Shown one piece after another: positions 1 through 60,000 of a DNA stretch of 60,000 nucleotides; positions within the stretch are counted from its first letter, which is position 1; each line of letters opens with the position of its first letter. The stretch spans positions 30,630,001-30,690,000 of the forward strand of contig NC_086108.1 in the NCBI RefSeq assembly GCF_963921235.1. The letters run 5' to 3'. Position numbers and translations under genes: made by a program. Under the pieces are notes generated by a model, which did no database searches, was not told the origin of the DNA, and was given only the letters and a program-made list of their open reading frames with translations. This DNA comes from Mobula hypostoma. Lineage: Eukaryota.

Positions 1-344
1 AACGACATTATTGAACGTGTCCGATATAAGCTGTTGGTCTAGCCCAGTTTTGTTTTTTTTTTCTTGGGGTTTTTTTTCTCTTTTTCTTTTGGGGTTTCTT
101 TTTGTTTATATATTTTTTTTCTTTTTATTTCTTTTTTAATGTTTAATCTCATTATGAGTTTGGAAGTCTTTTATATCTATGTTACTTAAAATTCATTTTA
201 TATATGCTGAAAAATCAAGCAGAAAATTAAGATGTTCCACAAATATGTGAAGGGAAAGGGGACGAGCAAGGAAAGCATGTGTCTGATTGGAGGTCAAATG
301 GACAGCCAGTGTGAAGGCAGTAGTTGTACGTGAAGTAATAGAGC

Positions 345-750
345 CATCGAGCACCACAGCACAAAAAGAGGCTGTTCATCCCATCTAGTCCATGCTGCCC
401 CGATTTTCTGCCTAGTTCCATCTACCTGCACCTGGACCAATGTCCTCCACACCTCTCTCATCCGTGTACTTATCCAAGCTTGTCTTACATGTTATATTTG
501 AAGTTGCAGCTGCCATTTCCATACGCAGCTCATTCCACACTCGCACTACCTTCTGAGTGAAGTAGTTTCTCGGTAAATATTTCATCTTTCATCCTAAACT
601 TTTGGCCTCTAGCTCTAGTCTCATCTAGTCTGAGGGAAAAAAAAGCTTGTAGGAATTCACCCTATCTAAGTATGCCTCTATTAAATCTTCCCTCAATTTC
701 CTGTGCTCCGGTGAATAAAGTCCTAACCTGTTCAACCTACTCCTGTAAGT
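345..750 (-). mobile_element. Degraded CR1 LINE 3' fragment
   Basis: Reverse complement resembles the ORF2 C-terminus and 3'UTR of the younger CR1 copies in this window; boundaries approximate. Confidence 0.55.
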
Positions 751-764
751 TCTGAATGAAACCT

Positions 765-1750
765 TTGTATCAGTCTTCCCAGAAGAAGCAGATTAAATAG
801 ACAGATACATTTTGACCAATCAATATGAAGTAATGAAAGTATTGAATAAACAGGAAGAGCTTTGGCAGCAGGTGTGGCATATAAGGATTTAAAGTTGGAG
901 GAAGGAATTAACTCTTAGAGATTAGTATTAAGCAAATCATTGAAAAGATTTGTGAAGGTAGTCATAATCTAGAATTAACAATGAGAATTTAGCAAGGATA
1001 AACAACGTGGATTCAGTAAGGGAGATTTTATCTGACTACTTATATGATTTTCTTCAGGTAAAGTGTGATAGCAATGAGGGTGGGGCATTTGATGTAAGGC
1101 AACATGGTAGATTGATGAAGCTAGTAATTGTCTATAGAATCTATAGGAAAGTATCAAGTGGAATAAACTTGTCTCAGTGGCAAGAAGCAAGGGTTAATGA
1201 TTATCAGAGTCTTTAGTGACTGGAGACCTTAATACAGCGGAGTTCCATGAGGATCTTTATTTTTTATGGTAGATATAAATGATTTGGACTTTAATGTTAG
1301 CAACAATATTGAGAAACATGCTGGTGACATCAAACAGGAAGGTTGATGGTTGAGAAAGAAGTTTCTGCATCACTGAAAGTTATCAATTGGAAGATGTTGA
1401 AAGTGGCAATTGGTATCGAGTCCCAAGAATGGTGAAATAGTAAATTGGGAAGGGCAAACAAGTGAAGAGAATACACAATAAATGGTAGGTTGTTAAGAAT
1501 AGAGGAACAGAGAGACTTGATCCCTCATCCAGTAATCCCCTAAGGTAGCAAGACTGCTGGATAAATTGTTAATTGTACAAGATACCTGGCTTTATTGGTT
1601 GAAGCATACAAGTAAGAGGAGTGAGACTATGCAAAAACTTTATAAATTAACAATCAAGCCACATTTTGACTGCTGTGTATAAACTTTTTCACCTTATCAT
1701 AGGAAGGATGTGACAACATGAGAGGGTTTGCGGAGATACTGCCAGGGTAG
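765..1750 (+). mobile_element. Highly degraded CR1 LINE RT fragment
   Basis: Remnants of QHGF, GVP(Q)GS, INDLD and (F)AGD motifs with many stops and indels. Confidence 0.55.
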
Positions 1751-1774
1751 TGTCATTGAAATTGATCTTCACTT

Positions 1775-2254
1775 CTGCCGTCAGTACTGATGAAGGGTCT
1801 TGGCCTGAAACATTGACTGTACTCCTTTCCATAGATGCTTCGTGGCCTGCTGAGTTCCTCCTGCATTTTCAGTGTGTTGCATGTCTTCTGCCATGATGAG
1901 GCCACACTAAGGGTGGAGGAGCAGCACTTCATATTCCTCTGAGGTAGCCTCCAACCTGATTGCATGAACATCGATCTCTCCTGGTGAACTTTTTTTTTCT
2001 TTTTTTCTATTTCCCTCCACCGTCCCTCTTCTTCTATTCCCCAATATGGCCTCTTATCTCTTCTCTTTACCTGCCTTTCATCTCTGTCTGGTACCCCTCC
2101 TCCTTCCCTCTCTCCCATAGTGTACACTCCTCTTCTATAAGATTCCTTCTTCTTTGGCTCTTTACCTTTCCCACCAAACTGGTTTCACCTGTCACCTTGT
2201 AGCTTGTCCTTCTTCTTCTCCTCTCCCCTCCTTTTTATTCTGACATCTTGCCCC
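1775..2254 (+). mobile_element. Penelope-like element 3' part (GIY-YIG C-terminus and pseudo-LTR), split by the LTR element
   Basis: Encodes ...EATLRVEEQHFIFL*GSLQPDCMNID, typical of a PLE endonuclease C-terminus; preceded by CTGATGAAGGGTC..GAAAC motif; resumes at 12494. Confidence 0.7.
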
Positions 2255-2940
2255 TGTAACCCCCTTGGCCACCCTTAGGGTCGCTCGGCTCGCTGTTGTC
2301 TAGGGAAACAGCCCTCGGCCCCGCCAAACTGGGTAACTAGTTTGTGTGGATGCTATGTGATGTACCCCACCCCACCCAAATAACAGACAATACACCAGAT
2401 ACGATTAAATGATTTACAGTTTATAGATATTACTGGAACTACATAATTAATAGAGAATAAAATATAAAAGGGAAATAAAAGGCACCACACTTATCAAAGT
2501 TCAATCTCTTCATGCACAAACAGTTGGAGCTCGGGACCCTTCTTCTTCACCTTGCAACCCCTCGGACCACCTCGACTGTCTGTCTGGGACCAACAACGAT
2601 GGTCGACCAGACGCTCCACACAAGTCCGTCTCCATCTCTCCTCCTCGTTCGGGGTCCGACCCCATTAGCGGACTCACAGCACCTGGTCCATTCTCTGTCT
2701 CTCTCTCTCCCGCCTTCTCCCCAAAACCCCGCGCATACAATATCTTACAGATACACCAAAAACATAACCAGCGCAATTGGTTCGTAACATCTTCTCATCA
2801 GTAATGTGATTCAACAAACTGCTAGCGGGAAGGACTTTCTCAGCGTTTAACATAACAAAGAAGCATTCCCAAGTATAACATAACAAAGAAGCCATTTTAA
2901 TTAGCCTACACAGTAACATAAGAGACGAAACCCCGTTACA
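2255..2940 (-). repeat. 3' LTR
   Basis: TGTAAC...GTTACA; aligns end to end with 11796-12493 at roughly 90% identity by eye. Confidence 0.95.
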
Positions 2941-2953
2941 CTCTCCCCCCACC
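2941..2953 (-). promoter_or_regulatory. Polypurine tract
   Basis: Minus strand reads GGTGGGGGGAGAG directly before the 3' LTR. Confidence 0.85.
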
Positions 2954-3208
2954 AAATAAAGTCATGCCCTCAGGACTTCTAAATAACTCGCCGACCAGTC
3001 CTGCAGACACACAACACACAGATACACAGGTACACACAGTGGCAGTGTTCCCCAAACAGTGGACCTTACGCCCGTCCCATGGGCACTACATAGGCCAACC
3101 TATCTGGGAGCTTCTTAACCCTCCGAGACCTCTGTACCCCCTCACCTAAACCCAAAAGGTTCAGACACTACTAGGGATACCTTGGGCCTGCTTGCCAACT
3201 GCTCTTTC

Positions 3209-3436
3209 TCAGGCCACCATTACAGCTCGAAGCCCCCTGTCCTGTATCCGGGGCCCCGCTGCTTTTCCTTCCTGATCCTGCCGTAACTCAGACTGCCCAC
3301 AGCTAGCCCTCCCCACGACACCTGACTCAGTGGGAGAAGGGCCAAAGGTCTCTTCCTCAATCACGGGGAAGTTAGCGAAAGGCAGCATGTACCACATGTG
3401 CAGCACATCATCCTTCAAATCCGTATTCATCCTCAT
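3209..3436 (-). pseudogene. Probable Gypsy pol C-terminal (post-integrase) tail
   Basis: [32 protein letters not shown]... is not myosin-like and lies just upstream of the PPT; assignment by position and recalled similarity. Confidence 0.5.
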
Positions 3437-3439
3437 TCC

Positions 3440-4265
3440 CTCGATCGGTAGCCGCTGTTTAAGATTCTCCAAACTGAAACATTTAGCCAGGGCTACCCCT
3501 ACAGCCTCATGCAGTCGAGACGTCAGTTTCTTCAGGGACTCCTTCAACTCTCGCCACAGCCTCAGCAATTCTGAATCAGGGTTCTTGGCCATCTCCATCT
3601 GGGACACAGTTACCCCACCAGCTTCTTCCACCCTGACCTGAAAAGCAGCAGTTAAAGGATGGTCAGCCTCCAGATTTTTTTTTCCTGATGATGTCTTCCA
3701 GGTCAACTTTCAGTTTTTCTACTTCATTTAAACTCGCAATAGTCATCTTCAGGTTCCTTTCAAGCATTCGCCTCCCTTTTCCGAGATCTGTCCTCCATTT
3801 CTTCATCTCCTCGGGAGTGTAGTCAAACTCCCCTCCCTGGGCTCCCGGTTTTCTGTTGGCTGTAGTCAGAACACTTCCTTGATCTTCCCCAACTTGTAAG
3901 TCTTCCAAACTTTTCTGAATCGACGTCATGAGTTTCTGCTGATCCCTTTGAAGGTGGGTCATTGTTTCTTCTCGCTGGATTAATTCATCAGTACATGACC
4001 GCAGTGTCGGCTCAGAATTCCATTGCTCCTTCTCCACGTTGACGAGCGTGAATTCCAAGTCTGCAATTGTCGTCCCACAAGCACGGCACTCAGTCTCTGG
4101 CCAGCATTTCTGAGCACTCAGTTCAGCGGTGCAAATCCCCTCTCTCCCCTGTGTCTCATTCAGATTGACGACCTGGGTTTCTATCCCCAGGTCCACCACC
4201 GTCTGTTCCAACACCGGGAAGTTCAACTGGTATGTCGGGTCATTTTTCTCACATTGCACCAAACT
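3440..4265 (-). pseudogene. Captured, intronless, internally deleted sarcomeric myosin heavy-chain rod fragment (MYH16-like) inside the LTR element
   Basis: Colinear motifs [107 protein letters not shown] match the class-II myosin S2/LMM order (QEKND; AELTAKK..EDEC; IDDLELTLAKVEKE; LDDLQAEED; RLEEAGG; KKLAQRLQEA..AKCSSLEKTK.RL). Confidence 0.88.
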
Positions 4266-4289
4266 CCTCTGGCCAAAAACTCCTCCATA

Positions 4290-4639
4290 TTTGAGACTTC
4301 ACTTCGGTCGCCCGGGCTCAGCCACTCGCCTCGTCTCATAGTCCCCCCAAGCTCTAGGTGGTCATCCACTTACACCAAAACTCCACACACCTTCACTTCC
4401 CCCATGGTCTTCCTTGTGCCCCGCGGGAAGGATGCAGGGGCTCCAGATATGCCCTTGGGCATCTTTTCAGATCGGAAGAATCCTAGGGAACTAATAACGG
4501 CCGTTGTCGGCTCGACAGCCACACTCCTCGGGATCTGGCAACATCCACCCCTCAGATCCAGCACATTAAACCATGTCGCATAATCCGCACACACGCTGCC
4601 TCCATCTTCAACGGCACCAGGGTCCAGTTGCCGTGACCT
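4290..4639 (-). pseudogene. Gypsy reverse transcriptase remnant (internally deleted)
   Basis: [47 protein letters not shown] matches Gypsy RT WFSVLDLRSGYYQIP..TAFICPLGFFQFERMPQGISGAPATF..YLDD. Confidence 0.9.
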
Positions 4640-5005
4640 TTTATGGCGGCTGGCAATCACCTTTAAGGTGCATTACCTCCACCTTCTGGGTCAGGATATC
4701 TAATTCTATATATTTATATTTGTATCAAATTCTATAAAAAAATACCTGTATTCTTAAGGAACTGCACTATATATTTAAAGAAATAATCCTGTGAAACCTT
4801 CTGCCAAATGTTAATGTTAAATCGTATTTTATTCTGCGATAACTTCAAAATCAACCACCCCGTCTCTTGATTATATCTTGTGCATCTCACCAGTGCATGC
4901 TCAATGTTTCTTGTTGATTATAATAGTCACACCTCCCGTTATTGTGTTTCTTCATTAAAACAATGTACTCTTTAACCCTCTGTGCCCAAACCTCAGTCTC
5001 TTGAT
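4640..5005 (-). mobile_element. I-group (Nimb-like) LINE 3' end
   Basis: RLRFGHRGLKSTLF..CDY..ET.EHAL.RC..QFLKNTGIFYRI* followed by GGTGGAGGTAATGCACC..GCCAGCCGCCATAAAA 3' terminus. Confidence 0.6.
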
Positions 5006-5009
5006 GCTG

Positions 5010-5900
5010 TTCCCTGTGAACCTCTTGAGATTGATGCATGGTGAATATTTTGTCCACTCTCTGTCTCTTCAGGATAGACAGAATCCAGACTATGAATCAG
5101 AGGCCACTGGGTGGAAGTGGTTGAGGAGAACCTTGGTGATTACATTCTCTGTGGAGGACAGCAGTTAACTTTGTCTCTGTTCTTGAAAATATCATGTCCT
5201 TAAGATTCCCAGAATCAGGAGAAAAGCTGAGAATTTATATAGTACCTAAAGTTGCTCCCTATGAAGTTTCATGCTGTCACCAGGAATACCCATCCTCTCC
5301 CGAGACAGTTTTTGTTTCTCCTTTCGGGTAGATGTGGCTGTGAAACTGGAATAGATTATTTACCATGCGATAAATTCAAGGACACTCATGTCAAGTACAA
5401 AGTCACAGCTGAGGTGTGCTTGGAAGTATTCCTTTCCTTTCAGCAGATGCCAACTGCCTCTCTGTAAGTTCACCTCCATTCTAAGAAGTGAGTGGGGTAA
5501 GGTCTTGACTGTTTGGGCCATAGTTGGCCTTGACTGTGCTAAAGAATCAACGCATGTCAGACCATTGCTGGGCCTCCTGAACTCTTTCTGCCTACCATCT
5601 GTTCTTTAGGTCATAGGTTTTCTGTTGTACCTGAGCCATCAGGTACCTGTGGAGCTGTTTCTAGTCCCTCGAGGCTCACTGGAGTTTCTAATGGAAGAAC
5701 GCCTGTGTTTGCTGTCAATTAGTTCCAGATCTCCAGGTCATTGGCCACAAACCCGTCCTGGTGTTCTCTGGTAGAATTTCTCCTTGCCAGGGTATTTGCA
5801 AACTTTTGAGTATCCTGCACAATAAAGGCATACTGTATGTGCTGATGATGGTAGTATGTTGATTCCTTGATGGGGTGAGCTAGATGGTCACAAGATATTT
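5010..5900 (-). mobile_element. Old degraded RTE-clade LINE fragment
   Basis: Remnants such as ..SRNQHTTIISTY.. and QVQQKTYDLKNRW..FFSTVKANYGP with many disruptions. Confidence 0.6.
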
Positions 5901-6131
5901 ATTTATCTAATTCAAGTAGTTGCTTATTCTCGATGGCAAAACTTATCCTAAGAAGATTATATTGCTCTTCTAGAGGAGGTGGTGCTTCTTATCTTGTCTT
6001 TTTTTACTTAGCTGTCTCTTACTCATCATATCTTGTACAGGTTGATGATGGCAAAGAAAAAATGAGTAATTGAAACAAATCTAGTATTCATGTATACACT
6101 GCAGGCATATTCTTTATCAACACATATACAA

Positions 6132-6520
6132 TACTGCCCGTTACACTGCTGGCGTTTCGGGCAGTAATGAACGTCCTCCATCTCTGGCGGTGTTCGGGGC
6201 TTCCTTCACCACGTCAGTAGTTTCCTGTCTGTTTTCACAACTGTCAGCCATGCAAGTGCTGGGTGGAGACTTCCGAACACCATCGCACTTAGATGTAGAA
6301 GGATTCTTCATTGCTATTTCCATAACAGTTTTGTTAGCCCTGTGCTGAACCCCCAACCCTGACGGATCAGTGGACCACTGGCTTCTGCCCTTTGACCTGT
6401 TTGGCCGACCCTACCAAGAGCCAAAAGGTAAAGCCCTGACTCCAGCCCACATACTGTGGCTCTCTGGCTCATTGAGGCCTGTAAGCCTCTGAGCCACAAC
6501 AAGGTTGTTCTCCTGTTGGA
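6132..6520 (-). mobile_element. Short non-autonomous retroelement (RTE-related ends)
   Basis: GC-richer block; minus strand ends ...CCAGCAGTGTAACGGGCAGTA, resembling RTE-type 3' termini. Confidence 0.45.
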
Positions 6521-7084
6521 GATTAGCAGCCCACTCATCTTTAAAATTTAGAGCTGGTAGCAGGCCACATGATCACAATGACAACGTACAAATTCCACAC
6601 ATATGCTGCTCCAGCACCAGAGATCATGATGGAACTTGGGTCTTTGGAACTTCATGGTTACAGCTCTTCTAGCTCTGCCTCTACCACCTCTGTATCAAAG
6701 TTCAGATCTGAACAAAGTTCCCAAGCTATGATAGTGGAACGGAATTCCGAGGAGAAGTTGTCTGTGTATAATTTCTTTAAATATGAGGTAGTTATTGCAC
6801 ATTGGTTGCCACATAAATTTGACTGAGTTACGTCTTGAGCTAGTGGAAAATGTTTATAAGATAGTGGAGAGTAGGCTCTGCTGCACGAACATGTCACCTG
6901 CCAGCACACAGATACTGAAACCTACACACGCACTGTGCACATACCCTACACAAAGATCGTTCAAAGTTCAAAGATCAAGCTGAATTGTCATTCAACCATG
7001 CATGAATACCCATGTGTACAGCCAAACTAGTACTCACATAGACATACAGGCACACACGCACACACACACACTCTCATACACATA

Positions 7085-7912
7085 AGCACATCACTGGAAA
7101 ACCCTCCCATTGAGCGCATTTACACGAATCTTACATATCATAAGAAAGCAGCATTTATCATCAGATATCCCCACCCACCAGGTCATGGTCTTCTCATTGC
7201 TGCCATCAGGTGGAATGTACAAGAGTCTCAGAACTCGCACTTCCAGGATTAAGAACAGTGACTACCCCTCAACCATCAGGCTCTTGAATAAAAGAGGATA
7301 ACTACACTCACTTGCCCCATCATTGAAATGTTTCTACAACCAATGATCTCACTTTAAGGACTCTTTTTTTTTCTTGTTATCTCATGTTCTTGTTATTTAT
7401 TACTACTTACTTTTATTTCCATTTGCAAAGTTTGTTGTCTTCTGCACTCTAGTTGATCTTTCATTGCTCCTGTTATGGTTGCCATTTTATAGATTTGTTG
7501 AGTATGCCCAAAAGAAAATTAATCTCAGGGATGCGTATGGTGACATATATGTACCAGATCCCCAGCTATGGATAAGTAGCCCCGTTGCCTTGTGGGCAGC
7601 CTTGGGAGAGATGAAGGCTACAAGAGTAAACCGAAACAGCACGTCTGGAGTGGAATCCCTAAAGGGGCCGGACGTCATTGAACATCCTTCTGGTAGCTCC
7701 TGTAGTCAAACATATTGCTTCATAAGCTTTCCTTTGGACTCCACTGGTGAGGCTGAGAGGGGGATCTTGTCAACTGGGCATCTCAGGATCTCCATACCTT
7801 CCCCCAGGTTTGTGGTGATGTTGGTCAGCACCCATTGTCCTTCGAGACAGATGGATGCTCACCACCACCACCATTTTGATAATAAAATTTACTTTGAACT
7901 TTTGAACTTTGA
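7085..7912 (+). mobile_element. Rex1/Babar LINE 3' end, interrupted by a short insertion
   Basis: FSLLPSGGMYKSLRTRTSRIKNSDYPSTIRLLN C-terminus; AATAAA..(TTTGAAC)n tail. Confidence 0.8.
7555..7873 (+). mobile_element. SINE-like non-autonomous insertion with (CAC)n tail
   Basis: Interrupts the Rex1 3'UTR between GTAC and TTTGATAATAAA; ends CACCACCACCACCAT. Confidence 0.55.
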
Positions 7913-8196
7913 ACACACATATGCATGCATCCTCAAACCCTGTCATTTCCTTCTCTTACACCCTGTTCTTTGTCCACTTGTCCCTCTCCTTCCTCTCTCC
8001 ACTGAGCATGCTCCACCACTGTTTCCTTTGGCACTCTGTTCTCTTCTCCCCTCACATACAGTATCTCCATGACTAAGCCTTTGGATTCCGTTCTCCAAAG
8101 TCTGGTCTGTAGTCTTGTATTAACTTCTGTTTGGTAATACTAGATGCTAAATACATACAAGTTGCATATCTCTCTAAATTATGGAATAATTTGTAC

Positions 8197-8585
8197 TTAT
8201 TAAGGGATTGGTTAATAAGATTAATAAGATTATTAAGGGATTGGACACACTAGAGACAGAAAACATGTTCCCGATGTTGGGGGAGTCCAGAACCAGAGGC
8301 CACAATTTGAGAATAAGGGGTAGGCCATTTAGAACGGAGTTGAGGAAAAGCTTTTTCACCCAGAGAGTTGTGGATCTGTGGAATGCTCTGCCTCAGAAGG
8401 CAGTGGAGGCCAATTCTCTGGACGCTTTCAAGAGAGAGTTAGATAGAGCTCTTAAAGATAGTGGAGTCAAGGGATTTGGGGAGAAGGCAGGAACGGGGTA
8501 CTGATTGTGGATGATCAGCCATGATCGCAGAATGGCGGTGCTGGCTCAAAGGGCCGAATGGCCTACTCCTGCACCTATTGTCTAT
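8197..8585 (+). mobile_element. 5'-truncated CR1 3' end
   Basis: KIIKGLD..FPMLGESRTRGHNLRI..FFTQRVVDLWNALP; CR1 3'UTR ending CACCTATTGTCTAT. Confidence 0.92.
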
Positions 8586-8591
8586 TGACCT

Positions 8592-9030
8592 CTCTCTCAC
8601 TGAGGTGTCTTCAGCGGTCAACTCCCCTCCTTCATGGTAGTTAAGAGCATCTACTAAGAGGGTCTCACCCTCAGCTACTTTCCCCAAGCCATACCACCGC
8701 TGGGTCTCGTTTAAATTCGGTACTGGCTCAAGGCTACTACACACGTCCTCAGAAGCAACTCGACACGCTGGGTGCCCAGACAATGCCCCCATGAACTTCA
8801 GGATCATTAACCAATCATCGTCTTCTGGATAACTACTGGAACTGGTACCCAAAATCTCCGGTGTCCTTGCGGTTGTCAAGGGTAAATGCTTCAGACACCG
8901 GTTGTAAAACAAACTGTACAACAACTTGACCTGCTCCCCGGGGTCGAGGATGGCTTTAGCATCACTTCCTTCTATCCATAATAACACCCTGGGGCGTGGT
9001 CTATCTAAGCCTTCAGGAATAGAGTCTTTT
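8592..9030 (-). pseudogene. Gypsy aspartic protease remnant and linker
   Basis: [48 protein letters not shown]; the expected LDTG active site reads LDPG. Confidence 0.8.
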
Positions 9031-11113
9031 CATAGAAACGTAGAAACATAGAAAATAGGTGCAGGAGTAGGCCATTCGGCCCTTCGAGCCTGCACCGCCA
9101 TTTATTATGATCATGGCTGATCATCCAACTCAGAACCCAGCCTTCCCTCCATACCCCCTGACCCCTGTAGCCACAAGGGCCATATCTAACTTCCTTTTAA
9201 ACATAGCTAATGAACTGGCCTCAACAGTTTGCTGTGGCAGAGAATTCCACAGATTCACCACTCTCTGTGTGAAGAAGTTTTTCCTAATCTCGGTCCTAAA
9301 AGGCTTCCCCTCTATCCTCAAACTGTGACCCCTCGTTCTGGACCTCCCCAACATCGGGAACAATCTTCCCGCATCTAGCCTGTCCAATCCCTTTAGGATC
9401 TTATACGTTTCAATCAGATCCCCCCTCAATCTTCTAAATTCCAACAAGTACAAGCCCAGTTCATCCAGTCTTTCTTCATATGAAAGACCTGCCATCCCAG
9501 GAATCAATCTGGTGAACCTTCTATGTACTCCCTCTATGGCAAAGATGTCTTTCCTCAGATTAGGGGACCAAAACTGCACACAATACTCCAGGTGTGGTCT
9601 CACCAAGGCCTTGTACAACTGCAGTAGTACCTCCCTGCTCCTGTACTCGAATCCTCTCGCTATAAATGCCAGCATACCGTTCGCCTTTTTCACCGCCTGC
9701 TGTACCTGCATGCCCACTTTCAATGACTGGTGTATAATGACACCCAGGTCTCGTTGCACCTCCCCTTTTCCTAATCGGCCACCATTCAGATAATAATCTG
9801 TTTTCCTATTTTTGCCACCAAAGTGGATAACTTCACATTTATCCACATTAAATTGCATCTGCCATGAGTTTGCCCACTCACCCAACCTATCCAAGTCACC
9901 CTGCATCCTCTTAGCATCCTCCTCACTGCTAACACTGCCACCCAGCTTCGTGTCATCCGCAAACTTGGAGATGCTGCATTTAATTCCCTCATCCAAGTCA
10001 TTAATATATATTGTAAACAACTGGGGTCCCAGCACTGAGCCTTGCGGTACCCCACTGGTCACCGCCTGCCATTCTGAAAAGGTCCCGTTTATTCCCACTC
10101 TTTGCTTCCTGTCTGCTAACCAATTCTCCACCCACACCAATACCTTACCCCCAATACCGTGTGCTTTAAGTTTGCACACTAATCTCCTGTGTGGGACCTT
10201 GTCAAAAGCCTTTTGAAAATCCAAATATACCACATCCACTGGTTCTCCCCTATCCACTCTACTAGTTACATCCTCAAAAAATTCTATGAGATTCGTCAGA
10301 CATGATTTTCCTTTCACAAATCCATGCTGACTTTGTCTGATCATTTCACCGCTTTCCAAATGTGCTGTTATCACATCCTTGAAAACTGACTCCAGCAGTT
10401 TCCCCACCACCGACGTTAGGCTAACCGGCCTATAATTCCCCGGTTTCTCTCTCCCTCCTTTTTTAAAAAGTGGGGTTACATTAGCCACCCTCCAATCCTC
10501 AGGAACTAGTCCAGAATCTAACGAGTTTTGAAAAATTATCACTAATGCATCCACTATTTCTTGGGCTACTTCCCTAAGCACTCTGGGATGCAGACCATCT
10601 GGCCCTGGGGATTTATCTGCCTTCAATCCCTTCAATTTACCTAACACCACTTCCCTACTAACATGTATTTCGCTCAGTTCCTCCATCTCACTGGACCCTC
10701 TGTCCCTTACTATTTCTGGAAGATTATTTATGTCCTCCTTAGTGAAGACAGAACCAAAGTAATTATTCAATTGGTCTGCCATGTCCTTGCTCCCCATAAT
10801 CAATTCACCTGTTTCTGTTTGCAGGGGACCTACATTTGTCTTTATCAGTCTTTTCCTTTTTACATATCTATAAAAGCTTTTACAGTCCGTTTTTATGTTC
10901 TCTGCCAGTTTTCTCTCATAATCTTTTTTCCCCTTCCTAACTAAGCTCTTTGTCCTCCTCTGCTGAACTCTGAATTTCTCCCAGTCCTCAGGTGAGCCAC
11001 TTTCTCTGGCTAATTTGTATGCTACTTCTTTGGAATTGATACTATCCCTAATTTCTCCTGTCAGCCACGGGTGCACTACCTTCCTTGATTTATTCTTTTG
11101 CCAAACTGGGATG
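9031..11113 (-). mobile_element. Young 5'-truncated CR1 LINE with open RT frame, inserted between gag and protease
   Basis: SPGPDG, NYRPVSLT, QHGF, YLDFQKAFD, GVPQGS, FADD; (TTTCTATG)n tail; near-identical to 26161-29889. Confidence 0.96.
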
Positions 11114-11114
11114 T

Positions 11115-11650
11115 TTCCTTTCGGAAGTTCCTTGGTACATTGCTGGGAACGTGCTTCCCCAGAGACCCCAAGCCGTTCCCCCACTGGGCCTCCACAAGTT
11201 TCCTGACACCTCTCTGATCAGCTGAACAACTGAAGGAGGGGCTGATCCCCTGAAATGATCCCCCGGCACTGCAAGAAATTTAGCTGCCCTCCTAGCCAGA
11301 GAAGACACACTGAAAATTTTCCCCCCTCTTTCAAATAACTGACAGCTGTCACTACGGTGTAAGTGAACCTGACAGCTCTAATACCATCACCAGCCCGCCT
11401 ACTTAAACTTTAAACCAATCCCTGTTGCTCTCCCTCAACTGAGCACTGCCACGCATCTAACAACTGAGAGATCCGCTCCGCCCATGTTTCGCATGCCTCC
11501 GCCTCTCTTGGGGTGGACACTATCCCAAATGCCAGGCAGAGCCTGCCAGAGCTAGAACATTTATTCGCACACTCTACCTCCAAATCAGACCACCCTTTCC
11601 TCTCTCTCCCAACAGCATGGACAGCCCCAAGTGCCACCTCCAACTCGTCA
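11115..11650 (-). pseudogene. Gypsy gag remnant (PNMA-like capsid region)
   Basis: RLCLAFGIVSTPREAEACETWAERISQLLDAWQCS..QQGLV resembles PNMA/Gypsy gag RLRLFSG..PTP..EE.YE.W.EQ.SQLL.EWQCS..QRLV. Confidence 0.75.
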
Positions 11651-11774
11651 ATGCCAGCCTGAACTCAAACAAAGACCTCACCCACCACGCATGCAGCAAT
11701 AATGAGCAAATAACCCACAGAGACACACATTACAGATTTAAACAGGGCACCCACACAGCATACCAGTAGACCCA

Positions 11775-11792
11775 ATCCCAGACGATACCCCA
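11775..11792 (-). promoter_or_regulatory. tRNA-Pro-like primer binding site
   Basis: TGGGGTATCGTCTGGGAT, 15/18 identical to TGGGGGCTCGTCCGGGAT, 3 nt downstream of the 5' LTR. Confidence 0.8.
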
Positions 11793-11795
11793 CAG

Positions 11796-12493
11796 TGTAG
11801 CCCCCCTGGCCACCCTCAGGGTCGCTTGGCTCGCTGTCGTCCAGGGAAACAGCACTCGGCCCTGCCAATCTGGCTGATTAGTTTGTGTGGATGCTGTGTG
11901 ATGTACCCCACCCCGCCCAGATAACAGACAATACACCAGATACGATTAAATGATTTGCAGTTTATAGATATTACTGGAACTATATAATTAATAGAGAATA
12001 AAATATAAAAGGAAAATAAAAGGCACCACACTTATCAAAGTTCAATCTCTTCGTGCACAAACAGTTGGGCTCGGGACCCTTCTTCTTCACCCTGCGACCC
12101 CTCAGACCACCTCGACCGGCCGCCTGGGACCAACAACGATGGTCGACCAGACGCTCCACATGAGTCCATCTCCGTCTCCCCTCCTCGCCGAACGTCCTGC
12201 TCGGGGTCCGACCCCGTTAGTGGACTCACAGCACCTGGTCCATTCTCTGTCTCTCTCTCCCGCCTTCTCCCCAAAACCCCGCGCATACAATATCTTACAG
12301 ATACACCAAAAACATAACAACTATCGCAATTGGTTCATAACATCTTCTTATCAGTAACGTGATTCAACAAACTGCTAGGGGGAGGGACTTTCTCAGTGTT
12401 TAACATAACAAAGAAGCAATTCCAAGTATAACATAACGAAGAAGCTATTTTAATTAGCCTACACAGTAATATAAGAGACAAAACCCCCTTACA
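11796..12493 (-). repeat. 5' LTR
   Basis: TGTAGC...CTTACA, direct repeat of 2255-2940. Confidence 0.95.
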
Positions 12494-12630
12494 CCCCTTA
12501 CTTTCCAATCTTGATGAAGTGTCTCAGCCCGAACTGTTGACTGTTCATTCACTGTTGCTGCTTCCTGTCCTGCTGAGTTCCTCCAGCATTTTGTGGGTGT
12601 TGTTCTGGATCTCCAGCATCCGCAGAATTG
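12494..12630 (+). mobile_element. Continuation of the Penelope-like 3' end
   Basis: TTGATGAAGTGTCTCAGCCCGAAC...CTGCTGAGTTCCTCCAGCATTTTG parallels 1785-1880. Confidence 0.7.
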
Positions 12631-12714
12631 GTTAAGATCACCCTGTAACCATGTAGGCCTTCCCCTTCCCTAAGATACGTAGAATGGTAGACTGTCAAAA
12701 GAGGGAAGGGAGGA

Positions 12715-15700
12715 TGTCAGATAGTGGAGAACATCACTGTGGCTGTCTCCCTCAACAAGAAGTACTCCATTTTGAGTACTGTTGAGGGTAAGGTGGGGAG
12801 GAAACAACAACTTGGAAGAAGCAACAGCAACCGTGCCTCTGGCACTGAGTCTGGCCCCATGGCTCGGAAGGGTAGGGAACTAAAGAGGATGGCATCAGTA
12901 ATAGGGATTCTAAGGTTAAAGGGACAGATAGGTGATTCTGCAGATCCGAAAAAGTTTGCCTCCCAGGTGCCAGCGTCTGCTATGTTTCTGAACATGTCCA
13001 CAATATCCTGAAAAGGGAAGGTGAGCAGCCAGAAATAATGGTACATATTAGTATCAACGATATAGGTAGAAAAAAAAAGGAAGTCCTGAAAACAGTTAGG
13101 AGTTAGGAAGGAAACTGAGAAGCAGGACCTCAAGGGTAGTAATCTCGGGATTGCTGCCTGTGCCACGCGATAGTGAGGATAGGGATAGAATGAGGTGGCA
13201 GATAAACTCTAGGCTGAAGAATTGGAGCAGGGGGCAGGAATTCAGATTTCTGAATAATTGGGACCTCTTTTGGCGCAGGCGTGATCTGTACAAAAGGGAC
13301 AGGTTGCAATTGAATCTGAGGGGGACCAATATTCTTGTGGGCAAGTTTAGTAGAGCTGTTGGGAGTGGTTTCAACTAATATGGCAGATGGATGGGAACCA
13401 ATATGATAGAGCTGAGGATGAGCCAGCAGATTTACAAGTAGATGATGGCTGTAACATGATTGCAAGGAAGGACAAACCAATAGTTGGGTACAAATGCCGA
13501 CAGAGCAAAGAGTTAAATTGTACCTTAGAGGAAAAATTCAAAAGGGTGAAGAATGCAGGACTGAAGGTGTTGTATTTAAATGCAGATAGTATTCAGAATA
13601 AGGTGGACAAATTTGTGGCGCAATTAGAGATTGGTCAGTATGACGTTGTAGGCATCACTGAGTCGTGGCTGAAAGAAGGTCATAGTTGGGAAACTAACAT
13701 CAAAGGGTTTACTTTGTATCAAAAGGGCAGGCAGGAAGGCATAGGCTCTGTGGTTAAGAGATGGAATTACATATTTAGAAAGAGCTGACATACGGTCAGA
13801 GAATGTTGAATTTTTGTGGGTGGAGTTAAGAAACTGTAAGGGTAAAAAAACCATGATGGGAAAAGGTAGATCGGCCTCCAAATAATAGCCAAGATATGGG
13901 GTTGAGTTTGCAAAGGGAGCTGGAAAAGGAATATAATAAAGGTAATGTCACAATTGTAATGAGGGACTTCAATATGCAAGGCGATTAGGAAAATTAGGTT
14001 GGTGTCGGATCACAAGAGAGGGAATTTGTTGAATGCCTACAAGGTGGGTTTTTAGAGCAGCTTGCGTTTGAGCCTAGTCAGGGAAAGGTTATCTTAGATT
14101 GGATGTTGTATAATAAACCAGATTTTATTAGGGAGCATAATGTAAAGGAAACCTTAGGATGCCGTGATCATAATGTAATTGAATTCATACTGCAATTTTA
14201 GAGGGAGAAACATAAATCATATGTATCACAATGGAATAGAGGGAATTACAGAGGCATGAGAGAGGAGCTTGCCCAGGTTGATTCAAGGAGGATACTGGCA
14301 GGGATGACAGCAGAGTACAGGTGACAGAAGTTTCTGGGAATAGTTCATAAGGCGCAGGATAGGTATGTCCCACAGAAGAAGTTGTTCTCAAATGGCAGTG
14401 GTAGGCAACCATGGCTGACAAGGGAAAGCCAAGGAAAGGGCATATAAGGTAGCAAAAGTGAGTGGGAAGCTGGATGATTGGGAAACTTTTAAAATCCAGT
14501 AAAAGGCATTTTTAAAAAACTATAAGAAGGGAAATGATGAAATATGATGGCAAGCTAGCCAATGATATAAAGCAGAATACTAAAAGTTTTCTCAGTTATA
14601 TAAAGAGTAAAAGGAAGGTGAGAGTTGATATTGGACCACTAGAAAATGATGCTGGTGAGGTAGTAACGGGGGACAAAGAAATGGTAGATGAACTTAATGG
14701 GTATTTTGCATCAGTCTTTACTGTGGAAGACACTAGCAGTGTGCCAGAGATCCGTGAGTGTCTGAGAGCAGGAGTGAGTGCCATTGCTATTACAAAGAAA
14801 AGAGTCCTAGGCAAACTCAAAGGTCTTAAGGTGAATAAGTCACCTGGGCCTGATGGACTACATCCCAGAGTCCAGAGAGAGGTTGCTGAAGAGATAACAG
14901 ATACATTGGTCATGATCTTTCAAGAATCACTTGATTCTGGCATGGCCCAGAGGACTGAAAAATTGCTAATGTCACTCCACGCCTTAAGAAGGGAGGAAGG
15001 CAAAAGGAAGGAAATTAAAGGCCAGTTAGCCTAACCTCAGTGGTTGGGTAAATGTTGGATTCTATTATTAAGGATGAGCTTTCAGGGTACTTGGAGACCA
15101 TAAGTCAAAGTCAGCATGGTTTCTGTAAGGGGAAGTCTTTGCTGACACATCTATTAGAGTTATTTGAGGAAGTAACAAGCAGGTGGACAAAAGAGAGGCA
15201 GTGGATGTCATTTACTTGGATTTTCAGAAGATGTCTGATAAGATGCCACACTTGAGGCTGCTTAACAAGATAAAATCCTGTGGTGTTACAGGAAAGATAC
15301 TGACATGGATAGAGTGGCTGACAGACAGGAGGCAGTGAGTGGGAATAAAGGGGGCCTTTTTCTGGTTGGCTGCCAGTGACTAGCGGTGTTCCTCAGGGGT
15401 CAGTATTGGGACTGATACTTTTCACATTATTTTTCAATGATTTAGATAATGGAATTGATGGATGATACAAAGATAGGTGGAAGGGGTAGGTAGTGTAGAG
15501 GAAGTAACGTAATTGCAGCAGGGCTGAGACAAATTGGAAGAATGGACAAAAAAGTTGCAGATGGAATACAGTGTTGGGAAATATATGATATTGCAATTTG
15601 GAAAAAGGAACAATAGAACAGGCTACTATCTAAATGGGGAGAAAATTCAAATATCAGAAGTGCAGAGGAACTTAGAGGTCCTCATGCAAGACTTCCAGAA

Positions 15701-16350
15701 TGTTAATTTACAGGTTTGGTCTGTGGTAAAAAAAAGCAAATGCGATGTTGGTATTTATTTCAGGGGGAATAGAATATAAAACAAAGAGATAGCGCCGAGG
15801 CTTTATCAGACACCAGTCAGTCCAGACTTGGAGTATTGTCAACAGTTTGTGCCCCATATCTCAGAAAGGATGTATTGTCATTGAAGAGAGTCCAGAGGAG
15901 GTTCACGAGGATGATTCAGGAACAAAGGGGTTAACATATGAGGAGTGTTTGGCAGTTTTGGGCCTGTACCCATTAGTATTTAGAAGAACGTGGGGTGAAT
16001 TTCAATGAAACCTGCTGAATGCTGAAAGGACTAGTTAAGGTGGATGTGGAGAGGATGTTTCCTATGATGGGGGTATCCAGAACCAGAGGGCATGGCCTCA
16101 AAACTGAAGGGTGACGTTTTAGAACAGATAAAGAGCCTTTCTTTTAGCCAGAGAGCAGCGAATCTGTGGAATGCCCTGCCACAGACTGCAGTAGAGGCCA
16201 AATCCGTGCGTATATTTAAGGCGGAAGTTGATCATTTCCTGACTGGTCATGCCATCAAACAATATGGCGAGAAGGCAGGTGTATGGCAGAGTAGACTCAA
16301 TGGGCTGAATGGCCTAATTCTGCTCCTATGTCTTACGGTCTTATGGTCTA
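12715..16350 (+). mobile_element. Near full-length decayed CR1 LINE (ORF1 esterase, APE, RT, 3' tail)
   Basis: ORF1 LLPVPRDSE..GFRFLNNWDLFW; APE LYLNADSIQNK..GITESWL; RT SPGPDG, QHGF; tail TATGTCTTACGGTCTTATGGTCT; many stops. Confidence 0.92.
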
Positions 16351-16455
16351 AATGCCCACTGTAGTTTATCCTTACCATGTAAGTGAGAGGTAGAATCAGG
16401 GGAGCAGATAGGAATGTGGGAGAATAAAATGGAATTGGTGTTGAGATTAGTTTTT

Positions 16456-16762
16456 AAGTTCAAGTCAAGCTTATTGTCATTGAACTATATAAATATATAC
16501 TGCCAGATGAGATGATGTTTCTCTGGGCCAGAGAATAAAGCACAATAGTAAACATAACACATGTAAAACACACAATAACTTGGGAAAGTAAGAATTAAAT
16601 ATACAGATGAATTATACATAGATCAACAAAATAAAGTGCATAAATTAAATATTGTAGAGTACAGTACAGTACAAACTATCCGATGACACTTCGAATGCAA
16701 TGTGGCAGGGAGTTCAGAAGCCTAATAGACTGAGTGAAGAACCTATTTCCCATCCTGACCAT
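16456..16762 (-). mobile_element. Rex1/Babar-type 3' end
   Basis: TTCAAGTCAAGCTTATTGTCATT tail in reverse orientation plus C-terminal remnant. Confidence 0.5.
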
Positions 16763-18224
16763 TCAAGTACTTTGGTACACTAAGGCTGTGCTGATGCTTT
16801 AGCACTTACTTACATTAAACCTTTACCAAAACCATTTTGTTTTTCCTTGTTGTCATCAACTCCTTCCAATTTCTACTATTCAGCAACCTACTTGGACAAG
16901 TTAACCTGAAATTTAACCTTAACCTTGGTGGATGCTGGAGTACCCGAAGGAAGCCCATGTGATCATACAATTAGCCCCAACGTTCAGGATTGTAAGTTTG
17001 CAGCTCACTGAGCTGCAATTGGTTATGGAACATACAAGAAAAAATATAACAGTTGAAAATCAATGGCTAACATCTAAATCATTAATTTATTGTTTAGAAT
17101 GAACATTTCTGATTTCCTCCCACATTTCAAAGATATGTGGGTTGGTAATTTAATTAGCTAATGTAAATAATATGAAGGAAAGTAAAATAGAATTAATCTC
17201 AGGGTAGTATACGGTAACATATATGTACTTTGAAAATACGTTTAGTTGAACTTTGAACTATGAACTACTGCCAGTGTCAATATGTGTTCACACCTAGCGG
17301 TGTTGTTAATCTTCATGCTTTTATTGTTCAGGTTATTGTTAGGGTAGAGAAATCTTAAAAATTGGAGGGAGTCAAGGGGAATACAGGGAGAATAAAATGT
17401 TGAAATAGTGTAAATGGGTGCTTTGTGGTCAGTAATGATTCTGTGAGCAGATGTCCTACTTCCTTGCTGTATGATTCTGTGACCTAAGACTATGCTGCAT
17501 TTTCATGGATTCTGACTGTAATTATTGCACAAAAGGGGAAGTATAATTTCCTACTCTTCCCACATTCCCATTAACACTTGCCCTTTGGTTGGAGTTGAGT
17601 CAGTGGGCAGAAGGACTTACTTTCATGTTGTATCTCTCTATTACACTCCTCAGATTCAATGACTCACCCACATGCCATGGACAATTTAACTATTGACTTA
17701 ACAATTAGTTTAATTACCAGTACAATACTTCTATAGATCACAGTTAGTAAATGTTGTGCCCGTAAAGGAAAACACAGGGTTCAGTGACTTGAATGTATAA
17801 CAGCTACCGGAAAACATGCTAGGAATTTAGAAATTGAAGGAAGATTTATGGTGAGAAGCAAGATTTAGAGTTGCTGTGGTTGAAGTGTAGGAGCAAGAAG
17901 AAGCAGAGGAAGGAATTTAAACTCTTGCTTATACAAGGAGAGACAGTGATATTCTGGTCTAGACTGGAAGGCAGGAGGTTGTTTTGAAGGGTCTGGCAGA
18001 CCTTTAAGAATGGAAAAAATAGGAGTAAGTGTGGGCGTCCAGGCCCTTGAGCATGCTCCATCACTCACCACAATAATTGTCCTTCCTCAGTTCCATTTTC
18101 CACCCCTTTACCAATATCCCTTGATTTCCTTAATGTCCCAAAGTCTATAAACTTGTATTTTGAATGTTTTGAAGAACTGAGACTCCTAAGCCCTCAAGGG
18201 TAGAGAATTCCAAAGTTTGCTTTT

Positions 18225-18303
18225 CATCTGTGATTCAATGTTGTAAAACAATAAAACCTGAAAACTTTCGAGGGAGGGGGATGAATACTTTTTATAGGCA
18301 CTA
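18225..18303. mobile_element. Tc1-like terminal fragment
   Basis: ...GGGGGATGAATACTTTTTATAGGCACTATA resembles a Tc1 right end (..GAATACTTTT..CACTGTA). Confidence 0.45.
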
Positions 18304-18677
18304 TATCTCCTCCTAGATGGTAGTAATGTCAAGGGGGCATGTCCCAGATGGTGATGGTCTTTAATGATGGATGCTGCCACCTTGAGGCACCACCTCTTGA
18401 TGATGTCCTCAGTGGAGGGGAGTGTTGTGCCTATGATGGCTGAATTTACAACACTTGACTTCCTGTTGGACATATCAGGCTGTGATGTAACCAGTCAGGA
18501 TGCTCTTCACTATACATCTGTAGAAATTTGCAAGAATCTTTGGTGAGATACTACCAAATCTTCACAAATTCTTCCACTAGTGTGCCTTCTTCATGATTGT
18601 TTCGACGTGTTGGACCCAGGATAGATCCTCTGAGTTGCTGACACCCAGGAATGTGAAGCTGCTCATCCTTTCCACTG
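18304..18677 (-). mobile_element. Rex1/Babar RT C-terminal fragment
   Basis: CLKVAASIIKD..HLGHAPLTLLPSRRRY. Confidence 0.7.
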
Positions 18678-18682
18678 TAAAC

Positions 18683-19170
18683 TATAGAAAGGGTACAGAG
18701 GAGATTTACAAGGGTGTTGCCTGGATTGGGGAGCATGCCTTAAGAATAAGTTGAGTGAACTCGACCTTTTCTGCTTGGAGTGACGGAGGATGAGAGGTGA
18801 CCTGATAAAGATGTATAAGATGATGAGAGGCATTGATCTTGTGGATAGCCAGAAGCTTTTTCCCAGGGCTGAAATGGCTAACACGAGAGGGCACGGTTTT
18901 AAGGTGCTTAGAAGTAGGTACAAAGGAAATGTCAGGGGTAAGTTTTATATGCAGAGAGTGGTGAGTGTGTGGAATGGGCTGCCGGCAATGGCGGTGGAGG
19001 CGATATAATAGGGCCTTTTAAGAGGCTCGTGGATAGGTACATGGAGCTTAGAAAAATAGAGGGCTATTGGTAACTCTAGATAATTTATAAAGTAAGTACA
19101 TGTTCAGCACAGCATTGTGGGCTGAAGGGCCTGTTTTGTCCTGTAGGTTTTCTATGTTTCTACGTTTCTA
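18683..19170 (+). mobile_element. CR1 3' end
   Basis: MRGDLIKMYKMMRGID..TRGHGFKV..RVVSVWNGLP; (TTTCTATG)n tail. Confidence 0.9.
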
Positions 19171-20126
19171 TCTCAGTCTTAATAGGTCTATTCTTGATTC
19201 TGAAACTCTGCCCTGTGATTTCCCAGGGGAAGTATCCTCCTTGATTCTATCTTGCCTTTAAGAATTCTGTATGTTTCAATGATACCTGTTCTTGATCTTC
19301 TAAACTGCTGATGATATAGTCCCAGCCAACTCAAGTGTCTCCTCAAAGCAAGGATAGCTTCTTGAAGGAGATGGTTGAACCCCTAACATCCAAAGGGTTA
19401 TAGATCAGTGTCACAAACTATTATTATGACTTCATATAGTTGAAAAATGAGATACACTGCCATTGAAACTCCTCATTAATCATTCTGCCTCGAGCTATAG
19501 TAGTTACCCACTCCCATGCATTATTGGCCACTTACATCCAAGCACCAATCTTACACACTTATTTTCATCCATATTTAAATGCAGTTTTTGACACACTTTG
19601 ATCATGACATGGCTTTGGCTAACAGAATTAAAGAGAATTACAAATCTTTTAAATTGGAATAAAGGGGATAACTTAAGAAAACATGCAAATAACAGGAAGG
19701 AATAAAGTAAATAAATTCTATGTTTTGGGAAATGAGCCAGACCAAGTGACAGACCTGATACTGAGTGAACATTTAGGGAATAGTAACCACTAGAAAATGA
19801 ACCTCAGGATACTATATGGTGACATATAAGTACTTTGATAATAAATTTATCTTGAACTCTGATATTAATGATTTGGATGAAAATGTTGATGTGTGAATTA
19901 GCAAGTTTGTGGATGACACCAAGATGGTGGAGTTCTGTGCAGTGCGAAGGACTATCAAAGAATACAGTGCAATATAGATCAGTTACAGAAATGGACAGAG
20001 AAGTGGCAGAGAGAGTTTATTCTGGGCAAGTGTGAGGTGTTGAACTTTGGAAGGTCAAATGAAAGGAAAAAGCATACAGTTAATTGTAGGCCCCTTAATA
20101 GCATTGAAGTACAGAGCTCCAAAGGT

Positions 20127-20726
20127 AGCCATAGCCGAAGGGTGGTGGTGGGGTCGAGCTCCCACTGCTAAACAAATGCTCTTCATGGCATGCATCTCAA
20201 ACAGCCTCTGACAACCAAGTCCAACTCCCGGCCTTCACGCGTGACATAGTTCTTATGCCCGGGGCAGCTGTTCTCACTGACAGGAGAAGGGGCAAAGGCG
20301 GGCCACTGGTGCCTTAAAACCAGTTGCTCCGGGCAGATGGGGCTCGTAAACCACGGATGATAGCTCAGCTAGGAGAGGGAAAACTGCGATTTCAAACCTC
20401 CACTGCCTTGCGGCTATACCCACTTATGGGAAAGGCTTTGGGAGTACACCCCGAGGAAAAATCCGGAGTCGGAGTCCTGAAGGCAGCTGACTGCTGTACC
20501 CAGCGCCGGCATGACAACCCCTGCGATGCTGCTGGCACCAAACTGTATTGACTTTCGTTGTTCCTTATGGACCTGTCATCAGCATTGGGGGTGGGGGGGT
20601 ATCCCACGGCATGGGCAACAGATGGATCTCCATATCAACTCTGCCCTGGCTTGCACCCTGGAGAGGACTACTAGAGGTGCAGTACCCATGGTCGACCATG
20701 ACCGATGGAGGCCACATACACACACA
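20127..20726 (+). mobile_element. ~600-bp non-autonomous retroelement with (CA)n tail
   Basis: GC-rich block interrupting the CR1, ending CATACACACACA. Confidence 0.5.
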
Positions 20727-21058
20727 GAGGGCCTTCAAGTCCAAAGTGACCACACAATTGGGTAAGGTGGAAATGAAGACATATAGCATGATTGCCTTCA
20801 TTGGTAGGAGAGATGAGTTCTGGATTATGGAAATCATGCTGCAGCTATATAAAACATTAGTCAAACCACATTTGGAGTATTATGCTGCTTGGATTAGAGG
20901 GTATGAGCCATGTGGAAAGGCTGGGAAAACTTGGTTTGTTCTCACTAGAGTGACAAAGATTGAGGGGAGATTAGATAGAAGTTTTTAAAATGATGAGGAG
21001 CATAGATAAATTAGACAGTTAGAATCTTTTCTCTACGGCAGAAATATCAACCATCAGA

Positions 21059-21405
21059 TATAAAGAGGACTTCAATCCTGAGCAAGACACCGGAGATGTT
21101 GGGCTCTGAGGTCCTTAGAGTCTTAGAGTTCTTGAATCTTAAGGGGAGTTGTTAATTGTTTAGAGTTGCTTGTGTTTTTCTCGAGCAACTCATTCTTTGT
21201 AATGTGGTCTCCTGGTGCTTTCTGTTTAAGTTTACTTTGATAGGTTCAGGGATTCCGTGTTATTTGTATTATTGAAGTGGACGCCCAGTTAGTGTTAATC
21301 ATGGGATCCTAGCTTTGAAAATGTTACATCTCAGGGTGTCACTACCATTGGAGACTGTCTTTCCTCTGCACCTGGGTTCTGACATTGCCAGAGTACATCA
21401 TGACA
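21059..21405. mobile_element. Possible solo LTR
   Basis: Non-CR1 block inside CR1 ending ...CATGACA, flanked by TCAGA/TCAAA; starts TA rather than TG. Confidence 0.35.
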
Positions 21406-21699
21406 TCAAAAGGCATGCTTTTAAAGTTCAAATGGAAGTTCAAATGTGAGGGCAAGTTTTATTTTACACAGAGAGTGGTAGGTGCTTGGAATGGATTACC
21501 AGTAGTAATAATGGAAACAGGCAGTTCATTGGAGTTTAAGGCGGTTTTAGATAGATCCACAAGTATGGAGGGAATGGAGGGATATGATGATACACAGGAA
21601 GACGACACTTACTATAAATTAGCATTAAGGTTGGCACAACATTGTGTCCAAATAGCCTGCCCAGTGCTGTACTGTTCTATGTTCTATGTTTTGTAAATT

Positions 21700-24600
21700 T
21701 TTCTCAAAGGAAGATTTATTGGAAGCAGGAGAAGAGATTGTTGGAACTGTGATAAAGATCATTTCATCAGCTTTAGCTATGAATGAGATACTGGAAGATT
21801 GCAGTGTAGATAATGGTTTCCCCATTTTTGGAAAGAGAGGCGGGAATAAGCCAAGAAACCATAAGCTAGAGAGCTCTCCATCTGTAGAAGAGAAGATATT
21901 GGAAAAAAAATCTTACTGATGGGATTTATGATCAGCTGAAAAGGCTGATTTGCGGAGTCAGCATGGCATTACGCATGACAAATCCTTCCTCCTGTTTTCT
22001 TTTGAGGAGCTTACTAAGGAGATTAATGAAGACAAAGCAGTGGATGTGGACTTCAGCAAAGCATGGTAGACTGGACTAGAAAGGTTAGAATCAAAGTTGA
22101 TTAGAAACATAGAAACATAGAAAGTAGGTGCAGGAGTAGTCCATTCAACACTTCGAGCCTGCACCACCATTCATAGAAACATAGAAACATAGAAAATAGG
22201 TGCAGGAGTAGGCCATTCGGCCCTTCGAGACTGCACCGCCATTTATTATGATCATGGCTGATCATCCAACTCAGAACCCCGCCCCAGCCTTCCCTCCATA
22301 CCCCCTGACCCCCGTAGCCACAAGGGCCATATCTAACTCCCTCTTAAACATAGCCAATGAACTGGCCTCAACAGTTTGCTGTGGCAGAGAATTCCACAGA
22401 TTCACCACTCTCTGTGTGAAGAACTTTTTCCTAATCTCGGTCTTAAAAGGCTTCCCCTCTATCCTCAAACTGTGACCCCTCGTTCTGGACTTCCCCAACA
22501 TCAGGAACAATCTTCCTGCATCTAGCCTGTCCAATCCCTTCAGGATCTTATACGTTTCAATCAGATCCCCCCTCAATCTTCTAAATTTCAACGAGTACAA
22601 CCCCAGTTCATCCAGTCTTTCTTCATATGAAAGTCCTGCCATCCCAGGAATCAATCTGGTGAACCTTCTTTGTACTCCCTCTATGGCAAGGATGTCTTTC
22701 CTCAGATTAGGGGACCAAAACTGCACACAATACTCCAGGTGTGGTCTCACCAAGGCCTTGTACAACTGCAGTAGTACCTCCCTGCTCCTGTACTCAAATC
22801 CTCTTGCTATGAATGCCAGCATACCATTCGCCTTTTTCACCGCCTGCTGTATCTGCATGCCCACTTTCAATGACTGGTGTATAATGACACCCAAGTCTTG
22901 TTGCACCTCCCCTTTTCCTAATCGGCCACCATTCAGATAATAATCTGTTTTCCTATTTTTGCCACCAAAGTGGATAGCTTCACATTTATCCACATTAAAT
23001 TGCATCTGCCATGAGTTTGCCCACTCTCCCAACCTATCCAAGTCACCCTGCATCCTCTTAGCATCCTCCTCACTGCTAACACTGCCACCCAGCTTCGTGT
23101 CATCCGCAAACTTGGAGATGCTGCATTTAATTCCCTCATCCAAGTCATTAATATATATTATAAACAACTGGGGTCCCAGCACTGAGCCTTGCGGTACCCC
23201 ACTGGTCACCGCCTGCCATTCTGAAAAGGTCCCGTTTATTCCCACTCTTTGCTTCCTGTCTGCTAACCAATTCTCCACCCACACCAATACCATACCCCCA
23301 ATACCATGTGCTTTAAGTTTGCACACTAATCTCCTGTGTGGGACCTTGTCAAAAGCCTTTTGAAAATCCAAATATACCACATCCACTGGTTCTCCCCTAT
23401 CCACTCTACTAGTTACATCCTCAAAAAATTCTATGAGATTCGTCAGACATGATTTTCCTTTCACAAATCCATGCTGACTTTGTCCGATGATTTCACCGCT
23501 TTCCAAATGTGCTGTTATCACATCTTTGATAACTGACTCTGGCATTTTCCCCACCACCGATGTTAGGCTAACCGGTCCATAATTCCCCGGTTTCTCTCTC
23601 CCTCCTTTTTTAAAAAGTGGGGTTACATTAGCCACCCTCCAATCCTCAGGAACTAGTCCAGAATCTAAAGAGTTTTGAAAAATTATCACTAATGCATCCA
23701 CTATTTCTTGGGCTACTTCCTTAAGCACTCTGGGAAGCAGACCATCTGGCCCTGGGGATTTATCTGCCTTTAATCCCTTCAATTTACCTAACACCACTTC
23801 CCTACTAACATGTATTTCCCTGAGTTCCTCCATCTCACTAGACCCTCGGTCCTCTACTATTTCCAGAAGATTATTTATGTCCTCCTTAGTGAAGACAAAA
23901 CCAAAGTAGTTATTCAATTGGTCTGCCATGTCCTTGTTCTCCATGATCAATTCACCTGTTTCTGACTGTAAGGGACCTACTTTTTTCTTAACCAATCTTT
24001 TTCTTTTCACATATCTATAAAAGCTTTTACAGTCAGTTTTTATGTTCCCTGCCAGTTTTCTCTCATAATCCTTTTTCCCTTTCCTAATTAAGCCCTTTGT
24101 CTTCCTCTGCTGGACTCTGAATTTCTCCCAGTCCTCAGGTGAGCCACTTTTTCTGCCTAATTTGGAAAGTTTGATCCAAAATTGGCTTGATGATTGGAGA
24201 TAGAGATAATTGTAGAGGGTAGTTATTCTGACCAAAGTCTGTTACCAGTTGTGCACAATAAGGATTGTTGCTTTGTTCACAATATATATAAACAACTTGG
24301 ATGAAAATACATGTGGTCAGATAAATAAGTTGGCTGATGATACAAAGAATTGGTGGAGTGCAGATTGCAAAGATATAGAGGGACATAGATCAGCTGGAAA
24401 ACTGGGTGGTAACGTGTGAGATGGAATTTAATCCAGACAAATGTGAGGTAGGAAATGTTGGGTCATCTAATACTGGCCAAGCATATACAGTAAATGGGCA
24501 GGGACACTAGAAACATTGATGCACAGAGGGATTTTGTGGTGCAGGTTTGTAATTCTGAAAATGGGCAGATAGGGATGTGAAGAAAGTGCTTAGTTTGTTT

Positions 24601-24815
24601 GCCTTCACAGGCAGAGGCACTAAGTATAAGAATTATGACATTATGCTTTGGCCACATAAGACATTGCTGAAGCTACATTTGGAATATTGTGTGTAATTCT
24701 GCTCACTACATCACGTAAAGGATGTGGTAGTATTAGAAGAGGTTCAGATGAGATTTGCCAAGATATTGTCTGGATTACAAGTTTTTAGTTATAAGCAGAG
24801 ATTGGATAGGCTGTG
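21700..24815 (+). mobile_element. Old degraded CR1 RT, split by the CR1 insertions at 22102-24162
   Basis: QHG and VDVDFSKA remnants at left; NLDE..KLADDTK and HLEYCV remnants at right. Confidence 0.6.
22172..24162 (-). mobile_element. Young 5'-truncated CR1 LINE with open RT frame
   Basis: ORF 22271-24235 RT motifs; (TTTCTATG)n tail; same subfamily as 9031-11113. Confidence 0.96.
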
Positions 24816-25606
24816 TTTCATATTGCAGTTGATATGTGCCATTAGAATTTATCTCTGCCTAATTGTTTGCTTCCTAAACTAGGAAATTTCTCAGAACCAT
24901 ATAAACACATCGGTCTTGAGTGGACTCTTTCCTCTGTGTTAGTCATTTCCTGTGGGTTAACTCACAGCTGACATTCCTTTCTAAACCCTACACAAGCAGT
25001 TCAGAGATATTAAGTGTATAGTTAAATTGTCATAGCTTGTGGGTGAGTCATTGAATCTGAGGAGTATAATAGTTGGAAACAGCATAGAAGCAAGTCCTTC
25101 TGTCCACTGAGTCAACAACAAACAAAGGGCAAGAGTTAATGGAAAAATGGGAAGAAAAGAAAATGGAACTAATATCACATTAATATGAAAAAGCGTTTGA
25201 TAGTTAGAAGATGATGGGCTAATGGGTTTAATCTTGTGCTGTATGACTCCATGGTCATTATACACAGTGGTGCTAGAAAGTTTGTGAACCCAGTAGAATT
25301 TTCTTTATTTCTCATAAATGTGACCTAAAGTGTGATCAGATCTTCACATATGTCCTAACACTAGATAAAGAGAACCCAATTAAATAAATAACACAAAATA
25401 TTATGCTTGTTCATTTATTTATTGAGAAAAATGATCAACTATTACATGTATTTGTTGGAAAGAGTACGTGAAACTTTGCTTTTAAGTAACTAGTGTGACA
25501 CCCCCCCCCCCCCACCCCACCTCATACAGCAATAACTTCAATCAAACATTTCTGGTAACTGCACATCGGCTTGGAGAAATTTTAGGCCATTCCTCCTTAC
25601 AAAACT

Positions 25607-25826
25607 GGCTGGCTGGTGGCGTAGTGGCATCAGCGCCGGAATTTGGAGCGAAGGCTACCGAGTTTGAATCCAACCGGTTTCCTTGCACGCTTTCCATTTG
25701 TGCTGGGTTGAGCGTTGAGCTAGCAACTTGGCCTCATTAAAATAAGAAAGCCTGCTAAAAAAAACCCTGTCTTGACGGCGTCCTGATGACTCCACTCGGA
25801 GTTAAGGGCTGTCTTCTTCTTCTTCT
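25607..25826 (+). mobile_element. tRNA-derived SINE
   Basis: A box TGGCGTAGTGG, B-box-like GAGTTTGAATC, (TCT)n tail, 13-bp TSD TCCTTACAAAACT (25594-25606 and 25827-25839). Confidence 0.88.
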
Positions 25827-26160
25827 TCCTTACAAAACTATGCCATGCTGGTAAGCTTCCTTGCATGAACTACTTGCTTTAGGTCCTTCCACAAGATTTC
25901 TATAGAATTTTGGTCAGGACTTTGACATGGCCATTTCAAAACATGGATTTTCTCCTTTTAAGATTTACTCTTGTCTTTTGGACCATTGTCTTGTTGCATT
26001 ATTCAATTTCTATTAAGCTTCCCTGATATTCTCCTGCAAAATGTCCTTGACATTTTACCTTGACATTCTCCTGTAAAATGTCTTGATACAATTTTGAATT
26101 CATTGTTCCCTCAACGATTACAGGCTGTGCAGGCCCTGAAGCAAAAGAGCGGCCCCAAAT

Positions 26161-29100
26161 GTTTGAGTACTGTTGGGGGGGACAGCTTACCCAGGGGACG
26201 CGACAGTGGCCGTGCCTCCGGCACAGAGTCTGGCCCTGTAGCTCAGAAGGGTAGGGCAAGGAAGAGGAGGGCAGTTGTGATAGGGGACTCGATAGTAAGG
26301 GGGTCAGGTAGGCGATTCTGTGGACGCAGTCCAGAGACCCAGATGGTAGTTTGCCTCCCTGGTGCCAGGGTCCGGGATATTTCTGATCGTGTCCAAGATA
26401 TCCTGAAGTGGGAGGGTGAGGAGCCAGAGGTCGTGGTACATATAGGTACCAATGACATAGGTAGGAAAAGGGATGAGGTCCTGAAAGAAGAATATAGGGA
26501 GCTAGGAAGGGAGTTGAGAAAAAGGACCGCAAAGGTAGTAATCTCGGGATTACTGCCTGTGCCACGCGATAGTGAGAGTAGGAATGTGATGAGGTGGAGG
26601 ATAAATGCGTGGTTGAGGGATTGGAGCAGGGGGCAGGGATTCAAGTTTTTGGATCATTGGGACCTCTTTTGGCGCAGGCGTGACCTGTACAAAAAGGACG
26701 GGTTCCTAGGGGAACCAATATCCTGGCAGGGAGATTAGCGGGGGCTACTGAGGTGACTTTAAACTAGAATGGTTGGGGGGTGGGAATCAAATTAAAGAGG
26801 CTAGGCATGAGGAGGTTAGTTCACAACAGAGGGATGGGAACCAGTGCAGAGAGACAGAGGGGTGTAAAGTGAGCGTAGAAGCAAAAAGTACAAAGGAGAA
26901 AAGTAAAAGTGGCAGACCGACAAATCCAGAGCAAGCATTAAAAAGGGCCACTTTTCAACATAATTGTACAAGGGCTAAGAGAGTTGTAAAAGAGCGCCTG
27001 AAGGTTTTATGTGTCAATGCAAGGAGCATTCGTAATAAGGTGGATGAATTGAAAGTGCAGATTGCTATTAATGATTATGATATAGTTGGGATCACAGAGA
27101 CATGGCTCCAGGGTGACCAGGGATGGGAGCTCAACGTTCAGGGATATTCAATATTCAGGAGGGATAGACATGAAGGAAGGGGAGGTGGGGTGGCGTTGCT
27201 GGTTAGAGAAGAGATTAACGCAATAGAAAGGAAGGACATAAGCCGGGAAGATGTGGAATCAATATGGGTAGAGCTGCGTAACACTAAGGGGCAGAAGACG
27301 CTGGTGGGAGTTGTGTACAGGCCACCTAACAGTAGTAGTGAGGTCGGAGATGGTATTAAACAGGAAATTAGAAATGTGTGCAATAAAGGAACAGCAGTTA
27401 TAATGGGTGACTTCAATCTACATGTAGACTGGGTGAACCAAATTGGTAAAGGTGCTGAGGAAGAGGATTTCTTGGAATGTATGCGGGATGGTTTTTTGAA
27501 CCAACATGTCGAGGAACCAACTAGAGAGCAGGTTATTCTGGACTGGGTTTTGAGCAATGAGGAAGAGTTAATTAGCGATCTTGTCGTGAGAGGCCCCTTG
27601 GGTAAGAGTGACCATAATATGGTGGAATTCTTCATTAATATGGAGAGTGACATAGTTAATTCAGAAACAAAGGTTCTGAACTTAAAGAGGGGTAACTTTG
27701 AAGGTATGAGACGTGAATTAGCTAAGATAGACTGGCAAATGACACTTAAAGGATTGACGGTGGATATGCAATGGCAAGCATTTAAAGGTTGCATGGATGA
27801 ACTACAACAATTGTTCATCCCAGTTTGGCAAAAGAATAAATCAAGGAAGGTAGTGCACCCGTGGCTGACAAGAGAAATTAGGGATAGTATCAATTCCAAA
27901 GAAGTAGCATACAAATTAGCCAGAGAAAGTGGCTCACCTGAGGAATGGGAGAAATTCAGAGTTCAGCAGAGGAGGACAAAGGGCTTAATTAGGAAGGGGA
28001 AAAAAGATTATGAGAGAAAACTGGCAGAGAACATAAAAACGGACTGTAAAAGCTTTTATAGATATGTAAAAAGGAAAAGACTGGTAAAGACAAATGTAGG
28101 TCCCCTGCAGACAGAAACAGGTGAATTGATTATGGGGAGCAAGGACATGGCAGACCAATTGAATAATTACTTTGGTTCTGTCTTCACTAATAATCTTCCA
28201 GAAATAGTAAGGGACAGAGGGTCCAGTGAGATGGAGGAACTGAGTGAAATACATGTTAGTAGGGAAATGGTGTTGGGTAAATTGAAGGGATTGAAGGCAG
28301 ATAAATCCCCAGAGCCAGATGGTCTGCATCCTAGAGTGCTTAAGGAAGTAGCCCAAGAAATAGTGGATGCATTAGTGATAATTTTTCAAAACTCGTTAGA
28401 TTCTGGACTAGTTCCTGAGGATTGGAGGGTGGCTAATGTAACCCCACTTTTTAAAAAAGGAGGGAGAGGGAAACCGGGGAATTATAGACCGGTTAGCCTA
28501 ACGTCGGTGGTGGGGAAACTGCTGGAGTCAGTTATCAAGGATGTGATAACAGCACATTTGGAAAGCGGTGAAATCATCGGACAAAGTCAGCATGGATTTG
28601 TGAAAGGAAAATCATGTCTGACGAACCTCATAGAATTTTTTGAGGATGTAACTAGTAGAGTGGATAGGGGAGAACCAGTGGATGTGGTATATTTGGATTT
28701 TCAAAAGGCTTTTGACAAGGTCCCACACAGGAGATTAGTGTGCAAACTTAAAGCACACGGTATTGGGGGTAAGGTATTGGTGTGGGTGGAGAATTGGTTA
28801 GCAGACAGGAAGCAAAGAGTGGGAATAAACGGGACCTTTTCAGAATGGCAGGCGGTGACTAGTGGGGTACCACAAGGCTCAGTGCTGGGACCCCAGTTGT
28901 TTACAATATATATTAATGACTTGGATGAGGGAATTAAATGCAGCATCTCCAAGTTTGCGGATGACACGAAACTGGGTGGCAGTGTTAGCAGTGAGGAGGA
29001 TGCTAAGAGGATGCAGGGTGACTTGGATAGGTTGGGTGAGTGGGCAAACTCATGGCAGATGCAATTTAATGTGGATAAATGTGAAGTTATCCACTTTGGT

Positions 29101-29889
29101 GGCAAAAATAGGAAAACAGATTATTATCTGAATGGTGGCCGATTAGGAAAAGGAGAGGTGCAACGAGACCTGGGTGTCATTATACACCAGTCATTGAAAG
29201 TGGGCATGCAGGTACAGCAGGCGGTGAAAAAGGCGAATGGTATGCTGGCATTCATAGCAAGAGGATTTGAGTACAGGAGCAGGGAGGTACTACTGCAGTT
29301 GTACAAGGCCTTGGTGAGACCACACCTGGAGTATTGTGTGCAGTTTTGGTCCCCTAATCTGAGGAAAGACATCTTTGCCATAGAGGGAGTACAAAGAAGG
29401 TTCACCAGATTGATTCCTGGGATGGCAGGACTTTCATATGAAGAAAGACTGGATGAACTGGGCTTGTACTCGTTGAAATTTAGAAGATTGAGGGGGGATC
29501 TGATTGAAACGTATAAGATCCTAAAGGGATTGGACAGGCTAGATGCGGGAAGATTGTTCCCGATGTTGGGGAAGTCCAGAACGAGGGGTCACAGTTTGAG
29601 GATAGAGGGGAAGCCTTTTAGGACCGAGATTAGGAAAAACTTCTTCACACAGAGAGTGGTGAATCTGTGGAATTCTCTGCCACAGCAAACTATTGAGGCC
29701 AGTTCATTGGCTATGTTTAAGAGGGAGTTAGATATGGCCCTTGTGGCTACGGGGGTCAGGGGGTATGGAGGGAAGGCTGGGGCGGGGTTCTGATTTGGAT
29801 GATCAGCCATGATCATAATAAATGGCGGTGCAGGCACGAAGGGCCGAATGGCCTACTCCTGCACCTATTTTCTATGTTTCTATGTTTCT
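26161..29889 (+). mobile_element. Young CR1 LINE, truncated within ORF1
   Basis: ORF1 SGNH esterase motifs (VIGDS, PGA, HIGTND); complete ORF2; (TTTCTATG)n tail; AAAT duplication at 26157-26160 and 29890-29893 within the Tc1 transposase. Confidence 0.96.
26773..29793 (+). CDS. CR1 ORF2: AP endonuclease plus reverse transcriptase (open, 1006 codons)
   Basis: CVNARS, GITETWL, VYRPP, MGDFN, SDH; NYRPVSLT, QHGF, DFQKAFD, GVPQGS, FADD; true start codon uncertain. Confidence 0.93.
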   Translation: MGGGNQIKEARHEEVSSQQRDGNQCRETEGCKVSVEAKSTKEKSKSGRPTNPEQALKRATFQHNCTRAKRVVKERLKVLCVNARSIRNKVDELKVQIAINDYDIVGITETWLQGDQGWELNVQGYSIFRRDRHEGRGGGVALLVREEINAIERKDISREDVESIWVELRNTKGQKTLVGVVYRPPNSSSEVGDGIKQEIRNVCNKGTAVIMGDFNLHVDWVNQIGKGAEEEDFLECMRDGFLNQHVEEPTREQVILDWVLSNEEELISDLVVRGPLGKSDHNMVEFFINMESDIVNSETKVLNLKRGNFEGMRRELAKIDWQMTLKGLTVDMQWQAFKGCMDELQQLFIPVWQKNKSRKVVHPWLTREIRDSINSKEVAYKLARESGSPEEWEKFRVQQRRTKGLIRKGKKDYERKLAENIKTDCKSFYRYVKRKRLVKTNVGPLQTETGELIMGSKDMADQLNNYFGSVFTNNLPEIVRDRGSSEMEELSEIHVSREMVLGKLKGLKADKSPEPDGLHPRVLKEVAQEIVDALVIIFQNSLDSGLVPEDWRVANVTPLFKKGGRGKPGNYRPVSLTSVVGKLLESVIKDVITAHLESGEIIGQSQHGFVKGKSCLTNLIEFFEDVTSRVDRGEPVDVVYLDFQKAFDKVPHRRLVCKLKAHGIGGKVLVWVENWLADRKQRVGINGTFSEWQAVTSGVPQGSVLGPQLFTIYINDLDEGIKCSISKFADDTKLGGSVSSEEDAKRMQGDLDRLGEWANSWQMQFNVDKCEVIHFGGKNRKTDYYLNGGRLGKGEVQRDLGVIIHQSLKVGMQVQQAVKKANGMLAFIARGFEYRSREVLLQLYKALVRPHLEYCVQFWSPNLRKDIFAIEGVQRRFTRLIPGMAGLSYEERLDELGLYSLKFRRLRGDLIETYKILKGLDRLDAGRLFPMLGKSRTRGHSLRIEGKPFRTEIRKNFFTQRVVNLWNSLPQQTIEASSLAMFKRELDMALVATGVRGYGGKAGAGF

Positions 29890-30400
29890 AAATCATGATG
29901 CTCCTTCCACCATGCTTCACGGTTAGGATGAGGTTTTGGTGTTGGTGTGCAGTGACCTTTTTCCTCCAAATATAGCAATATGCATCTGCCAAAATGTTCA
30001 ACTTTTGTTTCCGTGTCCACAGAACATCATCCCAGAAGCATTGTAGAACATCCAGGTGGTCTTTTGCAAACTTGAGACATGCAGCGTCTCAAGTGGTCTT
30101 TTTGGCGAATTCTGGTGTCCTCCATGGTGTCCTTCCATGAATACCATTATATTTCAATGTTTTTCAGACACTTTAGCAAGTTCTAGAGATTTCTGCAGGT
30201 CTTTTTGCTGTTACTCCTCGGATCTTTTTCACCTTCTTCATTATTGTACATTGTGCTCTTGGTGTGATCTTTGCAGGATGCCCACCCCTAGGGAGAGTAG
30301 CAATGGCACTGAGTTTCCTCCATTTGTAAACAATTTCTCTTACTGTGGACTGATAAATACTCAGATCTTTTAAGTGCTTTTGTAGCTTTTTCCAGCTTCA

Positions 30401-33400
30401 AAGAACATAGAACATAGAACATAGAATAGTACAGCACAGTACAGGCTCTTTGGCCCACAATGTTGTGCCAAACATCAAACCCTGCCTCCCATATAAGCCC
30501 CCGCCTTAAATTCCTCCATATACCTGTCTAGTAGTCTCTTAAACTTCACTAGTGTATCTGCCTCCACCACTGACTCAGGCAGTGCATTCCATGCACCAAC
30601 CACTCTCTAGGTAAAAAACCTTCCTCTAATATCCTCCTTCAACTTCCCAACCCTTACCTTAAAGCCATGTCCTCTTGTATTGAGCAGTGGTGCCCTGGGG
30701 GAGAGGCGCTGGCTATCCACTCTATCTATTCCTCTTATTATCTTGTACACTTCTATCATGTCTCCTCTCATCCTCCTTCTCTCCAAAGAGTAAAGCCCTA
30801 GCTCCCTTAATCTCTGATCATAATGCATACTTTCTAAACCAGGCAGCATCCTGGTAAATCTCTTCTGTACCCTTTCCAATGCTTCCACATCCTTCCTATA
30901 ATGAGGTGACCAGAACTGGACACAGTATTCCAAGTGTGGCCTAACCAGAGTTTTATAGAGCTGCATCATTACATCGCGACTCTTAAACTCTATCCCTCGA
31001 CTTATGAAAGCTAACACCCCATAAGCTTTCTTAACTACCCTATCCACCTGTGAGGCAACTTTCAGGGATCTGTGGACATGTACCCTGAGATCCCTCTGCT
31101 CCTCCACACTACCAAGTATCCTGCCATTTACTTTGTACTCTGCCTTAGAGATTATCCTTCCAAAGTGTACCACCTTATACTTCTCTGGGTTGAACTCCAT
31201 CTGCCACTTCTCAGCCCACTCATGCATCCTATCAATGTCTCTCTACAATCTTTGACAATCCTCTACACGATCTACAACACCACCAACCTTTGTGTCGTCT
31301 GCAAACTTGCCAGCCCACTCTTCTAACACCACATTCAGGTCGTTAATAAAAATCATGAAAAGTAGAGGTCCCAGAGCAGATCCTTGTGGGACACCACTAC
31401 TCACATCCCTCCAATCTGAACGTACTCCCTCCACCACCACCCTCTGTCTTCTGCAGGCAAGCCAATTCTGAATCCACCTGGCCAAACTTCCCTGGATCCC
31501 ATGCCTTCTAACTTTCTGAATAAGCCTACCGTGTGGAACCTTGTCAAATGCCTTACTGAAATCCATATAGATCACATCCACTGCACTACCCTCATCTATA
31601 TGACTGGTCACCTCCTCAAAGAACTCTATCAGGCTTGTTAGACATGATCTGCCCTTCACAAAGCCATGCTGACTGTCCCTGATCAGACCATGATTCTCTA
31701 AATGCCTATAGATCCTATCTCTAAGAATCTTTTCCAACAGCTTTCCCACCACAGATGTAAGGCTCACTGGTCTATAATTACCCAGACTATCTCTACTAAC
31801 TTTTTTGAACAAGGGGACACCATTCACCTCCCTCCAATCCTCCGGTACCATTCCCGTGGACAATGAGGACATAAAGATCCTAACCAGAGGCTCAGCAATC
31901 TCTTCTCTTGCCTCGTGGAGCAGCCTGGGGATTATTCCGTCAGGCCCCGGGGACTTATCTGTCCTAATGTATTTTAACAACTCCAACACCTCCTCTCCCT
32001 TAATATCAACATGCTCCAGAACATCAACCTCACTCATATTGTCCTCACCATCATCAAGTTCCCTCTCATTGGTGAATACCAAAGAGAAGTATTCATTGAG
32101 GACCTCGCTCACTTCCAAAGCCTCCAGGCACATCTTCCCACCTTTATCTCTAATCAGTCCTACCTTCACTCTTGTCATCCTTTTTTTCTTCACATAATTG
32201 AAGAATACCTTGGGGTTTTCCTTTACCCTACTCGCCAAGGCCTTCTCATGCCCCCTTCTTGCTCTTCTCAGCCCCTTCTTAAGCTCCTTTCTTACTTCCC
32301 TATATTCCTCAATAGACCCATCTGATCCTTGCTTCCTAAACCTCATGTATGCTGCCTTCTTCCACCTGACTAGATTTTCCACCTCACTTGTCACCCATGG
32401 TTCCTTCACCCTACCATTCTTTATCTTTCTCAAGGGACAAATTTATCCCTAACATCCTGCAAGAGATCTCTAAACATCGACCACATGTCCATAGTATATT
32501 TCCCTGCAAAAACATCCCAATTCACACCCGCAAGTTCTAGCCTTATAGCCTCATAATTTGCCTTTCCCCAATTAAAACTCTTCCTGTCCTCTCTGATTCT
32601 ATCCTTTTCCATGATAATGCTAAAGGCCAGGGAGCGGTGGTCACTGTCCCCCAGATGCTCACCCACTGAGAGATCTGTGACCTGACCCGGTTCATTACCT
32701 AGTACTAGATGTAGTATGGCATTCCCCCGGTTGGCCTGTTCACATACTATGACAGGAATCCATCCTGGACACACTTAACAAACTCTGCCCCATCTAAACC
32801 CTTGGAACTAATCAAGTGCCAATCAATATTAGGGAAGTTAAAGTCATCCATAATAACAACCCTGTTATTTTTGCACCTTTCCAAAATCTGCCTCCCAATC
32901 TGCTCTCTGTATCTCTGCTGCTACCTGGGGGCCTATAGAATACCCCCAACAGAATAACTGCTCCCTTCCTGTTCCTGACTTCCACCCATACCTACTCAAA
33001 AGAGGATCCTGCTACCCACCCTTTCTGTAGCTGTAATAGTATCCCTGACCAGTAATGCCACCCCTCCTCCCCTTTTTCCGCCCTCTCTATCCCTTTTAAA
33101 GCACTGAAATCCAGGAATATTGAGAATCCATTCCTGCCCTGGTGCCAGCCAAGTCTCTGTAATGGCCACTACATCATAATTCCATGTATGTATCCAAGCT
33201 CTCAGTTCATCACCTTTGTTCCTGATGTTTCTTGCGTTGAAGTACACGCACTTCAGCCCTTCTACCTTACTGTCTTTACACTGTTTATTCTGCTTCTCTT
33301 CCCTCAAAGCTTCTCTGTATGTTAGATCTGGCTTTACTCCATTCACTTCTTTCACTGCTGTATCGCTCTGGGTCCCATCCCCCTTGCAAATTAGTTTAAA

Positions 33401-33983
33401 CCCTCCCGAACCATGCTAGCAAACCTACCTGCAAGGATACTGCTCCCCCTCGAGTTCAGGTGCAACCCATCCAATCTGTACATGTCCCACCTTCCCCAGA
33501 AGAGATCCCAATGATCTAAAAATCTAAAACCCTGCTCCCTGCACCAACTCCTCAGCCACCATTCAACTGCCATCTCCTCCAATTCTTATCATCACTGTCA
33601 CGTAGCACTGGCAGCAATCCTGAGAACGCCACCCTTGAGGTCCTGTTCTTTAGCCTTCTGCCTAGTTCCCGAAACTCACACTTCAGGACCTCATCTCTCT
33701 TCCTGCCTATGTTGTTGGTCCCAACATGTATCACGACTTCTGGTTGCTTTCCCTCTCGTACCAGGATGTCGTGCACCCGGTCAGAGACATCCTGGACCCT
33801 AGCACCCAGGAGGCAACAAACCATGCGGGTGTCCTTCTCACGTTCACAAAATCTCCTGTCTGCTCCCCTGACTATAGAGTCTCCAATGACGACAGCTCTC
33901 CTCTTCTCCGTCCCACCCTTCTGCACCACAGGGTCAGACTCAGTGCCGGAGGCCCTGACACCGTGGCTCACACCTGGTTGGTC
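30401..33983 (-). mobile_element. Near full-length CR1 LINE of a second subfamily (disrupted)
   Basis: ORF1 VIGDS/HVGTN/DGLH; APE YFNARNI..AITETWL..SDH; RT motifs; (TTCTATG)n tail at ~30402. Confidence 0.95.
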
Positions 33984-35557
33984 TCTATATCTCTACAATT
34001 TTCTTCTGAGGTCCTATGAAATTTGTTTTGATTGAGTAATGGTGCACATAAACAGATCTTCCTTGAGATGTGCGGGCTCTGTCAGCAAACTGACTTTGTG
34101 TGTCTTTTTTATAGGGCAGGGCACCTCGACAACCAACACCTCCAATCTCATTGATTGGAATGCCTGACTCCAAATAGCTTTTCTAGAAAGCATTACCTCA
34201 GAGGTTCACATACTTTTTCCAACAAATACATGTAATATTGGATTATTTTTCTCAATAAATAAATGAACAAGTATTATGTTTTTTGTGCTATTTATTTAAT
34301 TGAATTCTCTTTAACTAGTTTTAGTATTTACTTGAAAATCTGATCACATTTTAGGTCATATTGGTGCAGAAATAGAGAAAATTCTACAGTGTTCACAAAC
34401 TTTCTAGCACCAATGTAGCTCTTGTCAACTAATTTTCATTGCTGTTGCTTCCGTGTGTGGTTTATAAACTCTTGAAAAGTCCCTCTTGGTTTGTGATGAC
34501 TTTGAACCAGATCTACAAATGAACTGTCAATATTCTGCCCTCCTGAGGATTCTGCCTGCTCCTTCAAAACTTTGAGATTACCTGCAGCCAACCTCATTAA
34601 CGTATTTGGGGAGTTTCTAAAGATTGTTACTTCTCCCATAGCTTCATGTCTATTTCGTTGGAGCTTTACTTTTCCATTTAACTAAAATATTTTGGTGGGG
34701 GGGGTGGTGGGATTGGTAACACTACACCCTTGATCATGCTTGCCCAGGAACTATTAATTTCCCAAACCTTTGATAGTGCCATTTCTGCATGGAGTCTGCT
34801 GTGTTGGAACCCTTTCTCTTCTCTCCTCTTTCCTAAGCAATCTGGGACAGCAACTATAAATTGAATGCATTCATCAGAAGCCAGCCTGTAAAGAGCAGCA
34901 GTTTGATCTGGCCATCGTATATGGATACTTGCAGCCACAAAGTGTAAATATTGCAGCAAAAATTAATATATGGGACTATGCAAAAGCATAAATAGAAAGG
35001 GTGCACAGTATTATAGTAATTTTATGTATTGCAACAAACAATCAAATTTCAAGACCTGTGAGTGATAATCGAACTTATTTGTTTATGGGTCTCTATTGTG
35101 GACTGAGAGTGGGAAGGGAACATGGAGAGTAATTGCAGTTGATCACCATTTATTTTGTCATATCTCAATTTCAGGAGTCAAGTGACCCTTGCAATGCCAA
35201 TTCACAGCTGTGATGAAGACTAATGCCATTGTGGGTTTCCTTGTAATTTATTCATAGTTGCTCATGAAATTTGGCATGGTTAGCATGGGTCACATTGGCA
35301 GTTGTAATACCTGGTCATACTGCACGTTACCAAAATTGATGTCTTTTGCAACTAGGAAAGGAATCATTTCTCTCCTGGGGAAGGCACTATCATGTTGGAT
35401 GCTTTTGAGACATTTGACCAAGCATCATTCATAGTCTATAGATATCGAGAATGAAGACTACTGATGGTCTGCTGACTCCATATCATCGATGTCTCATTCC
35501 CTATGAAGCCTCTGTAAGGGCAATTTATCAATGTTACTATTTTCAGGGTGTCTATAT

Positions 35558-36210
35558 TTAGATTAGATTTAGATTTTGAGGACAAGCAGTCCTCTTGTAG
35601 TGTCATTTAGTAATGCATGCAATAAGAAATGATACAATGTTTCTCCAGAATGATATCACAGAAACACATGACAACCTGACTGAAAAACTGACAAAAACCG
35701 CATAATTATAACATATGGTTACGACAGTGCAATACCGTAATTTGATAAAGAACAGACTATGGGCACGGTAAAAAGTTTCAAAGTCTTTCAAAAGTCCCAT
35801 CATCTCACACAGACGGTAAACCTGCAGTGCCGCAAACTTGCCGATGCAGCATCCTGGAAGCATTCGACCACAGTCCGACTCCGAGCCCGTCCGAAAACTC
35901 CGATCCTCCGACCAGCTCTCCAACACCAAGCACTGAGCACCATCTCTGCCAAGCACTTCGACCCCGGCCCCAGCAACAGGCAATAGGCAAAGCCAAGGAT
36001 TTGGGGCCTTCCCCTCCGGAGATTCTCGAAAGCACAGTAGCAGCGGCAGCGAAGCTGGAATCTCAGAAGTTTCTCCAGGTGTTCCTCCATGCTTCTCACG
36101 GCTGTCTCCATCAAATCAGGATTGTGCACGGCCCCTAGTTAACACATATGATATCATTCGGAACGGCCGTGCGCGCTGCATCGCGCCGCTATCTTCTTCT
36201 CCATCCTCCT
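35558..36210 (-). mobile_element. ~650-bp non-autonomous LINE-derived element, copy 1
   Basis: Minus strand starts GAAGATAGCGGCGCG.., ends ..ACTGCTTGTCCTC-(TCTAA)n; aligns with 36672-37250 and 48962-49640. Confidence 0.8.
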
Positions 36211-36339
36211 CTTATATCGGACCTCTTATCAGCCTAACTCATCCTTGAGACCTATCTGCAGAAATCCCATTTTCTTGCGTTTGGCCCAAATCCCTCTATT
36301 GCTATCTTATCCATGTATTTTGCATGTATCTCAACTGTA

Positions 36340-37590
36340 TTACCATGAAGAAAGATATGAATGCTGGGAAACATGGGTAAGTTAATAGCAATGTCCTAAA
36401 GAGAGCCCACATTACAGAAAAGGAGATGATGGAGGTCCTAAAATGCATAAAGGAACATACATCCTCGGGATCTGATCAAGTGTATCCTAGGCCATTGTGG
36501 AAAGTTAGGGAAGAAATTACCGAGCTCATAGCAGAAATGCTTGTATCATCAATAGCCATAGATGAGGTGCTGGAAAAATGGAGAGTGGATAATGATATGC
36601 TTTTATTTAAGATAGGAGCTATAGACTGGTGAGCCTAACATCAATGGTGGACAAGTTGTTCAATTATTTTTTTTAGATTAGATTATGAGGACACGCAGTC
36701 CTCTTTTATTGTCATTCAGTAATGCATGCATTAGGAAATGATACAATATTCCTCTGGTGTGATATCACAGAAACACAGGACAGACCAAGACTAAAAAAGT
36801 AACAAAAACCACATAATTATCACATATAGTTATACCATTACTTGATGAAGAACAGGCCAAGGCACAGTAAATAAGTTCAAAGTCTCTCGAAAGTCCCACA
36901 TCTCACGCAGACAGGAGAAGGAAGAAAACTCTCCCTGCCATGCCCAACCACAGTCCGACTCTGAGTCGCCCAAAAACTTCGAGCCTCTGATCAGTCCTCC
37001 GACACCGAGCGCCGAGCACCATCTCTGCCGAATGCTTCAACCTCAGCCTCGGTCGCCAGCAGCAGGCAAAGCTGGGGATTTTGGGGCCTTCCCTCTGGAG
37101 ATTCTCAATCGCCCAGTAACAGCGGCAGCGAATCGGGCATTTCAGAAATTTCTCCAGATGTTCCTCTGTGCCTTCTCACGTCTGTCTCCATCAAATCAGA
37201 ATTGTGCACGGTATCCTATTTAACAAGTACGATATCATTTCACCGGAGAGCTGATTTTGTGTGTTGGATATCATGTCACATGAATTTGTTTGAGTTTTTT
37301 GACAAGAATTTAAATGAGGACGGTGCAATAGATATTGTCTACATGGAGTTTAGCAATGACTTTGGCAAGTACCCTATGGTAGGCAGGTCCAGGAGGATAG
37401 ATCACATTGGATCCAGGGCAAGCTGGTCAATTGTCTTAAAATTGGCTTGACCAATAGGAGTCAGAGGCTGTTGATAGAGGGGTGCTCTCCAGCTGGAAGG
37501 CTACGACCAGTAGTGTTTTACAGGTATCCGTGTGCTGGGTTGACTTCTGTTTGCCATTTATATTAACAATTTAAATGAGAATTTAAATTC
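36340..37590 (+). mobile_element. Degraded CR1 RT fragment (interrupted)
   Basis: SSGSDQVYPR..YRLVSLTS; IDIVYMEFS remnants. Confidence 0.65.
36672..37250 (-). mobile_element. Same non-autonomous family, copy 2 (5'-truncated)
   Basis: Colinear with copy 1; TTAGATTAGATT tail. Confidence 0.8.
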
Positions 37591-37599
37591 ATAGTTCAT

Positions 37600-38201
37600 A
37601 GGCTAGTGGGTGGTGAGTTGGAGAATCGTCTCCACCAAAGGAGATTTAAGGAACTCCTTCCCTCTTCTAGCCTGCAGGTAAAGGGTAGTGGAGCAAAGAG
37701 TAGAACCTGCTTAGTGCCTTGCCCACCCCCGTTCAGGGTCACATAAAGCCATGGGAGCAGGTGGTGGGTGATCTTATGAGCTGCTAATGCATTTCGCAAG
37801 TCTTGGTTCTGTGACCACTGACACCAAGCAGACAATCTCTGAAGAGTACTGATAATGGCTGGGTTCACCTGTCTTGTAAAGATCCTGCCCAGAGGAGGGC
37901 AATGGCAAATGATTTCTGTAGAAAAATTTGCCAAAACAAACAAGGCCATGAGATCATGATCACCTACATCAGGGGTAGGCAACCTTAAGCATGAATGATT
38001 TTCTAGCAGGCGTTATTCACTAATTTGAGGCCAAATGTAATTAGATGTATTTAAATAGATAATTCCCATATTTCAAGTTTTTTATAGCATTTATATGACC
38101 CACCGTCTGCTCATTAATACGTGATCCGGCCCACGGAGGCAGACAGGCTGCCAAGCCCTGATCTACATCATGCAATTCGGGATATAACGACGATGATGAT
38201 G
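37600..38201 (+). mobile_element. SINE-like element with (GAT)n tail, interrupted by a hAT MITE
   Basis: Ends ..ATAACGACGATGATGATG. Confidence 0.5.
37970..38160. mobile_element. hAT-type MITE
   Basis: Imperfect TIRs CAGGGGTAGGCAACCT / AGGCTGCCAAGCCCTG; 8-bp TSD ACCTACAT/ATCTACAT. Confidence 0.75.
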
Positions 38202-38822
38202 CATAGGCTAGAACTGTTTTCCCCGGAGTATTTGAAGCTGAGAGATGACTTTGCTGAGAGCTAGAAAGAAGATGACTAGTCACAATCTTTCTACTCACAC
38301 TAGGGGAGTCCCAAACAAGTTTTAGACTGAAAGATTTAAAAGGAATCTGAGGGGCAACATTTTCACATGAAACGAGCTGTCAGATGTAGTGGTAGAGGCA
38401 GATAACACTACAATGTTTAAAAGACACTCAGAAAGGTACATGGTTAGGAAATGTTTACAGGACTGTAGGCCCAATGCTGATCAATAGGTCTATGCAGATT
38501 AAGCAGCATGAATGAGTTGAGACTAAGTATCTGTTTCTGTACAGTATAGCACTCCCTCTATCACTCTACCTAACTAAATGTTTTTTAAACACTGTGATTG
38601 TAACTGCCTCTACCACCTCCTTTGGCAGTTTGCCACTCTGATCTCCTTTGAATAATTCTCTTCTCACCCCTTAGACCTATGTCTTTTAGTTTTAGACTTC
38701 CCATCCTTGAGTAGAGACTCTAACAAACTGGAAACAATAATATACCAGAACATTATACTGGCTCATTATATCTGTGCAGAACATAATGCCAAATTAAACT
38801 AATCTCTTCTGCCTCTACATGA

Positions 38823-38910
38823 TCTATATCCCTCCTTTCCCTGCATCTTTACATGCCTAGCTGAAATCTATATCCCTACTTTCCCTACATCTTTACATGC
38901 CAAGCTGAAA
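38823..38910. repeat. 44-bp tandem duplication inside a decayed CR1 3' fragment
   Basis: TCTATATCCCT.CTTTCCCT.CATCTTTACATGCC.AGCTGAAA x2. Confidence 0.85.
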
Positions 38911-39209
38911 TCTTCTTGAAAGCCCTATCATATCTGCTTCCACATCCCCTTGGCAGGGTGTTCCAGGCAGCTACGTACAGAACTTGCCCCACACATCCCC
39001 TTTGAACTTCCATCTGCTCTGCACAATGCTCTGCCCTCTGGTATTCAATATTGCTAGCCTGAGAAGAAGACTGTGGATATACACCTCATCTACTTATTTA
39101 AATATTATTTAAATAATATTATTATATTATTTAAAATATCTATCAGGTCTCCCCTCATCCTCCAGTGCTCCAGAGGAAAAAATGCAAGATCACCAACCTC
39201 TCCTTAAGG

Positions 39210-40890
39210 GAACATGCCTAATGATTGCCTCTTGGTGCCCTTGATATCTAGCGTTATGATTCAAGAGGCTGGTCATGGCACACATAAAGTCAAGCCTCTC
39301 TGACCATCTCTACCAACAACAATTCATCTACCACTAAAATAGGTCCATGGTGGGTGCCATCTCCCTGCCCTACCCTCACGGTTGAAACATTTGAACAGTA
39401 CAATATTGGGCTATTGTTTATTGACTACAGTTCTACTTTTAATACTATAATTTCAAGAAAATTCATGTCCAAACTCCTAGACATGAAACTCAACAAATCC
39501 CTTTTCAATTGGATCCTTGACTTCCTGACCAAAAGATGGCAATCACTGAGGAAAACTATTAATATCTCTACCACAATTATCCTCAACACAGGTGCCCAAA
39601 AAGGCTGTGTCCCCAGGCCCGTACTTTATTCCCTATACTTTCACAAATGCATGGTCAGATTCTGTTCTAACCCATTCCTTCGAGTGAACATCACTGACAG
39701 ACTGTCTGGTTCAGCCACATAGACACCATGGCCAAGAAAGCTCCCCAGTGCCTCTACTTTCTCAGGAGACTGGTGAAATTTGACACCTCTGACCCTCAGC
39801 AACTTTTATTGATGCATTCTATCTGGGTGCATTACAGCTTGGCGCAACAAATACTCTACCTCTGTCTGCCAGAAACTTGATAGAGTTGTGGATGCAGCTC
39901 AGCACATTACAGGAAGCTGTCTTCTTCCTTGGACTCCGTCTAATCTTCTTCCTGCCTTGGTAAAGCAGCCAACATAATCATCCACTTGTACGTCCTCTCT
40001 TTTCCCCCAAGATACTTAATGACTATAATTCCAGGTAAACTCATCACCAAACTCAGGACCCCGGGGGTCAACACCTCCCTCTACAACTGGATCCTTAACA
40101 TTCTGACCAATGATCACAATCGGTACAGATAGGAAGTGCCTCTGCCATAATAATTCTAAACACTGATGCTCCATAAAGCCTGATTTATACTTCTGTGTCA
40201 ACTCAACGTCATAAGTACTGTGACGCTGCAAACCCTACGCAGAGCTGACGCGGATCCCTACACCAGAGCCTGACGCGCACCTCTCCCAAAATGTAACTGT
40301 GCGTCGAGCAAAGCAGATCGCAACAACTGTGATTGATCCGCTTGGTAGCATCACATTTCCTCCTACGCTGCAATAGCTTCCCATTGGCTGACTGAAGGGT
40401 AGGGAAGGAACTCTGGCTGCAATGCTTTCCATAAAGCTTTACAGACCTCCAAAATTATGGAGGACACATTTCGCTTTTACGAAAAAATATGCTCGCTTTA
40501 AACTTGTTTACCCCGAGAAAGACTACCATGACCATGAAGCCTTGCGCGGGCAGGTGTGTGCACATGCGTGACATGCCTGAATTGCAGAGTGACGCAGACA
40601 CACCAATGCACAAGTATAAATGGGCACAACGCACATAGGTCACTTGCGTAGGTTACGGCATCGAGTTGACGCAGAAGTATAAATCAGGCTTAAGGCTACA
40701 CCCACAGCTATCTATTCTACTTCCTGTACACTCCATACTGTGTGGGTAGATTCTGTTCTAACTCCATCTACAAGTTTACAGATGATACAGTCGTAAAGAG
40801 ATATATCTCAAATAATGATGAGTCAGAGTATAGGAAAAAGATATGAATTTAGTGGTAGTATGGTGTCATGACAACAAATTTTTCCTCAAC
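39210..40890 (+). mobile_element. Decayed Rex1/Babar RT fragments (two overlapping pieces)
   Basis: LLFIDYSSTFNTI..NWILDFLT..LNTGAQKGCV; YKFTDDT. Confidence 0.75.
40177..40690. mobile_element. PIF/Harbinger-type MITE
   Basis: TIR AGCCTGATTTATACTTCTG(T/C)GTCAACTC at both ends; TAA duplicated at 40174-40176 and 40691-40693. Confidence 0.88.
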
Positions 40891-41065
40891 CTTTGTCCAC
40901 CTTCACCCGCACCTCAGTGAGTTCTACACCCACCACGACACTGAATTCTTTTTCCATTGCCTCCATCTCAGAGCGCACATCGCACTTCTATGGCAAGGAT
41001 TCCCCACCATGCACTGAAAACCTCTTCTCCCATCTCCAACCCTCCTCCACTTCTTGGACCCCTGC
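40890..41065 (+). mobile_element. Penelope-like ORF N-terminal fragment
   Basis: HDTEFFFHCLHLRA..HFYGKDSPPCTENLFSHLQPSSTSWTP. Confidence 0.55.
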
Positions 41066-41341
41066 TGTAGTCCTTTGCCTGCTCTGGAGTTCAGGATCCC
41101 GTCATCGGTGAGTCTGGAGTTTGAGGTATGGAGCCCAGTGTCCGTCATTGGCAAGTTTGGAGTATGAGGCCTGGAGTCTGGCGTGCCATCAATTTCTTCA
41201 TCCAAGTCATTGGCATGTACTGTAATAAGAATAGAAGCAGTCCCAATACTTACCTCTGTGGAACACCACTAGTCACCAGCAACTAACCAGGGAAGGACCC
41301 ATTTATTCCCACGCTTTGCTTCCTGTCCATCAGTCAATCTC

Positions 41342-41625
41342 TTATTTATTTATTTAGTGATACAGCAGAGAGTAGGCCCTTCCAGCTGTTCGAGCCTTGC
41401 CACCCCAACAACTCCTGACATATCTGATCAACCCAACCTAATCACTGGACAATTTACAATAACCAATTAACCCAGCCCTGCATCTATGGGAGGAAACTGG
41501 AGGACTTGGGGAAAACCCACACATTCCAGGGAAGGATGTACAGAGACACCTTACAAAGAGTCACCAGAATTGAACTCCAAACTCCAGAGCTCTCAGAGCT
41601 GTAATAGCATTGCACTAACTGCTAC
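41342..41625 (-). mobile_element. SINE with (TAAA)n tail
   Basis: Minus strand begins TAGTAGCAGTTAGTGC..GGAGTTCAATTC (A/B-box-like); CR1-like 3' end. Confidence 0.6.
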
Positions 41626-42346
41626 TATGCTCGCATCTTACCTGTAATACCATGCACACTTATTTTGTTAAGCAGACTCTTGTGCAGTCGTTGTCAAAGG
41701 CCTCTGAAAATCCAAATAAGTAGCACCCACTGATTCTCCTTTGTCGATCCTGCCTCATATTTCCTCAAAGAATTCCAACAGATTTGTCAGGCAAGATTTC
41801 CCTTAAGAAAACTATGCTGATTTTGGCCTAGTTTGTCATGTGTCTCCAAGTACTCTGCCTCCTCATTCTTAATAACAAACTCCAACATCTTTCCAACCAC
41901 TGAAGTCAGGCTAACTGGCCTATAATTTCCTTTCTTTTGCCTCCCTCCCTTCTTAAAGAGTGGAGTGACATTGGCAATTTTCCAGTCCTCCTGAACCTTT
42001 CCAGAATCTCTTCATTCCTGCAAGGTCATTACTATGTCTCCATGATCTCTTCAGCTACCTCCTTCAGAACCCTGAGGTGTAGTCCATCTGGTCAAGATGA
42101 CTTAATTACCTTCAGGCTTTTCAGCTTCCCAAGCACGTTCACCTTAATAATAGCAACAACACTTACTTCTGCCCCCTGACACTCTCACATTTCTGGCATT
42201 CTGCTAGTGTCTTCCACAGGGAAGACTGATGCAAAATACTTATTTAGTTCATCTGCCATTTCTTTATCCTCCATTATTACCTCTCCACTGTCATTTTCCA
42301 GTGTTCTGATATCGACTGTCATCTACCTTTTACTCTTTATATATCC

Positions 42347-42903
42347 AGAAGTAAAGTAGAAATAAAAAGTAGGATTGCCATTGTTAAAACCAACTTCCAA
42401 AAAATGAAACCCTTTTTTACCAACAGACACGTTTCTATGATAGCAAGGCTTAGGCTACTAAAATGATACATCTGGTCAATCTTGCTGTATGCTTCCAAAA
42501 CATGTACTATATCACCAGAACTCCAAAGAAACTTAGAAGCAACAGAAATGTGGTTTCTTAGAAGACTGCTGAAAACATCATATAGAGATAGGGTAACTAA
42601 TGAGACAGTACTCCAACGTGCCCATACAAAAAGATCTTTAATGAGAACATTAAATGAGAGGAAACTTAAATTCCTGGGCCATGTCATCAGAAAGGGAGAA
42701 ATAGAATGCCTTACATTACAAGGCCGTATGCCTAGGAAACAGGGTAGAGGAAGGCAAAGAAGAAAATATATGGACACTGTGAAAGAACTAACAGATCTAA
42801 GTATGTGAGATATCATTCATGCTGCATGGGATCGTTTGATGTGGAAAGCCATGATCGCCCAAGCGTGTACCGCACAAGGCACATGAAGAAGAAGAAGAAG
42901 AAG
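42347..42903 (+). mobile_element. RTE-clade LINE 3' fragment
   Basis: LLYASKTCT..LEATEMWFLRRLL..VTNETVL..KLKFLGHVIRK..GRGRQR; (GAA)n tail. Confidence 0.85.
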
Positions 42904-44683
42904 ATCCGAAAAAAACCTTTTTTCTTCTTTTATATTATTGGCAACCTTACCTTCGTATTGTATCTTTTCTCTCTTTATTGTTTTTTTTCTTTTCTTCTGT
43001 TAGTTTTCAAAAGCTTCCCAATGCTCTACCTTCCCACTAATTTTTGCTAGATTATATGTCCTCTCTTTTGCTTTTATGCTGAGTTTGGCTTCACTTGATC
43101 ATCATGGTTGGCTCATTCTTCCTTTAGAATACTTCCTCATTTTTTGGATGCTTCTTTCCTGCAGCTTCCAAATTTCTCCCAGCAACTTCAGCCATTGCTG
43201 TTCTTCTGTCAGCCTTGCTAGTGTCCCCTTACATTCAACTTCGACCAGCTCCTCTCCTATGCCTCCATTTTGCCCTTTACTCCAATATAACACTGATACT
43301 TCTGATTTTAGCTTCTCCTTCTCAAACTACAGGATGAATCCTATCATATTTTGATCACTGGCTCCTAAGGGTTCCTTTACCTTAAACTCCCTAATCAAAC
43401 CTGTGTCATTACATAACACTCAATCCAGAACTGCTGTTCCCCTAGTGGGCTAAGTGACAAGCTGCTCTAAAAAGCCATCTCATAGGCTTTCTAAAAATTC
43501 TATCTTTTGAATTCTATCACCAACCTAATTTTACCGATCTTCCTGCATATTGAAATCCACCATGACTATCGCAGCTTGCTCTTTTTACATGTCTTTTCTA
43601 TCTCCTTTTGTAATCTGTAGCCCACATACTGGCTACTGTTCGGAGGCCTGTGTATAACTCCCATCAGAGTCTTCTTACCCTTACAATTTCTTAATTCTAT
43701 CCACAAGGATTCTAAACTTCCACATCCTAGATCACCACTTTCTCAAAAATTTGATTTCAATTTTTCCAATGAGACACCCCATCCCTTCTGCCTAACTGCC
43801 TGTCCTTTCCATACAATGCATATCCTTGGATATTAGGCTCCCAACTATGATCTTATTTCAGCCACGACTCAGTGATACCCACAACGCCATACCTACTGAT
43901 CTCTAACTGTGCTACAAGATCATCTACCTTATTCCATATAGTGCATGCATTCAAATAGCACCTGTGTTCCTGTATTTGATTTTGCCCTCAAGTTAAATTT
44001 TAACTCTTCTGACTGACTTCCTCAAAATTTTTACTGTGCCGTCTCCACTGTAAAGTTAAATTGAAAAATTAGTTTGTAAGTAAAATTATCACCTTTCTCA
44101 ACTCAATGACACTTATTTAGAGAATGCTATTTCCTCTCATTTTTACTACACTAGGTCTACTCCCTCATAGTAAGATGAAATGATTTAAATGGAAAAATGA
44201 CAAGCTCTTATTTTCACTTTGGCTCTATTATTAGTCTATTAGTCAAGTTGCATTGAAAATAGAATCTAGCCTCAAAGTGTTCTAATGAAAGACTCTTTCA
44301 CAGATTACAAATTGAGTAATTGGCAGTGTGACATAGTTCATGTTCCAACAACTACCACATAATTGACTGTATATCAAATGGTGATTTCGTTTGTGGTGGA
44401 ACATACAACAGCAGAGAGAGAACTATGTCCTGTGAACATGCTATCAAGAATGATGATTTGCAAGCAACAAACCACACAAAATATGTGGATATACTTGGAG
44501 TTAAATACAACATGCGAACATCTTAATTGTTTCCTTCTTTACGATCTCTCACGTTGCCAATTGCATACGCAGTGTCTGTCTTTCATCTCCCACTCAAACT
44601 GTAGGACCTTCGCAGATTGCCCATTAGAAAATACCCTCTAAATGTTCAAACTGACAAATTATGAATCTTTGAGCTGGGATCTA

Positions 44684-44750
44684 CAGTACTGTGCAAAAGT
44701 CTTAGGCACAAATATATAGCTAAGGTGTCTGAGACTTTTGTACAATACTG
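44684..44750. mobile_element. 67-bp Tc1/mariner-type palindromic MITE
   Basis: TA|CAGTACTGTGCAAAAGTCTTAGGCAC...GTGTCTGAGACTTTTGTACAATACTG|TA. Confidence 0.7.
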
Positions 44751-46765
44751 TAGTAATTTTATGTATTGCACTGTACTGCTGTTGCTACAAAACAAAAACA
44801 AATTTCATGACATACTTGAGTGATGATAAACCTGATTCTGATATGGGTCTCGTTTGTGGACTGAGAGTGGGAAGGGGACACGGAAAGCAGAATCATGGTT
44901 GGGAAAAGGGGAAGAGAGGAGGGAGGGAGCAGGAAGCACCAGAAAGACATTCTATAATGATCAATAAGACAATTGCTTGGAATTAAATGGCCTTGCCACA
45001 TGTCTCAGGGCTGGGCGTGTCTGCATTCATACCACCCTCATCCTTTCTGCCTTCTCTTCCACTCCCCTTCCTCAGCACTCAACCATCACTATTCCCAACA
45101 TCCTTTGCTCCCATCAGATTTACAAAGTCACTCTCCTCTCCACATTGCTGTGTATTGCTCCACGTACATTACTGTGTAAAGGTACTGTATCTGAAAACTC
45201 TTTGTACAGTCGCATCTAACACTGTATTATTTCTGATTTTCCCTTGTTTTTGTGTTCTTTGTGTATCTTATATTCTTAATGCTACACCTTAGTGGCCAAC
45301 TTTCTCCTGAAATGATTTAAGTCACCCCCCCCCCCCCAGGGCACTGGTTGCAAGGCTGTAGATACCAATTCAGTATAAATGGAAACTGCTCTCCATCAAC
45401 AGGCCTTTCCTGTAACCAGTGCCTCATGACATGCTGAGCACTTTCAGGATTTTCATATGTTTTGATTAAGTCTGGTATATAAAGTGGATTTGACTCACCA
45501 AGATAATGTCAGGGTGGAAACCCAAATTTATAAAAAATGATAGGGAAAAAAAAAACTGGAGTGGAGAAGAATATCCAGCCACTCTGCTTGGCAACAGATG
45601 GAATGTTCTTGAATTTAATGAGAAATCTAGGATGGAGCAAACCGTTGATATATGTGTACCTGACCTTCCACATGATAACAAATTCTATATGCAGGATTCC
45701 AAATGTGCTATTATGTGCTCTATGGAACTTGTCAGCACTGTGTTCTGGCCCAATAAAATGATGCCATTTTTTGGAAACATCCTTACAAATACAGAGATGT
45801 CCTTTCACCGTGGAGATTACAATGCAGTGCTGCTTATCATTTTCTACATTAATTTGGGAACAGGCATAAGATGGGTCCATATTAATCAAAGCCTTAGCCC
45901 TCACCAATTTTAGGTTGAAATCCTTAAATATGGGAAGGGGCTGGCAACAACCCAACAGCTCAGTGTAATTTCACCAATACTCATTCTGCTAAGGTTTTCT
46001 TTTGGCCTCAATCTACATATGGTAGTGATCTAAGTGTGCATTGTGCGAATTTGGAAAGTGGTTCATTTTTTTTCAGAAGTGTATCGAAAAAATGGTGATG
46101 ACATCACACTCAAATACAATCTCCAGTTCACCATTAACTAATTCAAAAAATCAGTCCTTAGCAGAGTTAGTCTGATAACATAATCAGCAATTTCCGGGAG
46201 CACTACACTTTCACCTGACCTCAACTTCTCAGTTTCTTGACAGAATATGTTCTTGACTTTAATGTGTCTTTTTGCTAATAGTACTGTACTAAGATTCTGG
46301 TCACATGTATCCCTTCCCAAAACAGAATAGGCATCTTACACATTAGTTATCATGTTTCTATTATTAATCTTCACAGTAATTTTATGATTGTTAAATTGCC
46401 CAACAGCAACGTGTATGTATGTTGATTGAAATGAACTCCTTACAATGCTTGTTCTCTTCTCTCAATTATTTTTGCAGTAAATTTTGGAACACTAGTTGAC
46501 TGCCACTACTTTGTCTTGCTAGGAAAATCACAAAAAGTGCTGTAAGTCAAAAATAAATTTAAAAATGCCAAAAATACATCATGCAATATCTGTGGAAAGA
46601 GAAATTGATTTAATATTTCAGATGGAAGCCCTTTCATCAGATGAGGAAAGTAAGAAAACAAATTAGTTCAAAATTGCACGGAGGTTGGGTGAGGTTTGGA
46701 TAAGCCAAAGGTTTGAATCCAGGGTTTTGAGATAACAGGGTCAGCTGCTTGATGGATTAATGAGG

Positions 46766-46769
<4 letters not shown>

Positions 46770-46806
<37 letters not shown>
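46770..46806. repeat. (GA)n microsatellite
   Basis: Direct inspection. Confidence 0.97.
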
Positions 46807-46807
<1 letters not shown>

Positions 46808-46899
46808 AAACAAATGTTATAGGAACAGGAAATACCTAATGGATCATCAAACACAGTGAAAAGAGAAAAACTTTTTAATATTAGACCATAAGAGAGAAC

Positions 46900-47277
46900 T
46901 TGGCCTTTTCTCCTTGAAGCGACAGAGGATGAGAGGTGACCTGATAGAGGTGTATAAGATGATGAGAGGCATTGTTCGTGTGGGTAGTCAGGGCTAAAAT
47001 GGCTACTATGAGAGGGCACAGTTTCAAGGTGCTTGGAAGCAGGTACAGAGAGTAGTAAATCTGTGGAATTTGTTGCCACGAGCAGCTATGGAGGCTAAGT
47101 CATTGCATGCATTTAAGGCAGAGATAGATAGGTTCTTGATTAGCCAGAACATCAAAAGGTATGGGGAGAAGGCAGGGGAGTAGGGATGATTAGAAGAATT
47201 GAATCAGCCATGATTGAATGGTGAAGCAGACTTGATGGGCCAAATGGCCTACTTCTGTTCTTATATCTTATGGTCTT
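46900..47277 (+). mobile_element. CR1 3' fragments
   Basis: RMRGDLIEVYKMMRG; RVVNLWNLLP; CR1 3'UTR. Confidence 0.8.
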
Positions 47278-47279
47278 TT

Positions 47280-47588
47280 GGTGTCGGCACGTGGCCAAGT
47301 GGTTAAGGCGTCAGTCTAGTGATCTGAAGGTCACTAGTTTGAGTCTCAACTGAGGCAGCGTGTTGTGTCCTTGAACAAGGCACTTAACCACACATTGCTC
47401 TGCGACAACACTGGTGCCAAGCTGTATCAGCCCTAGTGCTCTTCCCTTGGACAACATCGGTGGCGTGGAAAGGGGTGACTTGCAGCATGGGCAACTGCCT
47501 GTCTTCCATACAGCCTTGCTCAGGCCTGCGCCCTGGAAACCTTCCAAGGCAGAAATCCATGGTCTCACAAGACTGACAGATGCCTATA
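47280..47588 (+). mobile_element. tRNA-derived SINE
   Basis: GGCACGTGGCCAAGTGGTTAAGGCG head (A box), B-box-like AGTTTGAGTC, CCTTGAACAAGGCACTTAACC body. Confidence 0.8.
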
Positions 47589-47874
47589 TAAGGTATAGGA
47601 GCAGAATTAGGCCATTTAATCATGACTGATTCATTTCCCTTTCAGCTCCAATTTCTTGCCTCCTCCCTGTATCTCTTCATGTCTTGACTAAACATGAATC
47701 TATCAAACTCTTCCTTAAATATGCCCAATGACTTGGCCTCCACAGCTGCCTGTAACAACAAATTCCGCAGATTCATCACCTTCTGTCTAAAGAAATTCCT
47801 CCTCATCTCCATTCTAAATGGACGTCCCTCCATTTTGACCTGTGTCCTCTGGTCTTAGACTTTCCCATGATGGT

Positions 47875-48664
47875 TGTACATGTGTGTACATACATCTTTT
47901 GCTACTAGTGCTCAAAGGAATTTAAACTGTGCACAAAAGGTTGTCACCCTCTACCTCATTGGCATGTTATGTATGTTTCATGATTGTACATCATCACATT
48001 TCCTTTTCAAGTTTCCAAAGCAGACAGTGTTGACATCATGGAGTTTGCGATTAGTTGTCTGTAGATGTTAGAACTGGCTTATTTACACTGTTTTTATTGA
48101 AGAAATTAATGATTCACTATGCCGAATTCCAAAGAAACAAAGTGCAAGAAGCATAAAAGAACTGCTAGTTCGTTTAAAGTGGAATGGCTTAATGAGACAG
48201 TATAAACTGCTACACTGAAAGCTCATGAAGTCAGCAACGTGCAACTACAGGAATATTTATGCACAATACAGAAACCGGTGTTGTCTGTGTGTATTGTCAT
48301 GATGTAAAAGTTGTTGGAGAATTTGTAAGTGGGAAGAAGTGGAGTGATATTTGGAAACAAACTTTTAAAGCATAATTTAGCAAGGAATTCTCATATGGAG
48401 GGTGTGCCAAAGCTCTGGCAAGTAACTCTCACATGACACATTACAAGCCTGCTATGTATATTTTATGAGAGTGCAGATGAAAGAGAGTGAAAACGATTAA
48501 ACCCAGAGGAAATCAAAGTTCGTATTTATAGTGTTTTGTGAGCTGTTAAAATGAATAACTCTATATATAAAATTCAGTGTGCACATGTTGTTGTCACTGG
48601 GCAAAAAATTGCACAGCACAAGATTGTTGCACCCACTGGTCATTACAAATCAGAGGGAACATTG
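47875..48664 (+). mobile_element. hAT transposon remnant (TTF-type zinc-finger N-terminus)
   Basis: SSFKVEWL..VVCVYC..FVSGKKWSDIWK..H remnants; right end CAGAGGGAACATTG. Confidence 0.6.
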
Positions 48665-48961
48665 CACCCCCACCATACTAAGCAGTCTCTCCAAATGTAC
48701 TCTATTATGGCCTTTCAACATTTGATAGTTTTCAATGTGATCCGCCCCCATTCTTCTGAATTCCAGTGAGTAGAGACCCAGAGCCTTGAAAGCTCTTCAT
48801 ATGAGAAGCCTTTCAATCTCAGAATCATTTTCGTGATCCCTTCTTTGAACCCTCTCCAATGTCAGCACATCCTTTCTCAGATAAGGGGACCAACACTGCT
48901 CACAATACTCCATATGAGGCCTCACCAGTGCCTTATAAAGCCTTAACATTACATTCTTACG

Positions 48962-49640
48962 TTTAGATTAGATTAGATTATGAGGACACGCAGTCATCTT
49001 TTATTGTCATTTAGTAATGCATGCATTAAGAAATGATACAATGTTCCTCCAGAATGATATCACAGAAACACAAGACAAACTAAGACTGAAAAACTGACAA
49101 AAAACACATAATTATAACATATAGTTACAACAGTGCAAAGCAATACTGTAATTTGATAAAGAACAGACCATGGGCACTGTAAAAAAAAAGTCTCAAAGTC
49201 TCTTGTCCCATCATCTCACCCAGACAGTAGAAGGAAGAAAAGCTCTCCCTGCCATGAGCTTCCAGCGCCGCAAACTTGCCGATGCAGCATCCTGGAAGCA
49301 CCCGACCATAATGACTCTTGAGTCCATCTGAAAACTTCAAGCCTCCGACCAGCTCTCCAACACCGAGCACCGAGCACCATCTCTGCCGAGTGCTTCGACC
49401 CCGGCCACGGCAACAGGCAATAGGCAAAGCCGAGGATTTGGGGCCTTCCTCTCCGGAGATTCTCGATCGCACAGCAGCAGTGGCAGCCAAGTGAGCATTT
49501 CAGAAGTTTCTCCAGATGTTCCTCTGTGCTTCTCATGGCTGATTCCATCAAATCAGGATTGTGCATGGTACCTACTTACAAGTACGACATCATTTCCGAG
49601 CGGCCGCGCGTGCTGCGTTGCACCGCCATCTTCTCCTCCC
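48962..49640 (-). mobile_element. Same non-autonomous family, copy 3
   Basis: Starts GGAGGAGAAGATGGCGGTGC, ends (TCTAA)n. Confidence 0.82.
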
Positions 49641-49916
49641 CTCTTTTAGTCCTCTTGAAATGAACGCTAACATTGCATTTGCTTTCCTCACCACTGATTC
49701 AATCTGCAAGTTAACCTTTAGGGAATCCTGCACGATGACTCCCAAGTTCCTTTGCACATCAGATTTTTGAATTTTTTCTCTGGTTAGAAGACAGTTTACA
49801 ATTTTATTCCTTCTACCAAAGTGCATATCCATACACTTCCCGATACTGTATTGCATCTGCCACTTCTTTGCCCATTCTCCTAATCTGTCTAGGTCCTTCT
49901 GTGCTTCCTTAACACT

Positions 49917-52900
49917 GTGTGATGTATGTACACAGCTTACACCCTGAGTTCATCAGTGACAACCAGGAAAGACTGGGTGACAACCGCGAAAAGAGTGGTG
50001 ACGACTGGAGAGTCAGTGACAGCCCGGAGAGACGGCAACTGGGGCAGAACGGGCTGGCAACCCAATCTGTGTCCTCTGAGAGGAGGACCCCCAAAAAAGC
50101 TACAAAGAATCTAAGGAAAAGATACCCCCAGGGGTGCCCGAGGGGGGGAGGATGAGCACCCCAGTCGGATGGACACAACGACATCAGACCCAGGCAATGA
50201 ACAAACGATGATGAGGAAGCAGTGTGCATGTGGCAAAATCTGCAAGAACAATCGCGGCTTGAAGATCCACCAAGCGAGGATGAAGTGTTTGGCGGGAGCA
50301 GGAGCAGCACAATGCGCAGGTGTCCAACCTGGTGAGACGAAGGAGGGGCCAGGCCCGGAGTCACCCCATAGTGTCCAGAACCTCCAAGTGTTGCAAACTA
50401 ATCCCTCGAACATGAAGTCTAACAAGAGGCGGATCAAATGGCCTGCAGCTAACATGACTTCACTGTGAAAGCAGTTTGATGAAGATGTTAACCAAATTCT
50501 GGAGGCAACGGCAAAGGGAGGGGTTGATAGGAAGCTGCAAGCTATGACAACAATTATTGTCAGTATCGCAGCTGAACGGTTCGGAGAAGAGGAGAAGGAA
50601 GGCTCCAAAACATCTTACTCGAAGAACCAAAGAGCATTGAGGATCCACAACATCAGGCAGGAGATGAAAGCGCTGGAGTCCCAATACAAGGAGGCAGGAG
50701 AAGAGGAGCGCATTGGCTTGGCCCAGCTGATGTGCATACTACGAAAGAAGATCAGGGTCCTCTGCCGGGCAGAGTGGCATCGGAGGCGGCGTCGTGAAAG
50801 GGCCCGAAAACGTGCTGCCTTTATCGCCAACCCCTTCAAGTTCACCAAGGAGTTGCTGGGGGAGAAGCGCAGTGGGAAACTGGCCTGTTCACAGGAAGAC
50901 ATAGACCAACATCTGAAGAAGATATATAACGATCCTGAAAGAGAGCAGGAGTTGGGAGAGTGCGACATCCTAATAGACCCACCTGAACCGGATGTGCAGT
51001 TCGACGTGTCAGAGCTGCAACTAAAGGAAGTCAGAGAGATCGTCCGCAAAGCAAGGGCAAGCTCGGCTCCAGGACCAAGCAACACCTCGTACAAAGTGTA
51101 CAAGAACTGCCCCAAACTGCTGCTGTGTCTGTGGAAGATCCTGAGAATCTTCTGGAGAAGGGGGAAGATCCCAGAACAGTGAAGAGTGGCTGAAGGGGTG
51201 TGGATCCCGAAGGAGGAAAATGCCACCCAGATAGATCAGTTTCACATCATCTCCCTGCTGTGTGTCGAGGCGAAGATCTTCTTCAGTGCAGTTTCTAACC
51301 GGCTGTGCACCTACCTAGCAAAGAACACCTATATTGATACATTAGTCCAGAAGGGCGGCATTTCAGGGATGTCAGGCTGTCTGGAGCACATTCATTGGTG
51401 TGGTGACACAGCTCATCAGGGAGGCCAGAGAGAACAAGGGCAACCTGTCAGTGTTGTGGCTCGATCTGGCGAATGCATATGGCTCCATTCCGCACAAGCT
51501 AGTGCAGTTCACACTGACCAAACATCACGTCCCCAGCAGAATCAGAGACCTTATCGCTGATTATTACAGCAACTTCAGGATGAGGGTCTCTTCAGGAACA
51601 ATTACATCAACCAGGCACAAGGTGGAGGTCAGCATCATCACAGGGTGCACTATCTCAGTGACACTGTTCTCCCTAGCCATCAACATGCTCACTAAGTCTG
51701 CTGAACCAGAGTCCAGAGGGCCCAGAATGAATTCCGCTCAATGGCAGCCACCTATCAGGGTATTCATGGATGACCTCACAGTCACCACAGAATCAGTCCC
51801 AGGCTGCCGGAGGATTCTGCAAGGGCTCGAAAAGCTGGTGGAGTGGATCTGGATGCGTTTCAAACCTGCCAAATCAAGATTGATGCTGCTGAGGAAAGGG
51901 AAGGTGGAGAACAAGTTCCAGTTCAGCATCGCAGGTACAGCCATCCCAACCATCACAGAAAAGCCAGTCAAGAGCTTAGGCAAAGTTTTTGACAGTTCTT
52001 TAAGGGACACAACATCCATTCAGGCAACCTGCACCGAGTTGGATGGCTGGCTGAAATCTGTGGACAAGTCTGGCCTACCTGGGAAGTTTAAAGCCTGGGT
52101 GTATCAGCATGGCATTCTTTCCAGAATCCTGTGGCCCCTCCTCGTCTATGCAGTTCCGATCTTGACAGTTGAAACCTTAGAGAGGAGGGTCAGCAACCAC
52201 CTCGGGAGATGGCTGGGGCTGCCAAAGAGCCTGAGCAGCATCGCACTCTATGGACACCACAACAAACTGCAACTGCCCTTCAAATCCTTGGAGGAAGAAT
52301 TCAAGGTAACAAGAGCCAGAGAAGTGCTACAGTATAGGGACTCAAGTGACCCAAAGGTGGCTAGAGCAGGGATCCAAGTAAGTACTGGCAGGAAGTGGAG
52401 GGCAGAGGAAGCTGTTCAGGAAGCAGAGGCGAGGCGGCGTCACAGGAGGCTGGTGGGAGTGGCCACACGAGGCCGAGCTGGGCTAGGATCCTTTCCAACT
52501 CCCCCAAATGGACACCAGAGGGAAGGAAAGGCGTTGTCTAGTTCAGGAGGAGGTGAGAGCAGTAGTGGAGGAGATGAGAGCCTGCAAGCAACAGGGAGCT
52601 TGGACAAGATGGGAGAATGCGGTTGAGAGGAAAGTGGCCTGGGCTGATCTTTGGAAAGCCGAACCACACCGCATCCAATTTCTCATCCAGGCAGTGTACG
52701 ATGTGCTTCCAAGCCCATCAAACCTGCACACATGGGGCAAGCCAGAGTCATCTGCGTGCCCACTGTGCTCCAAGCGAGGAACCCTGGAGCACATCCTCAG
52801 TGGCTGTGCAAGGGCACTTGGTGAGGGACGGTACAGGTGGAGGCATGATCAGGTCCTGAAGACCATCGCTGAAGCTGTCAGCGCAGGAGTTGAGTGGGCA

Positions 52901-53538
52901 AAGCGGTCCCGACCCTCCAAGCAGACCATTGCCTTTGTCAGAGCTGGGGAGCAGCCAATACCCGCTAAAAGAGCATCTGCAGGCATTCTGACCTCTGCAA
53001 GGGACTGGCAGCTGTTGGTGGACCTCAATGGGCAGCTGAAGTTCCCCAACCATATCGCAGCCATCACCCTGCGACCAGACATTAGTGTCTGAGTCTACTA
53101 AACAAGTGGTGCTGCTGGAGCTGACAGTCCCATGAGAAGATAGCTTGGAGGAGGCCTTTGAAAGGAAGCTCTCCAAGTACGCAGGACTGGTCAGCAACTG
53201 TCAGCAGGCTGGATGGAGAGCGATGTGTCTCCTAGTGGAGGTTGGTTGTAGGGGATTCGTAGCCCGTTCTTTAGTTAGAGCCTTCAGCATTTTGGGCATC
53301 GAGGGAGAGAGGAAGAGGAGAGCCATCCGCAGTACCACCGATGTGGCAGGGAGGGCCTCAAGATGGCTGTGGCTCAAAAGAGGGGAGCCATGGAGTCATA
53401 AGTAGCTAGCCATCTGGACACAAGCTGGGGTCTGATCAGCCCTGGCTGGGTCACCTGGAGGAGGTTGTATGATGTTGAAAGACCAAGAACATCACTGAAG
53501 ATGTGTCCAGAAGCATCAATAGATGTATGTACACAGCT
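49917..53538 (+). mobile_element. Hero-type non-LTR retrotransposon (RT plus restriction-like endonuclease), near full length, disrupted
   Basis: N-terminal CACGKICKNNRGLKIHQARMKC zinc finger; SSAPGP; VQKGG; WLDLANAYGSIPH; FMDD; CPLC..HILSGC; RHD; RPD..ELTVP..K.SKY..VEVGCRG; several stops and frameshifts. Confidence 0.9.
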
Positions 53539-54299
53539 GCCACTTGTCTTCGTATTGTCTGCAAACTGGCCCACGAAGCCATTAATTCCATCATTCAAAT
53601 CATTGATGTATAATGTGAAAAGAAGCTGTCCCAACACAGATCGCTGTGGAAAGCTACATCACTGGAAGCCAACTAGAAAAGTCTCCCTTTATTCCCAGTC
53701 TTTGCCCCCTACAATCAGCCAATGGTCTATCCATTCTAGAGTCTTTCCTGTAATACCACGGGCTCTTAAATTGTTAATTAGTCTCACGTGTGGCACCTTT
53801 TCAAAGGCCTTCTGAAGATCCAACTACACAACATCCACCAATTCTCTTTTGCCTAATCAGCTTGTTATTTCTTTTAAGAACTCCAAAACATTTGTCAGGC
53901 AAGATTTTTCCTTAAGGAAACCATGCTGACTTCGGTCTATTTTATTATGCACATCCAAGTACAGGTACCTTAAAACCACATCCTTAACAATCGACTCCAA
54001 CATCTTCCCAACCACTGAGGTCAGACTAATTGAACTGTAGTTTTCTTTCTTCGGCCTCTCTCTCCTCTTGAAGAGTGGAGCGACATTTGCAATTTTCTAT
54101 TCCTCTGGAATGTACTTGGACTGTGGGAGGAAACCAGAGCACTCGGAAGAAACCCACAAAGTCATGGGAAGAACATACAAACAGCAGTGGGAATTGAAAC
54201 CAGGTCACTGGTAAGATAAAGTGCTGTACTATTTTGCTACTGTGCCTCTTCTTTTGGCACGTGTCCATGCAAATATAAGAGATGCATCAACTGCAGTGC

Positions 54300-54425
54300 T
54301 ATCTCATCCCTCCCGTAATCCAGGGACCCAAACAATTCTTTCAGGTAACGCAGCAATACACTTGTATCTCTTCTAACCTAACACATTGTCTTCAGTGGCC
54401 TCCTATATACTGGAGAAGCCAAACA
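54300..54425 (+). mobile_element. Penelope-like GIY-YIG fragment
   Basis: IQGPKQFFQVTQQYTCISSNL..GLLYTGE. Confidence 0.55.
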
Positions 54426-55134
54426 ACAAACTCGTACAACAGCCTCATCTCTTGTGTCACACCACATCACTGCTTTGGAGATTCAATAGCAAATCCAACA
54501 GATTAAAGAAACTTGCTTTCTCTGCCAGGATCGGAACTGTTCAGTTCTAATGTATGTTATTCATCTACACCCCAGGATTCGGAAGGAGTTGGTTGAAGCG
54601 ATTATGGAGAATTGTCCCATGATTAGGCCAGGATTAAATTGCGGGATTGTTGGGTGGTGTGGCTCGAGTGGCTATATGGGCCTATTTCTCTCTGTAGTTC
54701 AATAAATAATAAGAAGGTGTGAGATGAAGCACTTACTAGGGGCCTCCGAAGGCATTGGTCCCTTTGGAAGAGTGAAAGGTGTGTGAAGGGTATGATGATT
54801 CTGGTAGTGGAACCTCGTTGAAGGTGGGGTAATTGCAAAAGATGATTCGCTGACTATCAAGGCTACTGGGAAGGCCAAAGGGTTCTCTGTCATTGTCCTT
54901 CCATCAAAGACACTGAGATGGAAAGACATCATGGAGCAAGTGGACAAAGGAATAGATCTTCACATGAGGCAGGCTGGCTCTACCTATGCTGATGATGCTT
55001 CCTATTGTATATTTTCAGCAGACCAATCTGACACACCACTTGCTTTTATGTGGCATGAGCTTGATTCCAGAATGACAGTCTTTGCTCCTGTTGCTGGCTC
55101 TGACATTATGTTTAACCTAATGTCGTGTGCCAAC

Positions 55135-57180
55135 TGAATCCTGGATGAGTATGCTGCAGTTGTTACTGACTCCATTAAAACCTGTGTAGAGGAGTGTGTG
55201 CCCACAAAGACTTACTGTACATTCTCAAACCAAAAGCCATGGATGAACCAGGAGAAATGTCGTCTGCTGAAGGCTAGATCTGTGGCATTCACGTCTGGCA
55301 ACCCAGGCCTGTACCAGAAAACCAGGTATGATTTGTGGAGGCGTATTTCAAGGCAAAGAGACAATTTCAAACAAGGTTGGAGGCGATATCAGATGCACAG
55401 CAACTCTGGCAGGGTCTGCAAGACATTACTTCCTACAAAACAAAACCCAGTAGCATGAATGGCAGCGATGCTTCACTACCAGATGAACTCAATGCCTTCT
55501 ATGCATGGTTTGAAATGGAGAACACAACTACAGCTGTGAAGATCCCTGCTGCACCTGATGACCTTGTGGTCTCTGTCTCAGAGGCCGATGTTAGACTGTC
55601 TTTAAAGAGAGTGAACCCTCACAAGGCAGAACGTCCTGATGGAGTACATAGTAAGGCTCTGAAAACCTATGCCATCCAACTAGTGGGAGTATTCAAGGAC
55701 ATTTTCAACCTCTCACTGCTATGGGTGGAAGTTCCCAATTGCTTCAAAAAGTCAACAATTATACCAGTGCCTAAGAAGAATAATGTGGGCTGCATTAATG
55801 ACTATCGCCCCGTAGCACTTACGTCAACAATGATGAAATGCTTTGCGAGATTGGCCATGACTAGATTGAACTCCTGCCTCATTAAGGACCTGGACCCATT
55901 GCAATTTGCCTATCGCCACAATAGGTCAATGGCAGATGTAATCTCAATGGCTCTCCACGTGGCTTTAGACCACCTGGACAACACAAACACTTACGTCTGG
56001 ATGCTGTTCATCGACTATAGCTCAGCATTTAATACCATCATTCCCACAATCCTGATTGAGAAGTTGTAGAACTTCGGCCACGGTACCTCCCTCTGCAATT
56101 GGATCCTCAACTTCCTAACCGGAAGACCACAGTCTGTGCGGATTGGTGATAACATATCCGTCTTGCTAACGATCAACACTGGCGCACCTCAGGGGTGTGT
56201 GCTTAGCCCACTGCTCTACTCTATATACACATGACAGTGTGACTGGGCATAGCTCAAATACCATCTATAAATTTGCTGACAATGCAATCATTATTGGGAG
56301 AATCTCAGGTGGTGACGAGAGGGTGTACAGGAGTGGAGTGCCAACTAGTGGAGTGGTGCCGCAGCAACAACCTGGCACTCTGGTAAGACAAAAGACCTGA
56401 TTGTGGACTTCAGGAAGGGTAAGATGAAGGAACACATACCAATCTTCATAGAGGGATCGGAAGTGGAGAGAGTGAGCAGCTTCAAGTTCCTGGGTGTCAA
56501 GATCTCTGAGGATCTAACCTGGTCCCAACATATCGATGTAGATATAAAGAAGGCAAGACAGCGGCTATAATTCATTAGGAGTTTGAAGCGATTTGGCATG
56601 TCAACAAATACACCTAAAAACTTCTATAGTTGTACCGTGGAGAGCATTCTGACAGGCTGCATCACTCTCTGGTATGGGGGGGGGTGACTACGCAGGACCG
56701 AAAGGAGCTGTAGAAGATTGTAAATCTAGTCAGCTCCATCTTGGGTACTTGCCTACAAAGTAACCAGGAAATCTTCAGGGAGCGGTGTCTCAGAAAGGCA
56801 GCGTCCATTATTAAGGGACTCCAGCACCCAGGACATGCCCTTTTCTCACTGTTACCATCAGGTAGGAGGTACAGAAGTCTAAAGGTACACACTCAGCGAT
56901 TCAGGAACAGCTTCTTACTGCCTGCCATCAGATTCCTAAATGGAAATTGAATCTTTGGACACTACCTCACTTTTTTTTAATATGCAGTATTTCTGTTTTT
57001 GCACATTTAAAAAAATCTATTCAATATACATAATTGATTTACTTGTTTATTTATTATTATTATTTTATATACACACACATATATTTTTTTCTCTCTGCTA
57101 TATTATGTATTCCATTGAACTGCTGCTGCTAAGTTATTGAATTTCACATCACATGCCGGTGATAATAAACTGTTTCTGAT
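55135..57180 (+). mobile_element. 5'-truncated Rex1/Babar LINE
   Basis: NQKPWMN; DYRPVALTS; LDPLQFAY; MLFIDYSSAFNTI; TGAPQG; KFADN; LFSLLPSGRRY; GGTGATAATAAAC tail. Confidence 0.93.
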
Positions 57181-57984
57181 TTTTAGAGGCTGCTTCCATT
57201 GACTTGGCTATCAGGCTTACTCATTTGAATATGAGGTCTGGAATATTTAGCAAATTGGACTGGATACACCATAAATTAGTCCTTACACAAATTTGCAGCA
57301 CACATTTCAAAACTACATTGAAAATCTTTGGACGCAGGTTCTAAGTTTATATCTCAAAGGGATATAGATAGATAGATAGGATATAGATATAGATAAATAC
57401 TCTGGAAGTAAATTAAAGAGAAGGATGAGCTGGAGGTAGGGGTTGAGCAGCTGAATGTTGGATTGGAATTTGAAGACAATGTAACTGTAATTCTGAGAGG
57501 GAAGAGAAAGTGTGGGAGTAGAAGTGAAATTGAGGGCTCGTCGACCACAAGATAGTCCATGTAAAGGACAAAGGAAGACAAATTAGGATGGATTGTAGGG
57601 AACCATTGGCCAGATAACACCTGTTCTACTCGAGACTCAGTAATTGGTACAGCAGCTCGGTATTGTGGTAATCTGATGGGCCAGGTATACTTTGCATCTG
57701 ATTCCTCGACTTTACACAACTCCACAGTATCCAATTTAGTTAAAATGGGATCGCTAGCCTTTGCTATATTGATAAGACAAGGCATTTATTCTCCCTTTAT
57801 TTTGGCAATTATTAGAAATTTTAATTAACTTGCATAAATCTGAATGGTTTTATTTGAAATTATTATTTTTAATCTTTTATTGAAATTATTCAAAATCTAA
57901 TTCTTTAAATTATAACTCTGAGTCTGTCATCGGCAGGAATATAACAGAGAGGGAGAGAGTGCAAGAAAGGAGGTGACATACACT

Positions 57985-58340
57985 CATACAGCATTGAACT
58001 GGCTCTTTGACCCAACTGGACCATGCCAACTACAATGTCCATCTAAGCTAGTCCCATTTGTACATATTTAGCACATTTTCTTCTAGACCTTGCATATCGA
58101 TCTACTTGTTCAAATTAGTAAAACTTTGTTATTGTAATTGCCTCAATAGCTTTCTCTGGCAGCTTGTCCCATTCATATACCACCCGCTCTGTAGAGAAGT
58201 TACCCTGCAAGTCCCTCTTCAATGTTTACCCTGTCATCTTAAACCTCTGTCCTTGAGTTTTTGATTCCTTTTACCTTGGGAAAAAAGGACTGTATGCATT
58301 CATCCCATTAATGTCCTCATCATTTTAATCACCTCTATAC
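57985..58340 (-). mobile_element. Degraded CR1 3' end
   Basis: Reverse complement of CR1 C-terminus and 3'UTR. Confidence 0.65.
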
Positions 58341-58344
58341 ATTT

Positions 58345-58920
58345 CAGAGGGCCTGTCCTGGGCCAAGCACGTGTGCAATTACAAAGAAAGTATGGCAGCG
58401 CTTCTACTTCCTTAGAAGATAACAAAAACTGTGCTGTAGTTTTTCTATGGTTTCTATGGTTCTAAGATCCAGCATGACATCTAAAACTTTGACAAGCTTC
58501 TAGAGATGTGTGGTAGAGAGTATATTGACTAGCTACGTCATAGCCTGGTATGGAAACACCAATCCTTTGAACAGAAAATCCACTAAATTGTAATGGATAC
58601 TGTCCAGTCCATCACAGGTAAAACCCTCCCAACACTGAACACATCTACATGGAGCACTGTTGCAGGAAAGTAGCATCCATCATCAGGGACTTACCACACA
58701 TCCCCACCACCACCACCCAGGACACGCAGGACATGCTCTCTTCTTGTTGCTGTTATCAGGATGAAGGTTCTGATAACAGCCTCAGTATTCACACCAGAAG
58801 GTTCAGGAACAATTATTGCCCTTTAGCCATCAGGCTCTTGAACTAAAGGGGATATTTTCACTCAACTTCACTTGTCCCATCGATGAAAGCTTCCCACAAC
58901 CTATAGTCTCACTTTCAACT
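58345..58920 (+). mobile_element. Rex1/Babar 3' fragment
   Basis: FYRCVVESIL-like and RFRNNYCPLAIRLLN. Confidence 0.7.
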
Positions 58921-59104
58921 CATGTGCTTGCTAACACTGGATAACAAATTTTTTGGAAGTGTTACTTGCTCAGAAATCTTTTGTGGTTATGATAGACCAC
59001 TTGAAGCTGAACACAAATATAATTTCAGACTACTTGTATCACATACGAATTTGAAGAAACAAGAAATTAACGATTATTAAGTATAATTCATTTAATTGCA
59101 TTAT

Positions 59105-59885
59105 GGTGCTGACATCTCCAACTTTTCCTTGGCAGTAACAGCCAAGGACCATTGCTTTCACTCAGCTTCCAGCTCTGCCTCCATTTCATGTACCTGATTG
59201 ATCAGTAGTCTTGTCTTTTCCTCACTTTGTTCATCCTTGCCCTGCAGGTGCCTATCAAACTGAGCTTTCATGGCTTGCAGATTTACTTACAGATGTCACT
59301 TAACATCTTCAGTAGCATGGAGCTCATTGTCCAGCTCTTCCATCTGAGTTTTCATCTCTTCCATCTGTTACTCCAGAGCACGTTTTGACTCTTCCAACTC
59401 ATCTACACTCTTTCCTCCATCATCCTTGGAGCTGATGAGGCCTTCCATCTCTGCACACGGCAGCTTATTCATTTTCACCATCTCTTCCTTATGTTTCATT
59501 GCCTCCTCTAGGACACAGGTCTCCTTCTTGCATGCTTCAGTCTGTTTATGACCCCACTCCTCTGCATTCTTTAAGGAAATGTTCTTTTCCTCAGCCAGCA
59601 ACTGATCAAATTTCTTCTGTTTCTTTTCAAGATTGGAAACAACCTGCCTTTGGTGATCCAAGCCCACAACTATACCATCCAATGCCTGCTGCAGATGGTT
59701 CTTGGTCTCTTCCAATTTATCAAAGGCTGATATTTTCTCTTCTAAGCCCGAGTTAAGAACTCCATGCCTTTCTGTAGCTTCTTTGTAGCCTTTTCTGCAT
59801 TTCCCGGCAATGCAAAGCCATCATCTTGGCACTTCTTGGATTCAGTCAACTGACCCTGCAGGACAGTTAGTAATTCATTCTCACA
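59105..59885 (-). pseudogene. Processed non-muscle myosin II heavy-chain rod pseudogene (MYH9-like)
   Basis: [106 protein letters not shown]; stops and a frameshift; no introns. Confidence 0.9.
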
Positions 59886-60000
59886 TTGGTTCTCAATGAT
59901 GTCTTTATCTAGAATGTTTGCACAGTAATATCCAGAGCTGATAAGCTTAAGAGACACTAGCTGTTGAAGCATCGTTGCTTAGTCATTCTCCATATCCAGT

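Follow-up and report, generated by a model that had tools for sequence, protein, structure and literature searches.

The protease-RT-myosin-tail mosaic of the Mobula hypostoma sequence analysed here (a stretch of 60,000 nt, referred to below as the window) lies inside a non-autonomous Ty3/gypsy LTR element at 2255-12493 on the minus strand. With slightly better than even confidence, we interpret the sequence as a decayed member of a non-autonomous Ty3/gypsy LTR family of myliobatiform rays, in which translatability, and not the protein, was selected in cis. A first-pass annotation had proposed that a long ORF was selectively kept; the continuous ORFs of relatives and a deficit of stop codons uphold this, although a single ORF from gag to tail is seen in Hypanus only.

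Structure of the element

The element has the two direct LTRs, TG...CA ends and short target-site duplication of Ty3/gypsy elements. Its 5' LTR is at 11796..12493 and its 3' LTR at 2255..2940, both on the minus strand, and a 4-base duplication flanks them (2251..2254 and 12494-12497). The K2P distance between the LTRs is 0.077 (633 matches and 49 mismatches, 41 of them transitions), and the copy measures 4204 nt when its inserts are removed. A PBS-like stretch next to the 5' LTR presumably resembles tRNA-Pro, and no tRNA gene was found by ARAGORN in the 60,000-nt window; a polypurine tract is directly visible ahead of the 3' LTR.

All coding remnants are on the minus strand, and they are described here from the 5' LTR onwards. 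The shortened, PNMA-type gag remnant (11116..11799) matches the Pfam PNMA family with E 0.0011, under the curated cut-off; it contains stops at 11667, 11412 and 11220, and a 25-codon gap relative to Hypanus that keeps the frame. A young, 5'-truncated CR1 LINE (9031..11113, minus strand, 98% identical to a copy at 26752-29890) separates it from the protease, and the length of this insert leaves the gag side and the protease side in one phase. The protease and linker remnant (8586..9030) is stop-free, has an altered catalytic motif, and is 51 codons shorter, in frame, than the Hypanus ORF P0058. Next to it is a secondary insert of 3952 nt (4640..8591), of which only the end at 8224-8585 is a CR1 3' end. 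The palm region of a Ty3/gypsy RT follows (4300..4639), and then a short pol-derived stretch (4191..4299), common to P0006. This stretch is a possible RNase H remnant, as we take it to resemble the RNase H motif; Pfam and PDB searches with it returned no match. Beyond the myosin-derived region, an element-derived tail (3209..3444) continues in the unchanged frame to a terminal stop at 3209-3211, 269 nt ahead of the 3' LTR. The tail probably comes from the pol C-terminus; neither an autonomous reference for it nor an autonomous partner of the element was found among proteins of up to 2000 aa.

The Pfam RVT_1 match is weak in the window copy and reaches E 1e-6 in the relative P0016; the best solved-structure match of the relatives is the Ty3 RT (E 3e-10 for P0058, and 6e-14), which places the RT in the Ty3 type. 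The observed domain order is gag (PNMA, weak), protease-like and RT. The RT is partial and the relatives' proteins have no integrase or RNase H family match, as is typical of an element without complete enzymes of its own. On Ty3 Pol, a 7-sequence profile gave no second domain at the strict 1e-9 cut-off, and a metagenome scan yielded 61 pattern matches, none of them confirmed.

The captured myosin

The myosin portion is real: in rod piece 1 (3678..4190), 171 gap-free codons match MYH7 912-1082 with E 1e-16. Pieces 2-4 (3445..3677) correspond to host residues ~1103-1115, 1158-1186 and 1395-1434. Host myosins carry introns in the corresponding stretch, and a real myosin gene or exon array at this site was rejected, the sequence being intron-free and having LTRs on both sides. 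An intron-free host segment of this kind, replacing part of the internal ORF, is a feature of LTR-mediated retrocopies. MYH16 is a candidate donor, as the source annotation uses the names myosin-16-like or MYH16; the closest host protein found is Narcine P0014, named myosin-6-like (49 of 70 residues identical to P0015).

In-frame joins

The first-pass annotation had inferred selection from the number of deletions that keep the frame. Several of its readings held. The protease/linker enters the RT in frame once the secondary insert is removed: its net length of 3952 nt, bordered by a 6-base target duplication (4634-4639 and 8586-8591), has the right remainder modulo 3, and the same join is uninterrupted in three Mobula birostris proteins. 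The RT is compressed in frame, being 26 codons shorter than P0058, and the myosin jumps (~1115>1158, 1186>1395 and a 3-codon gap) are all in frame by comparison with the host. Frameshifts had been ascribed to homopolymers, and this is true near 3675, within the myosin rod region, where the A-run has shifted the frame by one base. A slip in the G-run at ~4345 was rejected: the frame shift near 4346-4352 in the RT remnant reflects about 10 bases missing relative to P0001, P0003 and P0004 (tblastn overlap), hence an out-of-frame deletion, and one seemingly private to the window copy. Within the RT remnant, on the way to the myosin, there are two stops (4372 and 4301), where one had been reported.

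The assumption that random deletions keep the frame one time in three had to be replaced by a value of ~0.4-0.9 that allows for microhomology. Microhomology pairs were in frame at a rate of 0.37-0.48 in an intact CR1 ORF2 (word lengths 3-8) and of 0.43-0.94 in simulated myosin-rod coding DNA. Seven joins could be checked against relatives or host myosin; six are in frame in the window copy, and the seventh has a one-base shift there and is in frame in four relatives. These seven referenced joins gave P 0.016-0.08 under the microhomology null, as opposed to 0.0005 before. The join count by itself is borderline at the upper null values, and because this null is high the deletion-length argument is weaker than first put.

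Continuous ORFs in relatives

The family is visible in the annotated proteins of four rays. In Mobula copies, linker, RT, myosin and tail form one ORF of up to 450 aa (432, 313 and 450 aa at independent loci of M. birostris), and in Hypanus a single ORF of 729 aa runs from gag to tail at three loci. A deletion-made fused ORF, like that of IAP 1Δ1, is therefore present in Hypanus at its full 729 aa. In the window-copy lineage it can be followed no further upstream than the protease region, and the three full M. birostris models likewise begin inside that region. In the Hypanus ORF, some 40 codons at the end of gag are read in frames other than that of the window copy before the register is restored, so the encoded sequence was not kept there. 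The window-copy stop at 11220 falls in a stretch apparently read out of its original frame; if this stop is fixed in the window-copy lineage, the rule of one ORF with a stop near the 3' end fails for that lineage. Of 23 distinct joins across 24 proteins of the family, 17 recur in two or more proteins and 6 occur in a single one; since any annotated protein is necessarily an ORF, these joins are not usable as a test.

Missing stops and amino-acid change

Absent stops appear to be stronger evidence for long-ORF selection than the joins. In the window copy the main frame contains 5 stops in 818 codons and its two alternative frames contain 54 and 53, a difference beyond chance. Comparison of the Hypanus subfamily with that of M. 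birostris (net distance 0.54, 12 pairs, ~327 columns) revealed no stop where 9.0-10.7 are expected under neutrality (P 2e-5 to 1e-4). The window copy, which was not chosen for having an ORF, carries 2 stops within 613 codons. With half of the distance to Hypanus placed on its lineage, 8.7-10.3 would be expected (P 0.002-0.008); post-insertion decay alone would account for 2.3-2.9. The stop test is built on proteins and not DNA and presupposes a position for the root.

These data bear on a scenario without any selection, in which template switches at microhomologies within codon-periodic DNA produced the in-frame joins, the long ORFs being merely the open copies that annotation displays. The high in-frame rates given above are in its favour, as are the ascertainment of the proteins and the position of the 1186>1395 join between two similar host stretches. 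It leaves the missing point stops unexplained, and the unascertained window copy has just the stops that its age predicts. Among the 15 of 45 deletion joints listed for genomic contigs, moreover, one is at high depth and measures 120 nt, while three of the four low-depth events, presumably single copies, are not multiples of 3. We regard this scenario as unlikely.

Amino-acid differences were scored separately for two parts of the ORF. In the pol-derived part, differences have a mean BLOSUM62 score of -0.30 to -0.89 (10 pairs), which resembles neutral change (-0.39 to -0.63), unlike the CR1 ORF2 controls (-0.03, 0.03, 0.23). The myosin part, compared with host P0014, scores -0.06 to +0.43, where neutral change gives the lower values of -0.21 to -0.41; this comparison also takes in substitutions selected on the branch of the host itself. 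Compared between elements (15 pairs) it scores -0.64 to +0.32 and is compatible with neutrality as well as with the host controls (-0.16 to 0.01), so that drift of the myosin part is not clear. The 32 best-supported differences (378 further rows) fall 7, 13 and 12 times on first, second and third codon positions; this looks neutral, but most are private to the window copy and therefore uninformative on the copying lineage. Among the 12 of 34 small indels listed, 10 are in the LTR, in a ranking that favours the deeper LTR.

Proposed mechanism and alternatives

In the explanation we prefer, an ancestor would have exchanged most of its RNase H and integrase for a segment of spliced myosin heavy-chain mRNA, probably by template switching in reverse transcription, and the subfamilies would have shrunk afterwards through many deletions. 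Copying would be done by an autonomous helper. Selection in the lineages that went on copying would act against stops and frameshifts and largely tolerate amino-acid changes, the window copy having decayed neutrally after its insertion. The benefit to a copy might be that ribosomes traverse most of its RNA and terminate near the 3' LTR, so that the RNA escapes nonsense-mediated decay or enters helper particles in cis. We infer such a cis or RNA-stability mechanism from the deficit of stops, which suggests that translation, and not the protein product, may help such elements spread.

An alternative gives the fusion protein a function of its own, whether in cis or in trans. For instance, the gag remnant and the myosin coiled coil would make the protein form oligomers, or assemble together with helper Gag, and bring its own RNA into particles, the dead pol part being a loosely constrained spacer. 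The myosin segment is indeed kept by all subfamilies whose sequence extends to it, its differences from host myosin are milder than neutral (subject to the change on the host branch), and the effect of IAP 1Δ1 is put down to a cis-acting gag-pol fusion protein in the relevant sections of two reviews (PMC6466679, PMC7411935). Prolines give a mixed picture: Hypanus segments have 0-1 and six of seven myosin segments are proline-free, but the window copy has 6 in 235 myosin-derived residues and P0004 5 in 172, against none in the host. The deleted rod parts also differ by subfamily (gaps of 3, 4, 9, 19, 24, 40 and ~144 codons, with no multiple of seven among them), and gag is missing at the start of several subfamily ORFs. 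A working protein is thus doubtful in our view. A more specific version, in which the myosin coiled coil is a cis-acting oligomerising tether on a dead gag-pol remnant with which the family out-competes its helper, is more doubtful still; were it true, a selfish element of stingrays and devil rays would have turned a fragment of a host muscle gene into a functional component. As to the two reasons that the first-pass annotation gave for a kept ORF, the RNA-level or cis reason fits the pol part better than a functional pol-coiled-coil protein does, and either fits the myosin part.

Host domestication of one or more copies, with the ORF under host selection, is very improbable: two ORFs are annotated as host-gene isoforms (P0004 as GSTT2, P0049 as TMEM192), but the ORF occurs at many unrelated loci with copies differing by ~6% in Hypanus and ~12% in M. 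birostris, and the window copy is broken and split by two inserts.

Relation to known elements

IAP is a betaretrovirus-like ERV, and the primary paper on its mouse variant 1Δ1 is reportedly that of Saito et al. in 2008. Like the ray family, 1Δ1 is a non-autonomous LTR element with a deletion-fused single ORF; according to the review sections that cover it, an internal deletion produced one fused gag-pol ORF that aids retrotransposition in cis and requires a helper, and the variant carries a single deletion of 1.9 kb and no host-derived cargo (PMC6466679, PMC7411935). The ray family differs in belonging to Ty3/gypsy, in its many nested deletions, several subfamilies, four species and captured myosin, and in that the cis effect is here deduced from sequence only. 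Maize Bs1, as portrayed in the consulted parts of two papers, is likewise an LTR element with transduced host segments in a hybrid ORF, partly outside the parental frame; it has 1-5 copies and three donor genes and is reported to be transcribed and translated (PMC13317346, PMC5131818), unlike the ray family with its one donor gene and many copies, known so far as genomic and predicted protein sequence. In the LTR-mediated retrocopies of animals, as presented in the pertinent passages of Tan et al. 2016 (PMC5131818), a stretch of the internal ORF between the LTRs has also given way to a host mRNA segment; a microsimilarity-guided template switch (in the rays, a probable one) and secondary retroposition are further likenesses. 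Loss-of-function mutations are given there for 14 of 21 older non-fly retrocopies. In the ray lineages, by contrast, ~0.5 replacements per site have accumulated with the frame kept. An analogy, and not a relative, is offered by the defective interfering RNAs of mouse hepatitis coronavirus: these are helper-dependent deleted genomes said to need translation but not the particular sequence encoded (van der Most et al. 1995), though from an RNA virus in cell culture and without a DNA fossil record.

Literature searches returned no publication on the ray element family, and the main text of a Mobula genome preprint (10.64898/2026.10.27.761883) contains neither 'myh' nor 'myosin'; its supplements could bear on the matter. 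The case for a need for translation in the spread of non-autonomous LTR elements rests on few examples, chiefly IAP 1Δ1 of mouse. The ray family offers a natural record with many copies in multiple species, in which counts of shared and private variants could separate selection against stops from selection on amino acids. It also indicates that a fragment captured from a host gene can remain readable for long without a host function, as raw material for new genes. The myosin-like and other host-gene names on ray gene models are explained by the same family, these models being in fact element ORFs.

Structure of the element and the captured myosin

The decayed Ty3/gypsy element was delimited by a 5' LTR (11796-12493) and a 3' LTR (2255-2940), both on the minus strand with TG...CA ends; a polypurine tract is present, and the target site is duplicated over 4 bases. 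LTR-LTR divergence (K2P 0.077) corresponds to about 0.038 substitutions per site per LTR since insertion. It took up two later inserts, a young CR1 (9031-11113) and a block of 3952 nt (4640-8591) with a 6-base duplication at its ends; subtracting both leaves 4204 nt. Their lengths modulo 3 fit, and the flanks of both stay in phase; for the CR1, whose target duplication is ambiguous, phase is kept under both readings. The first-pass annotation was thus right that protease/linker and RT share a frame once the block at 4640-8591 is taken out.

The element reads, in order, a gag remnant (PNMA-type; Pfam E 0.0011, under the cut-off), a protease/linker remnant, a partial RT (among solved structures, the best match of its relatives was the Ty3 RT), a short stretch, several pieces of the myosin rod, and finally a tail derived from the element itself, whose stop lies 269 nt ahead of the 3' LTR. 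The short stretch may be RNase H-like; Pfam and PDB searches with it returned no match. The protease catalytic motif is changed in both the window copy and Hypanus. The first myosin piece corresponds to MYH7 912-1082, with 171 codons aligned gap-free, and the later ones to about 1103-1115, 1158-1186 and 1395-1434 on full-length host myosin. Host sarcomeric myosin genes carry introns across the captured stretch, so the donor of the gap-free piece was an mRNA. The host protein closest to it is XP_069785580.1 of Narcine, named myosin-6-like, which lacks 29 rod residues present in other myosins. Several relatives are labelled MYH16-like by the source annotation.

In-frame joins

The many in-frame joins had previously been read, against a one-in-three expectation, as selection for one long ORF. 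A direct reference, in relatives or in host myosin, is available for seven joins within 3209-9030. Two are gaps against the Hypanus ORF, of 51 codons in the protease region and of 26 codons in the RT, the latter bearing out the RT's in-frame compression; one is the join from pol to myosin, and the other four are gaps within the myosin. The window copy, taken unrepaired, keeps six of them in frame. At the seventh, one of the myosin jumps, a one-base shift falls in an A-run; 4 of 24 family proteins have this join in frame. Three further joins, lacking a reference, are probably in frame. A shift near 4345 ascribed to homopolymer slippage proved to be a deletion of about 10 bases near 4346-4352, and a second stop, at 4372, had been overlooked in the RT remnant, where only one had been counted.

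The one-in-three null was itself too low. Identical short-word pairs were spaced by a multiple of three at frequencies of 0.37-0.48 in intact CR1 ORF2 (word lengths 3-8) and 0.43-0.94 in simulated myosin-rod DNA, and of 0.21-0.33 in a non-coding LTR region. Seven in-frame joins have a P of 0.016 to 0.08 under such microhomology nulls, as opposed to 0.0005 under one-in-three.

Family members were found among annotated proteins of M. birostris, M. hypostoma, Hypanus sabinus and Hemitrygon akajei. In M. birostris, a single frame runs from the protease region through RT to myosin at three loci (313, 432 and 450 aa); three Hypanus loci carry a 729-aa ORF spanning gag to tail, and further loci encode 632-691 aa. 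RT and myosin losses differ between subfamilies, and of the distinct joins seen over 24 proteins, 17 recur in two or more and 6 are confined to one. These counts were excluded as a test: an annotated protein is an ORF by definition, and some of the gaps may be predicted introns. Unselected genomic contigs served as a check (four runs; best 15 of 45 joint rows). Among the rows listed, 10, representing five events, were joints in the coding part. The sole high-depth joint was a 120-nt skip (depth 4336 in run X1 and 871 in run X4), identical to the gap of 40 codons that five Mobula proteins share; the four low-depth joints had net lengths of 277, 60, 37 and 101, with one of the four in frame.

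Missing stop codons and the gag border

In twelve comparisons of a Hypanus with an M. birostris protein, 47% of the 276-339 aligned columns differed, giving a net subfamily distance of 0.54 once copy-to-copy differences (6% and 12%) were subtracted. Neutral change of this extent, at the same codon make-up, would have produced 9.0-10.7 stops between the subfamilies; not one was observed (P 2e-5 to 1e-4). The window copy, picked without regard to ORF, has 2 stops in 613 codons, compared to 8.7-10.3 expected if half of its distance to Hypanus falls on its own lineage (P 0.002-0.008). As its age alone predicts 2.3-2.9, the breaks it carries are consistent with post-insertion decay, and its source lineage was nearly stop-free. 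One possible explanation of the joins invokes no selection at all, only microhomology and ascertainment; the high microhomology nulls and the selection of family proteins as ORFs favor it, whereas the missing stops argue against it, and we consider it unlikely.

At the gag end, the Hypanus ORF matches the window copy over about 40 codons in two other frames and then again in the main frame. This region also has, at 11204, a heptamer of a type known from -1 frameshift sites. We infer that gag and pol were formerly linked by programmed frameshifting, and that the Hypanus fusion arose by out-of-frame reading of the gag end, the ORF being kept and the sequence not. The window copy has a stop at 11220 in this region, and the three longer M. 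birostris models begin at points downstream from it, which leaves Hypanus as the one case in which an ORF from gag to tail is established. The proposal that a long ORF was kept in the ancestry is supported mainly by the continuous ORFs of relatives and by the missing stops, with its gag-to-tail extent limited to Hypanus.

Amino-acid constraint

Constraint was measured as the mean BLOSUM62 score of differing residues. Ten between-subfamily pairs scored -0.30 to -0.89 in the pol-derived parts, at the neutral level (-0.39 to -0.63; selected CR1 ORF2 lineages, -0.03, 0.03 and 0.23). The pol part is hence open yet unconstrained, which speaks against purging of stops through exchange with a working helper. 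The myosin part scored -0.64 to +0.32 in 15 element pairs (neutral, -0.21 to -0.41; host controls, -0.16 to 0.01). Against the Narcine host myosin it scored -0.06 to +0.43, with proline absent in 6 of 7 segments; this comparison, which also contains the host's own selected branch, leans towards mild constraint. A functional fusion protein whose useful part is the coiled coil would account for such constraint, and the Hypanus ORF P0058 has no proline in 117 myosin-derived residues; the 6 prolines among 235 such residues of the window copy and the 5 in 172 of the family protein XP_072103657.1 count against it, and it too appears improbable.

Interpretation

The feature is real, and its earlier description is corrected in part. 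Our preferred explanation, which we hold to be somewhat favored, is that copying lineages were selected for translation over most of their length. Full-length retroviral RNA is open to nonsense-mediated decay when unshielded (PMC2925335). A deleted element may lose this shielding, and an ORF ending close to the 3' LTR would, by inference, escape decay; a cis effect on packaging would leave an identical sequence signature. Host domestication is very improbable.

In its working, the closest known system is mouse IAP 1Δ1, a deleted, non-autonomous element reported to have a fused gag-pol ORF that helps retrotransposition in cis (PMC6466679, PMC7411935). In cargo, the ray family is similar to maize Bs1 and to the LTR-mediated retrocopies described by Tan et al. 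2016 (PMC13317346, PMC5131818). It belongs to none of these three, and our literature search turned up no publication on this ray family. Capture of a host gene by an LTR element is of a known kind; more unusual is a frame preserved over subfamilies and species with few signs of protein constraint on the pol part.

Annotation of family loci and neighboring repeats

Two element ORFs bear host names, XP_072103657.1 (glutathione S-transferase theta-2) and XP_059820834.1 (transmembrane protein 192), which may reflect chimeric transcripts at these loci or naming errors. At one Hypanus locus the annotation gives two proteins (P0050 and P0057), one of 356 aa upstream and one of 249 aa downstream; the locus resembles a copy that broke once it had inserted.

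The window holds many CR1 LINEs, and the nearest annotated proteins are ray proteins. Only the final 360 bases of the 3952-nt insert are a CR1 3' end, most of the remainder being unmatched within the window; nested insertions or transduced genomic DNA may account for it. Broken ORFs at 50469-53092 and 55332-56069 are putative RTs of other non-LTR element types. The CR1 copies at 9031-11113, 22174-24164 and 26752-29890 are 97-98% identical, and the 1013-codon ORF2 of the last is open, indicating that this subfamily was recently active.

What the first reader, a model, noticed from the sequence alone, without database searches (positions are those of the whole stretch)
3440..4265. Gypsy LTR element that has captured a spliced sarcomeric myosin heavy-chain mRNA in place of RNase H/integrase
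Seen: inside a structurally complete LTR unit (LTRs, CCCC TSD, PBS, PPT), about 830 bp between the RT remnant and the pol tail translate into colinear class-II myosin rod motifs. They are in the element's sense orientation, with no introns and no poly-A or target duplication of their own. Established: this rod region spans several exons in vertebrate MYH genes, and LTR elements can acquire cellular mRNA by RT template switching, as in retroviral transduction. Inference: this is one member of a mobile chimeric family that carries a muscle-myosin coiled coil and is mobilised in trans. I cannot tell whether it has been described.
Basis: partly seen in the sequence, partly recalled or inferred. 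Interest (0 to 1): 0.92.

Follow-up and report, generated by a model that had tools for sequence, protein, structure and literature searches.

The report
Ray retrotransposon family carrying myosin exons
This is one worn copy of an abundant jumping-gene family in stingrays and manta rays that long ago swapped its integrase gene for spliced exons of a jaw-muscle-type myosin gene and has spread as that hybrid ever since.

Summary
Window 2255-12493 (minus strand) is an LTR element with 4-bp CCCC target duplications, a primer-binding site and a polypurine tract. Window 3449-4196 is homologous to the class II myosin rod (PDB Myosin-7, E 1.4e-16, 171 residues without a gap).

It is one copy of a ~4.2-kb non-autonomous Ty3/Gypsy family. 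The own-genome search gave 1,824 first-look candidates, and 39 of 40 scored places match at 91-93%. Of 12 further copies, 7 have exact 4-bp duplications, all different.

Older subfamilies and an autonomous relative show what happened. Intronless exons of the host MYH16-type gene (about E888 to K1428) replaced the integrase region, in frame. They lie between the RNase H end and the pol C-terminal tail. Both junctions fall within a codon of exon borders.

The same chimera, with the same internal jump and 3' junction, appears in predicted proteins of Mobula, Hypanus and Hemitrygon, so the capture is old.

The fused ~809-codon frame was open in the progenitor of the young burst. Its amino-acid sequence nevertheless drifts like neutral DNA. 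Five literature searches found no description. I rate it a new variant of retroviral-type transduction, interest about 0.6.

The parts
2251..2254 (.). Target-site duplication CCCC (3' side of the element)
   Evidence: the same 4 bases stand at 12494-12497.
2255..2940 (-). 3' LTR (TGTAAC...GTTACA on the + strand)
   Evidence: 92.8% identical to 11796-12493; matched by all 29 other loci.
2941..2953 (-). Polypurine tract (GGTGGGGGGAGAG in element sense), next to the 3' LTR
2954..3211 (-). 3' untranslated stretch, plus the family's stop codon at 3209-3211
   Evidence: the long frames of other copies end at the matching place.
3212..3448 (-). Pol C-terminal tail remnant (...[31 protein letters not shown]...)
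   Evidence: homologous to pol residues about 1098-1140 of the autonomous relative L054 ([40 protein letters not shown]).
3449..4196 (-). Intronless MYH16-type myosin rod fragment. It is a mosaic of residues about 907-1081, 1088-1097, 1144-1172 and 1378-1415 of Callorhinchus myosin-16-like P0013. A frameshift lies near 3672-3700.
   Evidence: exon map; one-base differences at 3671-3674.
4197..4265 (-). RNase H remnant (SLVQCEKNDPTYQLNFPVLEQTV)
   Evidence: it aligns to SRSLSPSERNYPTHKLEFLALKWAV of the autonomous pol. Older copies keep the whole RNase H.
4266..4639 (-). Reverse transcriptase remnant. YVDD is kept; GYYQ has become GCCQ. This copy has a 10-base deletion at about 4346.
4640..8586 (.). 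Nested insertion(s) absent from the other copies
   Evidence: all 29 loci join window 4639 directly to about 8587.
8587..9031 (-). Protease-region remnant (AILDPGEQ; the autonomous relative has AILDTGSQ)
9032..11113 (-). Nested non-LTR (LINE) insertion with a 695-aa reverse transcriptase frame
   Evidence: Pfam was not run on it; I named it from its FADDTKL-type motifs, from recall.
11114..11774 (-). Leader and Gag N-terminal remnant (PNMA-type)
   Evidence: (PNMA E 2.2e-5, 24.4 bits, just under the cut-off of 25).
11775..11792 (-). Primer-binding-site-like stretch (TGGGGTATCGTCTGGGAT), 3 bases behind the 5' LTR
   Evidence: Other copies and L054 read TGGGGGCT..GTCCGGGAT. The likeness to a tRNA-Pro site is recalled, not tested.
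11796..12493 (-). 5' LTR
12494..12497 (.). Target-site duplication CCCC (5' side)

Best explanation
Window 2255-12493 (minus strand) is a decayed copy, carrying two nested insertions, of a ~4.2-kb non-autonomous Ty3/Gypsy LTR retrotransposon family of myliobatiform rays.

Origin. The family descends from a Gypsy lineage with a PNMA-type Gag. In that lineage the integrase-coding part of pol (about residues 582-1097 of the autonomous relative L054) was replaced by host exons. The replacement is in sense and in frame. The exons are intronless and come from the host MYH16-type sarcomeric myosin rod, about E888 to K1428.

Later changes. Internal deletions shortened the insert. The 1172->1378 jump is present in all chimeras seen. 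The young subfamily lost further pieces of the insert and most of RNase H.

How the capture arose (inferred). It was retroviral-oncogene-type transduction: a chimeric element-host RNA in which at least one junction was made by splicing, completed by recombination during reverse transcription.

How it moves (inferred). With no integrase and degenerate protease and RT motifs, copies must be made by proteins of autonomous relatives. Such relatives exist in the genome with long open gag and pol frames.

What is shown. The chimera transposed as a unit many times.

The reading frame (inferred from counts). The single fused frame runs from just behind the primer-binding site to about 260 bases before the 3' LTR. 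It was open in the progenitor of the young burst, although its amino-acid sequence changes at the neutral rate. Selection therefore acts on keeping the frame open, not on a myosin function.
For: Specific homology:
- PDB Myosin-7 E 1.4e-16, with only striated myosins among the real hits.
- Of the 120 listed hits to the Hypanus chimera P0007, one is a chimera and one a Gypsy pol. The other 118 are myosins, mostly named myosin-16/MYH16.
- BLASTP of P0003 against Callorhinchus myosin-16-like gives E 8e-22.
- Older copies hit the host MYH16-type gene exon by exon: 15 HSPs, E down to 1e-13. They give 2 weak HSPs to one of three other MYH paralogues and none to the other two.

No introns: host exon borders at about 887/888, 963, 998, 1028 and 1076 are crossed without a break.

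A family that moves as a unit:
- 1,824 first-look candidates; 39 of 40 scored places match at 91-93%.
- 29 of 29 loci are colinear with window 2255-4639 + 8587-9031 + 11114-12493.
- Of 12 copies, 7 have exact 4-bp duplications (all different), 3 match at 3 of 4 bases, 1 mismatches and 1 was undetermined.

The flanks are pol:
- Six older relatives (72-78% DNA identity) carry gag-PR-RT remnants. In four of them a whole RNase H runs straight into the myosin segment.
- L054 has RVT_1, RT_RNaseH, Integrase_H2C2 and rve in that order, a PNMA Gag (E 5.5e-37), and the same C-terminal tail motif.

Older copies are nearer to MYH16: 42-46% identity in 3 of 3 older copies, against 31-33% in 3 of 3 young copies, over one 175-residue block.

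Junctions: 5' at ...cacag|GAGCAA (E888); 3' at ATCGAG(CTG)GAAAAG|gtaatg (K1428).

Same chimera elsewhere: it is in proteins of Mobula birostris, M. hypostoma, Hypanus sabinus and Hemitrygon akajei.

Open frame:
- Frames of up to 716 aa were listed, and one open stretch of 824 aa was reported.
- Over 809 codon columns no stop is shared by more than 9 of 29 copies, and 45 of 99 stops are CGA>TGA.
- Random substitutions make a stop 4.3% of the time. The chance of no stop after 100-200 substitutions is 1.5% to 0.03%.

Neutral drift:
- Pairwise differences among young copies fall on codon positions 0.318/0.343/0.339.
- Fixed young-versus-old differences are 13 synonymous against 54 non-synonymous in myosin plus tail, and 28 against 70 upstream. 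The neutral expectation for the synonymous share is 0.22-0.30.
Against: - Pfam does not call a myosin tail in the young copies. An older copy scores 38.0 bits against a cut-off of 38.1.
- All 29 copies examined carry 1-12 stops, and 28 of 29 carry frameshifting indels, so no copy seen is intact.
- The helper is not shown. L054 shares only patches of LTR similarity with the chimera, 73-82% over 65-166 bases.
- The claim of selection for an open frame assumes that at least about 100 substitutions lie on the lineage to the young progenitor.
- The exon-border coincidences hold to within about one codon. The 3' one needs a 24-base and a 3-base deletion in the alignment.
- L054 has no GT or AG at the matching positions, and short microhomology (GAG; GAAAAG/GAGAAG) also fits plain template switching.
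- No relic of the element lies in 20 kb of the host MYH16-type gene.
Confidence: 0.85

Rival explanations
1. The capture used reverse-transcriptase template switching alone. There were two switches between element RNA and a co-packaged mature MYH16 mRNA at short microhomologies, and splicing played no part in making the junctions.
For: Microhomology is present at both junctions. At the 5' junction GAG is shared by pol (..GAGGAG) and the exon start. At the 3' junction GAAAAG is joined to GAGAAG. The autonomous relative has neither GT nor AG at the matching positions. The internal jumps (1172->1378 and the 24-base loss) are not at exon borders and look like such switches or later deletions.
Against: Both outer junctions lie within about a codon of exon borders. 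My rough estimate of the chance is about 0.06 for each and about 0.004 jointly, given exons of 30-80 codons.
Confidence: 0.35
2. The myosin segment is an adaptive module. Its coiled coil dimerises or multimerises the fused Gag-PR-RT remnant protein, and this helps the non-autonomous element to be packaged.
For: The segment is always in frame, and the frame was kept open. Hydrophobic residues at heptad a/d positions are still enriched: 0.52 against 0.19 elsewhere, compared with 0.66 against 0.16 in MYH16.
Against: Fixed differences between subfamilies show no excess of synonymous changes (13 of 67) and no third-position excess (31/41/24). Identity to MYH16 at a/d positions is no higher than elsewhere in the young copies: 0.32-0.36 against 0.30-0.33. 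Different lineages have deleted different parts of the segment.
Confidence: 0.12
3. A LINE-made processed pseudogene of a myosin gene landed once inside an LTR element, and the composite was then amplified.
For: LINEs are active in this genome. One is nested in this very copy, and other intronless myosin pieces exist.
Against: The insert is an internal fragment with no poly-A and no duplication of its own. It is in frame on both sides and it replaces the integrase region rather than adding to it.
Confidence: 0.03
4. The likeness to myosin is generic coiled-coil composition, not homology.
For: Pfam Myosin_tail_1 is not called on the window ORFs. Coiled coils are compositionally biased.
Against: The match is a gapless 171-residue alignment to one place in the rod. 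It is colinear exon by exon with one host paralogue only. Older copies come closer to MYH16. There are DNA-level matches at both junctions.
Confidence: 0.01

Closest known systems
Acutely transforming retroviruses (gag-onc type transduction of host cDNA); recalled, not read here
   Same: An intronless host insert in sense orientation, fused in frame to upstream element coding sequence. It replaces essential pol sequence, so the chimera is defective and needs a helper. One junction is compatible with splicing and one with recombination during reverse transcription.
   Different: The carrier is a Ty3/Gypsy retrotransposon of a ray, not a retrovirus. The cargo is a structural muscle gene fragment with no growth function. 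The chimera is germ-line, ancient, and amplified to about a thousand or more copies. Its protein sequence is not conserved.
Gene-fragment capture by plant LTR retrotransposons (maize Bs1 recalled; review PMC13317346 and PMC2774510 seen as search listing and abstract only)
   Same: An LTR retrotransposon carrying a host gene fragment between its LTRs and spreading as a non-autonomous family.
   Different: This case is in a vertebrate. The insert is exon-exact at both ends, in frame with the element's remnant polyprotein, and shared across ray families.
Gene capture in ancient crocodilian endogenous retroviruses (PMC4299795; search listing and abstract only)
   Same: A germ-line retroelement of a vertebrate that carries host-derived sequence.
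   Different: Different superfamily (endogenous retrovirus against Ty3/Gypsy) and different cargo. I did not read the paper's details.
Transposon families whose family sequence holds host protein fragments (Abrusan et al. 2013, PMC3597677; passages read through a term search)
   Same: Host-derived coding sequence that has become part of the family sequence of a transposon.
   Different: That paper's main text contains 'myosin' and 'coiled' zero times. Its supplements were not looked at.
Autonomous Ty3/Gypsy elements with PNMA-type Gag in the same genome (L054)
   Same: Gag N-terminus, protease region, RT, RNase H, pol C-terminal tail, LTR termini (TGT...TTACA) and primer-binding-site type are homologous.
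   Different: The chimera lacks most of Gag, the integrase zinc and core domains, and (in the young subfamily) most of RNase H. It has myosin exons in their place.

Membership tests
Ty3/Gypsy (Metaviridae) LTR retrotransposon | Two LTRs with TG...CA termini flanked by a short (4-6 bp) target duplication | tested here: met
   for the window copy (CCCC). In one search, 7 of 12 other copies have exact 4-bp duplications and 3 more match at 3 of 4 bases.
Ty3/Gypsy (Metaviridae) LTR retrotransposon | Primer-binding site behind the 5' LTR and polypurine tract before the 3' LTR | tested here: met
   Which tRNA primes it (Pro-like) is recalled only.
Ty3/Gypsy (Metaviridae) LTR retrotransposon | RT and RNase H related to Gypsy pol | tested here: met
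   The chimera P0006 against Gypsy pol P0009 gives E 1e-17. The older copies hit P0009 residues 302-443 (five of six) and 587-779 (four of six). RVT_1 alone stays below Pfam's cut-off in the young copies.
Ty3/Gypsy (Metaviridae) LTR retrotransposon | Pol order PR-RT-RNase H-integrase | tested here: not met
   No integrase match in any chimera. The order is met in the autonomous relative L054. The chimera is therefore a defective derivative, not an autonomous member.
LARD/TRIM-type non-autonomous LTR elements | Internal region without coding capacity | tested here: not met
   The progenitor had an ~809-codon open frame covering most of the internal region.
Retroviral-type transduction chimera | Host insert lacks the host gene's introns | tested here: met
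Retroviral-type transduction chimera | Insert in sense orientation, fused in frame, replacing element genes | tested here: met
   It replaces pol residues about 582-1097 of L054, which include Integrase_H2C2 and rve.
Retroviral-type transduction chimera | Depends on a helper element for its proteins | not testable with these tools
   Inferred from the missing integrase and the degenerate motifs. Autonomous relatives with long open frames exist.
LINE-made processed pseudogene | Poly-A tail and 7-20-bp duplication at the insert's own borders | tested here: not met
   Junction sequences of four (5') and three (3') older copies.
Class II myosin heavy chain (MYH16 type) | Motor domain and neck ahead of the rod | tested here: not met
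   No chimera matches P0013 before residue 883.
Class II myosin heavy chain (MYH16 type) | Rod recognised by Pfam Myosin_tail_1 above its cut-off | tested here: not met
   Young copies give no hit. One older copy scores 38.0 bits against 38.1. Homology is shown by other means.

The most novel reading that the evidence does not exclude
A Ty3/Gypsy retrotransposon acquired a block of host exons by splicing at both ends: element donor to the MYH16 exon-888 acceptor, and the exon-1428 donor to an acceptor in the pol tail. This would be exon trapping by a retrotransposon. The resulting integrase-less chimera has survived for roughly the age of the stingray-manta split. Selection keeps its ~800-codon frame open for translation as such, for instance to shield the genomic RNA from nonsense-mediated decay or to satisfy a cis requirement. 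The encoded protein, myosin coiled coil included, is free to drift.
Probability: 0.3. Interest if true: 0.8.

Novelty: new variant of a known kind. Interest (0 to 1): 0.6.

Why it matters
1. Documented transduction of host exons by LTR retrotransposons in animals is, as far as I recall, uncommon. Here the whole history can be read from fossil copies: an autonomous relative, older chimeras with the full RNase H and a longer insert, and a young burst.

2. Junctions that coincide with exon borders give a testable handle on how such captures arise, whether by splicing or by template switching.

3. A long frame kept open without amino-acid constraint in a non-autonomous element is an unusual selection regime. 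It could be tested with ribosome profiling and RNA-decay assays.

4. There is a practical consequence. Ray gene sets already contain models built on this element. They are named 'putative uncharacterized protein MYH16', 'myosin-16-like', 'myosin-7B-like', 'transmembrane protein 192 isoform X1' and 'succinate dehydrogenase assembly factor 3 isoform X1'. Myosin gene counts and isoform lists in these species need masking of this family.

Tried and rejected
- Pfam on four window ORFs: no myosin family at E<=1.
- blastn of the window's myosin stretch against three other host MYH genes gave nothing. The tblastx line in the same script also printed nothing, probably because the program is not installed. 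tblastn gave only E>=0.05. This is explained later by the source being the MYH16-type paralogue and by the deep divergence.
- NG86 dN/dS among young copies was 0.65-0.75. I do not read this as constraint. Codon positions are hit equally, and the method undercounts synonymous sites when transitions and CpG decay dominate.
- RNA evidence: no RNA holder listed. Contigs of four runs from two coded organisms (kind only guessed as RNA) hold many variants of the family over the whole stretch. That shows presence, not expression.
- Earlier findings of this scan: nothing for this sequence.
- A search for a relic of the element in 20 kb of the host MYH16-type gene found none.
As a result only one autonomous relative was read, and for the target duplications only the ends of 12 copies.
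- Structure and complex prediction were not run, because the report does not claim that the segment binds anything.
- Repbase and Dfam could not be consulted, so a family entry there cannot be excluded.
- Literature: five searches and one term search inside a paper found no myosin-carrying LTR element.

Full report
**What is in the window**

Direct repeats at 2255-2940 and 11796-12493 are LTRs with TGTAAC/TGTAGC...TTACA termini. They differ at 49 of 683 aligned bases (41 transitions, 8 transversions; K2P 0.077). CCCC stands on both outer sides (2251-2254 and 12494-12497). On the minus strand a purine run (2941-2953) abuts the 3' LTR. A TGG-led 18-mer (11775-11792) lies 3 bases behind the 5' LTR. 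Its likeness to a tRNA-Pro binding site is recalled, not tested.

On the same strand the ORF 3663-4298 matches Myosin-7 residues 912-1082 without a gap, E 1.4e-16. Twelve of the 15 PDB sequences at E<=10 are striated-muscle myosin II heavy chains, and the other three are weak and unrelated. Pfam called no myosin family on the four window ORFs I gave it.

**It is a family**

The stretch 3200-4700 finds 1,824 first-look candidates in the window's own 3.48-Gb assembly. Forty were scored. One is the window itself. Thirty-nine cover nearly the whole probe up to window 4639 at 91-93% identity, and one further short match was listed.

All 29 fetched loci are colinear with window 2255-4639, then 8587-9031, then 11114-12493. 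The canonical element is therefore about 4.2 kb. The window copy holds two nested insertions, at 4640-8586 and 9032-11113. The second has a 695-aa LINE-type RT frame.

I read both ends of 12 further copies:
- Seven have exact 4-bp duplications, all different: TTTC, CTAT, CATA, GTTA, TATG, and TACT and TACA after I shifted a mutated LTR end by eye.
- Three match at 3 of 4 bases.
- One does not match.
- One end was not found.

The chimera has therefore transposed as a unit many times.

**What flanks the myosin**

Other copies carry long frames through the whole internal region. These are 716, 677 and 568 aa in L004, L019 and L024, and an 824-aa open stretch was reported for L004. In order, the frame reads:
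- a Gag N-terminal remnant (PNMA E 2.2e-5, just under the cut-off);
- a protease remnant (AILDPGAQ);
- an RT remnant (GCCQIP ... YVDD);
- the myosin segment;
- a tail (..[31 protein letters not shown]..).

A search of the genome with Callorhinchus myosin-16-like residues 890-1456 brought up older relatives. Six were fetched. All are the same chimera at 72-78% DNA identity to the window element. In four of them a complete RNase H, ending ...NIDVDVLSRRVPEG, runs straight into the myosin segment. The window's 4197-4265 (SLVQCEKNDPTYQLNFPVLEQTV) is what is left of that RNase H.

An RNase H query found 150 scored matches among 2,377 candidates, some inside open frames of over 1,000 aa. I read one of them, L054. 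It has:
- partial LTRs differing at 24 of 510 bases;
- a 370-aa Gag (PNMA, E 5.5e-37);
- a pol frame of 1,453 aa with RVT_1, RT_RNaseH, Integrase_H2C2 and rve in that order;
- the same tail 230 residues behind the integrase core: [40 protein letters not shown].

The insert thus replaces pol residues about 582-1097, which is the integrase region. Its 'in place of RNase H/integrase' holds for this copy, but the RNase H loss is secondary.

**Where the insert came from**

The Hypanus chimera P0007, searched against longer proteins, gave 120 listed hits. One is a chimera and one a Gypsy pol. The other 118 are myosins, most named myosin-16 or MYH16.

The host has an MYH16-type gene at C36:112.717-112.737 Mb. 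Its exon borders, in Callorhinchus numbering, lie at about 887/888, 963, 998, 1028, 1076, 1124, 1155, 1237, 1275, 1318 and 1428.

Translations of older copies hit this gene exon by exon, in order: 15 HSPs with E down to 1e-13. The same rod region of three other host MYH genes gave two weak HSPs in one gene and none in the other two. The element joins these exons without introns.

Over one 175-residue block, identity to Callorhinchus MYH16 is 42-46% in 3 of 3 older copies and 31-33% in 3 of 3 young copies. Fossil copies thus approach the source gene, as expected for a host origin followed by drift.

**Anatomy of the insert**

In the older copies the segment runs from E888 to about residue 1172. 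It then jumps to 1378 and ends near 1428. The 1172->1378 jump and the 3' junction are the same in old copies, young copies and the Hypanus and Hemitrygon proteins. This argues for a single capture. The young subfamily has lost three further pieces: residues 888-906 together with most of RNase H, residues 1082-1087, and residues 1098-1143. None of the internal breakpoints is at an exon border.

**The two outer junctions**

At the 5' side the host reads ...ttccacag|GAGCAAGAAAAT... (E888, the first codon of an exon). The older chimeras read ...GACGAG|GAGCAGGAGAGT.... Homology to the autonomous pol (..GCCGAGGAG|TGG) reaches the same GAG.

At the 3' side the host exon ends ATCGAGCTGGAAAAG|gtaatg (K1428). 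The chimeras read ATCGAG-GAAAAG|GAGAAGAATACG, and the autonomous tail reads ..CCTCGAGAAGGGATACG. This alignment needs a 24-base and a 3-base deletion just upstream.

Both junctions therefore fall within about a codon of exon borders. I estimate the chance at roughly 0.06 for each. Both also show short microhomology. I infer that at least one junction was made by splicing of a chimeric element-host RNA, as in the classical model for retroviral oncogene capture. Plain template switching remains possible. L054 has no GT or AG at the matching places. No relic of the element lies in the 20 kb of the host gene that I read.

**Selection**

Among the 29 young copies, pairwise differences fall equally on the three codon positions: 0.318/0.343/0.339. 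Every copy has 1-12 stops, and 28 of 29 have frameshifting indels. No stop is shared by more than 9 of 29 copies over 809 codon columns, and 45 of 99 stops are CGA>TGA. The progenitor of the burst therefore had an open frame of about 809 codons, and the copies have decayed neutrally since.

Differences fixed between the young copies and the older copies also look neutral:

| Region | Usable codons | Older copies compared | Differences at codon positions 1/2/3 | Synonymous | Non-synonymous |
|---|---|---|---|---|---|
| Myosin plus tail | 209 | 5 | 31/41/24 | 13 | 54 |
| Upstream | 304 | 4 | 52/55/64 | 28 | 70 |

The neutral expectation for the synonymous share is 0.22-0.30.

Yet 4.3% of random substitutions in this frame create a stop. 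After 100-200 substitutions the chance of none is 1.5% to 0.03%. Because the young copies are further from MYH16 than the old ones, much of the change lies on their lineage.

My reading, at about 0.7, is selection for an open frame without selection on the protein. Heptad a/d positions are still hydrophobic in 52% of cases, against 66% in MYH16 and 16-19% elsewhere. Identity at those positions is no higher than elsewhere. I see no evidence that a coiled-coil function is maintained.

**Distribution**

A near-length search found only five proteins, from Mobula birostris and Hypanus sabinus. An exhaustive search with an older copy's myosin-tail piece found 483 proteins at E<=0.001. Of the best 150, I looked up ten. 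Nine of them reach past the 3' junction:
- Seven of those nine are named, from Mobula hypostoma, M. birostris, Hypanus sabinus and Hemitrygon akajei.
- Of the four named ones whose sequences I read, three are chimeras and one is a host-gene model that runs into the element.
- The two unnamed ones are ordinary myosin fragments.

All four named species are in Myliobatiformes, in two families. Element ORFs are usually masked from gene sets, so absence elsewhere is weak evidence.

**Expression**

No RNA holder was listed. Contigs of four runs from two coded organisms show the family's presence only.

**Novelty**

Five full-text searches and a term search in the most relevant survey of host fragments in transposons ('myosin' occurs 0 times in the main text) found no description. 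Repbase and Dfam were not available.

The kind, transduction of host cDNA by an LTR retroelement, is known. Four things are new:
- the carrier and host, a Ty3/Gypsy element of a cartilaginous fish;
- the cargo;
- the exon-exact ends;
- the age and copy number, and the open but unconstrained frame.

Noticed in passing
window 59113-60000 (minus strand; runs off the window end): A second intronless myosin rod fragment from a different paralogue. It is 82-90% identical in DNA to four consecutive exons of the MYH gene at C45:100.200-100.202 Mb. Pfam Myosin_tail_1 scores 271.8 bits over profile 552-778, with 4 stops. Seven related places lie elsewhere (72-81%). It abuts a ~180-base high-copy repeat.
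   Followed up: partly
G000:C68:15.31-15.89 Mb (L067 = one unit): Eight copies, spaced 65-117 kb apart, of an intron-poor MYH16-like pseudogene unit. It covers residues about 815-1510 in 3.8 kb and is 70-74% identical in DNA to the host MYH16-type exons. It has no pol sequence, so it is not the chimera.
   Followed up: partly
Proteins P0006, P0129 (Hypanus sabinus); P0132, P0133, P0278 (Mobula hypostoma): Public gene models built on this element. Examples are 'transmembrane protein 192 isoform X1' (729 aa, colinear with the element frame from Gag remnant to tail) and 'succinate dehydrogenase assembly factor 3 isoform X1' (a host N-terminus running into the element's myosin-tail part). Several 'myosin-like' names come from the same source.
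   Followed up: partly
L054:5990-6640 (C40:64.40 Mb): The autonomous relative's pol tail holds a tandem array of 84-base units (..GEGVAEPPVLQPGL..), open in all three frames.
   Followed up: no
G000:C12:196.934-196.941 Mb and its inverted twin near 197.104-197.109 Mb: A Gypsy RNase H match (75% to the chimera's) lies about 5.5 kb from another intronless myosin-tail fragment (profile 856-984). This could be a second, independent element-myosin association.
   Followed up: no
window 8224-8585 and 9048-9404: Inverted copies of a common interspersed repeat (74-95% complementary) flank the protease remnant. One lies in each nested insertion.
   Followed up: no
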